The position numbers and the translations under genes are program-made. 51,243 bases of DNA from a virus (taxonomy: Duplodnaviria; Caudoviricetes), in IMG/VR virus record IMGVR_UViG_3300030012_001662, positions 1 through 51,243 of that record; one strand, given 5' to 3'. The notes beneath the pieces were generated by a model, which was not told where the DNA came from, made no database searches, and saw nothing but the letters and a program-made list of their open reading frames with translations. This document shows positions 1 through 51,243 of this stretch, in pieces (within the stretch, counting starts at the first letter, position 1; the number at the start of each line of letters is the position of its first letter).

Positions 1-972
1 CCTGTATTTTTAATTTGATTTAATAATTGTTCTGGTTTGCCTTTAACATCACCTAATAAATCTATTGTTTTTTCTGTAGGCGAAAAGAAACCAAGTTCAT
101 CTAATGCTCCATAACCATATTTAAATAATCCAAATATCTTAGACATTATGTACCCTCTTCAAGTCCTGATAATGCACCTAATGTCCCAAAGGCAGTAAAT
201 CCTGCACCTGCTAAAATATCTTTTGATTCTTTTTTACTTGGGTCAAATTTTGCAAAAATAGAACGAATATTTTTAGGGTCAAATACTACATAGTCTTGTC
301 TTGGTCTACCTGTATCTGTCGTGCTTCTTGATATAAGAATACCATCGTGACCTTCTGATTGCAGTTTTTCTCTAAATGCTTTACTGCCTATATCATCAGT
401 CATAAATTTTTTGCCACTTTGTAATTGTTCTGTCATAAAATTTTCAAAATCTTCTTCAAAATCTTCATACGAAAAATACTCTTTGGGATTCTGTAGTTTT
501 AATTTTACTGGATATACCTGCCCTCCCTCGTATTCTCCATCTCCTGCAAAGAAACTAGCAACATCTGGGTCTTCACTAAAAAATGTACCTACATCTTGAA
601 TATTTGGTGTATCGCCTTCGTAATCACTTTTATCTAAAAATTCTTTTATAGGCGCACCTTCTTCTTCTACTAAAAATCTTATACCTGCTTCATTGTATAC
701 TGGATTTATGGCTACCTCTTGTCGTGTGCCATGAAAAGCATCAGTCTCAAAACCTAAATCTTTTGCTCTTTGTAATCTGTCTATTTCATCTTGTGATATT
801 AAGGCACCAGTTTTTTCTGGTATCTTATCAAGTGCCTTACCTAATGCTTTCATTAATATACGTGTTTTTGACATCTACCAAGCCTTACATGACCAATATC
901 TAGCTGTTGTCTTATCTGTGGCAGTATCACAATTATGCCTTGCCCTAAAAGATTTTCTTCTTGCAGGTGATG
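1..972. repeat. Terminal direct repeat, copy 1 (imperfect match to 50263-51243)
   Basis: Colinear with 50263-51243; differs by scattered substitutions and a net 9-bp indel. Indicates a circularly complete genome. Confidence 0.95.
146..874 (-). CDS. ART-PolyVal-like ADP-ribosyltransferase domain protein (allele 1)
   Basis: FHGT, FFS, VYPVKL, GHDGI and YVVFDPKNIRS..AKFDP motifs; hydrophobic C-terminal tail. Confidence 0.75.
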   Translation of the reverse strand: MSKTRILMKALGKALDKIPEKTGALISQDEIDRLQRAKDLGFETDAFHGTRQEVAINPVYNEAGIRFLVEEEGAPIKEFLDKSDYEGDTPNIQDVGTFFSEDPDVASFFAGDGEYEGGQVYPVKLKLQNPKEYFSYEDFEEDFENFMTEQLQSGKKFMTDDIGSKAFREKLQSEGHDGILISRSTTDTGRPRQDYVVFDPKNIRSIFAKFDPSKKESKDILAGAGFTAFGTLGALSGLEEGT

Positions 973-1132
973 TTTTCTTTATTCTCATATTAGGGTCGCC
1001 AAAAGTAATTTTTTTAACCTTGCCTTTATCCATTACAAAGACCATAGACTTCTTTTTACCATAAGATGGTTCGCCTTTTCTTATTCGTCTAGGTTTATTT
1101 AAGGTTACTTTTCTGCCTTTATATTCAGCCAT
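875..1132 (-). CDS. Small basic protein (DUF6321-like)
   Basis: FGDPNM...SFRARHNCD...ARYWSC motif; K/R-rich. Confidence 0.7.
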   Translation of the reverse strand: MAEYKGRKVTLNKPRRIRKGEPSYGKKKSMVFVMDKGKVKKITFGDPNMRIKKTSPARRKSFRARHNCDTATDKTTARYWSCKAW

Positions 1133-1290
1133 TATTTACCTTTATGAACCTTTTGAATTTCGAAAGATGCCTTTTTACTTGAGCCTTTATGTGGTTTATA
1201 ACCTCCTGCAGGGTCTTTCATTAATTTAAAAGATTTGCCATTCTGCATCCAGTGAAAACCTTTAGGTGCTTCTACTGCCTTTTTTGCCAT
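1132..1290 (-). CDS. Small basic hypothetical protein, 52 aa (MAKKAVEAPKGFHWM...)
   Basis: Read manually; GGAG RBS; stop overlaps next ATG (TAATG). Confidence 0.75.
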   Translation of the reverse strand: MAKKAVEAPKGFHWMQNGKSFKLMKDPAGGYKPHKGSSKKASFEIQKVHKGK

Positions 1291-1582
1291 CTTTTTTCTC
1301 CTTCTTTGCTTTTAAATCTTTTTTTGCATTTTTAAATATACTTGCAACCCTTGTTTTCCCCATTACTTTTGCTCTTTGTTCACCGACAGTAAGTATTTGT
1401 ATCTTTCTCGCATATGGTTTATTGATTCTTTTAACTTTTCTAACGGTGGCTTGGGCATCTGTTGGCGTTGCGAATTTGATGCTAACTGTGTCCTTAGGGT
1501 TTTCATCTGTGTAGAGTCTTCTGTCGCTCCCTTTCGGTTTTTTCCCTGTACCAACTCTTGGGTCTTTCTTCTTCTTAGGCAC
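1262..1582 (-). CDS. Conserved basic phage protein
   Basis: RRLYTDENPKDTV and KIQILTVGEQRAKVM motifs; GTG start coupled to upstream stop. Confidence 0.7.
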   Translation of the reverse strand: MPKKKKDPRVGTGKKPKGSDRRLYTDENPKDTVSIKFATPTDAQATVRKVKRINKPYARKIQILTVGEQRAKVMGKTRVASIFKNAKKDLKAKKEKKDGKKGSRST

Positions 1583-1844
1583 TTTTCTTCTTCTTACCTT
1601 TTCCTAGCAAATCTTTATCTGCCTTACGAGCTCCACCTTTTCCCGTAACAAACGAGCGAACGCGGCCCATCGCCCATTGATGTGCTGATGTCTTAGGTCT
1701 ACTACCACTCGAATAATATGCACCTAACCCTCTTTTATAGACCTTGTCTAACTTTTCTTTTGAGAACCTACCTGCTCCCGGTATAGATGAATATTTACCT
1801 GATTTTTTCTTTTTAGCGGTGCTTTTCTTTTTGGTTTCTGCCAT
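1575..1844 (-). CDS. Small basic protein (DUF5824-like)
   Basis: VYKRGLGAY..SGSRP....QWAMGRVRSF motif. Confidence 0.7.
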   Translation of the reverse strand: MAETKKKSTAKKKKSGKYSSIPGAGRFSKEKLDKVYKRGLGAYYSSGSRPKTSAHQWAMGRVRSFVTGKGGARKADKDLLGKGKKKKSA

Positions 1845-2041
1845 TATGATTTGCTCCTTTGTTTACTTATTTTATCCATTTGAGCTTTGGTAAGTTTACC
1901 TTCTCGATAAAGCTTTGCTGTTCTTCTTATTTCTCTTTCTCTTGCCTTAGGGTTCTTTGCACCTGCGAGATATTTTTTAGGTGTACCCTTTTTTGTTTTT
2001 GCGACAGGTTTAAACCTTCTTTTTGTTGGTTTTTTTGCCAT
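1844..2041 (-). CDS. Small basic hypothetical protein
   Basis: K/R-rich, PKKYLAG motif, translationally coupled. Confidence 0.7.
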   Translation of the reverse strand: MAKKPTKRRFKPVAKTKKGTPKKYLAGAKNPKAREREIRRTAKLYREGKLTKAQMDKISKQRSKS

Positions 2042-2150
2042 TCTTTTTCTTCTTTCTTAATTTAGCAAAGTCTGCACCAGTTATCTTTGTTCTAGGTTTT
2101 GCTACTCTTGCTAATGCTTTTTGTTTTTTAGAATATTTACTAAATGGCAT
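2010..2150 (-). CDS. Small basic protein, 46 aa (MPFSKYS...KITGADFAKL...)
   Basis: Read manually; ATG overlaps the upstream stop. Confidence 0.65.
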   Translation of the reverse strand: MPFSKYSKKQKALARVAKPRTKITGADFAKLRKKKKNGKKTNKKKV

Positions 2151-2374
2151 TACATTCCCTCTCCAAGACTTTGTAATTCTTTCATTAACATCAAACCTTG
2201 TATTTGTATTTCTTTTACATCTGATGCCATCATATCTCTTATTGTTGGTTCAAGATTTGCATAACCAACACTATCTAGTAAATCTTCTAATTTCATTAAA
2301 GGTAATTCAGCTTTTTGCATTCTTTCTTTTGGCAAGTCTGCAAGAGCACCCATTTTTTTAGAAGTGCCGGGCAT
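2150..2374 (-). CDS. Hypothetical Met-rich protein
   Basis: Coupled ORF in the late operon. Confidence 0.7.
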   Translation of the reverse strand: MPGTSKKMGALADLPKERMQKAELPLMKLEDLLDSVGYANLEPTIRDMMASDVKEIQIQGLMLMKELQSLGEGM

Positions 2375-2652
2375 TACATTACCTTTGGTCCCATAGGTCC
2401 CAACATCTCATTCATCATTTCGTGAGCATTACCAGAGTCCATTTTAATAATCTTAACTTTCATATCGCCATGTTCTTCTTCCATTTCTTCATCTTCATGT
2501 GGAAGCATCATTGTTTGATGGCAAAGTAATAAAAAATTAACTAATTGCTCATCTGTTAGTTCTAGGCCTTCCGCGTCTCTTGGGAAGCCCATCTTTTCCA
2601 TAAACAACTCTTCGTTTCTCTCCATGTTGCCTACTTCGACTTGGTGTTCCAT
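2374..2652 (-). CDS. Hypothetical Met/Glu-rich protein
   Basis: AAGGAG RBS; coupled to the next ORF. Confidence 0.75.
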   Translation of the reverse strand: MEHQVEVGNMERNEELFMEKMGFPRDAEGLELTDEQLVNFLLLCHQTMMLPHEDEEMEEEHGDMKVKIIKMDSGNAHEMMNEMLGPMGPKVM

Positions 2653-3757
2653 TTTTTTCTCCTTTTGGTTTTATAAATAGACCTATTGAATAACATATTG
2701 CTTCTCCAATAAATTTGCCTATTTTAATTGAAAATCTATTTTTACCTACCTTACCTTCTGATAAATCAAATGCCATTTGTTCTGCCCATGCACACGCAAT
2801 TGGTTTTATAATTTTAAAAGTAAGACCTTCTTTCCTCATTCTTTCTGCTATTGGTTTTCCCCAAGTAGCATATCCGTTATATATTTTTCTATTTACCTGT
2901 TGACCATATCGTTGGTCATATTTGTAAATATTTATAGGTAGTATATTCATTTCGTATAAAACTGTACATATAAAAGTTCCCTCTGCATCTGCACTTTCAC
3001 CTTGATTTTCTAGGGTTACTGCTCTTGCAAAGTCTGGGTCATATAAACTTTTGCCTGTTGTTTCATCAACAAGATTTGTAATATTAGATTGTGTAATTTT
3101 ATCTTCTGCAAAATCACTCACAGATTTTAGATTTGCATCATACATATCTTGCGCTTCTTTAAATCTGCCTTGTTCTTCTAGGTCATAAAAGCTTAATCCA
3201 TCTGCTGAGGGTGCTCTTGATGCCATTTGTTCTGCAAAACCTCTGCTTTTAAATGGTTGTGTAATATATTGTTGAGTAAAACCACCTGTTCTATCATTCA
3301 ATTCATCTAATTCTGATTTTGTAAATCTAGGTGTTTGTATAGGTGCCAAATCTAAATCTGGTCTTTTACTGGCAATGTAATTTTGTATATCATCACGAGT
3401 AATATTAGGTTCTGTAGAGAATGGGTCGTTGGCTTTAAATTGTTTAATTTCGTTAATAACTGCATTTGTTGCACTAGAACCAGTACCTGCCCTTTTCATT
3501 GTTGCACCAAGTCCTGTATCTAATGTATTAGCACTTAAAGAATTAAGTAGATTTGTTGCGGCACCTTCTGTTTGAACCTTGCCTATTGCTTGACCAAGCA
3601 CTGTCAAATCACCAAGAGGTAATGCACCAAACACAGTTTCTGGTCTTAGAGTAAAATCAATGCCAAAATTAGAAAGAGGCTTAAAACCAGCCTCTTCTGC
3701 AAGTATACCTTGTTTTAATGTGCCTACATCTTTTAATGAAAATGGTTCTTTAGCCAT
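2549..3757 (-). CDS. Putative virion/internal protein with C-terminal 'IC..NGY..W' domain
   Basis: 402-aa ORF; C-terminal domain paralogous to that of 28551-29882. Confidence 0.7.
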   Translation of the reverse strand: MAKEPFSLKDVGTLKQGILAEEAGFKPLSNFGIDFTLRPETVFGALPLGDLTVLGQAIGKVQTEGAATNLLNSLSANTLDTGLGATMKRAGTGSSATNAVINEIKQFKANDPFSTEPNITRDDIQNYIASKRPDLDLAPIQTPRFTKSELDELNDRTGGFTQQYITQPFKSRGFAEQMASRAPSADGLSFYDLEEQGRFKEAQDMYDANLKSVSDFAEDKITQSNITNLVDETTGKSLYDPDFARAVTLENQGESADAEGTFICTVLYEMNILPINIYKYDQRYGQQVNRKIYNGYATWGKPIAERMRKEGLTFKIIKPIACAWAEQMAFDLSEGKVGKNRFSIKIGKFIGEAICYSIGLFIKPKGEKNGTPSRSRQHGEKRRVVYGKDGLPKRRGRPRTNR

Positions 3758-3764
3758 TTAAAAC

Positions 3765-4274
3765 CTATGTTCCCATACCTGTCTTTTGCATGTCCATACT
3801 TTGTGTTCTATCTGCTCTCATATCGTCTCGCATAGCAGGTCTTTCCATTGGTAATGCCTGTAATGCTCCACCTCCCATTGTTGCACCAACTGCACCTTCT
3901 ACCATGCTTTCTGGTACTGTACCCATGACGGCCTCCATAGCATCTTCTAACGATATACCCATAGTTGTTAATGCTTCTATTGCCTCTCTATCTGCCATAG
4001 TTAGACCTGACATGGCATCATCTCTAATATTTCCCATATCATCAAAAATTCTTTTACCTTCTTTAGTGACCATATTACCATCTGGCAATTCCATAACCTC
4101 GTTTTCACGAACAACACTTTTTGGGTCTAAGGTTTTCATCATGTCAAATACTGCAGGTGTTCCGCCCATCATACCACTCGGTCTTGCTGGATTAACTATT
4201 GATGGGTCATCTTTCTCCATGCGTTTCATCATATCTCTATAATTTTTTGTGCCTTTATCCATATGTCCCGGCAT
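3765..4274 (-). CDS. Met-rich hypothetical protein next to the portal gene
   Basis: GGAGG RBS; carries an LDPKSVVRE motif. Confidence 0.75.
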   Translation of the reverse strand: MPGHMDKGTKNYRDMMKRMEKDDPSIVNPARPSGMMGGTPAVFDMMKTLDPKSVVRENEVMELPDGNMVTKEGKRIFDDMGNIRDDAMSGLTMADREAIEALTTMGISLEDAMEAVMGTVPESMVEGAVGATMGGGALQALPMERPAMRDDMRADRTQSMDMQKTGMGT

Positions 4275-4275
4275 T

Positions 4276-6702
4276 TTAGCCTCCTTGTTTTGCTATGTTT
4301 TTTTCTCTAATAATCTGAAGTTCTTGCTCTAACTTCATCATTTTACCTTGTAATTCTTGGTTCAATTTGGCTTGTTCAATAGCTAAATCTTGTTTAGTTT
4401 CTGCATCTTTAATAGCCATATCTTGTTTCGCCTTTGCCGCCTCAATTTGCAGTTCTTGTTGTGTCTTCATCTGCAACATTTGTTGTTCTAATTGTGCCAA
4501 TTGTTGTGCGAATTGTAAAGGATTTGCTTGTTGACCTTGACCCATATTCGTAATCGCAGAGATTTGTGCCATTTGAGGTGATTGTTTTACAACCTCTGCG
4601 GCTCTTTGTGATATTTGCATATCTAACTCTGGCGATAAATCATCAAATTTAAATTTAGCATCTCTAATATCTGGTAATGGTGCTAGTTGCATACCTATCG
4701 CTGTCTGCATTCTTTGTCTGTAGAGTAATGCAATATGTTCTGCAATATGTGCAATTAAAATAGGTTGTAGGTTTCTTGCACCCGGATTACCACCTAACGA
4801 TGGGTCTTGTAAGAATTGCATATGTACGTTTATATGAGCATCATGGTCTTGTTCTGGGAATGCTCTAATAGGTTTACCATACATAATAGACATATTCTCG
4901 TCTACAGGGTCTAAACGACTTGCTTCTTCTGGTTCTTTCAATACCTCACCAATATTTGGTATTCTCAATGCCTCTAACATTCTTTTATGTGTATCGTACA
5001 TATCATAAAGCTGAGGTGCTGATTGTGATAATTGAAGAACAGATTGTGCTTGTGCTATTCTCTGTGCAGTACTGAATACGTTAGGGTCTGAAACAGGTAT
5101 AATATCTATCGTACTATCAAAATCTGTAGATAGTATTCGTTGTGTTACACCTGATATTGCAAATTCAAATTGTTCTGGTAAAAATTTAGAATTTAATTTA
5201 GCAATTAATTTAAATTCTTGCCCTTGTGAATAATGTAATCGTTTGTGTATGGCACTAAACGCCTTACTACCTTGTTCTATAAGGGCAACTGTTGAACCTA
5301 CTGGTGCATTAGGGTTGACATCTCCAACATTTAAATCTGCTGTACTTGCAAATCTCTGACCTGCCTGTACGATTGCATTCATTAAATTAAATAATGTTCC
5401 TGATGGTTCTTTAAATGGTAATGGCATAATTGCTTTATTAACATCATCTACTGTGGCATCTAAATCTGCAAACTCACCCGGATTAACTTGCAATTCGCCA
5501 CCTGTAACTCTACCTTTTAATTTAAATCCGCCTTGCATATTACTGAAAGCCGCAGAATCTAATAACGCCCTTAATGAGCCTGTCGCCGCTTTTCCAAGAC
5601 CACCTATTAAATGATATAAACCAAATCCGTAGAAACCTGTTCCGGGTAAAAATCTGTAAGATACAAAATAATCAAGTCTTAGTTTCTTTTCGTCTTTTTC
5701 TTCCCAGTTTCTTCTTATTGATACAATCTTTTGTGAATCATAATCTATTGTTACAACATAGGGAAATGCAACCATATCTTTGTCATAATCTTCATCGTCT
5801 GTTTCTATACCATCAAGACCATCAAATGTTTCGTATACGTGCATTTCAATTAATGTAACTGTCTCGTTGTGTTCTTCGTCTCCGTAAGATGAAATACCTT
5901 CAATCTCTTCGCCAATATTACCAGCAGGGTCATAATCACTACCCACATATTTAATAGGTAAATAAAAACCACCTTGAACATAACGATTATAGTCGTTTCT
6001 TGGCATTCTAATGATGTGAGAATATCTTATAGATGTCATTAAATCTTTACTGTCTGGTGCGACAATGAAATCTTCTGCCTTTACAAACTGAGAACATTGT
6101 CTACCTAAATTTGTATCATAATACACTTTTTTAAAGGCATGACCAATTAGTGGTAACTGAAATAACATTGTATCTAAATCAGGAAAATATTCAGGCATTT
6201 CTTGTGTTATTTGGTAGTTCATATAATCACGAACTCGTCTTGCTTGGTCTTCTAATTCTTCTGTTGGTTCACCAATTATTGTTGTTTTTACTGGTCCACC
6301 TGACGGATATAATTCAGCGATTGCTCTTGCATTGAACTGGGTTGCGGCCTCAGCAATCATTGGGTGTACAACTGTACTTAATCCTCTTGTTGCTCTCTGT
6401 TCTTCTTCTTCTGTTAATCCGCCATCAGGTTCTAGTGTTTCAAGACCTTGTTTGTATCTATCTTCCCATTCTGACCTAGCTTCTTTGTCGCTTTCAAAGG
6501 CTTCTAATAAATCTTGTGCCTTTCTTGCAGATTCATTGTCATCTATTTGTTCTGCAAGGTTTTGGTCATGTTCGCTTGTAAGTTCTACTACTTCGTCTAA
6601 TGATGCATCGCCAATAAGAACATCATTACCTATCTGTTCAACTTCTAAATTGTCTGCTGGTGCACCTTCTGCGAAAGGTATTACGTTTGGTTCTTTAGCC
6701 AT
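4276..6702 (-). CDS. Portal protein
   Basis: 808 aa directly after TerL; HPMIAEA..QF, GFYGFGL.HLIGG, GGFK motifs; Gln-rich C-terminal coiled coil. Confidence 0.93.
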   Translation of the reverse strand: MAKEPNVIPFAEGAPADNLEVEQIGNDVLIGDASLDEVVELTSEHDQNLAEQIDDNESARKAQDLLEAFESDKEARSEWEDRYKQGLETLEPDGGLTEEEEQRATRGLSTVVHPMIAEAATQFNARAIAELYPSGGPVKTTIIGEPTEELEDQARRVRDYMNYQITQEMPEYFPDLDTMLFQLPLIGHAFKKVYYDTNLGRQCSQFVKAEDFIVAPDSKDLMTSIRYSHIIRMPRNDYNRYVQGGFYLPIKYVGSDYDPAGNIGEEIEGISSYGDEEHNETVTLIEMHVYETFDGLDGIETDDEDYDKDMVAFPYVVTIDYDSQKIVSIRRNWEEKDEKKLRLDYFVSYRFLPGTGFYGFGLYHLIGGLGKAATGSLRALLDSAAFSNMQGGFKLKGRVTGGELQVNPGEFADLDATVDDVNKAIMPLPFKEPSGTLFNLMNAIVQAGQRFASTADLNVGDVNPNAPVGSTVALIEQGSKAFSAIHKRLHYSQGQEFKLIAKLNSKFLPEQFEFAISGVTQRILSTDFDSTIDIIPVSDPNVFSTAQRIAQAQSVLQLSQSAPQLYDMYDTHKRMLEALRIPNIGEVLKEPEEASRLDPVDENMSIMYGKPIRAFPEQDHDAHINVHMQFLQDPSLGGNPGARNLQPILIAHIAEHIALLYRQRMQTAIGMQLAPLPDIRDAKFKFDDLSPELDMQISQRAAEVVKQSPQMAQISAITNMGQGQQANPLQFAQQLAQLEQQMLQMKTQQELQIEAAKAKQDMAIKDAETKQDLAIEQAKLNQELQGKMMKLEQELQIIREKNIAKQGG

Positions 6703-8203
6703 ATAATGTTAACCTCTTTTGTTCTTCAACGTCTTCGTCATCTGCGTCGCTTGAATGTGTTAAAAACCAACCTTTTCTTAATCTTAACCATGCTTGAGTG
6801 CATGTGTCTACTATATCATCATTATTACCTGTTGGAAAGGCAGAACATATATCTATTAAATCTTTTGCCCATCTCTTACCTGCAGGGTACCATATTCTAC
6901 CATCTTCAAGCAAGGCAGAACTTGCATGTGCCCTAGCTTGTTTATCTCTATCTGGTGAATATTCTAAAACTGGTATACCAGCCATTCTTAAATCTTGTAT
7001 TAAACTTTGACCACTTGCTTTCTTTTCTATTAACACAACATCTGGCTCATAATCTTCGTATGCCTCTTGTGCAATCGCTCTTAACTCAGGGTAAGAAACC
7101 CTATCGTACCACATATCAATAACGATAGCATTATAATATCCATCTTGTTTAAATACTCCCCATGTTGTTCTAGCACTATAAGAACTATTTTCTTTTGTAC
7201 TAAATGCTGTATCGTAAGATTGTATCATGTATTCTATGTAAGGCAAATCTTCCTCTTGCCATTCACTCCACCATTCTGCCCTTAATATACCACCACCTCT
7301 CGGCATTGGTCTTTGTTGTAATTGACCTGCAGAACCATAAGAGCCGAGACTTTTTTCAAGATTAGTTAATGTTTTATCGTCTATTCTATCTGGCCATAGT
7401 AATTCGCCATCTTCTTCTCGTGGGTCTATAAAACCTAATGTTGAGCGACTAATGGTTGGGTGCGTAGATTCGTACCTTGCTGGTAAACATAAATGGTCCC
7501 AATCTTCAAATTCATTTGCCAATATATGACCAGTTAAATCATTTTCATGAACCCTTTGCATAATTATAATAAATGCACCATTTTTAGGGTCATTCAATCT
7601 TGTTTGCATGGCTTGGTCCCACCAATCTAATACACCTTGCCTTACAAGACCTGATTCTGCCTCTCTTACATTGTGTGGGTCATCAATTACAATAATATCG
7701 CCACCCTCACCAGTTAATGCACCATCTACAGATGTAGCAATTCGCATACCTGTTTTGTCATTCTCAAACCTTTGTTTCTGATTTTGGTCTGTAGTAAGCG
7801 AGAAACCATCGCCAAAGGTTGTCTTGTACCATTGACTATCTATCAATCGCCTACATTTAACGCTATCTCTTATTGATAAAGAACCTGCATAACTGGCATA
7901 TAGAAACTTTTTAGTAGGGTCATTTGTCCATGTCCATGCAGGTAATGCAACAGACACCGATATAGACTTCATATGTCTTGGTGGTACGTTTATAATTAAT
8001 CTTTTAATATCTCCATTTGCAACTGCCTGTAAATGGTCGGATATTGCATCAATATGCCAATTATCGTTGTATTCCCTATTGGGTTCTATTGTTCCCCATG
8101 CTTCCTTTATGAATAACTTGAGGGACCTTCTCATTTTCTCCGCTCGTATCTGTATCAACGAGTGCATGTTTAAGTGTTCTTTCAAGATAGTTGAGGTCAT
8201 CAT
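6695..8203 (-). CDS. terL: Terminase large subunit
   Basis: NVPPRHMKS (Walker A variant), IIVIDDPH (Walker B), MQRVHENDL, SYDTA, DDIVD nuclease motif; true start may be 8167. Confidence 0.96.
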   Translation of the reverse strand: MMTSTILKEHLNMHSLIQIRAEKMRRSLKLFIKEAWGTIEPNREYNDNWHIDAISDHLQAVANGDIKRLIINVPPRHMKSISVSVALPAWTWTNDPTKKFLYASYAGSLSIRDSVKCRRLIDSQWYKTTFGDGFSLTTDQNQKQRFENDKTGMRIATSVDGALTGEGGDIIVIDDPHNVREAESGLVRQGVLDWWDQAMQTRLNDPKNGAFIIIMQRVHENDLTGHILANEFEDWDHLCLPARYESTHPTISRSTLGFIDPREEDGELLWPDRIDDKTLTNLEKSLGSYGSAGQLQQRPMPRGGGILRAEWWSEWQEEDLPYIEYMIQSYDTAFSTKENSSYSARTTWGVFKQDGYYNAIVIDMWYDRVSYPELRAIAQEAYEDYEPDVVLIEKKASGQSLIQDLRMAGIPVLEYSPDRDKQARAHASSALLEDGRIWYPAGKRWAKDLIDICSAFPTGNNDDIVDTCTQAWLRLRKGWFLTHSSDADDEDVEEQKRLTLYG

Positions 8204-8585
8204 CGCTTAATCTGCTTACGTCTAGCACCTTTCTTTCTTCAATGTTAATGTCTTGTCGTATCTCTTGTCTATCTGTTTGCCCTAACATCTGTTTACCAAG
8301 CCAAATCGCCATGGTTGAATTGTTTGTATCTTCCATAATCTGTATTTGTTTTCTTCTTAAAGACAACATACCAGTCGCCCTACCTTTTTCTATTGCCTTT
8401 CTAACCTCTGGTTCGTTGGTAAATTTATCTTCAAGGGTTCTTAAAGGTATATCAAAATACGCTGATATTTCTGGCATTGTACAATTCAATCTTGATAATC
8501 TTTCTAATTCGCCAAGATTCAATTCTATTTTAGGTCTACCGACCTTTCGTTTTTTAACTGGCTTTATTTTTTTTATTTCGTTCAT
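8076..8585 (-). CDS. terS: Terminase small subunit
   Basis: GRPK, HTH, SLRRKQ, MAIWLGKQMLGQ motifs; directly upstream of terL. Confidence 0.85.
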   Translation of the reverse strand: MNEIKKIKPVKKRKVGRPKIELNLGELERLSRLNCTMPEISAYFDIPLRTLEDKFTNEPEVRKAIEKGRATGMLSLRRKQIQIMEDTNNSTMAIWLGKQMLGQTDRQEIRQDINIEERKVLDVSRLSDDDLNYLERTLKHALVDTDTSGENEKVPQVIHKGSMGNNRTQ

Positions 8586-8736
8586 ATTCTAAATATCTTT
8601 TTTCAGCATTTGGAAATAATTTAAACCATCTTTTTCTAGTCTCTTCTGTCATATCTACAGAGCTTGGTTTATCGCCATAATCATTTCTTAAAAAATTCTG
8701 ATAAGAACTAATTCTACGTTTTTGTTTCTTTGTCAT
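8554..8736 (-). CDS. Hypothetical protein
   Basis: 60-aa ORF on the operon strand. Confidence 0.5.
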   Translation of the reverse strand: MTKKQKRRISSYQNFLRNDYGDKPSSVDMTEETRKRWFKLFPNAEKRYLEYERNKKNKAS

Positions 8737-8785
8737 TATCTAACTCTGTAATACATCTTTTTTTAAATACCACGAAAATTATTTA

Positions 8786-9673
8786 TTATTCAACTTTTTT
8801 TAATTTCATTCCGTAATTATTTACACCTTTTTTAGGTTTATAATCATCACGAAATATTAATTTGTTTTCTCTTTTAAACTTATTGTAGTTAACATAATGA
8901 TGATGTCTGCCATATCTCCAAACAAGTTTTGTAACATCAGGGTGTAATCGCATCTGCATATTTGATTTAGGTATTGTACCTTCTTCTGCATAGAACTCAT
9001 CTGTATTACCACCTTTAATAGTTTGTGTATTTGCCTTTTCTTGTAAGAAAACATTAAATTGTACTGTACACCAACCTTTCTTAAGTATTCTTAAAGATAA
9101 ATCAGTATCTTCGTTATACCTGCCTCTCCATCTATCTGGTAAAGGTAAATCGTTTCTAATTAGATTACATGAATATATTCTAGTATTTACTGTAAAAGGT
9201 CCATATTGATGTGCCCATTTATCTATAACAAAGAATGTGTAATTTGGTCCTGCCATTCCAATGTTCTTATATCTTAATACAAAATCTTCCATAACTTTGA
9301 ATGGTGTGCCATCTATACATTTAATCTCTAGGTTATTCTGCCATCTTCTAAAACATTTTATGTTATCGTCCATTACCCAATGCCATTTGTAACCTCTATC
9401 TATTGAATGTTGCCATATAAAATTACGAGCAGGTCCGGGTCCCTTAGATTTTTTATCGCCTAAATCGTCACACGTATCGTAATCGTCTTGGTATGTCTTA
9501 TCTAACACGAGTATATTCTTTTTCTGTACCACCTTCGCATACTCCGAGTACTCTTGTTCTTCGACTACTACCGTGTATGGGACACCCATTTCTTCTAATG
9601 CCTTGATAGTTAATCTACTATCTGCCCTACCTTTAGATGGTATATAGATGGGGAATTGGTGCTTAACTGCCAA
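8786..9673 (-). CDS. GREB1-like / TET-associated (TAGT) GT-A fold glycosyltransferase
   Basis: IYIPSKGR, ARNF, WVMDDNI, RIYSC.LI, RYNEDTDL, GGNT motifs. Confidence 0.82.
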   Translation of the reverse strand: MAVKHQFPIYIPSKGRADSRLTIKALEEMGVPYTVVVEEQEYSEYAKVVQKKNILVLDKTYQDDYDTCDDLGDKKSKGPGPARNFIWQHSIDRGYKWHWVMDDNIKCFRRWQNNLEIKCIDGTPFKVMEDFVLRYKNIGMAGPNYTFFVIDKWAHQYGPFTVNTRIYSCNLIRNDLPLPDRWRGRYNEDTDLSLRILKKGWCTVQFNVFLQEKANTQTIKGGNTDEFYAEEGTIPKSNMQMRLHPDVTKLVWRYGRHHHYVNYNKFKRENKLIFRDDYKPKKGVNNYGMKLKKVE

Positions 9674-10286
9674 AGGCCTTATCCTTAATTACATTCTTTT
9701 CTATTTTTGGGTACCAAATAAATTTAGTTTTATCTGTATAATCTTGTTTAATTAACTGAAAGAATTTATCCATAGATTCTTTATTAACAAAATTTACAGT
9801 CAGCGATTTATATGGCGATTGGTCTTCGTGGTCAAAACTAGGCATATCTTGCCAATGTTCTTCTGTATCTAGCCATTCTCGTGAATTATGGTCTGGTTGA
9901 AATACAATGGTTTCTAATTCTTGTTGTTCAAAACCAAGATTATCTAGGTCAAAACCTATATCGTTTAACATGTCCATTTCAAATTTAAGTAATTCGTAAT
10001 CCCATGTACTATCTTCTGATAATCTATTATCTGCTATTCTGTATGCTTTAACTTGTTCTTCTGCCATGTCATGTGCAACATGCACAGGTACCTTTTTCAT
10101 TTTTAAATATTCTGCACCCATTAATCTTGTATGACCAACAATTACTACATAGTCTTTGTCAACAACGATTGGTTGTCTCCAGCCATACTGTTTTAGGGAT
10201 TTTGCAATCTTTTCTGCATTTTGATTTTTTCTAGGGTTTTTCTCGTATGGTTTAATCTTATCTATGTTTAACATTTCAATCTTCAT
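9663..10286 (-). CDS. ParB/Srx N-terminal domain protein with C-terminal W.DMP.F...IWYP domain
   Basis: PYEKNPR, GWRQPIVVD, GHTRL, YRIADNR motifs. Confidence 0.85.
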   Translation of the reverse strand: MKIEMLNIDKIKPYEKNPRKNQNAEKIAKSLKQYGWRQPIVVDKDYVVIVGHTRLMGAEYLKMKKVPVHVAHDMAEEQVKAYRIADNRLSEDSTWDYELLKFEMDMLNDIGFDLDNLGFEQQELETIVFQPDHNSREWLDTEEHWQDMPSFDHEDQSPYKSLTVNFVNKESMDKFFQLIKQDYTDKTKFIWYPKIEKNVIKDKAFGS

Positions 10287-10289
10287 CTT

Positions 10290-10523
10290 TCACTCCATAT
10301 TCTTGTCGTAACACATTGTATTTATTATATAATCTGATGGCATTTCAAATTGGTCATAAATGCTATCTACAACATACCTTTCGTATCTTGGTATATTTAT
10401 TTCACAATCAAATTTACTGGGATATTTTATTTGTGCTTCATGCATGCCACATAAAACCTCTCCACCGTCATAACGATTTCCCTCAATCCATATAATACAA
10501 GTCATAACAATCATGGAAAACAT
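10290..10523 (-). CDS. Hypothetical protein
   Basis: 77-aa Cys-containing ORF in the operon. Confidence 0.6.
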   Translation of the reverse strand: MFSMIVMTCIIWIEGNRYDGGEVLCGMHEAQIKYPSKFDCEINIPRYERYVVDSIYDQFEMPSDYIINTMCYDKNME

Positions 10524-11300
10524 TTAAAATCTCCAAATCTCTTTGTTTGTTTGGTCTACTTTTTCTATAAATTGTTTTTTCTTTTTTGCTTGTACAGGGT
10601 TTCCTTTGTCAAATTGATTTAAATTAAACATACTAAAAAATGGATTCATAGACTCCTGTAACTTTTCTGCATTTTCTACTAAATGATGTTTTATAATAAT
10701 ATTTCTTTCAGTATGAGGGTGAAAAATTGCCATCGGTGTTAATGGATTTATATTAAATTCAATATCTTCATTTTTTCTAATTACAAAAAAGTTTAGATTT
10801 GTACTTGATTGTGTTTTAAAATCTACAACTCCCGGTAACAAGTGAAAGTGTCTAAAAAAATCTCTATTACTCCAAATTGGTTGCGACATTGTAAATAATA
10901 TTTGTTCTCTACAATGAATATACCATGGACTTATTATTTTAATACTTTCCCCATGTTCTTTTGTAAATCCAGCAAATTGTTCTTGATGGTGATATTCAAA
11001 TTGTATCTCATTATGTGATGCTGATGCCTTCCAATCAGTTGCCTTTGGGTGTAAAAACATTTTTAAATCACACCATAACGGTAAGATTATTCCATTTTTA
11101 TAATATTGCACAATACCGGGACATTTTTTTATGGTAGATATTTTTCCTTGTCCTTCTTGAAAGTAAGTTTCATTAGGCTCTTTTTTCCACCAATCTGGTA
11201 TAAAATGGTGTCCATGATTAATTCTTGCAAAATTATATGCAAATATATTTGAAGTATAACAATCTAGTACAATATCTTTTTTCTTATTAATATTGAACAT
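10524..11300 (-). CDS. Conserved marine-phage protein (TIKKCPG / KIISPW / PGVVD family; possibly DUF6065/dUTPase-like fold)
   Basis: Motif pattern recognised; function unknown. Confidence 0.55.
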   Translation of the reverse strand: MFNINKKKDIVLDCYTSNIFAYNFARINHGHHFIPDWWKKEPNETYFQEGQGKISTIKKCPGIVQYYKNGIILPLWCDLKMFLHPKATDWKASASHNEIQFEYHHQEQFAGFTKEHGESIKIISPWYIHCREQILFTMSQPIWSNRDFFRHFHLLPGVVDFKTQSSTNLNFFVIRKNEDIEFNINPLTPMAIFHPHTERNIIIKHHLVENAEKLQESMNPFFSMFNLNQFDKGNPVQAKKKKQFIEKVDQTNKEIWRF

Positions 11301-11310
11301 TTAAATTATC

Positions 11311-11532
11311 TTATAATAATGTATATTGGTCATCTATAATCCTTGTCATTTTCTTTTCTTCTTTACTGTGTTTTAATTTATAAACATCAGCGACACTTAA
11401 TTCGTTTGCTCTTAATTTCTCATAGAGTCTTAAATCAAGAACCTTAACCTCAGACATTAAAGCCTCGTATGCTTCATCTACTACTTTTTGTTGTTCTGGT
11501 GTTAATCCATTATCTATAAAAGTATTATCCAT
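11311..11532 (-). CDS. Hypothetical protein
   Basis: Probable start MDNTF overlapping the primase-helicase stop. Confidence 0.6.
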   Translation of the reverse strand: MDNTFIDNGLTPEQQKVVDEAYEALMSEVKVLDLRLYEKLRANELSVADVYKLKHSKEEKKMTRIIDDQYTLL

Positions 11533-13264
11533 AGGTCTGCTCATAACATCTTGTTTTATAATTAAAAAAGAACTCTCGTTGACCAATATCGCCATAAATT
11601 CCCTGTTCTCTAATCTTTTTTGTAATTACCTTTGTTGAATTATTTTCAAAATCTCTATGAATAACCAAAGCGGTATCTGCCATATTCGCCCAATGTGCTG
11701 AACCACTAACTTGATAAAGGTCTGGTGGTGGTATAACTCCTGCATCATTTCTGTGTAATTTATGTGGGTGTGCAACCATACAAACCCAGATATCATGGTT
11801 TCTTGCGAATTGTTGGCATTTGGCAATAACATCTCTTATATGCTCATCTTCTCTTTTATGTGCATCTCTATTTGAACTCACCTGATTGAATGGGTCTATT
11901 ACCAAACCTTTGATACCAAATCGTTGTTTAGATGCCTTTGCCTTATTTAATATGTAATCTATAGTTGGTATGTCGTCTTTCGCCTCAAGAAATTTAAAAT
12001 GTGTATTTAAGAAATCAACACCTGCGTTTAATTGTTCTTGGGTTATTCTTTCATAAACTCCAATATCAAAAGGTTTTCTACATCTCTTTTCTAATAATCT
12101 TCTAATATGATTAGGTGTAGAATGCTCTGGTGAATATATTAAAAATCTCCAATGTTGTTGTTCTGCAAGATTTATTAATATTTGGTCTAAGAAATTAGAT
12201 TTACCATGATTCGGTATACCAGTTATAAGATTAAATGTTGTTGGCATTATCTTATATATTTCGTCTAACTTTTCAAAACCTGTTGAAATTGCCTTTTGTA
12301 CATTACCATCATACATATTTTGTATTTGGTCCCTATAATCGATAGCAGAATGTAAATCTTCAATGGGAAACTCTTTGGCATTTGCTATTGCCATTCCAAG
12401 TTTTTCTTCGCCAAATATTACCAAACATTCGTTGGCATCTTTAATTTGCTTTTCTTCATCTGTTGTCATATCTTTAAATGTAGGAAATTGTACAACCTTA
12501 CAAATATCACGACCAAAACGATGTATCAATTCAAGACCAAGAGCCTTACCTGCCTCGTCATTATCTGTGGCAAGGATTACCTCTTCAGCCTCCCATATCC
12601 ATTCAGTTTGCTCAAATGCAGAAAACCGTCTATCTTTCAAATCAAATTTAGGTGTTTTAGGTGCACCATCTGGTAAACTTACAACATCTCTTATGCCTAT
12701 TTGCATTAAAGATAAAACGTCCATCTCACCCTCTACAAATATAACTCTCTTTTTTGCATCAGGGTTTTCTTCCCAAACCTTTTTAAGATTATCAATATTA
12801 TAAAGGCATTTTATTGCATCTTTTTCTTGATGAAATCGTTTATCTTTACTTCTGTATTTTATATTTACAATTTTACCATCAAGATAATATGGAAAGCATA
12901 ATCTATCTTTATATGTATAAAGTTTCATTTCAGTTATTGTTGTTGGGTCAATCAATCTTTTTACCAACCAATTATATGCTTCATCTGACAAAGTTTGTTT
13001 CTTAGGCACAAAAGGCATTACATTTTCTTTTCTTTTAAATTTAGAAAATTCATTTGGTTTAATAATATTATCGTGTACTGCACCTTTCCATTCACAATGA
13101 TGACAATGCCACATTGCCATATCATCATGTAAATTTACTGATAAACAAGGTTCATTTCTATTTTTACTTCTTGTATGTGAACATTTAGGGCAAATTACCT
13201 TTTGTTGTTCTTGTTGTGAATTAACCCTTATGCCTTCATTAATTAATTGTTCGTGAATATTCAT
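11525..13264 (-). CDS. Twinkle/T7 gp4-type primase-helicase
   Basis: Zn-binding CPKC..CHHC, TOPRIM EGEMD / DND / KDANE, Walker A GIPNHGKS, IDP, VAHP, SGS motifs. Confidence 0.95.
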   Translation of the reverse strand: MNIHEQLINEGIRVNSQQEQQKVICPKCSHTRSKNRNEPCLSVNLHDDMAMWHCHHCEWKGAVHDNIIKPNEFSKFKRKENVMPFVPKKQTLSDEAYNWLVKRLIDPTTITEMKLYTYKDRLCFPYYLDGKIVNIKYRSKDKRFHQEKDAIKCLYNIDNLKKVWEENPDAKKRVIFVEGEMDVLSLMQIGIRDVVSLPDGAPKTPKFDLKDRRFSAFEQTEWIWEAEEVILATDNDEAGKALGLELIHRFGRDICKVVQFPTFKDMTTDEEKQIKDANECLVIFGEEKLGMAIANAKEFPIEDLHSAIDYRDQIQNMYDGNVQKAISTGFEKLDEIYKIMPTTFNLITGIPNHGKSNFLDQILINLAEQQHWRFLIYSPEHSTPNHIRRLLEKRCRKPFDIGVYERITQEQLNAGVDFLNTHFKFLEAKDDIPTIDYILNKAKASKQRFGIKGLVIDPFNQVSSNRDAHKREDEHIRDVIAKCQQFARNHDIWVCMVAHPHKLHRNDAGVIPPPDLYQVSGSAHWANMADTALVIHRDFENNSTKVITKKIREQGIYGDIGQREFFFNYKTRCYEQTYG

Positions 13265-13282
13265 TATTGTTTTCTCCCTTTG

Positions 13283-13924
13283 TTAACCAACTAATTGGTT
13301 TAAATTTATTCGTTCTTCTTTTTCGTTATCTAGGGTCTCCCATCTCCTCTGATTTAACCATGTTGTTAAATGTGGTATAAATCTTAACTCTTTGTTTTTA
13401 TTTACCTTATTATACTTTTTTACTTTTTCAAATAACTCTTTTTTTATAATTACTATATTTGGTTCTGATGTTAGTTTTTGCCATATGTCGTGTGCTTTTT
13501 TCTTAGAGCCATCTTTTCTAGGATATTCATTCCAAAGTTCAACAAATTCAGTATCGTACTTATTAGGTTTATTATTATTGGTTATATGGGGTTTCATAGT
13601 GATACTAGGGGGGGTTTCAAATTGAACAGGGTGGGTTTCAGTCTGATACCCCACCATCAATGTATAAAGGTTTGATGTTTGTCTTTTACCTTCATTAAAA
13701 TCGGCAAATCTTTCTTGGATTTTTATTAATTGAAGTTGTTCAAGATTTTTCAATGCCCTAATTATTGTTGACCTACTCATTTCAGTCATTGAAATAAGTG
13801 TTTTAAAACTTGGGAAACAGGTATTTTTATCATCAGCATAATTGGCAAGACATATTAAAACTAATTTATTGGTACCATTACCAGTTTTTTGTTTAGATGC
13901 CCAATCTAATGCCAACCAACTCAT
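13283..13924 (-). CDS. Phage replication initiator (N-terminal wHTH, lambda O-like)
   Basis: KLVLICLANYAD...CFPS, W..YPRK, TTWLNQRRWE motifs; internal iterons. Confidence 0.88.
   Translation of the reverse strand: MSWLALDWASKQKTGNGTNKLVLICLANYADDKNTCFPSFKTLISMTEMSRSTIIRALKNLEQLQLIKIQERFADFNEGKRQTSNLYTLMVGYQTETHPVQFETPPSITMKPHITNNNKPNKYDTEFVELWNEYPRKDGSKKKAHDIWQKLTSEPNIVIIKKELFEKVKKYNKVNKNKELRFIPHLTTWLNQRRWETLDNEKEERINLNQLVG
13589..13650. repeat. Putative replication origin iterons (3x GGGTTTCA-N3-TGAWMC)
   Basis: Copies at 13589, 13612 and 13633 inside the initiator gene, next to an AT-rich tract. Confidence 0.7.
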
Positions 13925-14244
13925 AATATCTCCGTTATAACAATAGGTGGTTTATATGTAGCTAATATTTTTTTTCTTAATATATAATCTCTTGTCTTTG
14001 TAACCTTTGACTTAACATCTTCTATAATTTCTATACCTTTATTATTAATATATTTGAAATCAGCAGTATATCTGCCTATCTTTACACCATTAACAATTAA
14101 CGGAAAGACAGGGTGTACTTCTAAATTTGTTATATATTTTTTTATTTGCATCTGTTCTAAAATTAAATATCTATTCAGTTCTTTTTTTGAATCAAACCTT
14201 ATTCCTTTGTAATATTGCTTTTTTGCGTTGTATTTGTTCGGCAT
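13921..14244 (-). CDS. DUF1064 family PD-(D/E)xK endonuclease
   Basis: NKYNAK, FDSKKE, YTADF, EDVK motifs. Confidence 0.9.
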   Translation of the reverse strand: MPNKYNAKKQYYKGIRFDSKKELNRYLILEQMQIKKYITNLEVHPVFPLIVNGVKIGRYTADFKYINNKGIEIIEDVKSKVTKTRDYILRKKILATYKPPIVITEIL

Positions 14245-14422
14245 ATAGGTCTGTCCCTGTTACTTGATTATCAGTAAATATAAACAATTTTTCTGCCTCA
14301 GCCCATCTAGGCATTCTATCGCCTTTCGCCCAAGACTCAATATTTCTATAATGAGTATCTAATTCTTTAGCGAAACTCTTATAGTTATATCCATTCATTT
14401 TTATATAGTCTTTTAATCTCAT
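14192..14422 (-). CDS. Cro/XRE-like HTH regulator
   Basis: MRLKDYI...FAKEL...W..G.RMP...T...VT..DL pattern; first gene of the leftward operon. Confidence 0.8.
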   Translation of the reverse strand: MRLKDYIKMNGYNYKSFAKELDTHYRNIESWAKGDRMPRWAEAEKLFIFTDNQVTGTDLYAEQIQRKKAILQRNKV

Positions 14423-14468
14423 AACTCCCTTTTAAAATAAAAAAATAATTATGTAAACACAAAAAAGG

Positions 14469-14496
14469 TTTACTTCTTAAAATAAATTGGTAGTAT
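14469..14496 (+). promoter_or_regulatory. sigma70-like promoter of the recombination operon
   Basis: TTTACT-N16-TAGTAT, matches the early promoter family. Confidence 0.55.
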
Positions 14497-14503
14497 GTAA
14501 TTC

Positions 14504-14569
14504 TCGGTAACTCCTTACCGACTTGCGATGATGGTCTGGTTTTTTTAAAATGATTTTCCAGACCGTCAT
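14504..14569 (+). ncRNA. Structured 5' leader or candidate sRNA with two hairpins
   Basis: TCGGTAA-CTCC-TTACCGA and ATGATGGTCTGG...CCAGACCGTCAT. Confidence 0.45.
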
Positions 14570-14599
14570 TTAAACGAAGAACGAAGAATTGAGGTAAAG

Positions 14600-15370
14600 A
14601 TGAACAGAAACAATCCATTTGCCATACATGGTATTACTCATTTATCACACAGTTCAATTAATACTTGGTTAACAGACCCAGCAAGATTTATTGCAGATAA
14701 ATTATTTGGTGTAAGAGATAAAGGCTCTGCATCAATGCACAGAGGTACTGCAACAGAATTTGGTCTTGCACAAAAGTATACAGAAGAGGCATGGGAAATT
14801 GACCTAGAGGTTGTCGGCACAAAATACCAACAATTGTGTCAAGATGATTTAATTGATGTTGATGATGAAAGAAGAATAAAAGAAAAAGAAAACTTAAAAG
14901 AATATTGTAATATTCTAAATAAACATTTTGATTATAAAAATTTGGTAGATTACCAAAATAAAATTGAAATAAATTTTGAAGATTTACCAGTCCCATTTAT
15001 TGGTTACATAGATTTTGTATTTGAAGACACAATTATTGATTTAAAAACTACTGGTAGAATGCCATCAAAGCCTACAGATGCCAATAAAAGACAAATGGCA
15101 TTATATCATATGGCTTACCCACAACATCAATGTAACGTCGTTTATGCCTCACCAAAAGCATATTCTACATTCTTAATAGATGACAACGAAATAAAATACC
15201 ATCAAAAGCAAATTAAATCTGTTGCTTTTGGGTTAATGAAATTCCTTGCAATCAGTGATGATAAAGAGGAATTGGCTTCAATAATCCACCCTAATTATGA
15301 TTCGTGGACTTGGAGCGACTATTATAAAGAGCAATCAAGCAAAAAAATAACACAATGGAGTTATAAATGA
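14600..15370 (+). CDS. PD-(D/E)xK exonuclease (Cas4/RecB-like)
   Basis: HLSHSSIN, GYIDF, IDLKTT, QMALY motifs. Confidence 0.88.
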   Translation: MNRNNPFAIHGITHLSHSSINTWLTDPARFIADKLFGVRDKGSASMHRGTATEFGLAQKYTEEAWEIDLEVVGTKYQQLCQDDLIDVDDERRIKEKENLKEYCNILNKHFDYKNLVDYQNKIEINFEDLPVPFIGYIDFVFEDTIIDLKTTGRMPSKPTDANKRQMALYHMAYPQHQCNVVYASPKAYSTFLIDDNEIKYHQKQIKSVAFGLMKFLAISDDKEELASIIHPNYDSWTWSDYYKEQSSKKITQWSYK

Positions 15371-15930
15371 ACCAAGAATCAAATAAAAAGATAACCACAG
15401 AAACTGGTCGTGTTGCACAACCAGTTCAAATAAAGCCAAAAGTTTCAACTACAAAAACATTGGTTGAGGCCTTAAATAAATTTCAAGAATTAAATATTAC
15501 TGCACTAAAAGGTACACATAATACTTATTTTAAGAGTACATATGCAGATTTAACATCTGTTATAGATGCCTGTAATCAGGGTGCTCAATATGGCCTGTGT
15601 TTTACACAACAAGTTTATTATAAAAATCTAATACTTGATAAACAGATAACTGATACATTTAAAGATGGTTCTACCAAAAATACTGGTGGTCAAACAGTTA
15701 CAAGAGATATATGGGTTAAAACAACCATTTATCATACTATAGACGAAAAGACTATTGAATGTGATGTGCCAGTTTTAATTAATCATGTTGAAAAAGATAA
15801 CCCACAAAAAATGGGTTCTGCAATAACCTATGCCAAAAGATATGGTTTACAGGCATTGTTTGGTCTTGGACAAGATGATGATGCAAATTCAGCATCAGGT
15901 GTAACCGATAAGGGAGGAAAAAATGGATAA
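15367..15930 (+). CDS. erf: ERF family single-strand annealing protein
   Basis: YADL, PQKMGSAITYAKRYGL..LFG...DDDAN motifs. Confidence 0.93.
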   Translation: MNQESNKKITTETGRVAQPVQIKPKVSTTKTLVEALNKFQELNITALKGTHNTYFKSTYADLTSVIDACNQGAQYGLCFTQQVYYKNLILDKQITDTFKDGSTKNTGGQTVTRDIWVKTTIYHTIDEKTIECDVPVLINHVEKDNPQKMGSAITYAKRYGLQALFGLGQDDDANSASGVTDKGGKNG

Positions 15931-16378
15931 TACAAAAACATATGACCAAACCAATCGTGGAGCTTTATTTAATATACCTAAAGGCACAAGTCCCGATGGC
16001 GAGAAAAAAGAACCCGAATGGCAACTTATTCAACAAGGTAAATTAAATATCAATGGCGACCAACTTAGAGTTGTTGGTATTAAACGTCTAAATCAAAAAG
16101 GCGAAGAAATTGTTGAATTATATAGAGCAATGGGAACCTTAAAAAAAGCAGACCAAATCAATGAAAAAGACCCATATGCAAAAGGTGTTGTAAATGCTTT
16201 GGTTGATAAAGGTGCCATGATTATATCTGCATGGAAAGAACAAAGCGAAAGAGGTAATAAATATATCTCTTTAAAACTAAGAGATTTTGCAGACAGTACT
16301 GGTTATGAACCAAAAGAACAAAAACAACATTCTAATGATAAAGACGATACATCTGCATTAGAAGATATTGATTGGTAA
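15923..16378 (+). CDS. Putative single-stranded DNA-binding protein
   Basis: TNRGALF, ISAW, KYISL motifs; acidic aromatic C-terminus; follows erf. Confidence 0.65.
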   Translation: MDNTKTYDQTNRGALFNIPKGTSPDGEKKEPEWQLIQQGKLNINGDQLRVVGIKRLNQKGEEIVELYRAMGTLKKADQINEKDPYAKGVVNALVDKGAMIISAWKEQSERGNKYISLKLRDFADSTGYEPKEQKQHSNDKDDTSALEDIDW

Positions 16379-16391
16379 AAGGGAGAAAGCA

Positions 16392-16607
16392 ATGAAAAAA
16401 CAATCACAATATGACAACATTAAGGCACATCTTGAAGATGGAAAAACATTACAACCATTACAGGCATTATCTGAATATGGTTGTTATAGATTATCGGCAG
16501 TAATTCATAAGTTAAGGCGAGATGGTTACCCTATTGAAACAAATATGAAAACCAATAGAGGCAAAACATATGCTGAATATGTGTTAACTTACGATAAAAC
16601 TAATTAA
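16392..16607 (+). CDS. Winged-helix DNA-binding protein
   Basis: IKAHL..G......AL..YGCYRLSAVI..LR..GY.I pattern. Confidence 0.8.
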   Translation: MKKQSQYDNIKAHLEDGKTLQPLQALSEYGCYRLSAVIHKLRRDGYPIETNMKTNRGKTYAEYVLTYDKTN

Positions 16608-16933
16608 TGTCTAATTTCAAAATCAAAAGAATAAAAGACAAAAAGTTTTTAGATTTTGTATCTAAAAAAGAATGTTGTTTATCTGCTCATTCTTCTTACC
16701 CTTGTCATGCAAATGTTCAAGCACATCATTTGTTAAAACCTTATGACGGAGTAAGGGGAATGGGAATTAGGGCAAGTGATAATAATGCAGTACCACTTTG
16801 TTATTATCATCATGCCTTACTACATGATTCTCATGGAAACGAAGATATGTTTTGGCAGTCTTTTGATTTGTCAAAAGATTATGGTAGAGAAGTGGCAAAA
16901 AAATATTGGGAGATGTATAATGCAAAAAATTGA
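16607..16933 (+). CDS. DUF968 / HNH-like zinc-binding putative nuclease
   Basis: CC..C...AHH...GMG...D..AVPLC..HH..LH pattern. Confidence 0.8.
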   Translation: MSNFKIKRIKDKKFLDFVSKKECCLSAHSSYPCHANVQAHHLLKPYDGVRGMGIRASDNNAVPLCYYHHALLHDSHGNEDMFWQSFDLSKDYGREVAKKYWEMYNAKN

Positions 16934-17249
16934 TGAAGAAGAAATACATAAGGCAGTTGCTTGGTTACGTGATTCTGCAGGATTATGTGCTGAGGCAAAA
17001 GCAACAAGAATTTACCTTGAGGCATTTTCAAAATCATTAAAAGCAATTCTTATGAGTAAACATCTTGAACTTCCTATTTCTGCTCAAGAGAGAGAAGCAT
17101 ATGCAAGTCAAGAATATCAAGACCATTTAAAAGCAGTAAAGATTGCTATTGAACGTGACGAAAAAAATAGATACCGTAGAGAAACTGCTTTGGTCAAAAT
17201 AGAGACTTGGAGAACACAAGAAGCCAATCTTAGAGCTATCAAACTTTAA
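16920..17249 (+). CDS. Conserved helical phage protein
   Basis: AQEREAYAS..Y and IETWRT..AN motifs; start MQKID. Confidence 0.7.
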   Translation: MQKIDEEEIHKAVAWLRDSAGLCAEAKATRIYLEAFSKSLKAILMSKHLELPISAQEREAYASQEYQDHLKAVKIAIERDEKNRYRRETALVKIETWRTQEANLRAIKL

Positions 17250-17335
17250 ACGTCGTACCAGTTGGTATATGGTCTAGGGTATGATTATACAAAAAAATTG
17301 ATTTCAGCAGTTTTTAACTCTAGTAAGGGTTGTAG

Positions 17336-17581
17336 ATGTCAACAAAAAAAGACAAAAATGACGAAGAATTTTTTGAAGATTGTCCAAAAGCTGTTGCTGA
17401 ATACGAATCTGAGGTTGGCATTCGCCGAGTAAAGAGACTTCCATATTACGAATATTTCATAAATTCGCTAAATACAAGTGATGATTTTGATGTAAGAATA
17501 CCTACTGGTGTTACTGCCGATTACAGAGGATATTCTGATTTAGGTTATGTAAAAAAAGTTTTTATAAATATAAAAAAATAG
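17336..17581 (+). CDS. Hypothetical protein
   Basis: 81-aa ORF. Confidence 0.55.
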   Translation: MSTKKDKNDEEFFEDCPKAVAEYESEVGIRRVKRLPYYEYFINSLNTSDDFDVRIPTGVTADYRGYSDLGYVKKVFINIKK

Positions 17582-17582
17582 G

Positions 17583-17645
17583 TTGACTGGTACTAGTTAC
17601 AATTTACCAATAGAATCATTCATTAATATTTCATGGGAGAAAACA
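17583..17645 (+). promoter_or_regulatory. Early promoter plus GGGAGAAAACA start motif
   Basis: TTGACT ... ATAGAATCAT, similar to the 45225 promoter; -10 element imperfect. Confidence 0.55.
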
Positions 17646-17646
17646 G

Positions 17647-17829
17647 ATGAATGATACAAAAACAAATGAGATTTATCCTCATAATCAACCACTAAATACT
17701 TATCTTAAAGTAACATATCCAGATGGTGATATGGAATATTGGACATTAGATAATTCTGTAGAAGAATTAGAACGTCTTCAAAAATTATATAAAGGTAAGA
17801 TAACAACCAAAATTGTGAAAGGATATTAA
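17647..17829 (+). CDS. Hypothetical early protein
   Basis: ORF directly after the start motif. Confidence 0.7.
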   Translation: MNDTKTNEIYPHNQPLNTYLKVTYPDGDMEYWTLDNSVEELERLQKLYKGKITTKIVKGY

Positions 17830-17830
17830 A

Positions 17831-18022
17831 ATGAACGATATTCTTCACGATATAGAAAAACTAACCGATATAAAAAAATCCGTTGGTTTATTTTCAGACT
17901 CAACAATTCAATCTCTTATCCAAGATTTGATAAATGAAAAACAATCAATCGTTAAAGATTTTGAAAAAGAGATACCCTCACATATTCAAGAATTAAATAA
18001 AAAATTGAAAGGAGAAATCTAA
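17831..18022 (+). CDS. Hypothetical protein
   Basis: Coupled ORF. Confidence 0.65.
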   Translation: MNDILHDIEKLTDIKKSVGLFSDSTIQSLIQDLINEKQSIVKDFEKEIPSHIQELNKKLKGEI

Positions 18023-18231
18023 TGGGTATGAGTTCTTATATACTAGATTTAGAAGATAAATTTATTGATGTAGAGGTGGCAGAGATTATTAAAGACTCTG
18101 ATACCTTACAAGAGGCACAATTAAGAGCAGAAGATAAAAGGGTAATGAATTATAATTTTATTCCCTCTACTGGTCTTGATGAAAAAGTAAAAGAAATGTG
18201 GGATTTATATTGGGAGAAATACAATGTCTAG
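18022..18231 (+). CDS. Hypothetical protein
   Basis: Coupled ORF with GGAG RBS. Confidence 0.7.
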   Translation: MGMSSYILDLEDKFIDVEVAEIIKDSDTLQEAQLRAEDKRVMNYNFIPSTGLDEKVKEMWDLYWEKYNV

Positions 18232-19471
18232 ACCTATACTTTGTTCAGAAATTTTATCAGGGTTTACACAACCTAAAAGAGCAATCGCCCTCTACCAAGG
18301 GGGCAAGATTGCCGATGACATGATAAGAAAGAAACAAAAAGCATTTGTAGATGCTCAGAAATTTGTTCTTACACCTAAACTGGTGCAAAATGCCTTTGAT
18401 ATTTCATTAAAGAAACCATCAATTTTATTAGAGATGTTAGAAGACATGAAAATGCCTTTTGATAATCTTTGGATTGAATGGGACGAAGAAGCAAGACAGA
18501 ACTACATGAAAGATTATTGGGATAAGACACCAATGAAATTTAAATTAAAAGACGAGACACCTGATAGGGTTGGTTACCATATATCAAAATTTACTGATGT
18601 ATTAGATGATAGTTATTTTTTATATGAGTCTTGGTTCTTTATAGATGACGAAGATGTGGCATCTGATTTTGGTAGAATTATAAATAAAAAATTCTATTCT
18701 CCAACAATGTGCCAAATTATCCATGAAGAATTACCAAATTTTGATGATGAACTTGCAAAGGTTGAACTTCTTGATGAATTACCTAAAGGTAGTAGAATTG
18801 CAAATCCCGAAGAATTTAAGGTCAAGGCATTGGCAATAGGTTCTAAATTCTTAGGTGGTTGGTATTTTATGGAATATTGTCCTGAGAAATTTATTCTAAA
18901 TACCAAAATGACATCACATGATGACCAATATAATCATTTGATGAAAATGGTAAAATACAATAAATCTCACGAATTTAATTGTCTTAAAGAAATATGTTAC
19001 AGATTATCTATTGCACAATCTGCATCAATGCATTGGTCTGTACCATCTTGGAAATTTAAAGAGGGATATACAACCGAAGAGATACAGGCACACGAAAGCA
19101 ATCTTATTACCTCAACAGAGGGCGATACAAGGTTTCTAATATCTTTATTCTCTTTATTAAATCAAAGTTTACATACTCAAGAGGTTGTGCAACCAAATGA
19201 TAAAATTATCCATACGAAATTAGGCAAGAGAGTACCAAGAAACGAATATAAAGTACTTGATATAGATTTATCTGCCAATAAGGTTAGAAAGGTCTATAAG
19301 GCAAGATTTCAAGGTAAAGGTAATCCAAAGAGACAACACACACGACGTGGACACTACCGAAGACTACGAGATATTGATGGTACTATTAAAAGAAAGATAT
19401 GGATTAAATCTTGTATCGCAGGAAATGCAGACCTTGGGATTATTGAAAAAGATTATAATTTAAAATCTTAA
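18224..19471 (+). CDS. Early protein with C-terminal HxRRGHxR motif
   Basis: KRQHTRRGHYRR...IWIK...GN motif of unknown function. Confidence 0.75.
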   Translation: MSRPILCSEILSGFTQPKRAIALYQGGKIADDMIRKKQKAFVDAQKFVLTPKLVQNAFDISLKKPSILLEMLEDMKMPFDNLWIEWDEEARQNYMKDYWDKTPMKFKLKDETPDRVGYHISKFTDVLDDSYFLYESWFFIDDEDVASDFGRIINKKFYSPTMCQIIHEELPNFDDELAKVELLDELPKGSRIANPEEFKVKALAIGSKFLGGWYFMEYCPEKFILNTKMTSHDDQYNHLMKMVKYNKSHEFNCLKEICYRLSIAQSASMHWSVPSWKFKEGYTTEEIQAHESNLITSTEGDTRFLISLFSLLNQSLHTQEVVQPNDKIIHTKLGKRVPRNEYKVLDIDLSANKVRKVYKARFQGKGNPKRQHTRRGHYRRLRDIDGTIKRKIWIKSCIAGNADLGIIEKDYNLKS

Positions 19472-19514
19472 AATAAAATATTTCTATAATTGTAAAAAAA
19501 ATACCTTTTATGTG

Positions 19515-19577
19515 TTGACTTTTATAATTATAGAAATTACTATGTAACTATCATTAAATTTTTTATGGGAGAAAACA
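19515..19577 (+). promoter_or_regulatory. Early promoter plus start motif
   Basis: TTGACT-N17-TACTAT; GGGAGAAAACA at 19567. Confidence 0.7.
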
Positions 19578-19580
19578 AAA

Positions 19581-20132
19581 ATGATAAAATACACTAAAGA
19601 CCAACTAGAACTTAAATCTTATATAGAAAAGAAAAATAAGGAACACATGGATATGGTTAGGGCAAATACAGACCCTAGAATTATGTACTGTGAGGTTCCA
19701 GAGGTAATACCTTTTTCTGAATTAGACAAATTGGCAGAATATGGCATTACAACAATTATCGATTATAAGAAAGACGAATGTGTTACCATGATTTCTGAAC
19801 TTGGTAAATCTGCCACTGGTTCAAGAGTTAGGGTTGACCCAGACGAACATACCTTAGAAGAACTAGAAATAATGGTTGAATACTGGGGTAAAGAATCAAC
19901 AAAGGCTGTTGAAGAACAAAATATTGCAGATAAAAGAAAGGTTAAAGAATTTGCAAAAAGAATTAAAGATACCTGTAAATTAGGTGCCAATAATTATAGA
20001 ACTGCAATTAGATGGATTTTACAGGCAGAGGGTATAGAAAATGACGAAATGTACCAAGGTGGTTCAATTTGTTATGACCTAAACCTTCCATATCGACATA
20101 AAAAACTATTTCAAACAGCAGGGGTGGCATAA
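19581..20132 (+). CDS. Hypothetical early protein
   Basis: 183-aa ORF with promoter and RBS. Confidence 0.75.
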   Translation: MIKYTKDQLELKSYIEKKNKEHMDMVRANTDPRIMYCEVPEVIPFSELDKLAEYGITTIIDYKKDECVTMISELGKSATGSRVRVDPDEHTLEELEIMVEYWGKESTKAVEEQNIADKRKVKEFAKRIKDTCKLGANNYRTAIRWILQAEGIENDEMYQGGSICYDLNLPYRHKKLFQTAGVA

Positions 20133-20150
20133 AGCCACCTCTTTTAATTT
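20121..20150 (+). terminator. Rho-independent terminator
   Basis: GGGGTGGC-ATAAA-GCCACCTC followed by TTTTAATTT. Confidence 0.6.
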
Positions 20151-20170
20151 AACTTAAAAGGGAGAAACAA

Positions 20171-21073
20171 ATGTTAAATACTAAATTATTTGAAGAAGAA
20201 ATGGAAAAAATAAACTTCTCAATAGATATTCAAGATATTGAGGGAATACCAACAGAAATGGGTAGAAAATTGGTTAGAACCGATACAGATACCCCACTTG
20301 GTATTATTAAATCTAAATATAAACCAATCTTACATACTCAGGCATTTCAAGGTGCTTTACAAGAAATGAAGAATGGAGGTCTTACCTTAGAAAATGCAGA
20401 GGTTTCTATAGACTCTTATGAAAATGGTGCCATGGCAAAGATGGAGGTATTGTTACCAGAAAAAACCACTCAGATTGGCGACCATAATCTTTCATTAAAA
20501 TATGTTGCTAGAAACTCTTATAATGGTAGATGGAAATTTCAATCTTTCTTTGGTTGGTTAAATCATGTTTGTTTTAATACATTGGTTACTGGTCAAAAAT
20601 TGGCATACACATCTAATAGACATACCAAATCTTTTGATATTGACCAATCTAATAAGAAGATTGTAAATGCTGTAAAAGCAGTTACCGATGAAACTGAGAG
20701 ATTTAAGAAATGGTGGGATACATCTGTTGAAGATGCACAGATAAAGAAATTATTTGAAAACACCATTGCGAAACAAAATCTTTCAAAAGGTAGCAGAATG
20801 GCAGGTGTATCTGAAACTAACCAAAAACAATTAGCCATTTTAATGGGGTTATATAACGAAGAGGTAACCCAAATACATGGTAAGGGTGATTATGGTAGGA
20901 ATGATGCAAAAGGCTCTCTATGGTGTGCATATCAATCAGCAACTGCATGGTCTACACATCTTACAGATATTAATAGAAGCGATACAAAAAAATATCTTGT
21001 TCAAGTAGACAGACAGAAATTGGTATCAGAAATGGTTGAAACCAAGAACTGGAAGGAGCTAGAAGATGCTTAA
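20171..21073 (+). CDS. DUF932 family protein
   Basis: LGII..KY, NSYNG, VCFN.L, RHT, SLW.AYQ..T.W.TH motifs. Confidence 0.85.
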   Translation: MLNTKLFEEEMEKINFSIDIQDIEGIPTEMGRKLVRTDTDTPLGIIKSKYKPILHTQAFQGALQEMKNGGLTLENAEVSIDSYENGAMAKMEVLLPEKTTQIGDHNLSLKYVARNSYNGRWKFQSFFGWLNHVCFNTLVTGQKLAYTSNRHTKSFDIDQSNKKIVNAVKAVTDETERFKKWWDTSVEDAQIKKLFENTIAKQNLSKGSRMAGVSETNQKQLAILMGLYNEEVTQIHGKGDYGRNDAKGSLWCAYQSATAWSTHLTDINRSDTKKYLVQVDRQKLVSEMVETKNWKELEDA

Positions 21074-21338
21074 ACGATATAAAAAGAACTTCTTGTATAT
21101 TATATTAACTGGTTTGGTTACTGCTTGTAGCAGTAGCCAACCTTCAAACAACATCAAAATGGTATACAATAAAGAAATGTTCCAGATGAATAGACAAGAA
21201 GTTATAAATGCCATAGAAGATTGTCGTTCTGTAAAATTAAGACCAGTACTTTATCATGGTCGTGTTAAGGTAACAGACCGATATGTACCAATTGTTGTAG
21301 AGGTGCAATGTGCTCCTACATACAAAGATTATAACTAA
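21066..21338 (+). CDS. Putative lipoprotein
   Basis: Basic N-terminus, hydrophobic stretch, lipobox VTA-C. Confidence 0.7.
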   Translation: MLKRYKKNFLYIILTGLVTACSSSQPSNNIKMVYNKEMFQMNRQEVINAIEDCRSVKLRPVLYHGRVKVTDRYVPIVVEVQCAPTYKDYN

Positions 21339-21344
21339 AAAGAA

Positions 21345-21382
21345 TTGGGGTGGTAAATGAACCGAAAAGAAAACCACCCCAA
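21345..21382. terminator. GC-rich stem-loop (possible terminator)
   Basis: TTGGGGTGGT...ACCACCCCAA, 10-bp stem with a large loop. Confidence 0.45.
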
Positions 21383-21414
21383 AACAGATGCAATATAAAT
21401 ATCGCACAAATTGG

Positions 21415-21476
21415 TTTACTTTACTACTAATTTTGATACTCTGTAATTATAAAACAACGTTTTTTGGGAGAAAACA
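21415..21476 (+). promoter_or_regulatory. Early promoter plus start motif
   Basis: TTTACT-N16-TACTCT; GGGAGAAAACA at 21466. Confidence 0.55.
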
Positions 21477-21701
21477 ATGACTTATCAAGACTACGAAAAT
21501 GAATTACTACAAAATATAAATCATTATACTGTTACTCAGCATCTTGGCAGAGGTCAATATAATAAGATTGATTGTACTGATTTAGAACACGCAAATAATA
21601 TTAAACAACAAATAATAGATAAGAATAAAAGTGCTAGGGTTGCAATCTATGCAGTTTGTAAACCAGAAGCAAGACCTCTTGTTAATATAATTGTGGGGTA
21701 A
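21477..21701 (+). CDS. Hypothetical early protein
   Basis: ORF directly after the start motif. Confidence 0.75.
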   Translation: MTYQDYENELLQNINHYTVTQHLGRGQYNKIDCTDLEHANNIKQQIIDKNKSARVAIYAVCKPEARPLVNIIVG

Positions 21702-21705
21702 TATT

Positions 21706-21870
21706 ATGGAAAACAGATATTTTGTTAAAATTCGTTTATTCGATAATCTACCAGATATGCCAGACCATGGTAAATATGTAACAATCATGGTTGAGGCAAA
21801 TTCTACAGACGAATTAGAAATGTTAATTGACGATAAACATAAAATAACAATGTGTGAACTTGTTGACTAG
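21706..21870 (+). CDS. Hypothetical protein, 54 aa (MENRYFVK...)
   Basis: Read manually; fills the gap between neighbouring ORFs. Confidence 0.65.
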   Translation: MENRYFVKIRLFDNLPDMPDHGKYVTIMVEANSTDELEMLIDDKHKITMCELVD

Positions 21871-21878
21871 GAGGTAAT

Positions 21879-22130
21879 ATGGCAATTATGAATATTATTA
21901 AGGGAAAAAATACCATTTATGATTTTTTATTAGATGCCTATAATAATTGTGATTATAAAAGAGGTTATCACATTATTAAACTAATGATTAAATCAAAAAC
22001 AAATTTAGATAACTTTGTAAGTTTTTTAGCAAAAAATAGTACAACAGAATTACATAAACATTCTTGTTATCATCAGTTCTTTAGAAATGTTTTTGCAAAA
22101 TTTATTAGACAATGTAGAATATCAAAATAA
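21879..22130 (+). CDS. Hypothetical protein
   Basis: GGAGG RBS. Confidence 0.65.
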   Translation: MAIMNIIKGKNTIYDFLLDAYNNCDYKRGYHIIKLMIKSKTNLDNFVSFLAKNSTTELHKHSCYHQFFRNVFAKFIRQCRISK

Positions 22131-22217
22131 TTTAGCTTGGGTCGCCTTGGAAAATATTGTTTTCTCCCAGCCCCACCCCATATTTGGTAAGATAAGCTAG
22201 GCGAATAGTCTTACCAT
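22131..22217. ncRNA. Candidate structured RNA carrying an orphan copy of the early start motif
   Basis: GC-rich spacer between convergent operons; TGGTAAGAT/GTCTTACCA stem; loop complementary to TAGCTT and TCGCC; TGTTTTCTCCC at 22158-22168. Confidence 0.5.
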
Positions 22218-22418
22218 TCATTTTCCCAACAAATGCTCTACTCTTTTTTTTAAGTTTTCTACCATTGTAAAATTAGGTGGTTTCATTTTACTTTTTTCTG
22301 CAATGCTTAATTCATTAATGATATAATAATCACATAGAACCTCTACTAACTTAAGTTCTTTTGTATTCAATTTCATTTTTTTAAGTTGATTTAAAGATAT
22401 AAGTATTTTTTCTGGCAT
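22218..22418 (-). CDS. Hypothetical protein
   Basis: Last ORF of the late operon. Confidence 0.55.
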   Translation of the reverse strand: MPEKILISLNQLKKMKLNTKELKLVEVLCDYYIINELSIAEKSKMKPPNFTMVENLKKRVEHLLGK

Positions 22419-23170
22419 TATTTACTAATACTTCTAAGACTTTCCATGACCTTATCTATATCAGGTTCTTCGCCATTAGGGTCATAAATACATTTATATT
22501 TAATAGGACACCAAGTTTCTATCATCATTGTAAAAGTTTTATTACCACCCTCATAAATACAGGCTCTTTTATCTGTGTATTTTGACGTAATTCTTTTTTT
22601 CAATCTACAGGTTGTATATTTCTTTTCAATTATCTTGCCTTGCCACACCTTTTGTTTATACGTATAATCTTTTGGTGCATTATACATCTTACCATCAGCA
22701 AATGCCCTAACACCTAAAACAAGCAATAATGTTCCAATACCTATACCAAAAAATATAATCGCACCCCATTTCAGCATATCCATGATTTCGTCTTGTTGTC
22801 TTTTTGCTTTTATTCTTGCTTGTTTTTGTGCCTCTTTGGCTTCATTAATTCTGTTTGCTCTTTCTGAAAGTATTTCGTCCCATGCAGTAGGTCCAAACCT
22901 AAGATTTATAATTGTTTTTAATTCTTGTCTTTTTTCTTCTAGTAATTTTCTATCTATAAAATCTGTCGCACTAGATTCAATGCCAAACTGTTCTTTTAAA
23001 CCAATGCCTTTGCCTTGGTTTTTATTCATTTGAGCCTCGCCCTCAAAAAAACCATCTATTTGTTTGGCAATGCCTTTTATGTCATTTACTGTACTGATAT
23101 TTTCTTTGATAAAATCTACAGATTTTTTAACTAATGCAATGCCTGTGAGTGTGGCTGTTACAAATTCCAT
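22418..23170 (-). CDS. Membrane-anchored coiled-coil protein with Cys-rich C-terminal domain
   Basis: TM segment WGAIIFFGIGIGTLLLVLGV; TCRL..ACIY..CP..YKC. Confidence 0.7.
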   Translation of the reverse strand: MEFVTATLTGIALVKKSVDFIKENISTVNDIKGIAKQIDGFFEGEAQMNKNQGKGIGLKEQFGIESSATDFIDRKLLEEKRQELKTIINLRFGPTAWDEILSERANRINEAKEAQKQARIKAKRQQDEIMDMLKWGAIIFFGIGIGTLLLVLGVRAFADGKMYNAPKDYTYKQKVWQGKIIEKKYTTCRLKKRITSKYTDKRACIYEGGNKTFTMMIETWCPIKYKCIYDPNGEEPDIDKVMESLRSISK

Positions 23171-23173
23171 AGA

Positions 23174-23341
23174 TTACCTCAATAGCAAACCTAATAATAA
23201 AACTATTGCAGTCCCCGAAGTTGCTATCATTATGTGTTCAATACGTTTTATACGTAATATTGTTTCTATCCATCGTTCCTCTGTAACAGCAATATGTTTT
23301 TCTAATGTTACATGGATTTCTTGTACTGATGGTTTCTTCAT
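23174..23341 (-). CDS. Small coiled-coil plus C-terminal TM protein, 55 aa
   Basis: Read manually: MKKPSVQEIH...TAIVLLLGLLLR. Confidence 0.7.
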   Translation of the reverse strand: MKKPSVQEIHVTLEKHIAVTEERWIETILRIKRIEHIMIATSGTAIVLLLGLLLR

Positions 23342-25344
23342 GTCATATCAACACTATTTAGTATTTTCATTCTTGCAGACATAGGTAGATTACCTACAAA
23401 TTCTGATACATCTTTATCTTCTTCTGATGCAAATGCACTCATATTTAATCGTATATTAGGGTCAACAACGTTTGGTACTTGTGTAGCAGTAATTGTCGTA
23501 CCACCTGTTATGATAGTATTTGCCAAATTTTGCAGTTTATTTAACATTGCATTTCTTGATTCTGCATTTGTAAAGGCATCTCTTATAACGTCTGCATCTT
23601 CTTCAATTAAAGTTTCTGCCAATTGACGCAATTGTTTATCGTTCATTTGTCTTGATAAATCAGGTATTAAATTTCTAATTGCTCTAACTGCGGCAATTGG
23701 GTTATAAAAATTAACAGCCTCCATTACATCTGCACCAATTTGTGTAATGCTTGTAGGTTTAACATCTTGTTTCCTACCCTCTGTTATTGCTGTTTGTGAA
23801 CCTCTTAAAACAATATTTCGTGTATCTACAGAATCTATGGCTTTTGATGCACCTGTAAGTATATTTTCAAGTTCGTCATCTGGTATAATTCTTTGTAAAA
23901 TTCTTCTTTCTTTACTCTCTGGATTATTTAAACGTCTCACAAACGCACCTTTACCACCTCTTTGGTCAAGAATTGACCTTATGTTTGATGCGATACCTGC
24001 TCGATAAGATTTTATTAAATCGTTATCTTTTGTGTTTAAAATTCTATTAATGTCTATTTCTGCTTGGTCTGCATTCATACCAAGTAATTTTGTACCTTCT
24101 AAAAAACTGTCTTTACTATCGAATATTTTTTTATATCTGGCTCTAACTGTAGCCAGTTCAGGTGATACCTCGTCTATTTTATTTTTTAATACATTTGATA
24201 AATTTTTAACACCTGTAGCCAATGTCATTTTTTTATCTTTTTGCATTAATCCTTGACCAAAATCTCTAACAATTCTGTAAGCATTTTCCGCTTCTTCTAA
24301 CGATAAACTTCTTGTTAAACTGATAGAGCCATCTTTATTTTTTTTAAATACGGCTGGTAAACCTTGCATTTTATTTATAAGGTTTGCATCTTTTGTAAGG
24401 TTTTTAGGGTCTATTCTATTTACAACATCTAAAACTAAATTATCTATTTCTGGGTTATTTAGATTTTTATTTGCATCAAATATTCTTTTATATGCCTTAC
24501 TTTCTGCTGATTTAAGTGCTTTTTCTGATTGTTGTATGGCTTGTAAAATATTACCTAATGGTTTGTCTTTTGCTAAAGATTTTTGTAAATCTTCAGTTAC
24601 CTTTTTGGGCGCTTCGGTTGCTCTTTTTTCTAAAGATTCTCTTAATATCGGACCTGTTACAGATGATTTGGCATATAATGCCCTAATATTCTCTGCCATA
24701 TCTTTATTTATTTCTGGTATTATTTTACCTTGTTGCACAGCCTCAATGATATCATCGGTTGATACATTTGCTTTACCTGCGATTTCAATAATCTTATCTT
24801 CTACATTTTTATTAAGGTTGCCCATAATTGAACCATAGGTTTTTTCAAACCCTTTTTTGGCAATACCTGCAATACCTTGACCTAATTTAGCGAAAAGAGG
24901 TCCTGCAACTGTAGATATACCAGTTTCTACTGCAACCTCTAGAGGTTCTATTGTTTCATCTTGTGCGCCATATGATGCGACTAATCCCTGACCACCACTC
25001 ATTAATGCAACTCTACCCATAGTCAAAGGTACACTTGCTCCTCCAGTAAATGGCAATGCCAATAATGCAGGTGCCATAGCTCCACCAAATTCATATTTTA
25101 AAGAACCATCTTTTTCTCTTGCTTGTGCTAAAATGTTTCTTTCTAGTTGTACGATTTCGTCATACGATTTGTCTGAAAGTAAAGATTTTATTTTTGCAAT
25201 CGCCTCATCGCTAAAATTTAGTAATGCACCTTGTGCAATAAGTCGTATTTTTTCAGACGCAGTTAAACCTGCATCTTGGTTCTCAAGTTCTGTTTCTCTA
25301 ATCTTACCTAATATATCTTTTAATTCATCATCTATCTTACTCAT
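23338..25344 (-). CDS. Putative DNA ejection / internal virion protein
   Basis: 668-aa helical protein with Gly/Ala hydrophobic segments; third of the ejection-protein trio. Confidence 0.7.
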   Translation of the reverse strand: MSKIDDELKDILGKIRETELENQDAGLTASEKIRLIAQGALLNFSDEAIAKIKSLLSDKSYDEIVQLERNILAQAREKDGSLKYEFGGAMAPALLALPFTGGASVPLTMGRVALMSGGQGLVASYGAQDETIEPLEVAVETGISTVAGPLFAKLGQGIAGIAKKGFEKTYGSIMGNLNKNVEDKIIEIAGKANVSTDDIIEAVQQGKIIPEINKDMAENIRALYAKSSVTGPILRESLEKRATEAPKKVTEDLQKSLAKDKPLGNILQAIQQSEKALKSAESKAYKRIFDANKNLNNPEIDNLVLDVVNRIDPKNLTKDANLINKMQGLPAVFKKNKDGSISLTRSLSLEEAENAYRIVRDFGQGLMQKDKKMTLATGVKNLSNVLKNKIDEVSPELATVRARYKKIFDSKDSFLEGTKLLGMNADQAEIDINRILNTKDNDLIKSYRAGIASNIRSILDQRGGKGAFVRRLNNPESKERRILQRIIPDDELENILTGASKAIDSVDTRNIVLRGSQTAITEGRKQDVKPTSITQIGADVMEAVNFYNPIAAVRAIRNLIPDLSRQMNDKQLRQLAETLIEEDADVIRDAFTNAESRNAMLNKLQNLANTIITGGTTITATQVPNVVDPNIRLNMSAFASEEDKDVSEFVGNLPMSARMKILNSVDMT

Positions 25345-25348
25345 ATCT

Positions 25349-26704
25349 CTACCTTACTTTTGGTTTTAGAGTGAAACGTTTTGCCTGAACATCTTTCAAT
25401 ATATCTAATATGGTTCTTTTAAGTGTTTCATTATCTTTAACATTTTCGCCACCAAGCATATATTCAATATCATCAATGGTATAATTATTTTCTAAGAAAA
25501 ATTTTTCAAACGCTTGTTTATTGGTCTTTTTTGGTAATATTATTTTATATGTATCTGTAGCAAGGGTGTATTGTTTTGGTGATTTTATGTAAGATTGAAT
25601 TACAGCCTTATCTAAACCAAGAACATTACCAACTTTAATTTCTTCTTCATTTTGTGTTTCTAAATTTGTTGTTGCATTTTTATATTGCGCATATGCCAAA
25701 TCTCTAAATGAACGTCTTGTTAAATCTGAGAGTATACCACCATTTTTGATGTAATTTGCTGTTTGAACTAAGAAATCTGCAGGTCCACCAACCTTTTTGG
25801 CAACTTCAAATTCACCTTCTCTAACAACAGAACGAGGGTCTAACATTTTCATAAAACTAAATATAAGCGCTAAATCACCAGCACCCGGTCTATCTAATTC
25901 GTAGACCTGATTGTATGCAGTAAACACATTATCCATATGACCTAATTTATCGTTATAATCTTTAACAAATTGTTTACCTTGGTATTTTTCTTTTACTTTT
26001 AAAAAATTTTCTTTTTGTTTTAAATTTAGAGGCTTGAATACAACCTGTTGATTTGGTTTTGCATCATCTTTCTTTTCAAAAATATCAACCTTTGAAGAAC
26101 CCTCGCCAATACTTGATTGGTCTGTCTTATCGTAGTTTATAAAATTACCACTATTGTCTTCAACTCTCTTGCCTTTATTTGGTCCAGTTTTGTAATATAA
26201 ATTACCATCAAACTGACCTGTGTATGTTTTTATTTCTGAATCTTTTGGTGCTGAATAAGTAACAATATTTCTTTTAATTGTATCATCTAGGTTATTTAAT
26301 TCTTTATTGGTAAAAAATTTTGTATCGCCTTTTTTATAATCTACACCATCAATATTGGTTGGTTTTGTAAATGTATATAATTTTTCTGCCTTGGGTTTAC
26401 CTAATTGTGTTGCCAAAGAAACCAATGTTGTGGCTCTTGTTAAATCTGATTTTTCTTGGTCTCTTTTATCTTGTAAATATGTTTTGGCAACTGAACCTAA
26501 TGCCTCGGTACCCGCACCTACCACTGTTGCTCCCGGTCTTGAAGATGCTGTGCCTAATTGTGTGAATCCTATCAAAGCTAATAACGCAGGGTCTATTGGT
26601 TCTCGTCTTGGTGCTAATGTATTAATTAATCCACCTAATGCACCACCTTGTAGGTCTTGTTGATTTGCCGCTCCTAATGCTTTTATTAGTTCTTCTGCGG
26701 TCAT
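25349..26704 (-). CDS. Putative DNA ejection / internal virion protein
   Basis: GDLALIFSFMKMLDPRSVVREGEF motif. Confidence 0.7.
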   Translation of the reverse strand: MTAEELIKALGAANQQDLQGGALGGLINTLAPRREPIDPALLALIGFTQLGTASSRPGATVVGAGTEALGSVAKTYLQDKRDQEKSDLTRATTLVSLATQLGKPKAEKLYTFTKPTNIDGVDYKKGDTKFFTNKELNNLDDTIKRNIVTYSAPKDSEIKTYTGQFDGNLYYKTGPNKGKRVEDNSGNFINYDKTDQSSIGEGSSKVDIFEKKDDAKPNQQVVFKPLNLKQKENFLKVKEKYQGKQFVKDYNDKLGHMDNVFTAYNQVYELDRPGAGDLALIFSFMKMLDPRSVVREGEFEVAKKVGGPADFLVQTANYIKNGGILSDLTRRSFRDLAYAQYKNATTNLETQNEEEIKVGNVLGLDKAVIQSYIKSPKQYTLATDTYKIILPKKTNKQAFEKFFLENNYTIDDIEYMLGGENVKDNETLKRTILDILKDVQAKRFTLKPKVR

Positions 26705-26706
26705 TA

Positions 26707-27810
26707 TTATCTCCTACTTAATGCATAAAGACTAGCCAACGAACCTAATCCACCTAGTGTTTGTCCATATATACTTGGCTGTTGCATAAACTGGTTTCCT
26801 GTTGCCTGTTGTCTAGTTAGTGTTTCATATGGTATGCCTTGTAACGCACCTAAGGCAAAATTTAACATTTCAAATGGGAATTGTTGTTGTGCCAAAAAGT
26901 CTTGATATGCCATATCTAAGGCCCTTTGGTCTAATTCTCTTTCAGCCTGACCTGCTGTAATCAATCCTGAGGCGGCTTGTTCAGATAATCCCTGTGCTAA
27001 CGGTGCTAATCCACTTAATGTTTCAGATGCTCTTAATCTACTAGCCTCGTCTGTTTCAAATCCAGCTAATCTTGCTTGTTCATCGGTTGTAAATCCTGCA
27101 CGTCTTTCGCCTTCACCAGCAAATCTTGCCGCTCTTTCAGCATCAAATCTGCCTGCATCAAATACTCTATCTGTATCAAATCTTTGTGACGCAAATTGTA
27201 ACGCCTCTCGTCCTGCTTGTTTTCTTAAATCAGAACCTGCTTTTGCCATTTCTGCATCTGTTAATGCCTCTCTAACTCCTAATCTTGAGCCACCAAAAGC
27301 ACCTGCCCTTATTGCATCTGCCGCATTTTGTCTTTGTTGTAATTGTCTTTGCCTATTTAATTCATCTATTGCTGGGTCAATAGAGGTTTGGAATATATCT
27401 TGATATTGACCTGCTCTTTCTACATCAAAATCAGGCGATACAAATGCCTCTCCAACCAGCGCATCTGTATCTGTAGGTGTAAATCTACCTGCTGTAAAAC
27501 CGCCACCTAATGTTCCTGCCATAGTGGTTGCATCATCTAATATTGTTTGAAAAGGTTCTGTTCCACTTGCTAATTGGTCTAAACCTGCTCTTTCTCTTTC
27601 TGTCATTCTTAATGGATTGCCTTCGGCATCTGTACCAAAGGTTGCTATTCTTTCACCTTGAAACTGTGGAAACGGTGATTTTGAAAGTTCTCTTGCCTGT
27701 TCGTACAATTCTTTACCACCTGCGGCAACAAATCCCGGTAATGTTGTTCCACCTACAGTTTCTTTATAATCTGGTAATTGAATTGGTTGATTGGTACAAA
27801 TTGAACCCAT
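26707..27810 (-). CDS. Putative DNA pilot / ejection protein
   Basis: AGAFGGSR motif, Gln/Ala-rich, Gly-rich hydrophobic C-terminus; N-terminus MGSICT. Confidence 0.75.
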   Translation of the reverse strand: MGSICTNQPIQLPDYKETVGGTTLPGFVAAGGKELYEQARELSKSPFPQFQGERIATFGTDAEGNPLRMTERERAGLDQLASGTEPFQTILDDATTMAGTLGGGFTAGRFTPTDTDALVGEAFVSPDFDVERAGQYQDIFQTSIDPAIDELNRQRQLQQRQNAADAIRAGAFGGSRLGVREALTDAEMAKAGSDLRKQAGREALQFASQRFDTDRVFDAGRFDAERAARFAGEGERRAGFTTDEQARLAGFETDEASRLRASETLSGLAPLAQGLSEQAASGLITAGQAERELDQRALDMAYQDFLAQQQFPFEMLNFALGALQGIPYETLTRQQATGNQFMQQPSIYGQTLGGLGSLASLYALSRR

Positions 27811-28245
27811 TTAGGCCTCCACGTATATTGAGCCTGCATTTACAAAGCCCAATCTCTTATAAAAATTATCTTTTCTTTCTACATCACCAGAAAAGACATG
27901 TCCTAATCTTAATTTCATTTTAGCATCTTTTGCTGTTTTAATATAGGTTTGTATTAATTTTTTTGCCACATCACTTTTTCTTTGGTCTTTAAATACATAA
28001 AACCAAACATCTCCTACATATTTTTCTTCACTCCACCAATCAGCACAAATTTGTCCAGCAATAGAACCTTGTATTTTGTTATCTTTAATAGAAACAAATA
28101 CCAAACCATTATGCACTAACTCATTGATTTTACTAATTAGTTTCATTGAGCTTATTTTTGGCACGTTAATCTCTGTCTCCTTGTGCATGGTATCTAGCAT
28201 TATAGTTAATGCTGATATATCTAAAACTGTGGCTCGACGTATCAT
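27811..28245 (-). CDS. GNAT family acyltransferase
   Basis: MIRRAT..D, WFYV...QRKS.VAKKL, FYKRLGF motifs. Confidence 0.88.
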   Translation of the reverse strand: MIRRATVLDISALTIMLDTMHKETEINVPKISSMKLISKINELVHNGLVFVSIKDNKIQGSIAGQICADWWSEEKYVGDVWFYVFKDQRKSDVAKKLIQTYIKTAKDAKMKLRLGHVFSGDVERKDNFYKRLGFVNAGSIYVEA

Positions 28246-28550
28246 GCAATATCTTTCAATGCTCCCATATTTTCTTCTGGTGGCATTTCTGCTTTTGTCT
28301 CTTTCATTTCAGGCTCTTCGCCTTCTTTCATTGAAACTATCTTTTCTATCAACATACCTAATTCTGGTAAAAATTTCATTAATACATTCATGACCTTAGG
28401 CGAAATTGCCTCATCTAATGCATTAAGTTCTTCTTCTGTCATTTCTGCTAATCGCATCATTAATACCGTCTGCATTTCTTCTGATGGGTTGAATATCATT
28501 TTTCTGGCTTCTTCGTTAGGTGGCTCTATGCCTACATCTTCTAATGCCAT
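28242..28550 (-). CDS. Hypothetical Met/Glu-rich protein
   Basis: Coupled ORF. Confidence 0.7.
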   Translation of the reverse strand: MALEDVGIEPPNEEARKMIFNPSEEMQTVLMMRLAEMTEEELNALDEAISPKVMNVLMKFLPELGMLIEKIVSMKEGEEPEMKETKAEMPPEENMGALKDIA

Positions 28551-29882
28551 TTAAATCTCCTTTTTATTATATAAAACAGACCAATCTGTTTCTTTACAAA
28601 ATTTACCTAGAATATAACAGGTTTTTTCTCCAATAAATCTGTATATTTTGCCTAAATAATCTGGTTTGTCTCTTTTACCAAGAATATATTTAACTTCGTT
28701 AAGTCTATGGTTTGCTATATGGTGCCATAATTTAACAGATTTACCTTGTCGCATTTTACGAACAATAGATACTGCCCATATGTGATAACCATTTACATGA
28801 GTTGGTGTTAAATATTTTTGCGTAAAATAATAATCAATTAAAATATCTTCTGTGGTCATCATGCCATGTCTTCTTAATTCATTACATATCACACGACCAC
28901 CTATTGATGCACCAACTGTCGCACCAACAACAGAACCTATTGGACCACCTAAAACAGTTCCAACATATGTTCCAACCGCGGCTCCTGCACCTTTTTTAGC
29001 TGATTTTGCAGGGTCTTTGCCTTTTGTTAATAATAAATCTGTGAAAAATGTTGCAACACCTGCACCTCCACTAGCACCTAATGTTGATGTAGATGTTGCA
29101 TCTGCCCTAACTCTATCGAAATAATCCGCTTTTTCTGGTAAGGTGCCACTTGTGTAATTCTGAAAGTTACCTTTAATGTTAACTTGTTTTTGTTTATCTG
29201 CACTACTTTCTAAACCTTTGATGACATCTCCATCACCTTTATAGGCAAATACAGCATCTTCACCTTTTCCAGATATATCAACTCTACTTTCTGCAGGTAT
29301 CTTTTTAAATAAATCTATATTACCTGATGCTCTGGCAATATCTTCATTTGCCAATGCTTCATTGAAAATTAGATTATCAGTTTGTAATTTTGCTCTTGCT
29401 GTTTTGCCTATTCTATCTGCACCTACTTGATTTAATAAATCGCTTGTTGTTTTTGTAAGACCAAATGCAGATTTTATGCCTTCAAAAACAGGTGTGCCTG
29501 TTGCTAATGCTTCACCTGCACCTGCACCTATGGTACTTGTAATACCGATTGCTGTATCTGCAATCATTTGTTGTTCAATTTGTTCTGGTGTCAAGAAACC
29601 CGGAGGTGTACCTATTTTTTTAAATTCTTCTAATTTTTGTCTGTCATCAGGATTATTTGGGTCATATTTTCTTTGTCCAGTTTGTATTGTCGTTACCCAT
29701 TCAAATATAGGCATTGCACTTGTACCATATGTTTTCTGTAAATCTTGTTGTGAAACATCAGGCTTTTGTGTGGCTAATTGATAAACACCATATGTAAAAT
29801 CATCTACTCTTGGTTCTGTTTTTTCAGTATCATCAAGTGTAAGTATGTCGCCAAATGCACCATATAGTGGTTCTTCTGCCAT
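28551..29882 (-). CDS. Putative virion protein with glycine zipper and C-terminal 'IC..NGY..W' domain
   Basis: GAAVGTYVG..LGGPIG..VGA glycine zipper followed by GGRVICNEL...NGYHIW. Confidence 0.7.
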   Translation of the reverse strand: MAEEPLYGAFGDILTLDDTEKTEPRVDDFTYGVYQLATQKPDVSQQDLQKTYGTSAMPIFEWVTTIQTGQRKYDPNNPDDRQKLEEFKKIGTPPGFLTPEQIEQQMIADTAIGITSTIGAGAGEALATGTPVFEGIKSAFGLTKTTSDLLNQVGADRIGKTARAKLQTDNLIFNEALANEDIARASGNIDLFKKIPAESRVDISGKGEDAVFAYKGDGDVIKGLESSADKQKQVNIKGNFQNYTSGTLPEKADYFDRVRADATSTSTLGASGGAGVATFFTDLLLTKGKDPAKSAKKGAGAAVGTYVGTVLGGPIGSVVGATVGASIGGRVICNELRRHGMMTTEDILIDYYFTQKYLTPTHVNGYHIWAVSIVRKMRQGKSVKLWHHIANHRLNEVKYILGKRDKPDYLGKIYRFIGEKTCYILGKFCKETDWSVLYNKKEI

Positions 29883-30205
29883 TAATTAACCTCCAAAAAG
29901 CTTATAATTATGTGCAATCTATCTGCTGTTGTTGCCTGTGCTTTTATAATTTCGCTTTCTTGCATTATAAGTGGTTGTTCTAATAATTCAACTGTTGTAT
30001 TAGAGGCAACTGATTTTGCCTTAAATAAACTAAATACACTGGCACTGGCATCTGTAAGTGTTATATCAATTGTATCTGAACTACCACTATCATTGCTTAT
30101 TAAAATACTTTTTATTACTGATTGTGTTGCGGTAGGGCAGGTGTATATTGTCGTGTTGCCTGTAGATGTTAAATCAGCCTTCGCATTTTTAAAATTATTA
30201 GCCAA
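29882..30205 (-). CDS. Virion structural protein
   Basis: MAN.FKN...IYTCP...KSIL pattern; beta-rich; in the tail module. Confidence 0.7.
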   Translation of the reverse strand: MANNFKNAKADLTSTGNTTIYTCPTATQSVIKSILISNDSGSSDTIDITLTDASASVFSLFKAKSVASNTTVELLEQPLIMQESEIIKAQATTADRLHIIISFLEVN

Positions 30206-30392
30206 AGAAAAATCCCTTTGCTGTTGCTTGGTCTTCTGTTTCTTGTGTTTGTGCTTGTGTTGTTCTATTTACCTGTGTTTGTTGTATTTCTAACGCAGAT
30301 ACCAAATTTCTTGAGAAATCAAATAATTGTCGTGCAGAATCTAATGCATTTGTTAATTTATAAACGCTTGGTGGCTGTGGTAATCTAATCAT
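30198..30392 (-). CDS. Small tail-associated protein
   Basis: RLPQPP..Y start; coupled to neighbours. Confidence 0.65.
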   Translation of the reverse strand: MIRLPQPPSVYKLTNALDSARQLFDFSRNLVSALEIQQTQVNRTTQAQTQETEDQATAKGFFFG

Positions 30393-32278
30393 CTAAAAGA
30401 ATCCTCTTTTGCATTAATTCTAAAATCACCTAATGACCAATCATCATTTGTGCCAGTGCTAGAATATTTTACTGATATTTGTCTACCTTTTGCTCTTGTA
30501 CTTACCTTTTCTGTAGATTGTGTTATTGTAAATGGTCCTTTTGTTATCTCAGTACCGTTTGGGAATTTGCGACATTTAAATTCTAAAAATAAGTTTGTAT
30601 CACTAGTTAATGTTGCATCAGGGACAATCCTATCAATTAAAAAGGTTTTATTACCTGTTTCATCAATTTCAAGTTCTGAACTTTCTACAAAACAATTCAT
30701 TGCATCACCATCTGCACTTGTGCCGCTTTCATGATTATATAATCTACCACTAGCATCAAATGCAAAAGGTACTGTCCTAAAACCTTGAGCATCTAGCCAA
30801 ACATTTCTATCTAATGTACCAACTGTCCATACGTTTTCTACATAATTGTATGTAACATAACTATCTGGCTCAGGATTTACTGTACCAAGCGAATTATCTT
30901 CACTTACATAATACCATATTATCTCATTAAATTTTTTATTTTGACCAACGTATGTTTTATCAATGTATCTTTGTTGTATTCTGTTAAAAACAAAATATTT
31001 TACAGTACATGGTAATTCTTGAACAGCACCATTATAAACAAAGAAATTACTTTTACCTATCCAATAAACATTACCATCAACACTAATAGAACCATTTTGT
31101 GCAACTGCACCACAATTCACTGCCAATAATCTAAAAGAAAAAGTAAATGGTGGACCAACAAAATTCATTCCATAAACAGCTTCATCTGTATTTATAAATG
31201 TTTCATCTTTTGTAGGTATAATAGAAACAATTTTATTACCAACCTCTAATCTTTGGTCTCCAGCGGTATTAGTTGCAGTTGGTGTAAATTTTGTAAAATC
31301 TTCTTGGTCGGAAAATCTAACTAACATTGGGTCTTGGTCAGTTGTACCAATCAATGTTGTACCACCAACTATTAAATGTCTGTCTGGGAAAGAAATTGCT
31401 ATTGTTCTATTCTTTGTTGGCACATCTGTAGCACCTGCTAAACTTGACGCTAAAACTGCTCTTGTTGATTCTCCTCCTGATAAATCCCAATAATATATTT
31501 GTCCATTTCTATTGTTTGCTAATAAATCGTCTCCCCATAATTGCAAAGACCATTGTGTTGCTTCTAATGCAACTGTATCACTTGCAACATCTCTTGCTGT
31601 ACCCCATGTACTTTCGCCCCATGTACCTACACCCCAACCTGTTGCAGTATCTGCACTTTCAATATTCATTTGTGCATCACGACCAATAAGATATTCTATA
31701 TCTAATCCTGTACCACCACCTGTTGCATTACTAGATGCTTGACTTGGTGCTTCTATTGTAAATGTATTTGTGCCAGTAACTGTAATTTCATAACCTTGTA
31801 CCCTATTTAAAGTATCTGCATCAATACCACCAACTGCTGTTGCTTCTTTTATAACAATATAATCGCCACTTTTCCCACCATGTCCAGTATCTGTAACAGT
31901 TATTGTTGTAGAATTATTGGTTGTTTCCAATGGGTTAGAAAGGTTTAATGATGTTTTACGTAAAGGTGTAATATCATATAAAACACCACTATTTATTATA
32001 TATAAATGACTATGTGTACCGAGAGCAATTCTATCAATACCATCTGCTATTGACCTCCAAAATATTGCATTTTTTGGTTTGCCTTGTGCCAATATTGTAG
32101 ACTCTGTATTTACATTATTAAAATAAGTTTCTTGTTCCCAACCACCTATTTTTGTTGGGTAACCATTTCTAAATCTAATTAAATTACTATCAATGTAAAA
32201 TGGTCCATTTTTACCTGCTGAATATTCAGTTATATCTTTTACAATACCTGCATTTAATTTTAAAAGTCTATAGCTCAA
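30389..32278 (-). CDS. Tail nozzle / DNA stabilization protein (P22 gp10-like)
   Basis: RFRNGYP.KIGGW, RFSDQED, TNTAG motifs; beta-propeller-like size. Confidence 0.75.
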   Translation of the reverse strand: MSYRLLKLNAGIVKDITEYSAGKNGPFYIDSNLIRFRNGYPTKIGGWEQETYFNNVNTESTILAQGKPKNAIFWRSIADGIDRIALGTHSHLYIINSGVLYDITPLRKTSLNLSNPLETTNNSTTITVTDTGHGGKSGDYIVIKEATAVGGIDADTLNRVQGYEITVTGTNTFTIEAPSQASSNATGGGTGLDIEYLIGRDAQMNIESADTATGWGVGTWGESTWGTARDVASDTVALEATQWSLQLWGDDLLANNRNGQIYYWDLSGGESTRAVLASSLAGATDVPTKNRTIAISFPDRHLIVGGTTLIGTTDQDPMLVRFSDQEDFTKFTPTATNTAGDQRLEVGNKIVSIIPTKDETFINTDEAVYGMNFVGPPFTFSFRLLAVNCGAVAQNGSISVDGNVYWIGKSNFFVYNGAVQELPCTVKYFVFNRIQQRYIDKTYVGQNKKFNEIIWYYVSEDNSLGTVNPEPDSYVTYNYVENVWTVGTLDRNVWLDAQGFRTVPFAFDASGRLYNHESGTSADGDAMNCFVESSELEIDETGNKTFLIDRIVPDATLTSDTNLFLEFKCRKFPNGTEITKGPFTITQSTEKVSTRAKGRQISVKYSSTGTNDDWSLGDFRINAKEDSFR

Positions 32279-32721
32279 ACTGATATATTCCCCATTCTTT
32301 TACATAATCTTTCCGCTCTGTTCGGTACTTGCGAATACCATTTTGAATTTCGCATTTCGGTTTCTGCACCTTTCCAATTATGATTTGTAACATTTTCTTT
32401 CATACGGATAAATTTAGATAAACGAGGTCGCCCAAGATTAAACATCATGTTTGCAATAATTAATTGTGCTTCATCTGGTAATGTATAAAATTCGTCATAA
32501 AGTATTGTACAATCTTCAAGTACCTTTTCTACGTCTTTTAAGAAGCACTCGTTAACTCTTTCTTCACTTACCTCTGTGCCTACCTCAAAATCGTTTTCTG
32601 GGTCTGTAGCCTTACATAAATGCCCTATTCCAAAAGTTTTATAACCGAGATGGTCTAAATACACCTCGTATTTAACTCCCTCGTCTTCAATCAACTCTGT
32701 TTTTAATTGTTCAATATCCAT
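32275..32721 (-). CDS. Endolysin, T4-type lysozyme (GH24)
   Basis: DEG....VYLD.LG..TFGIGH, NMMFNLG, SKWY.QVPNRA motifs. Confidence 0.93.
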   Translation of the reverse strand: MDIEQLKTELIEDEGVKYEVYLDHLGYKTFGIGHLCKATDPENDFEVGTEVSEERVNECFLKDVEKVLEDCTILYDEFYTLPDEAQLIIANMMFNLGRPRLSKFIRMKENVTNHNWKGAETEMRNSKWYSQVPNRAERLCKRMGNISV

Positions 32722-32898
32722 CTAAACCTCTTTTAAAACATCTAATTCTGACCATGCTGAATATTTTGAATTGCTAACATCATAATCTTCTTCTGTATTT
32801 TGACAAGCAGGGCATATATATCTAACATCTGTAATAACATCTTTATCTGAAAATATTTGTTTTTTCATAACAATTTTGCATCTATAACATAATCTCAT
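32722..32898 (-). CDS. Zinc-ribbon protein, 58 aa
   Basis: Read manually: CYRC...CPAC. Confidence 0.6.
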   Translation of the reverse strand: MRLCYRCKIVMKKQIFSDKDVITDVRYICPACQNTEEDYDVSNSKYSAWSELDVLKEV

Positions 32899-33290
32899 TT
32901 TGTAAGACCTTTTTGTTTTTCATATGTCCTGAGTCCTCCGATACCAAGCATTCCGCCGAGAACAGTTAAAAGTGTACCCATATCAAAGCTCGGCAAATCA
33001 GGAATTGTTGCACCAGCAAAACTTGCACCAAATATAATTAAATCTTTTAAGATAAAATGATAAGCAAAAGCAATCGCACAGACCCACCCAACTGCTGGGC
33101 GCCAACCGCCCTTAAATAAAGAACCTGATTGTGCCTCTGCTTTATTTATTTCTAACTGAGCAAGTAAAGCCTCCTGAGCATGTTTCTCAGACATAGTAGC
33201 TATCTCGTGTGCCAATTTAGCCTTTTGGTCGGCATCAGGTATAAATTTATCTAATAAACTTGTAACTGGTCCAATTAATGCCTGTAACAT
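32895..33290 (-). CDS. 3TM holin (GTA-type)
   Basis: GWRPAVGWVC and GMLGIGGLRTYEK motifs. Confidence 0.9.
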   Translation of the reverse strand: MLQALIGPVTSLLDKFIPDADQKAKLAHEIATMSEKHAQEALLAQLEINKAEAQSGSLFKGGWRPAVGWVCAIAFAYHFILKDLIIFGASFAGATIPDLPSFDMGTLLTVLGGMLGIGGLRTYEKQKGLTK

Positions 33291-33301
33291 CTAAACCTCC
33301 A

Positions 33302-33448
33302 TCAAGACCCACATCTTGGGCATCTTTTTTTTTCAAATCTACTATCTATCCATACTTTACCATAATAAAGAATAAATAGCCAAAAGGTAAATAATACACC
33401 TTCTGCATAACTTAAATCATTCCAAGCATCTAGAACCATGTTTTCCAT
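33302..33448 (-). CDS. Small membrane protein, 48 aa
   Basis: Read manually; GGGAGG RBS; one TM segment. Confidence 0.6.
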   Translation of the reverse strand: MENMVLDAWNDLSYAEGVLFTFWLFILYYGKVWIDSRFEKKRCPRCGS

Positions 33449-33465
33449 ATGCACCTCCCTAAAGG

Positions 33466-33780
33466 TTACTTTTTATTCATGAAAGCAGAAACACCCATAT
33501 ATGCACCCACAATACCAGCGCCACTAATGTAAAATAAATTTGAAATATCCGAAAGAGCCTTAACTCTTTCAATATCAACAAAAAACATTGCCAAAGTAAA
33601 ACTACCCATAGCAACCAAACTGGCAGTTGCCATTCTTCTTTGTGCTCTTTGTTTTCGTAAATCATGCTCAAGTTTTTTTATTTCTGTAACATGAGCTAAT
33701 TCTTCATCAGTAACAATCCCATCGCCATCAGAATCATATTCATCATATGCACTATCTTTTTGTAGTTGTTTTCTGCTCAT
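33466..33780 (-). CDS. EF-hand plus two-TM membrane protein
   Basis: DSDGDGIVTDEE EF-hand loop; two hydrophobic helices; start MSRKQ. Confidence 0.75.
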   Translation of the reverse strand: MSRKQLQKDSAYDEYDSDGDGIVTDEELAHVTEIKKLEHDLRKQRAQRRMATASLVAMGSFTLAMFFVDIERVKALSDISNLFYISGAGIVGAYMGVSAFMNKK

Positions 33781-34388
33781 ACAAAAGGTTTCCCACAAAA
33801 CCAAGCAACTAAAGAATACCTAGTTCCCTCTGTAATTGGTTTAACCCTATGCACCATATAAGATGGAAATACTATAACAGTTCCTGTTTTTTCTTTAATT
33901 AATCTTTTTTCGTCAAAAAATTCAAATTCGCCACCTTCATAATCTTCATTCAACACAATCGTCATTGATAGTTTTCTTGTTTTACCATGTAATACTTCAT
34001 TGTTAGGCATGTTATATGAGGTAAAACCATTACCATCAAAATGAAAATCATAATGTCCATTCTTTTTATATTTCGTTATTTGCATAGGTTCGCATCTATC
34101 TACATCAAAATTCCAATTAGAATTTGTATTAGCAGAATTAAGGTATTCCCAACAAAGTTCGTAAAGCCATTTATCATTTGACCAAGCTACATCAGTTTTT
34201 CTTACGTTTGTATCTATTGATTTTTTTGAAACAACATTACGTTGTATTTCAGCCTCTTGCCATTTATCTTTACCTAAATTTATTATATCTTGGCAAGTTT
34301 CTTTGGTGACTGCATTTTCAAAAACCCAATAATTGAATTCTGCATTTTTGAAATTTTCTTTATTTTTTCTTAAATTAATTACATTCAT
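33777..34388 (-). CDS. 2OG-Fe(II) oxygenase (PKHD / prolyl-hydroxylase-like)
   Basis: HFD, RKLS, YEGG, FPSY..HRV.P...G.RYSLV.W motifs. Confidence 0.92.
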   Translation of the reverse strand: MNVINLRKNKENFKNAEFNYWVFENAVTKETCQDIINLGKDKWQEAEIQRNVVSKKSIDTNVRKTDVAWSNDKWLYELCWEYLNSANTNSNWNFDVDRCEPMQITKYKKNGHYDFHFDGNGFTSYNMPNNEVLHGKTRKLSMTIVLNEDYEGGEFEFFDEKRLIKEKTGTVIVFPSYMVHRVKPITEGTRYSLVAWFCGKPFV

Positions 34389-34621
34389 GGAGATAATGTT
34401 AATTGGTCATCTTTAAAATACATAACAATCTTAGCTACAGTTTCCCATTGACTATATTCAATCAGTTGAACACCTGCCTCTAATTCAGTTTCTGAACTGT
34501 CGTAATTAAAATCTTGCAAACTCCAAACACTAGAGTCTAAATCACTAGGTAGAACTCCATCAGAAACTTTACCCAAACATTGTGACGTACTATTATTAAC
34601 TATTATTTTATGTAGAGCCAT
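34385..34621 (-). CDS. Hypothetical protein
   Basis: ORF between the Gly-rich gene and the oxygenase; probable start MALHK. Confidence 0.55.
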   Translation of the reverse strand: MALHKIIVNNSTSQCLGKVSDGVLPSDLDSSVWSLQDFNYDSSETELEAGVQLIEYSQWETVAKIVMYFKDDQLTLSP

Positions 34622-35519
34622 AAATTGTTCCATTATTTGTTAATGTTCTTGATGTGCCTGTTATAGCCGCTCCACCTGAGCCACCCGGATTTGCAACTGA
34701 GGTTGGGTAATATCCAACACCCCCCGGCGCACCCCAGCCTCCGCCGCCTCCGCCGCCACCCATGTCTCCACCAGTGTTAGCTCCTGAACTGCCCGGATTG
34801 CCTGCTGAACCACCAGCTCCACCCGGTCCACTATTACTACCTCCAGAGCCTCCAGTACCGGGGAGTATTCTTCCACCTCCACCAGAACCAGCGTTGCCTG
34901 AAAATGATGTAGCCATACCACCACCTCCAGCGCCTCCACCACCTCCAGCACCCGGGCCAGAACCACTAGAACCTGAATTACCTATAGAACCTCCAGTACC
35001 AGCGGTACCCATACCTCCCCCGGGACCTCCACCAGCACCTCCGCCACCAGCACCGTTTCTACCTCTACCTCCACTACCACCACCTCCTGCGATAAAAGCA
35101 CCAGAGTTGTTGATAATTGTTACGCCTGATGATGTTACATTAATAGCTGGTCCACCATTGTTTGGACTATATCCACCAGTTCCACCTTTACCTATTATGT
35201 ATCCATTATTAATTATGGTACAAGGTATATTGATTGTCATTCCTGCAGTAGATGTACTGTTTGACCAAATATAAACACCACTGTTAATTATCATTGTTTC
35301 ACCAGAGGATATGTAACTTGATACTGTCATTTGCTGAACACTACTGGTTATTGCTGTAGCGTCTTGAGTTCCACCAAAATCTGCTGACATAGTAATTGCA
35401 CCCGAACTTGGTGCATTACCTTTACCATAATATTCAGAAAGTGAGATAGGGTTAGAACCACCATATTCTGCTTGAATTTCAGATAAACTTATTGCTGAGC
35501 CGACTGGTGGAAGTGCCAT
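34608..35519 (-). CDS. Glycine-rich tail-tip / adhesin-like protein
   Basis: AISLSEIQAEYGGSNPISLSEYY N-terminus; GGGGG repeats reminiscent of T-even gp38. Confidence 0.75.
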   Translation of the reverse strand: MALPPVGSAISLSEIQAEYGGSNPISLSEYYGKGNAPSSGAITMSADFGGTQDATAITSSVQQMTVSSYISSGETMIINSGVYIWSNSTSTAGMTINIPCTIINNGYIIGKGGTGGYSPNNGGPAINVTSSGVTIINNSGAFIAGGGGSGGRGRNGAGGGGAGGGPGGGMGTAGTGGSIGNSGSSGSGPGAGGGGGAGGGGMATSFSGNAGSGGGGRILPGTGGSGGSNSGPGGAGGSAGNPGSSGANTGGDMGGGGGGGGWGAPGGVGYYPTSVANPGGSGGAAITGTSRTLTNNGTIYGST

Positions 35520-35522
35520 CTA

Positions 35523-37070
35523 CTATCTCCCTTTTAATTCATCAATTTCTGCTTTAAGGTCTTTTATTGCTTCAATTAAGACCGCCGTAAGTTTACCATA
35601 ATCAACTGATTTAGTTTGCATTTCATCATCAGCAGTTAATACAACCTCTGGAACAATGGCTTCCATATCTTGTGCTAACACACCTATTTGTGGTTTTGCA
35701 TCTTCTATATCATTTCTCTTATAGTGAACACCTTGCATTTTCATGACTTTATCTAAGCCATTTTCTATATTAGAAATATCTGTTTTTAATCTTTTATCAG
35801 AGAAAGCAGTAACATCATTATTAAATGTCGCCGCTCCAGCACCTGATATATCAAGTGTAAGAGCAGTTATAATAGAACCACCATCGTTACCTCTAAATAC
35901 TAAATCAGCGTCAGATATTGTAGATTGCAAAACTGCATTATTACTATCTCCCTTTATTACAAAATATTGGGTTCCATTATCAAGATATCTAACTTCACCA
36001 TTATCATCAGGATCTAATTGTATATTTCCTGCTACATCTACTACTAAATCACCACTTGATAAATCAATCTCTGTGCCATCTATTGTTATATTGTCTACAA
36101 CAACACCACCATTAAAGGTCGCAGAAGTTCCAGTAACTGTACCATTGAATGTGGCATTACCTGCTTCTGACATATCTAATGTCAAAGCTGTTATTCCACT
36201 GCCACCATCATCGCCTTTAAATAATATATCTTTATCTTGCACATTTGCTTGTATTACAAAATCACTTGAACTATTTGTAAATGTACCTATTGATGTTCCA
36301 GCATCTTTAAAAATAATATCTGCACCATCAGCGTCAAGTATGATATCTGCACCAGAATCTAATGTAATTGGATTACCTGCGAATGTTACACCAGTTGTAC
36401 CATCATGGGTTATGGTTACATCTTCATCGGCACCTAAACTTAAAATTGAACTATCACTTAATAATTTAACATCATCACCTGCAACAATATCTTTTGCTAC
36501 ACTTAAACCACCATCTGTTTGTAATGAACCATCTGTTGTGCTTGTTGCCTCTGTTGTATCATCAACAATAACTCTACCTGCCGAAGTTATATTACCTGAT
36601 GTTGAAACAACTGATAATGTGGTCGTACCAGCTAAATTTAAATCAGTAAAAGCATCTACAACTGCCGCTCCACTACCTGCACCATCTAAATAGATTGCCT
36701 TAACATCACCGTTTGGTATCGTTACATTTGCACCTGTACCTTGTGAAATAGTAATACTTTGTGAACCTGTTGTGGCATTTTCTATAAATTGCAATCTACT
36801 AACTGTATTTGGTGCAATTGTTAATGTTCTTGTCGCACTTAAAGTTGCTGATGATGTTATCTTAACATACATGCCTCTTAATGGGTCTGTTGCACCATCT
36901 GCCACAGTTTCAGTTTGGTCTCCATCAGATGCAAAACAATCTTTTGTGGTAAAACTTAAACCTTCTCCAATTAATTCAAGATTGGTATTTGTAATATTAC
37001 CCCATGTACCACTTGCATCTCCAGTGCCGAGTTCATTTAATCTTAAATCATTAACATAGGTACTAGCCAT
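35523..37070 (-). CDS. Tail fibre with C-terminal peptidase S74 intramolecular chaperone
   Basis: SDKRLK.DI, GVLAQD, VDYGKL..VLIEAIKDL motifs; N-terminal GTWG..TN.NL. Confidence 0.9.
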   Translation of the reverse strand: MASTYVNDLRLNELGTGDASGTWGNITNTNLELIGEGLSFTTKDCFASDGDQTETVADGATDPLRGMYVKITSSATLSATRTLTIAPNTVSRLQFIENATTGSQSITISQGTGANVTIPNGDVKAIYLDGAGSGAAVVDAFTDLNLAGTTTLSVVSTSGNITSAGRVIVDDTTEATSTTDGSLQTDGGLSVAKDIVAGDDVKLLSDSSILSLGADEDVTITHDGTTGVTFAGNPITLDSGADIILDADGADIIFKDAGTSIGTFTNSSSDFVIQANVQDKDILFKGDDGGSGITALTLDMSEAGNATFNGTVTGTSATFNGGVVVDNITIDGTEIDLSSGDLVVDVAGNIQLDPDDNGEVRYLDNGTQYFVIKGDSNNAVLQSTISDADLVFRGNDGGSIITALTLDISGAGAATFNNDVTAFSDKRLKTDISNIENGLDKVMKMQGVHYKRNDIEDAKPQIGVLAQDMEAIVPEVVLTADDEMQTKSVDYGKLTAVLIEAIKDLKAEIDELKGR

Positions 37071-37079
37071 TTATACCTC

Positions 37080-37496
37080 CTAAGCTATTGTTATGATAGC
37101 GCTTGCACCTGCCGCTGGGAACACTATTCTAAATGTACCAGAAGACACAGTAAAATCTCCACCAAAATTTAATACAGCTATTGCCTTATTTGAATTAGTG
37201 CTATTATATATCAATGCACCTCTTGCTGTAAATGAAGCACTTGTCCATGTAGGGTCATCAGCATCAAAGAATGCAGTTGTACCACTAGTTGATACAGTTC
37301 TACTTGTTAATTCTACACCACCAGAACTGTAACCAGTTCCTGATATTTCATTTGATGTTGTAAATGCAGTTGTACTTGCATCTAAACTTGCAGAACTTGT
37401 ATAGAGAGCTATCTTTAAAGTATCTGCAACTAAATCGTGTTGTTCATCTAAAATTTCGGATTTAAATGATGTACACATTGCTTGTGTTATTGCCAT
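37080..37496 (-). CDS. Tail structural protein
   Basis: MAITQAMCTSFK, KIALYT, ARGALIYN motifs. Confidence 0.8.
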   Translation of the reverse strand: MAITQAMCTSFKSEILDEQHDLVADTLKIALYTSSASLDASTTAFTTSNEISGTGYSSGGVELTSRTVSTSGTTAFFDADDPTWTSASFTARGALIYNSTNSNKAIAVLNFGGDFTVSSGTFRIVFPAAGASAIITIA

Positions 37497-37498
37497 TG

Positions 37499-38125
37499 TT
37501 AAATACCTCCTTCGTATTCTGCTTGGTAATTACGTTGCATTTCTTGTTGAAACAATGCAATTGCTTCATCAAATTGTGCTTTATACAAGTTTACACTATC
37601 TGGTGCCTTTAGAAAAGCAGAACTTTCATATAAGCATGCTGACAATAAAACTTGCTCTGCATTATCTCCTATCCAACTGTTTGCATTTGTAGAAGATAAA
37701 CCTGTTTCAAGACCAATAAAATCTATTTCAAATGCCAATGTTGCTGATGGCACTGGTCCTATTAGAATTTTTATACCTGATGTTGTTGCCTTTTTTGTTG
37801 CATACATAAAAGGTTCGCCTTGTGTACTTGCGTTTGGCACATAATCTCTTAAATAACTATCAATTCTATGTTTTAAAAAAATAACATCACTATTGGCTTT
37901 TGTAACTGCAACTTGTCTAATCATTCTAGCATTTGTTACATCGTATTCTTTTTGACCTATGACAAAATTACCTGATTGTGTTTGTCTATAGCATGGCAAA
38001 TTAGGTAATCTTGCAAATATCATGCTTTCTGCTTGTTTGATTATTTCTGGTATAGAGGTTGCAAATTCAGTTCCATCATCTTCTATAAAATTTTTAATAT
38101 TTGTTTCTAATTGTGTAAAATTCAT
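37499..38125 (-). CDS. Head-tail adaptor / tail tubular protein
   Basis: I.QAE..I, G.P..YA, GPVP, LL.ACL.E motifs. Confidence 0.75.
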   Translation of the reverse strand: MNFTQLETNIKNFIEDDGTEFATSIPEIIKQAESMIFARLPNLPCYRQTQSGNFVIGQKEYDVTNARMIRQVAVTKANSDVIFLKHRIDSYLRDYVPNASTQGEPFMYATKKATTSGIKILIGPVPSATLAFEIDFIGLETGLSSTNANSWIGDNAEQVLLSACLYESSAFLKAPDSVNLYKAQFDEAIALFQQEMQRNYQAEYEGGI

Positions 38126-39319
38126 TTAATTACCCCATGTTCCACTACTCCAAGTACCTTCGCCCCAACCCGGATTAACCTTTGCTTCTTCTGTTCCTAC
38201 TGTTGTTGTACCTGCAACTCCAGTAACAGGAATAGCTGTTTCTATAAAGAATGTAGATGTTCCTATTGCTCCAGTACCTGTAAGACCTGTTACATTAAGA
38301 TTTCCCTGTACGACAATATTATTAAGTGTAGATGTTGCTGAAACACCAGATTGCGGATTTGGTCCTTGAAAAATATCAATTGTTGAACTTCCAACACCAC
38401 CTATTCCCTTAACTTCTGGGTCGCCACCCCATACTCCAGTACCAAATGCATTTTCTCCCCAACCATTTTCATTGGACTCAGGTATTTCAGATTCAGCAAC
38501 TTCTACACCTGCATTAGCAGTACCTGTTGCACTTGTTGGTGTTACAGTTAGATTAAGTGTTCCATCGCCTTCTTCGCCAAATGTACCTATTCCGCTTGTT
38601 CCTGATACACCAGTTACACCAATATCTGCATTATTATCTATTGTTCCAATGGTACCTGTTGCAGATATACCTGTTATGACACCTGTTTGTGTATCAAAAC
38701 TTTCATCTCCCGTGCCACCTGTTCCTACAACACCACCATTGTCTAATTCAAATATTCTATCATGGTTGATAGTTTCTGTTCCTATGGCAAATGTACTTCC
38801 AGTTCCAGTTATTTGAAAACCTGCGAAGGCATCATTTATCGTACCTGTACCAGCAACACCTGTTAGAGATACATCAGTTTGGTCTTCTGGTGTAACATTA
38901 TTTACTGAACCTGTTGCACTTACACCTGTTATAGCAAAACCCGGTGCAAAAGTACCAATTGCAGTTGTGCCTACAAGTCCTGTAACTGGCTCATCAAGAG
39001 AAATACCTACCTGACCAATTCTGCCAAATGCGTGTATATTGGTACCTTTTTGTGAGCGTTCTATTCTTGATGCAAATATATCATTAGTAAAACCAAATAA
39101 AATAGTTACATTTTCTGGGTCGTTATCTGGTCTTGGATTAAATAATGCAGTCGCATCTACAACATTTTTTGCAGGTGTTAATTGTGGGTGTTTAGGACTA
39201 TATTCTTCTGGTTCAACTCTAAGATTATCCCATGTAGTTTTTAACTGGGTATATTTTACCTCAAAACCAGATATATCGCTAATTGCTTTAGATTTTTTAC
39301 CTGATGCAAATCTTGCCAT
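38126..39319 (-). CDS. Virion protein: conserved N-terminal domain plus (V/I)TG.S.TG beta repeats
   Basis: ASGK...AISD.SGF and KHPQL.P motifs; WG motifs. Confidence 0.7.
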   Translation of the reverse strand: MARFASGKKSKAISDISGFEVKYTQLKTTWDNLRVEPEEYSPKHPQLTPAKNVVDATALFNPRPDNDPENVTILFGFTNDIFASRIERSQKGTNIHAFGRIGQVGISLDEPVTGLVGTTAIGTFAPGFAITGVSATGSVNNVTPEDQTDVSLTGVAGTGTINDAFAGFQITGTGSTFAIGTETINHDRIFELDNGGVVGTGGTGDESFDTQTGVITGISATGTIGTIDNNADIGVTGVSGTSGIGTFGEEGDGTLNLTVTPTSATGTANAGVEVAESEIPESNENGWGENAFGTGVWGGDPEVKGIGGVGSSTIDIFQGPNPQSGVSATSTLNNIVVQGNLNVTGLTGTGAIGTSTFFIETAIPVTGVAGTTTVGTEEAKVNPGWGEGTWSSGTWGN

Positions 39320-40017
39320 TATCTTAAATTCAATCCAGTTGGTTGTAATTTTAAAGAAACACCATCGTTATCATTAGAAGATGCATATTCAAATGCCTCA
39401 TTATAAATTTGTTTTAATAATGGGTATTTATCTGGTGCATATTTTACTGATAATTTACTTGCCAAACCTGCACAAATACATTCTGTCCATGTATATGGAA
39501 TATCCGTGTCTTGGTCTGATAATGTAATATCTTCTAATTGTGTCATTGCATAATAATTTAATCTATATGTACTTCTATCAGGCGTTTGCCATAAAAATAT
39601 TTTATAAATATTATTAGAACCTGCTTGTCTTTGTCTATCTAACATATATTGATTTGGTTTACCTGTATCTGTTTTATTAGGTATTTGATTATACTCAGAT
39701 ATTGTAATCCTATTTAAAATTGTATCTGTTCTTGTTGCATCGGCACTATCAAATATGACAACATCAAGAAAATCAAAAACACCTGCTGGTAAATCGTAAG
39801 AACTTGTACCTTCTACCAAATTTAATGTATTTGATGTTACTGTCCAATAATTTATACCTCTATTTGCCCATTCAGAAAATAATAAATTAAGACTTCTACG
39901 AGCAGATATGGCTTGGTCTCCAGTTCTTCTCTGTATATCAAGACCACACCTCTCGTATGCCTCTGTGATTATTTCTTCAACATTAGGTCTAAATGCTACT
40001 GTTCCAGAGGTTGCCAT
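39319..40017 (-). CDS. Head-to-tail connector protein
   Basis: MATSGT..F, EAYERCG, ARRSLNL..SEWANRG motifs. Confidence 0.8.
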   Translation of the reverse strand: MATSGTVAFRPNVEEIITEAYERCGLDIQRRTGDQAISARRSLNLLFSEWANRGINYWTVTSNTLNLVEGTSSYDLPAGVFDFLDVVIFDSADATRTDTILNRITISEYNQIPNKTDTGKPNQYMLDRQRQAGSNNIYKIFLWQTPDRSTYRLNYYAMTQLEDITLSDQDTDIPYTWTECICAGLASKLSVKYAPDKYPLLKQIYNEAFEYASSNDNDGVSLKLQPTGLNLR

Positions 40018-40758
40018 TTATTGCACCTTATAGTTTTTCTTTAATCTCATAACTATTTGGTAACTATCGTTTGCACCAGCACCAGTTGTTGTAAACAGAA
40101 TATCGCCAGTTGGGTTTACTAATGATGCAGTATTTCCCATAGCCTCTCCATGTGTTGTACAATAATAATACAAGTCAGGCGTGTCCGCAGTTGTTACAAT
40201 AGTTGTTTTCGCACCTGCCTGACCGGGAGTTCCAGTAGATGTTACTCCAGTTGTATAAGCAGAACCTCCCGCACCTTCTTTAAATGCTATTGGGTGTGTT
40301 GCATTTGATGCATCTGATTGGTCAAAAATATATGTATGGTTTTTTAATAAACTTATCGCTGGATTTGTAACACCACCCAAAGCAAATTTATTACCACCAC
40401 TACTAACAACAGTTACAGCATATGTACGAGTTGCCTCTGTCAATTCTGTTGTAGATGGCAAACCTCCAACTTCTGAAAAATCAAAACGACCGCTTTGGTC
40501 TTCTGTAAGATTTAGCATTATAGGGTCTTGCGAATCGCCATCTTTCATAACTTTCACAGTCATACCAGCAATATTAAAATCTGTTTCTAATATTTTAAGA
40601 CCAGTACAAGAGTCGCCATTAGAGTTTACAGTTAATGCCGAAGCATCTACCTTCTGAACAGCAGATTCATCTCCCGTATCAACATATTGATAGTTAAATT
40701 GATACACAACTTCTCTAACATTTTCAGAAAGTATCTTGGTTGAAACTATATCAGCCAT
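40018..40758 (-). CDS. Virion structural protein with inserted cupredoxin-like domain
   Basis: Core ESAV.KVDAS / GGLP / TGDILFTT interrupted by FDQSD.SN.THP...LYYYC..H...MG. Confidence 0.7.
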   Translation of the reverse strand: MADIVSTKILSENVREVVYQFNYQYVDTGDESAVQKVDASALTVNSNGDSCTGLKILETDFNIAGMTVKVMKDGDSQDPIMLNLTEDQSGRFDFSEVGGLPSTTELTEATRTYAVTVVSSGGNKFALGGVTNPAISLLKNHTYIFDQSDASNATHPIAFKEGAGGSAYTTGVTSTGTPGQAGAKTTIVTTADTPDLYYYCTTHGEAMGNTASLVNPTGDILFTTTGAGANDSYQIVMRLKKNYKVQ

Positions 40759-40770
40759 TTCTACCTCCTA

Positions 40771-41253
40771 TTAAGATGCATCAGAAGAGCTTGATATACC
40801 CATAAATTTTAATACAATTACAGTATCGCCACCGGGGTCTCCAGATACCACAAGTTCAGTTGCCTCTGCTGTTGCAGTAGATGCTGTTGTTGTACCACCT
40901 GACATTCCTAAAACACCATTACATGGGAAGAAACCTTTAAAACCTGTACTGTTAACTGCTACAGAAATACCATCTACAAATCCATCTGTATCTGAATCTG
41001 TTCCAATATCTTGCAAATTTACAGCATTTGCTGACGCAGTTGTTACTGCTATCATAACTGCCATCGGTATGAAATTGTTTGGTATACCTATTGATGATTC
41101 TTTACCAGTTGTATCACCATTGGCAACTGTTATTGTTGCGGTATAGGTTTCTAATGTCATTTGATTTGTTAAGGCACCAGAGTTTGCATCTTTCACAATA
41201 GTTTTAAAACCATTTTCAGAACGAACTGGTCCGTTGAATGTTGTATTAGCCAT
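40771..41253 (-). CDS. Head decoration / structural protein
   Basis: MANTTFNGPVRSENGF start; follows the capsid gene. Confidence 0.7.
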   Translation of the reverse strand: MANTTFNGPVRSENGFKTIVKDANSGALTNQMTLETYTATITVANGDTTGKESSIGIPNNFIPMAVMIAVTTASANAVNLQDIGTDSDTDGFVDGISVAVNSTGFKGFFPCNGVLGMSGGTTTASTATAEATELVVSGDPGGDTVIVLKFMGISSSSDAS

Positions 41254-41258
41254 GTAAA

Positions 41259-41300
41259 TTCTCCTTGTCTTGGCTAGTGTCTACTTTCGTAGTCAAGGTT
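41259..41300 (-). promoter_or_regulatory. Structured RNA element overlapping the RBS
   Basis: CCTTG/CAAGG stem covers AAGGAG; inner CTAC-GAAA-GTAG hairpin. Confidence 0.45.
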
Positions 41301-41331
41301 AATAAAAAGAGGGAGTCCCTAAACTCCCTCT
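41301..41331 (-). terminator. Rho-independent terminator after the capsid gene
   Basis: AGAGGGAGT/ACTCCCTCT stem followed by a T tract on the minus strand. Confidence 0.8.
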
Positions 41332-41343
41332 CATGCAGTGGAT

Positions 41344-42255
41344 TTATGCCGCACCTTCAGTTCCGAATAAGCCTCTCCAATCGGTAAAACCAAATGAATA
41401 TCTTTCACGGACTTTATAACGTACGTTACCTGTTTCAAATTCGCCTTCTACACCTCTTTTTAGTGGAGAACGTTGAAACATTTTTAGACCATCTGGTACA
41501 TCTGTTTTAATAAAAAATGCATCACTGTCTGTTAACCTTCTCATGATGTGAAAACCTTGAGGTAGGTATGAGCCAGAACGTAAAACATTTATATCATTAT
41601 CAGCAGTACCTACTCTTAATTCACTGTTCAATATTCTTTGAGCAGTAAAGGTATATGCAGTAGGGATAATTAGCATTTGTCCCTGTGCCGCAATTCTTAA
41701 ACCTTTATCGTCTTTCATATCTGCGATTTGTATTAAGAGTGATTCTAATGATGTTTCACTTAGGTCTGCCGCTGTTGCCAAAGTATTACTTTGATTGCCT
41801 GATTGGGTTGGGTGTGAAGTAGATAACAATGCCACACCATCACCACCAGCATGTACACCAGCAGTTGTTGAATTGTTTAAAATATTTGCCGCTTTTATTT
41901 CTTTAGTTGCAGACATACTTCTTGCTAATGCTTTTGTATATCTTGAAGCGATTGAACCATAAAGCCCATCTTCTTCTGCTTCTTCAGTTATTGAAAACGC
42001 CAATGCGATTGTTTCATGCTGATACCTTGCAGTAAAACCTTCTGATGCAGTGTCATAAGATACTGGAGCACCTTCGTTCTTTGTTGGTGCGTTACCAAAA
42101 CCTGTTAACAATACATCTTCTTCAAAAGCCTTGTTTGATGTATTAGCATCAAAGACCTTTGCGAATTCTGCAGGGTAACTGTCATATTCTAAGCCGAACA
42201 GGGTATTCAAACCCGGCTCAAGCATCTTTGCAAATTGTGCTCTATTCATAGCCAT
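41344..42255 (-). CDS. Major capsid protein
   Basis: LEPGLN.LFG.EY, ARY.HETIAL.F.ITEEA.ED, RERYSFG.DWR motifs. Confidence 0.93.
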   Translation of the reverse strand: MAMNRAQFAKMLEPGLNTLFGLEYDSYPAEFAKVFDANTSNKAFEEDVLLTGFGNAPTKNEGAPVSYDTASEGFTARYQHETIALAFSITEEAEEDGLYGSIASRYTKALARSMSATKEIKAANILNNSTTAGVHAGGDGVALLSTSHPTQSGNQSNTLATAADLSETSLESLLIQIADMKDDKGLRIAAQGQMLIIPTAYTFTAQRILNSELRVGTADNDINVLRSGSYLPQGFHIMRRLTDSDAFFIKTDVPDGLKMFQRSPLKRGVEGEFETGNVRYKVRERYSFGFTDWRGLFGTEGAA

Positions 42256-42267
42256 AGTTTAAATCTC

Positions 42268-42819
42268 CTATATACCAGCAGTTGCTTTGAGCAAGTGCTC
42301 GTTAATTAATACTTCAACCTGTGCAAACTCGGCAAAACTATTTGCTGGGTCATCATATAAACCAATAATTTTACATGTTGCAGTGCTGGTACCCATTGTA
42401 CCATTTAGGCTGAAAGCCGATTGACCTGTATTTGTAGAGCCAGTACCAGCAACAACATCTGCACAATTACCTACGTTGGTCTGTGCCGGTGTGCCTGCTG
42501 ATTGTACTCTGTAAACAATGTACGGGTCGTCATAAACATAAGCAATTATATCTGTTGCCACTGTTCCTGATGGGAAAAATTTAGAATATACATATTCGCC
42601 ATCACTTGCTGTGTAAGAAACACCTGCGAAAACACCTATATTATTTGTTTCTGTGGCTGTATGTGGTGTTATTTGACCATTTGCATCAAGGATACATAAA
42701 TCCCCAGTAAAAATGTTCTCAGCCAAACCAGAAGCTATTGTATATTTGTTAGCTCTAGGTGAACTTCCACTCATGTGACGAAGAGGTATAAATCCATATG
42801 GTGCATTTGCATTTGCCAT
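42268..42819 (-). CDS. Capsid decoration / cement protein
   Basis: MAN..APYG.P, IFTGD, GVFAG, V.DDP motifs; directly upstream of the capsid gene. Confidence 0.75.
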   Translation of the reverse strand: MANANAPYGFIPLRHMSGSSPRANKYTIASGLAENIFTGDLCILDANGQITPHTATETNNIGVFAGVSYTASDGEYVYSKFFPSGTVATDIIAYVYDDPYIVYRVQSAGTPAQTNVGNCADVVAGTGSTNTGQSAFSLNGTMGTSTATCKIIGLYDDPANSFAEFAQVEVLINEHLLKATAGI

Positions 42820-42844
42820 AATTTAAGTCCTTTTCAAATAAGTG

Positions 42845-43321
42845 TTAATCCTCCATGGCAGACACCTGCCTACCACGACTACTTGTAGACTTCCTATCTT
42901 GATAAATAGGTTGTCCAGTGCGCCGACCTAATGAATCTAATTCACCAGTAAGTGCCTCATTTTGTTGGTCTGACTTTTCATTGTAATATGCCTTCATCTG
43001 CTGATGTTGTTCTTTTGGCATTTCACAAAGTAGCATTCCCTCTATACCTATACAACCAACCCATTGTCCGTGGTTAATTGTAGGAAAATGTTGCTCTTTA
43101 ACTGTATCAGATTTCCTTGGTTCCCAACCTTCTCGTAGACGTTTGTATACGTTATCGGGAGTATCTTTACCCTGAATCGCGGTAGCTACCCATCGTTGAA
43201 CATACCCCGGTCGTGCTTCTGGGGCATCTAACAATGCTGGTGGTTTCCAATGTGTTTGAGGTCTTGCCTCTTCCTCTCGCATTGAAATCCTTAAATCACT
43301 TCTTTGGCTTTTACTAGACAT
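42845..43321 (-). CDS. Conserved head-module protein
   Basis: WKPP.LLDAP, RWV, RLREGWEP motifs. Confidence 0.75.
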   Translation of the reverse strand: MSSKSQRSDLRISMREEEARPQTHWKPPALLDAPEARPGYVQRWVATAIQGKDTPDNVYKRLREGWEPRKSDTVKEQHFPTINHGQWVGCIGIEGMLLCEMPKEQHQQMKAYYNEKSDQQNEALTGELDSLGRRTGQPIYQDRKSTSSRGRQVSAMED

Positions 43322-43322
43322 A

Positions 43323-44288
43323 TTATGTATCCTTCCTGCTTAAATTGGTTATTTCTTTAGCATACTTTTTAAGATGCTCAGGGTCCGTTATACCTAATTC
43401 TCTTGCCATTCGTAATTGCTCCGAAGTCATTCGTATTCGGTTACCTCTGTATGCCTGACCACCTGTAGTGGGTGCAACTGCTTGTCTACTTTGTCTAGGC
43501 TTACTTTCAGTTACCTCTTTTTTAGATATTAGCTCGGGAAAACTCTTTTGTAAACGATTATTTAATTCGTCATAATATGATGCATCATTTTTATCGTATC
43601 CCTCTATGTCAAGTTGAACATCAATTGCTCTTGCCATGGCAGTTTCTTTTTCGAAACCCTTTGCATTGAACCAATCGTTTTCTCTCCACCAACTCATTGC
43701 TTTCTCTGGTGCAGGATTTGTAGCCTGTTGTTGTGCTCTACCAACGTTTGGCGAGATTGTCTCGCTCTGTTGTCGTGTTGCCTTCGCTTGATTTTGCATT
43801 GCAATAGCAGTTTTTATATCTACCAATTCTTCATTAAATTTAACTTGTTGCTCAGTATCGCCTTCTTCTATGGCTTTTGCTAAGGCTTTTTTTGTTAAAT
43901 TATAATGTTCTGCAAGTTGATTTTGGCCTTGTGTTTCGTTGGCTTTTTCTATCTTTTCTAGCCTTTGTGTCAAACCAATAACAGTATTTTGCAAATTTTG
44001 TGCTTCTTCTTCTGCTTGTTTTTTATCTCGTAATATTTTTTTTATTCTTCTTTGCACTGCCGCACTCATTTCTTCGTCGGCAATTTCTGGTGTTTTTTTC
44101 TTATTTTCAGTTTTTATTGGTTGTGTCTTATCTGGAACTGCTGGTCTGTTCTCATTTGATAACGGTTGCGGTTCTTCAATTTCTATTTCTAGGTCTTGTT
44201 GTTTTAATTTGTTTTTTGCTTCATCTATGCTTTCGTTAATCTCAGCATTGACTTCTTCTAAAATTTTATCTTCTACAATATTTTCCAT
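43323..44288 (-). CDS. Scaffolding protein
   Basis: Acidic coiled coil, W...N.WF, C-terminal RMT..Q..MA..LG...YAK; GGAGG RBS before MENIV. Confidence 0.8.
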   Translation of the reverse strand: MENIVEDKILEEVNAEINESIDEAKNKLKQQDLEIEIEEPQPLSNENRPAVPDKTQPIKTENKKKTPEIADEEMSAAVQRRIKKILRDKKQAEEEAQNLQNTVIGLTQRLEKIEKANETQGQNQLAEHYNLTKKALAKAIEEGDTEQQVKFNEELVDIKTAIAMQNQAKATRQQSETISPNVGRAQQQATNPAPEKAMSWWRENDWFNAKGFEKETAMARAIDVQLDIEGYDKNDASYYDELNNRLQKSFPELISKKEVTESKPRQSRQAVAPTTGGQAYRGNRIRMTSEQLRMARELGITDPEHLKKYAKEITNLSRKDT

Positions 44289-44311
44289 GGTTGCGACCTC
44301 CAAGTTGCGCA

Positions 44312-44725
44312 TTAAATATAAGCGGTTATCTGTACTCCATCAGGCAAGATTGATGTAATCTCGTCATCATTTAGTAAAATAAACCGTACGTTGTTAACAA
44401 CAATCTTTTGACCAGCATATTTGCCAAATGTAACAAAATCGCCAACCTTTGGTGTTGTTTCTTGCCTCCATTTTGCACCTGTATCTCTGTCACGATATGC
44501 AAGTTCACCTATTGCCACAACATGACCATGTGCAGTTAGAATTTGCTGATTTTCTTTAGCTTTTTCAGGTAATATGATGCCGCTTTTGGTCTGTGTTGCG
44601 ATTTCTGCAGGTTGAATTAATATCTTCCAGTTTAAAGGTTTTGGAAGTTGATGTGATGCAATAGTAGCTTTAGATAAACTATCTGCATAAATTTTATCTC
44701 CGTGTTGATGAGTCACGTTATTCAT
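44312..44725 (-). CDS. groES: Co-chaperonin GroES
   Basis: TKSGIILP, VGDFV.FGKYAG, LNDDEI motifs; true start may be the GTG at 44716. Confidence 0.9.
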   Translation of the reverse strand: MNNVTHQHGDKIYADSLSKATIASHQLPKPLNWKILIQPAEIATQTKSGIILPEKAKENQQILTAHGHVVAIGELAYRDRDTGAKWRQETTPKVGDFVTFGKYAGQKIVVNNVRFILLNDDEITSILPDGVQITAYI

Positions 44726-44915
44726 CTCCTATATTTATTTGTTTTATTGTTTCGTCAATCAATTCACAAGAATCTTCAAGACCTTGAGCAATGCCGACAT
44801 TTTTTTGGTATGATTGAAAATCAGACATACGTCCATCAACCATTTGATTTGCTATTTCCGCTTTCTTCTTCTGTAGGTTCTTCTTTATTAGATTTAATAG
44901 GTCCATCGTGTTCAT
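44718..44915 (-). CDS. Conserved small head-module protein
   Basis: G...DF..Y...VG...GL pattern upstream of groES. Confidence 0.7.
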   Translation of the reverse strand: MNTMDLLNLIKKNLQKKKAEIANQMVDGRMSDFQSYQKNVGIAQGLEDSCELIDETIKQINIGDE

Positions 44916-44985
44916 TTATAGATGCCTCCCCAGACATTGAAACACCAGTAACCTCAATAGTTACATCTTTTTGTTCATTATCCAT
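44836..44985 (-). CDS. Hypothetical acidic peptide, 49 aa (MDNEQKDVTIEVTGVS...)
   Basis: Read manually; overlaps the next ORF. Confidence 0.4.
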   Translation of the reverse strand: MDNEQKDVTIEVTGVSMSGEASINEHDGPIKSNKEEPTEEESGNSKSNG

Positions 44986-44986
44986 A

Positions 44987-45121
44987 TTACTTGCCTTTTT
45001 TAGCTGTTTTAATCTTTTTAGCCTTTTTAGTTTTTTTCTTAGCCATTCCCTTTTTACCCTTTGAGTGGTACATATTGTCGCCTCCTTTTAAAAGTTTTGA
45101 AAATTGTGCTCTATTTAACAT
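44987..45121 (-). CDS. Basic peptide, 44 aa, whose N-terminus resembles the capsid N-terminus
   Basis: MLNRAQFSKLLKGGDNMYHSKGKKGMAKKK...; GGAG RBS; alternative start at 45073. Confidence 0.6.
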   Translation of the reverse strand: MLNRAQFSKLLKGGDNMYHSKGKKGMAKKKTKKAKKIKTAKKGK

Positions 45122-45206
45122 TGTTACTCCATAACAACACAATTAGTGTATCAGTTATATTTTAATATAGATAGTATTTTTAAAAAAAATTTACAAATAT
45201 TTTAAA

Positions 45207-45287
45207 AAAAGAACCTTTTTTGTGTTGACTGGTACTTAGTATTTGTTACTATAGAATCATAAATTATCAATTTCATGGGAGAAAACA
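45207..45287 (+). promoter_or_regulatory. Early promoter plus start motif
   Basis: TTGACT-N16-TACTAT; 23 nt identical to 45891-45913. Confidence 0.75.
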
Positions 45288-45560
45288 ATGATAAATTTTA
45301 CTACAAAACAAGAATATCAAGGTAACAATATTGATTTATTACAAGGTCTTGGCACTGAATTTTGTACATTCAGACAGGCAATCAACTTTTTCGGATTAAC
45401 TGGTAAAGAATTAAAAGGTGCTAAATCTTGTGCTAGATTGATGAAAATTGTTGATAAACAAGAAATGAAAAATGGTAAATTGGTAAAAGAAAAAAGACCA
45501 GTTTATTTCAACGTTTTTGAAAAGAACCATTTATTAGAAACTATTGAAAACAATAAATAA
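45288..45560 (+). CDS. Minimal ArdC-N (DUF1738)-like ssDNA-binding / antirestriction protein
   Basis: N.TT..EY.G.N..LL, FCTFRQA, KG.K, YFNVF motifs. Confidence 0.65.
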   Translation: MINFTTKQEYQGNNIDLLQGLGTEFCTFRQAINFFGLTGKELKGAKSCARLMKIVDKQEMKNGKLVKEKRPVYFNVFEKNHLLETIENNK

Positions 45561-45565
45561 CAACA

Positions 45566-45589
45566 GGGGGGATAATCCCCCCACTTTTT
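45566..45589 (+). terminator. Rho-independent terminator
   Basis: GGGGGGA-TAA-TCCCCCC followed by ACTTTTT. Confidence 0.7.
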
Positions 45590-45603
45590 CGGGAGAAAAC
45601 AAT

Positions 45604-45828
45604 ATGCTTAGAAGTTACAATATACTTGATAAATTAGATATTTTTTCTAATGAACAAATTATTCAATTTTATCATAACGCATACGAAACCCAATGTATGT
45701 CTTTAGGTCATCACAAAGGCCAACAAAATGAGAATGCAAAACTTGCATATGAAGCCGAACTCAAAAAGCGAGGTCTTAAAAATATACCTGATAAAAAAGG
45801 TATCTTTAATGGGGAGGGAACCTACTAA
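45604..45828 (+). CDS. Hypothetical early protein
   Basis: Start motif before MLRSY. Confidence 0.7.
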   Translation: MLRSYNILDKLDIFSNEQIIQFYHNAYETQCMSLGHHKGQQNENAKLAYEAELKKRGLKNIPDKKGIFNGEGTY

Positions 45829-45851
45829 TACCTACCTACATAACAAAGATT

Positions 45852-45880
45852 AGAGGGATTTATTTCCCTCTTTTTTTTAT
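45852..45880 (+). terminator. Rho-independent terminator
   Basis: AGAGGGA/TCCCTCT stem followed by poly-T. Confidence 0.8.
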
Positions 45881-45890
45881 TTAAATGTAT

Positions 45891-45970
45891 AAAAGAACCT
45901 TTTTTGTGTTGACATATACTGGCTATTTGGTACTATAGAATGGTAATAAAAATTTTCATGGGAGAAAACA
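45891..45970 (+). promoter_or_regulatory. Early promoter plus start motif
   Basis: TTGACA-N16-TACTAT; GGGAGAAAACA at 45960. Confidence 0.75.
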
Positions 45971-45972
45971 AA

Positions 45973-46287
45973 ATGCAAAAATATTTAATATTACAACCTA
46001 ATCATTCTGAAATTGATGATGGTACTGCTTACCAGATATCAAGGTCAAACGAAGAGGTAATAAAAGAGGCTTGGGATAATGGCAATTATAGAGAAGCAGG
46101 TTATCTTTTGGCAAAAAATCTAAATGATGCTTTTATGATTGGTAATGTACAACATGAGAAAGTAGAAAAGATTGATAAATTTTATTCTATATCTTGTGGT
46201 GATATAATAATTGATTGTGATTTCAAATCAGCACATTTAGTAGCACCTCTTGGTTTCAAATGTATAAGAATTAATTGCAACATATAG
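45973..46287 (+). CDS. YodL-like early protein
   Basis: L..AF..GN...YSISCGDII motif. Confidence 0.55.
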   Translation: MQKYLILQPNHSEIDDGTAYQISRSNEEVIKEAWDNGNYREAGYLLAKNLNDAFMIGNVQHEKVEKIDKFYSISCGDIIIDCDFKSAHLVAPLGFKCIRINCNI

Positions 46288-46298
46288 GGAGAAAACAA

Positions 46299-46556
46299 AT
46301 GTCTAATACATCAATAACTGTCAAAGACAAGATTAATCAACAAGAGGTACAAAGGTTGATTGATAAATATGGCTTTGATATGGACACAATCAAAAACAAT
46401 TTTGACATAACAAAAGAAACCAAACCAAGAACCTACGATTTTAATGTAGAACAAGAAAGGCAATATGCCATTAAAGTTTTAAATGTTATTTCTAATTTAA
46501 ATCAAAAACAAAGAGAAAGGGTATTGCATAGGGCATCTTTATTAAATAAAGTTTAA
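46299..46556 (+). CDS. Hypothetical early protein
   Basis: Start motif before MSNTS. Confidence 0.7.
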   Translation: MSNTSITVKDKINQQEVQRLIDKYGFDMDTIKNNFDITKETKPRTYDFNVEQERQYAIKVLNVISNLNQKQRERVLHRASLLNKV

Positions 46557-46578
46557 AGGAGGTGTCCTCCCCTCGCCT

Positions 46579-46610
46579 ACCCTAGTCATTAATTTGGCTA
46601 GGGTTTTTTA
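46579..46610 (+). terminator. Terminator at the convergent junction
   Basis: ACCCTAGTCA/TGGCTAGGGT stem followed by poly-T. Confidence 0.7.
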
Positions 46611-47773
46611 AAGTAAGGACTATTTTCAATATCTCGGTTTTTTACAAATTCTATTACATCATCAATACTATCAATAGCATCTAAATCTTTTGCTTCCATA
46701 TATGCTCTACCTGTTAGTGACTTTTCAAGTTCATCATATCCACCTGTTTTTGTAAAATCTCGCATTTGAAAATCATCTGTTGCATTTACTAAATCACCAA
46801 TGCTTTGGTCGACATTTTCAACAAAATCTGAGTCTGCAACCTTTAAAAAATCAGCCATATCTTTTTCAACTAACTCGTCTACCATTAAACGTCTATATCT
46901 TAATCTTAATGCAGGTAATTCGTTAAAAGCATAATCTCCTTTATCTATTTTGCTTTTAATATCATTCATTTGGTTAACTCTAAATTTATCAGAACCTATT
47001 GGTTTAAAATTTGCATTTGTTGCTATTTCTGCCAACGTATTTTCAAAACCTTTTCCACTAAATCTTAAAACATCTGCCTTAGGTACAGGTTTTATATCAG
47101 GCATTGTTTTGGTAACCTTTGGTATTGCCTTTGTTATTTTATCTACAGGCAAACTTGCCAAAGCACCTCCAACCATTGTTGCAGAACCTATTGCACCTAC
47201 ATCACTAAAGAATTTTCTTCTACTTGGGTCAAAATCTTGATTTTGTGCTATATTTGTCGTCGTATCAGCCTCGCCTGATATAGGTAAAGATGTTTTTTGT
47301 ATATTCATACCTACGTCTTTTGATGGCTCTGTAGCCTTGGCTTTCAGCGATGACAGAAATTTCTTTACAGGCTTTAATGCAACTGCAGTTAAAGGTATTG
47401 CTTCTACGACACCTGCCATCATATCTATTGCAGGCAAACCTATTTCTGGTCTATCTATTGCAGTTTGTAAAGGCTGTCGCATTGCACTTAATAAAGCCAT
47501 AGATTGTTTAAATTTATTTGGTTCTGCCTTTTGAATTGCCTTCTCGCCTTCTTCAAAAGCAAAAAATGTACCTGCTGGTGTAAAATCTAAAAGACCAATA
47601 TTCTCTGTTAATTTATCGCTCTTTACATCTCCTGTAAAACTTCTTGCGATATCCATATTGGTTGCCTTGCCTTCTCGTACTGATTTATCAACGATATTAA
47701 GGTTTTCGCCAAGATAATCTAAGGCGTCTGCAATCTTTCTCTGTACAACTTCTCGTGACGATAATTCTGCCAT
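46598..47773 (-). CDS. Putative internal/ejected protein with an internal twin-arginine-like motif
   Basis: SRRKFF followed by a hydrophobic segment. Confidence 0.65.
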   Translation of the reverse strand: MAELSSREVVQRKIADALDYLGENLNIVDKSVREGKATNMDIARSFTGDVKSDKLTENIGLLDFTPAGTFFAFEEGEKAIQKAEPNKFKQSMALLSAMRQPLQTAIDRPEIGLPAIDMMAGVVEAIPLTAVALKPVKKFLSSLKAKATEPSKDVGMNIQKTSLPISGEADTTTNIAQNQDFDPSRRKFFSDVGAIGSATMVGGALASLPVDKITKAIPKVTKTMPDIKPVPKADVLRFSGKGFENTLAEIATNANFKPIGSDKFRVNQMNDIKSKIDKGDYAFNELPALRLRYRRLMVDELVEKDMADFLKVADSDFVENVDQSIGDLVNATDDFQMRDFTKTGGYDELEKSLTGRAYMEAKDLDAIDSIDDVIEFVKNRDIENSPYFKKP

Positions 47774-47958
47774 CAAACCTGCCCTGCTGTAAGTTTTCTT
47801 GCTAATATTTTTAACGTCTGATTAAAACTTTTGTCAAGTTTACCTGCTAATTTTGCAAATTCTTTTGGGCTTATTTCTTTTGTTTCTATCTTTCGTCTTT
47901 CAAGAAACTTTTTTGCCGCTCTTATTTCTGCATTTGCAACCTTTTTTACTGCCGACAT
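47773..47958 (-). CDS. Small basic helical protein
   Basis: Coupled ORF. Confidence 0.7.
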   Translation of the reverse strand: MSAVKKVANAEIRAAKKFLERRKIETKEISPKEFAKLAGKLDKSFNQTLKILARKLTAGQV

Positions 47959-50408
47959 TATATTCCCTCTTCCGTAATAATATCTTCTTCACTTCCCATG
48001 ATTTTATTTGCTGTTAACATACCAGCCAAACCTGTTGCCGCAATCGGTGTATAAAGAGATTGACCAGATTTAACATTTTTAATAAATTCAGGTGTAAATT
48101 CTAATGTAACCGAATCCATATAAAAAGGGTTTACTACACTTTCATTTAGATTATTTTTTAAATCAAATGCTTTTGCTGTATCAGAATTTGGGTCGTTTCT
48201 ACCAAACATTTCAAATTCTTCAACAAAATCTTTTCTAGCAGGTTCATTATGAAAAACCCTTTGTTTGGTTAATTTTGCATCTGTTCCCTTTATAATTTTA
48301 TTTAATGCCTTTGGTACATCTGAATCATAATATCTAACCAATCTTTCCTTATTAGACCTATCTAAGTGAACATATCCGGGCGATATTGAAATTTTTTCGT
48401 AACCTTCATCTATTGCATTTCGTATTATATTTTTCAAACCTATTTCTGTGTATGCACCTGTATCATTTATAAATGGACCACTTGGTATGTCGTGGGTTCC
48501 CATTACCTTTCTTTCAAAATTATATGTTTCGGTTAAATTTGCATCTAATTTTTTGAGTATTTCGTAACCTTCTTCTAATTTATCTGGCTGTACATCAAAA
48601 TTTTCTATTATTTTTCTGTGTTTTGGCACTAAATCTTTAATAGTTAGTTCTGCATTTCTTAAAATATTAAACAAAACTTCTCTTTTTTTATCTGTATCAA
48701 TATCAGCTAAATTTGTTGGTGCTTTTGTTACACGATTGGGGTCGCCTCTTTCTTCCTTATATAATGTATCAAAATATTTTGATATTTTTTCTTTGTCATT
48801 GCCAAAATATAAATTACTTAATTTATTTATATCTTCATCTGGTAAATCGTTTATTTTAAATATTGGTCCACGAGGCGAAGGCATATCAGTTCCTAACTTT
48901 GTAAATAAATCAAAAAACACCTTTTTCTTTAGTGGATTTATTAGTTCTTCATTAACACGACCCGGATAAAGAAAATCGTTAAATTTACCATCTAAATTAA
49001 GGGTAATATCGTCATTTTTTTTCTCGCCTTGTGCCTCTGAAAATTTATATTTTGTACCTTTATTTGAAATTAGATTACCTAATGTTAAATCATCAGTTTT
49101 CATTTTTTCTAATAATTGTATTTGTTTATTTATACCAGCAACTTTGTTTGGGTCATTTCTTACTTGAACTTTTTTAAGAGATAATTTTTTTATTTGATTA
49201 TCTAAATCGTCATTTAAATAAGAATATGAAACAGTTCTTTGTCTATTAGAAACCAAATCACTATCTGCTGGTGTAAATTGATGATAAATTTTTATGTCGT
49301 CAATATTAGATATTTTATTTAATTTATCGTAATTATTTTTTAAATTTTTTACCAATTGAGGTTTATTTGAATTTATTAAAGATTTTTGTTCAGATGGTGT
49401 GTAATTAATATTTTTACCTTCTTCGCCTCTCTGCGACCAATCACTTTGTATTTCTTCTAAAAATAATGTTTTTTTACCATCTTCTGTAATTTTATCATTA
49501 ACTCTTGCATGAACAATTAAATTTTTTTCTGGATAATGCTCTGTTACATAATCATCTTTTAATTTTTGAAATGGTGATTCATTTGTTAATAGTATTTCTC
49601 TATAATTTGTATTTAAATTACCTCTACCTACAGTTACACTTGAGTATTTACCACCTTGTTCGTGATATAAATTACCATATTCAGGTCTAAATTCACCACC
49701 TGCCTCTAAAATACTAAGTTGTACATCTACCTCAGCTAGACTTGGTACATTTGCCACAGGTATACCTTCGCTTGATTCGTATATATCAGTATCAACCTTA
49801 TCGGTTGCAAAATCAATATTATCATAACCATACCAACCATCTCTATCACTGCCATCAACAACTACACCTGTTTCTTGGTCAATAATTCTAAAATATTCAT
49901 CAGTTCCAAATAATGCATCTGGGTCAAAATCAACATTTGGTACACCATCTGGTAAATCAGGAAAATCTAACATTTCTCTGTGGTAAGATGAAAGCATATA
50001 TGGTTTAATTCTTCTTATTTGAAATTGACCATCTTCGTAAAAATCGCCCTCTACCTCGTCAAAATTTCTTATAATTGAATTTGCATCTTGAAATCTTGAT
50101 ACTTCACCACCTAATTTACCACCTTGAATTTCTTGTTTAACAACTGTTTTATTTTTGGCTAAGTAGTCTTTTAAATCTTTTGTAGTTATGGTTTCATCTG
50201 GTAATTCATCTACATATTTATCTAAGCCTGTAAACATAGACTCTTCTTGTACTGCAGGACCACCTGTATTTTTAATTTGATTTAATAATTGTTCTGGTTT
50301 GCCTTTAACATCACCTAATAAATCTATTGTTTTTTCTGTGGGCGAAAAGAAACCAAGTTCATCTAATGCACCATAACCATATTTAAATAATCCAAATATC
50401 TTAGACAT
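47958..50408 (-). CDS. Large polyvalent-protein-like putative ejected protein
   Basis: NYREILL, HAR..D...GKKTLFLEEIQSDW.Q.G, A..EGY, YYD..VPK motifs. Confidence 0.65.
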   Translation of the reverse strand: MSKIFGLFKYGYGALDELGFFSPTEKTIDLLGDVKGKPEQLLNQIKNTGGPAVQEESMFTGLDKYVDELPDETITTKDLKDYLAKNKTVVKQEIQGGKLGGEVSRFQDANSIIRNFDEVEGDFYEDGQFQIRRIKPYMLSSYHREMLDFPDLPDGVPNVDFDPDALFGTDEYFRIIDQETGVVVDGSDRDGWYGYDNIDFATDKVDTDIYESSEGIPVANVPSLAEVDVQLSILEAGGEFRPEYGNLYHEQGGKYSSVTVGRGNLNTNYREILLTNESPFQKLKDDYVTEHYPEKNLIVHARVNDKITEDGKKTLFLEEIQSDWSQRGEEGKNINYTPSEQKSLINSNKPQLVKNLKNNYDKLNKISNIDDIKIYHQFTPADSDLVSNRQRTVSYSYLNDDLDNQIKKLSLKKVQVRNDPNKVAGINKQIQLLEKMKTDDLTLGNLISNKGTKYKFSEAQGEKKNDDITLNLDGKFNDFLYPGRVNEELINPLKKKVFFDLFTKLGTDMPSPRGPIFKINDLPDEDINKLSNLYFGNDKEKISKYFDTLYKEERGDPNRVTKAPTNLADIDTDKKREVLFNILRNAELTIKDLVPKHRKIIENFDVQPDKLEEGYEILKKLDANLTETYNFERKVMGTHDIPSGPFINDTGAYTEIGLKNIIRNAIDEGYEKISISPGYVHLDRSNKERLVRYYDSDVPKALNKIIKGTDAKLTKQRVFHNEPARKDFVEEFEMFGRNDPNSDTAKAFDLKNNLNESVVNPFYMDSVTLEFTPEFIKNVKSGQSLYTPIAATGLAGMLTANKIMGSEEDIITEEGI

Positions 50409-51243
50409 TATGTACCCTCTTCAAGTCCTGATAATGCACCTAATGTACCAAATGCTGTAAATCCTGCACCTGCTAAAATATCTTTTGATTCTTTTTTTGT
50501 TGGGTCAAATTTTGCAAATATAGAACGAATATTTTTAGGGTCAAATACTACATAGTCTTGTCTTGGTCTGCCTGTGTCTGTCGTACTTCTTGATATAAGA
50601 ATACCATCGTGACCTTCTGATTGTAGTTTTTCTCTAAATGCTTTACTGCCTATTTCATCAGTAAAAGATGTTTTGCCACTTTGTAATTGTTCTGTCATAA
50701 AATTTTCAAAATCTTCTTCAAAATCTTCATAAGAAAAATATTCTTTAGGATTCTGTAGTCTTAATTTTACTGGATATACTTGCCCTGCCTCATATTCTCC
50801 ATCTCCTGCAAAATAACTAGCAACATCTGGGTCTTCACTAAAAAATGTACCTACATCTTGTATGCTAGGTGTATCGCCTTCATAATCACTTTTATCTAAA
50901 AATTCTTTGATAGGTGCGCCTTCTTCTTCAACTAATATTTTTCTAGGCACACCATCATAAATAGCTTCTACTGGATTTATGGCTACCTCTTGTCGTGTGC
51001 CGTGATAAGCATCAGTCTCAAAACCTAAATCTTTTGCTCTTTGTAATCTATCTATTTCATCTTGTGATACTAAGGCACCAGTTTTTTCTGGTATCTTATC
51101 TAATGCCTCACCTAATGCTTTCATTAATATACGTGTTTTTGACATTTACCAAGCCTTACATGACCAATATCTAGCTGTTGTCTTATCTGTGGCAGTATCA
51201 CAATTATGCCTTGCTCTGAATGATTTTCTTCTAGCAGGTGATG
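50263..51243. repeat. Terminal direct repeat, copy 2
   Basis: Starts cctgtatttttaatttg like position 1; ends gcaggtgatg like 963-972. Confidence 0.95.
50408..51145 (-). CDS. ART-PolyVal-like ADP-ribosyltransferase domain protein (allele 2)
   Basis: YHGT...GHDGI...YVVFDP; near-identical to 146-874. Confidence 0.75.
   Translation of the reverse strand: MSKTRILMKALGEALDKIPEKTGALVSQDEIDRLQRAKDLGFETDAYHGTRQEVAINPVEAIYDGVPRKILVEEEGAPIKEFLDKSDYEGDTPSIQDVGTFFSEDPDVASYFAGDGEYEAGQVYPVKLRLQNPKEYFSYEDFEEDFENFMTEQLQSGKTSFTDEIGSKAFREKLQSEGHDGILISRSTTDTGRPRQDYVVFDPKNIRSIFAKFDPTKKESKDILAGAGFTAFGTLGALSGLEEGT

Follow-up and report, generated by a model that had tools for sequence, protein, structure and literature searches.

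Judged by comparison with its relatives, the 87-nt spacer that forms the entire gap between two converging stop codons of an uncultured phage (positions 22131-22217) is a conserved structured RNA, in which a hairpin (P1) and a pseudoknot are supported by covariation. Part of the spacer is the exact complement of the motif that marks the starts of the early genes of the same phage. Our reading, to which we assign a probability of about 0.5, is that it encodes a self-masked small RNA acting in trans, which would pair over 12-15 nt with 8 of the 79 start regions and repress the early genes. Through complementarity to a start signal that they share, these genes would probably be switched off together.

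Genome Setting

The window, by which we mean the whole stretch of DNA analyzed, has 51,243 bases with 34% G+C and is a complete-looking IMG/VR virus record. Its genes are arranged in alternating strand blocks, and the spacer lies where a + strand block converges on a - strand block that contains the structural genes (Table 1). With 42% G+C against the 34% of the window the spacer is GC-rich, as an earlier note on this DNA had said. By large terminase the closest isolates are the Roseobacter phages CRP-901 and CRP-902 (74% amino-acid identity), for which G+C contents of 40-49% are given in PMC10149686. The converging junction of CRP-901 is without a spacer, and among GenBank phages we found no near or distant DNA match to positions 20500-24500 of the window or to positions 6700-7250 of the related locus L092. 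No integrase was seen among the ORFs scanned for families, which cover part of the genome.

Table 1. Positions of the gene blocks, the parts of the element and the predicted target sites in the window
Feature	Position	Strand	Remarks
Gene block	146-14618	-	terminase, primase-helicase, HTH protein
Gene block	14600-22130	+	PD-(D/E)XK nuclease, ERF, DUF932, small ORFs
Gene block	22218-44915	-	tail and other structural genes
Gene block	45288-46556	+	four small ORFs
Gene block	46598-51145	-	
83-aa ORF, last of + block	21879-22130	+	no family match; stop 7 nt ahead of element
66-aa ORF, last of converging - block	22218-22418	-	no family match; stop abuts P1
Promoter-like pair	22093-22120	+	TTGCAA 22093-22098, 16 nt, TAGAAT 22115-22120; 9/12 in consensus scan
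Structured RNA core	22137-22217	+	covariance model R1: 95.8 bits, E 5e-18 in window
P3 5' strand UGGG	22138-22141	+	pairs with CCCA 22166-22169; complementary in all variants, nearly invariant
Pseudoknot 5' strand UCGCCU	22142-22147	+	partner AGGCGA in P1 loop
P2 hairpin	22150-22164	+	GAAAA 22150-22154, loop, UUUUC 22160-22164; from helix parse
Anti-RBS core UGUUUUCUCCCA	22158-22169	+	complement of (U)GGGAGAAAACA; the "orphan" motif as read on -
C-rich linker	22170-22184	+	CCAC invariant; alignments A4 and A8
P1 hairpin	22185-22216	+	8 bp, 22185-22192 with 22209-22216; closing U.G 22193/22208
Pseudoknot 3' strand AGGCGA in P1 loop	22199-22204	+	covariation with UCGCCU
Predicted target: motif RBS of 60-aa early ORF	17635-17645	+	12 nt complementary; TTGACT-type promoter upstream
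Predicted target: motif RBS of 183-aa ORF	19567-19577	+	13 nt complementary
Predicted target: motif RBS of 74-aa ORF	21466-21476	+	14 nt complementary
Predicted target: motif RBS of 90-aa ORF	45277-45287	+	14 nt complementary
Predicted target: motif RBS of 74-aa ORF	45591-45601	+	15 nt complementary
Predicted target: motif RBS of 104-aa ORF	45960-45970	+	13 nt complementary
Predicted target: motif RBS of 85-aa ORF	46287-46297	+	12 nt complementary
Predicted target: motif RBS of primase-helicase (Toprim + DnaB-like, 579 aa)	13268-13278	-	14 nt complementary

The Early-Gene Start Motif and Its Complement in the Spacer

The sequence GGGAGAAAACA occurs nine times in the window against 0.07 expected, and none of 100 shuffled sequences reached nine. 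Eight of the nine copies are followed within 0-4 nt by ATG, all at early or replication genes. The sole copy without an ATG lies on the - strand at 22158-22168, within the spacer. Eleven starts, each in an early, replication, recombination or small-ORF block, are preceded by a shorter core, GGGAGAAA, which is found at none of the starts of structural genes, where the Shine-Dalgarno contexts are ordinary and varied. Near-identical promoters (TTGACW, 16-17 nt, TACTAT) stand about 25-30 nt upstream of five of the motif copies, and the motif is thus part of a standard early leader. These leader cassettes, near-identical in promoter and leader alike, are repeated at least five times.

On its + strand the spacer carries AATATTGTTTTCTCCCA at 22153-22169, the core of which, TGTTTTCTCCC (22158-22168), is the reverse complement of GGGAGAAAACA. 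The earlier note had described this exact complement of the start motif as the only copy lacking an ATG, and had given pairing lengths of 15 nt at 45591 and 14 nt at 21466, 45277 and the primase-helicase start; both statements stood when the copies and lengths were recounted. The contiguous complementarity of the + strand element is 12-15 nt in 8 of the 79 start regions and at most 9 nt in the other 71. At the eight sites the Shine-Dalgarno sequence falls within the complementary stretch, which often reaches the AU of the start codon as well. Extended complementarity of this kind to the initiation regions of its targets is one mark of a trans-acting small RNA that blocks ribosome binding. Targets were ranked by contiguous complementarity because ranking by RNAduplex over whole start regions was too noisy. 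The calculated energies of the duplexes between element and target are -19 to -23 kcal/mol, and in a nested model, with the pseudoknot disregarded, opening the anti-RBS costs about 5.9 kcal/mol.

Conservation of the Element among Relatives

Relatives were collected by means of a 250-aa late protein and a 300-aa DUF932 protein, giving 120 viral and 80 metagenome loci. A covariance model (R1) built from nine copies of the element finds it in 7 of 80, 14 of 41 and 19 of 91 sources searched, one weak match per search (E 0.24-0.9) being left out of these counts. The analysis was made on 22 distinct variants, taken from viral and metagenome contigs of relatives; L090 (the same as L091 but for its 3' flank), L191 (identical to L094), L206 (5' end cut) and exact duplicates were excluded from the counts.

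The element is retained where the 66-aa ORF is missing (L013 and L017) and where the 83-aa ORF is missing (L092 and L211), and close relatives differ by 1-nt insertions or deletions inside it, the indels not being multiples of three. It thus stands as an independent non-coding unit, and the comparison indicates that it is under selection. A small peptide on either strand was ruled out by the 1-nt indels; an ATG follows the motif in only two lineages. In L119 and L092 a 24-aa hydrophobic ORF adjoins the element, as it might in a type I toxin-antitoxin pair, and this candidate was rejected because neither the window nor groups 1 and 2 have the ORF next to the element.

At least one motif RBS is present in all 21 of the element-bearing loci examined. 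The same is true of 8 of 100 element-free loci, five of which have two or more, all of these ending before the junction. In four relatives (L098, L100, L101 and L104) the converging genes abut and the element is absent; an RBS of the GGGAGAAA type is missing from all four, and L098, scanned singly, has no GGGAGA-type site.

Rfam 15 gave no match at gathering score in the window and six relatives. At E values up to 10 it gave chance-level matches only, the best on the element being ilvH with 15 bits against the 55.1 needed, and a tRNA and tmRNA search found nothing at the element. Pattern scans of viral contigs, using the G-rich core or the conserved flank, returned known contigs and apparent chance matches in unrelated contexts. 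The corresponding scan of 185,579 species genomes gave two matches, weak by R1 (15.8 bits or none), with no prophage copy and no clue to the host.

Fold of the Element and Its Covariation

Read on the + strand the element consists of the P3 5' strand, the pseudoknot 5' strand, the P2 hairpin, the P3 3' strand, the C-rich linker and the P1 hairpin, in that order. The motif copy provides one strand of both P3 and P2, and its partner is a split complementary copy with the pseudoknot strand between the two halves. The anti-RBS is consequently not free but paired inside the RNA in the predicted fold, a point of difference from the earlier note. P1 has 3 G:C among its eight pairs and is A/U-rich, with a loop of 14 nt.

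A strand-neutral parse of helices found P1, the pseudoknot of its loop with a segment of 5-7 nt, P2 and P3 in every variant. Because MAFFT and first-round covariance-model alignments contained register shifts, counts were made on trimmed hairpin and pseudoknot segments. P1 is present in six different Watson-Crick forms across the variants. Both sides have changed in 6 of its 7 pairs, and its covariation score is 0.876 compared with 0.266 on shuffling, none of 500 shuffles giving a value as high. Sliding the partner strand by 1-3 columns reduces the pairing to 12-49%. The pseudoknot occurs in five forms, UCGCCU/AGGCGA, CUCCG/CGGAG, CUUCGC/GCGAAG, UCUUCAU/AUGAAGA and CUCUAU/AUAGAG, with double-sided changes in 4 of 6 pairs and a covariation score that none of 500 shuffles reached. 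When partner strands were swapped over six lineages the cognate score was attained in 2 of 720 arrangements for P1 and in 6 of 720 for the pseudoknot, in each case by exchange between lineages whose helices are the same. For P2 and P3, which are complementary in every variant, covariation offers no support, the core pairs being constant throughout; outside the core, P2 has loop-side extensions that vary by lineage with retention of complementarity.

The folding energy of the single sequence is ordinary (z = -0.87 on the + strand and -1.39 on the - strand), and so the case for structure rests on the comparison of relatives. Two proposals of the earlier note can be placed in this fold. Its 9-bp hairpin is recovered as P1, 22185-22193 pairing with 22208-22216 through eight Watson-Crick pairs and one U.G. 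Of the two pseudoknot pairings suggested for the hairpin loop, TCGCC with GGCGA is strongly borne out by covariation. Pairing of TAGCTT with AAGCTA is not, with 62.9% of cells paired against a shuffled mean of 62.7%, a level equaled in 283 of 500 shuffles.

An additional 5' hairpin, P0, is seen in L119, L091 and L193. Its register is ambiguous in the A/T-rich sequence, and it is clear only in L193, where it has 18 bp; we therefore gave it no weight.

In two conserved stretches, the CCAC of the linker and the GAUAAG of the P1 loop, conservation has no explanation in pairing. They would suit a sensor, or a site for a protein or ligand acting in the manner of a riboswitch or by titrating a protein, in which the helix of anti-RBS and RBS-like strands was a switching platform or structural core; the connection of a pseudoknot to a Shine-Dalgarno/anti-Shine-Dalgarno helix is in keeping with such a role. 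We nevertheless regard this as quite improbable. A riboswitch or cis-acting operator is directly followed by the ORF that it regulates on the same strand, whereas here a conserved ORF follows on neither strand, and the short frames after the motif vary in frame and length. No Rfam riboswitch or other family matches the element at E values up to 10, and sensing alone does not explain a helix that follows the phage's own RBS variant, as described below.

The Motif Copy Compared with the RBS of Each Phage

Within the motif copy, columns 35-43 and 46 of alignment A8 are invariant in all 22 variants. The first 8 nt of the motif, GGGAGAAA, are the same in the element copy and in the RBSs, and the following 3 nt are specific to the lineage and mostly uniform within it. 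The tail ACA is found in 8 of 12 motif RBSs of the window, in 4 of 6 of G005 and in 6 of 9 of G004, and each of these has ACA in the element copy. In G001 four of five RBSs end in GAA or GAT and the copy in GAG, L194 and L195 being alike, so that an RBS of GGGAGAAAGA(A/T) goes with an element copy of GGGAGAAAGAG. G002, and likewise L190, has ATT in two of three RBSs and in the copy; here the RBS is GGGAGAAAATT and the copy identical to it. In this ATT lineage the internal partner has also changed (AGAAAAUU with AAUUUUCU), giving a three-way agreement.

The agreement is not perfect. G003 has ATT in two of three RBSs and AAA in the copy, while L189 has TTT in the one RBS seen and AAT in the copy; in the lineage of L094 and L189 the match between copy and RBS is 8-9 nt. 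Three motif states (ACA, GA- and ATT) are common to copy and RBS. The cognate match of copy and RBS is better than all but 4 of 720 permutations, although permutation figures are not true probabilities, because the lineages are related and few, with about three motif states. The comparison is suggestive of a motif copy that tracks the RBS variant of each phage. Conservation of the spacer and its covariation with the start motif in relatives, on which the earlier note had made its proposal depend, are thus both found.

Strand, Promoter and Transcript Ends

Single-sided changes in a helix can indicate which strand is the functional one. In P1 and the pseudoknot there are four independent changes of this kind (in P1 of L092, of L201 and of the L026 type and in the pseudoknot of the L091 type), and all four give G.U on the + strand and A.C on the - strand. 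Of 15 distinct rows, 11 close P1 with U.G and 3 with C:G on the + strand, and one leaves this position unpaired. Of the 105 P1 cells, 99.0% pair when read on the + strand, compared with 85.7% on the - strand (1/105 against 15/105 unpaired). An inserted hairpin in L194 adds one further G.U on the + strand. The wobble pairs of P2 are mixed and depend on the register; in the column register L198 and the L091 type have G.U on the - strand, L092 and the outer pair on the + strand.

The 3' end of the 83-aa ORF contains a promoter-like pair on the + strand (Table 1). The arrangement TTGCAA-16-TA(G/A)AAT is kept in groups 1 and 2 while the intervening sequence changes. In L211, which is without the 83-aa ORF, the pair falls in non-coding DNA, with 7 nt between it and the first helix, and in the L119 clade TTGACT-16-TATAAG stands at the start of a 165-nt non-coding gap that contains the element. 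None was seen upstream of the element in the L092 lineage, and no promoter-like conservation was seen on the - strand. The element is probably transcribed from the + strand pair, as a sigma-70-type promoter of its own. The earlier note had made the RNA the 3' end of the early + strand transcript; with an apparent promoter of its own it need not be that. Both the strand and the promoter are supported by these comparisons, and we consider it likely that the functional RNA is that of the + strand. A + strand transcript carrying an anti-start signal is the most likely form, because the single-sided changes give G.U on the + strand and the -35/-10 pair stands upstream on the same strand. The earlier note had offered both an anti-RBS on the + strand and a decoy on the - strand; the wobble pairs and the conserved promoter-like pair upstream favor the former.

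For the - strand decoy, the functional RNA would be the 3' untranslated end of the late operon, presenting a contiguous copy of the early RBS in a hairpin as a sponge for whatever recognizes the motif, for instance the 30S subunit, an RNA-binding protein of phage or host, an RNase or the RNA of the + strand. In every lineage the element begins directly after the last stop codon of the late block, so late transcripts should run into it. The contiguous 11-mer is indeed on the - strand, and tracking of the motif would suit a mimic as well as an antisense RNA. The P2 wobbles of the L091 type and L198 in one register, and the slightly better single-sequence fold (z = -1.39), point the same way. Against this, every single-sided change of P1 and the pseudoknot is A.C on the - strand, with 15 rather than 1 of the 105 P1 cells unpaired; the conserved -35/-10 pair faces the opposite way, with no promoter-like conservation on the - strand itself; and no protein that might read the motif was identified among the ORFs scanned. 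We judge the decoy to be unlikely.

Hairpins in one DNA strand could also account for some of these features, since in single-stranded DNA they tolerate G.T wobbles, and the phage has primase-helicase and ERF-type recombination genes. The element would then act at the level of DNA, as a single-strand origin, a signal for primase or packaging, or a protein operator. This leaves the match to the RBS motif, its tracking and the promoter-like pair unexplained, and a covarying pseudoknot is typical of RNA; we regard a DNA element as very improbable.

The position of the element, filling the whole gap between converging stop codons, raises the question of whether it is mainly a structure at the 3' ends of both operons that serves for termination or processing or as a barrier to exonucleases. 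It has a hairpin at its 3' side on the + strand, followed in several relatives by U-rich sequence, and its likeness to the RBS might have arisen by descent or homogenization of the early leader cassettes, whose near-identical repeats, at least five in number, could drive exchange. Intrinsic terminators have a G+C-rich stem, a short loop and a U-tract, whereas P1 is A/U-rich with a 14-nt pseudoknotted loop; the U-tracts after P1 vary among relatives, and no clear terminator lies behind it. A scan of 17000-27000 listed six terminator-like sites, including a bidirectional terminator at 20120-20142, and the element was not among them. Moreover, some relatives do without any spacer at the junction, the 11-15 nt shared are too short for ordinary homologous exchange while the internal partner strands change in step, and the promoter-like pair is directed into the element. 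We therefore think it unlikely that the element is primarily a 3'-end structure.

In one RNA library (0.05 of sampled words) a 2123-nt contig of a relative covers 20905-21946 and 22064-22450, crossing the element. Contigs from this source, mapped to 17500-27000, tell neither the strand nor the ends nor the level of a transcript, and DNA may be present in the library; they were kept out of the evidence.

A Possible Mechanism

In our preferred reading, that of a + strand small RNA acting on early mRNAs, the spacer would encode an RNA of about 95-100 nt (roughly 22127-22225; about 145-150 nt in some relatives), probably transcribed from the pair TTGCAA-16-TAGAAT within the final codons of the ORF upstream. 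It would adopt a compact fold in which the P1 loop knots with a segment near the 5' end. This knotted segment would separate UGGG from GAAAA, two strands that together mimic the early start signal. Their pairing with the anti-RBS core UGUUUUCUCCCA, forming P3 and P2, would leave the anti-RBS masked by a split mimic of the RBS.

On meeting early mRNAs, whose short leaders carry (U)GGGAGAAAACA(AU), the RNA could exchange its interrupted internal pairing of 9 bp for a continuous duplex of 12-15 bp extending over the Shine-Dalgarno sequence and in many cases over the start codon. Loading of ribosomes would be blocked on at least eight early or replication genes at once, while structural genes would escape by virtue of their other Shine-Dalgarno contexts. 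The outcome would be a shut-off or dampening of the early genes, and UUUUCUCCCA of the element would be expected to change along with the early RBS motif. The pseudoknot might gate the unmasking, and late readthrough transcripts, being fully complementary, may remove the RNA. The comparisons show the conserved structure, the complementarity and the tracking of the motif; pairing in vivo, repression, its timing, a 3' end belonging to the RNA itself and an early-to-late switch are what we infer from them.

There is a more speculative version, which we consider doubtful, in which a master anti-RBS, gated by its pseudoknot, sets the time at which the whole early regulon with its one standardized leader is shut off, and the states ACA, GA- and ATT are lineage codes for an RNA-based immunity or incompatibility. 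If this were true, a resident or co-infecting phage would silence the early genes of relatives with the same code and not those of relatives with another, among abundant marine phages.

Discussion: Comparison with Known Systems

The timing of phage gene expression is usually credited to proteins, i.e., sigma factors, repressors, RNA polymerases and nucleases, and to our knowledge each of the known phage antisense RNAs acts on a single gene. From the loci compared here, a widespread group of uncultured marine phages appears to have one common early leader and one matching RNA, which if confirmed would be a one-to-many RNA switch for the developmental program of a phage. The case is unusually easy to test, because sequence defines the RNA, its targets and the compensatory variants that occur in nature. 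Whatever its role, the element adds a well-supported pseudoknotted family that is absent from Rfam, and it shows that repeated "RBS motifs" in phage genomes can be read as regulons.

Hairpins that sequester the Shine-Dalgarno sequence in cis are familiar from RNA thermometers and the expression platforms of riboswitches. As in these, a U- and C-rich strand of the element pairs with a GGGAG-type sequence within one RNA. In contrast to them it has no cis-controlled ORF on either strand, and it is a separate unit at a converging junction.

Among phage RNAs, the c4 immunity RNA of the temperate phages P1 and P7 covers a ribosome binding site and controls one gene, and in related phages c4 and its target sites have diverged in concert. 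P22 sar, lambda OOP and PaQ are phage antisense regulators described as having a single gene target each (PMC5415839). Like the proposed RNA, all of these are short phage-encoded RNAs that base pair with phage mRNAs, sar and c4 covering the RBS, and the joint change of c4 and its target resembles the motif tracking seen here. However, sar and OOP are encoded opposite their single target, while our element lies 0.7 to about 24 kb from eight dispersed predicted targets. A cis-antisense RNA overlaps its target, and none of the motif sites (13.3, 17.6, 19.6, 21.5 and 45.3-46.3 kb) overlaps 22131-22217; the only transcript that might overlap a + strand RNA is readthrough of the late operon. Where c4 controls a single gene, the predicted target of the element is a whole class of early transcription units. 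Neither sar, OOP, PaQ nor c4 is related to it in sequence or through Rfam.

A catalog of 8495 candidate structured RNAs has been drawn up from the intergenic regions of IMG/VR by covariation (PMC10690425), with the same data source and the same type of evidence from phage intergenic regions as we have used. Our element may be one of its unnamed DNAVirus_X entries; in the main text of PMC10690425 the terms "Shine-Dalgarno," "ribosome binding" and "sRNA" do not occur. In the literature that we searched, no phage RNA is described as acting on an RBS common to the early genes.

There are parallels in bacteria as well. RsaE/RoxS are small RNAs with multiple targets, whose C-rich motifs bind Shine-Dalgarno regions. 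Another multi-target bacterial RNA is 6C, in which a C-rich motif binds the Shine-Dalgarno regions of host genes (PMC6486639). The common principle is one RNA that directs C-rich sequence against the G-rich ribosome sites of many mRNAs. The bacterial RNAs use short exposed C-rich loops and pair imperfectly with host genes, whereas the element has 12-15 nt of perfect complementarity to the standardized leaders of the phage itself, with a seed that is masked in a pseudoknotted fold.

Early promoters, leaders and candidate terminators

Five early promoters of the window form a family of near-identical sequences, with a common layout in which an A/T-rich upstream block is followed by TTGACW, a spacer of 16-17 nt and a TACTAT-like hexamer. 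Downstream of each lies a leader of ~25-30 nt, the 3′ end of which comprises UUUCAU and the RBS motif, i.e., the start signal common to the early and replication genes. Three promoters of the family have the upstream block AAAGAACC(T)TTTTTTGTG in common, and this could be an operator. Two G+C-rich hairpins with T-tracts within the early blocks look like true intrinsic terminators; for that at 20120-20142 this reading holds on either strand.

Locations of early promoters, terminator candidates and a small ORF
Feature	Location	Strand	Remarks
Early promoter	window 17565-17634		near-identical family member
Early promoter	window 19497-19566		near-identical family member
Early promoter	window 21396-21465		near-identical family member; TTTACT in place of TTGACW
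Early promoter	window 45207-45276		near-identical family member
Early promoter	window 45890-45959		near-identical family member
Intrinsic terminator candidate	window 20120-20142		G+C-rich hairpin with T-tract, within early block
Intrinsic terminator candidate	window 45566-45582		G+C-rich hairpin with T-tract, within early block
24-aa hydrophobic ORF, conserved	L119 5637-5711	-	MHNEDFIHIVLGIWGYAFLFGYFF in L119; also in L092

The structured element and its flanks in relatives

The pairing scheme of the structured RNA leaves two conserved stretches unaccounted for. None of the four helices (P1, the pseudoknot, P2 and P3) accounts for the invariant CCAC of the C-rich linker (window 22170-22184) or for a GAUAAG-like stretch that is conserved within the loop of P1 (window 22194-22207).

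In the related loci L119 (5488-5541), L193, L091 and L094, ~55 nt of extra non-coding DNA separates the promoter-like pair of hexamers from the core of the element. An inverted repeat, AGATATAATT...AATTATATCT, lies within this stretch in these lineages, its register being clear only in L193; the extra DNA may belong to a longer RNA, as its 5′ hairpin, or serve as a protein operator. In some relatives the end of the small hydrophobic ORF adjoins the element on the late strand, and it may belong to the lysis or late module and encode a small membrane protein.

A single metagenome contig of 138,904 nt (L195, L205 and L260) contains the region of the DUF932 gene three times, each time with a different version of the element. 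Related phages have probably been concatenated, or joined into a chimera, in the assembly of this contig.

A tRNA call and the record ends

ARAGORN called a tRNA-Asn (anticodon ATT) at 28047-28125 on the - strand, within a 144-aa ORF at 27811-28245; the call is probably a false positive. The ends of the record (1-972 and 50262-51243) repeat one another over ~980 nt with 93.5% identity, and encode the same protein twice, in versions of 242 and 245 aa. Such ends suggest a genome that is circularly permuted and whose assembly spans two population variants, rather than a true terminal repeat.
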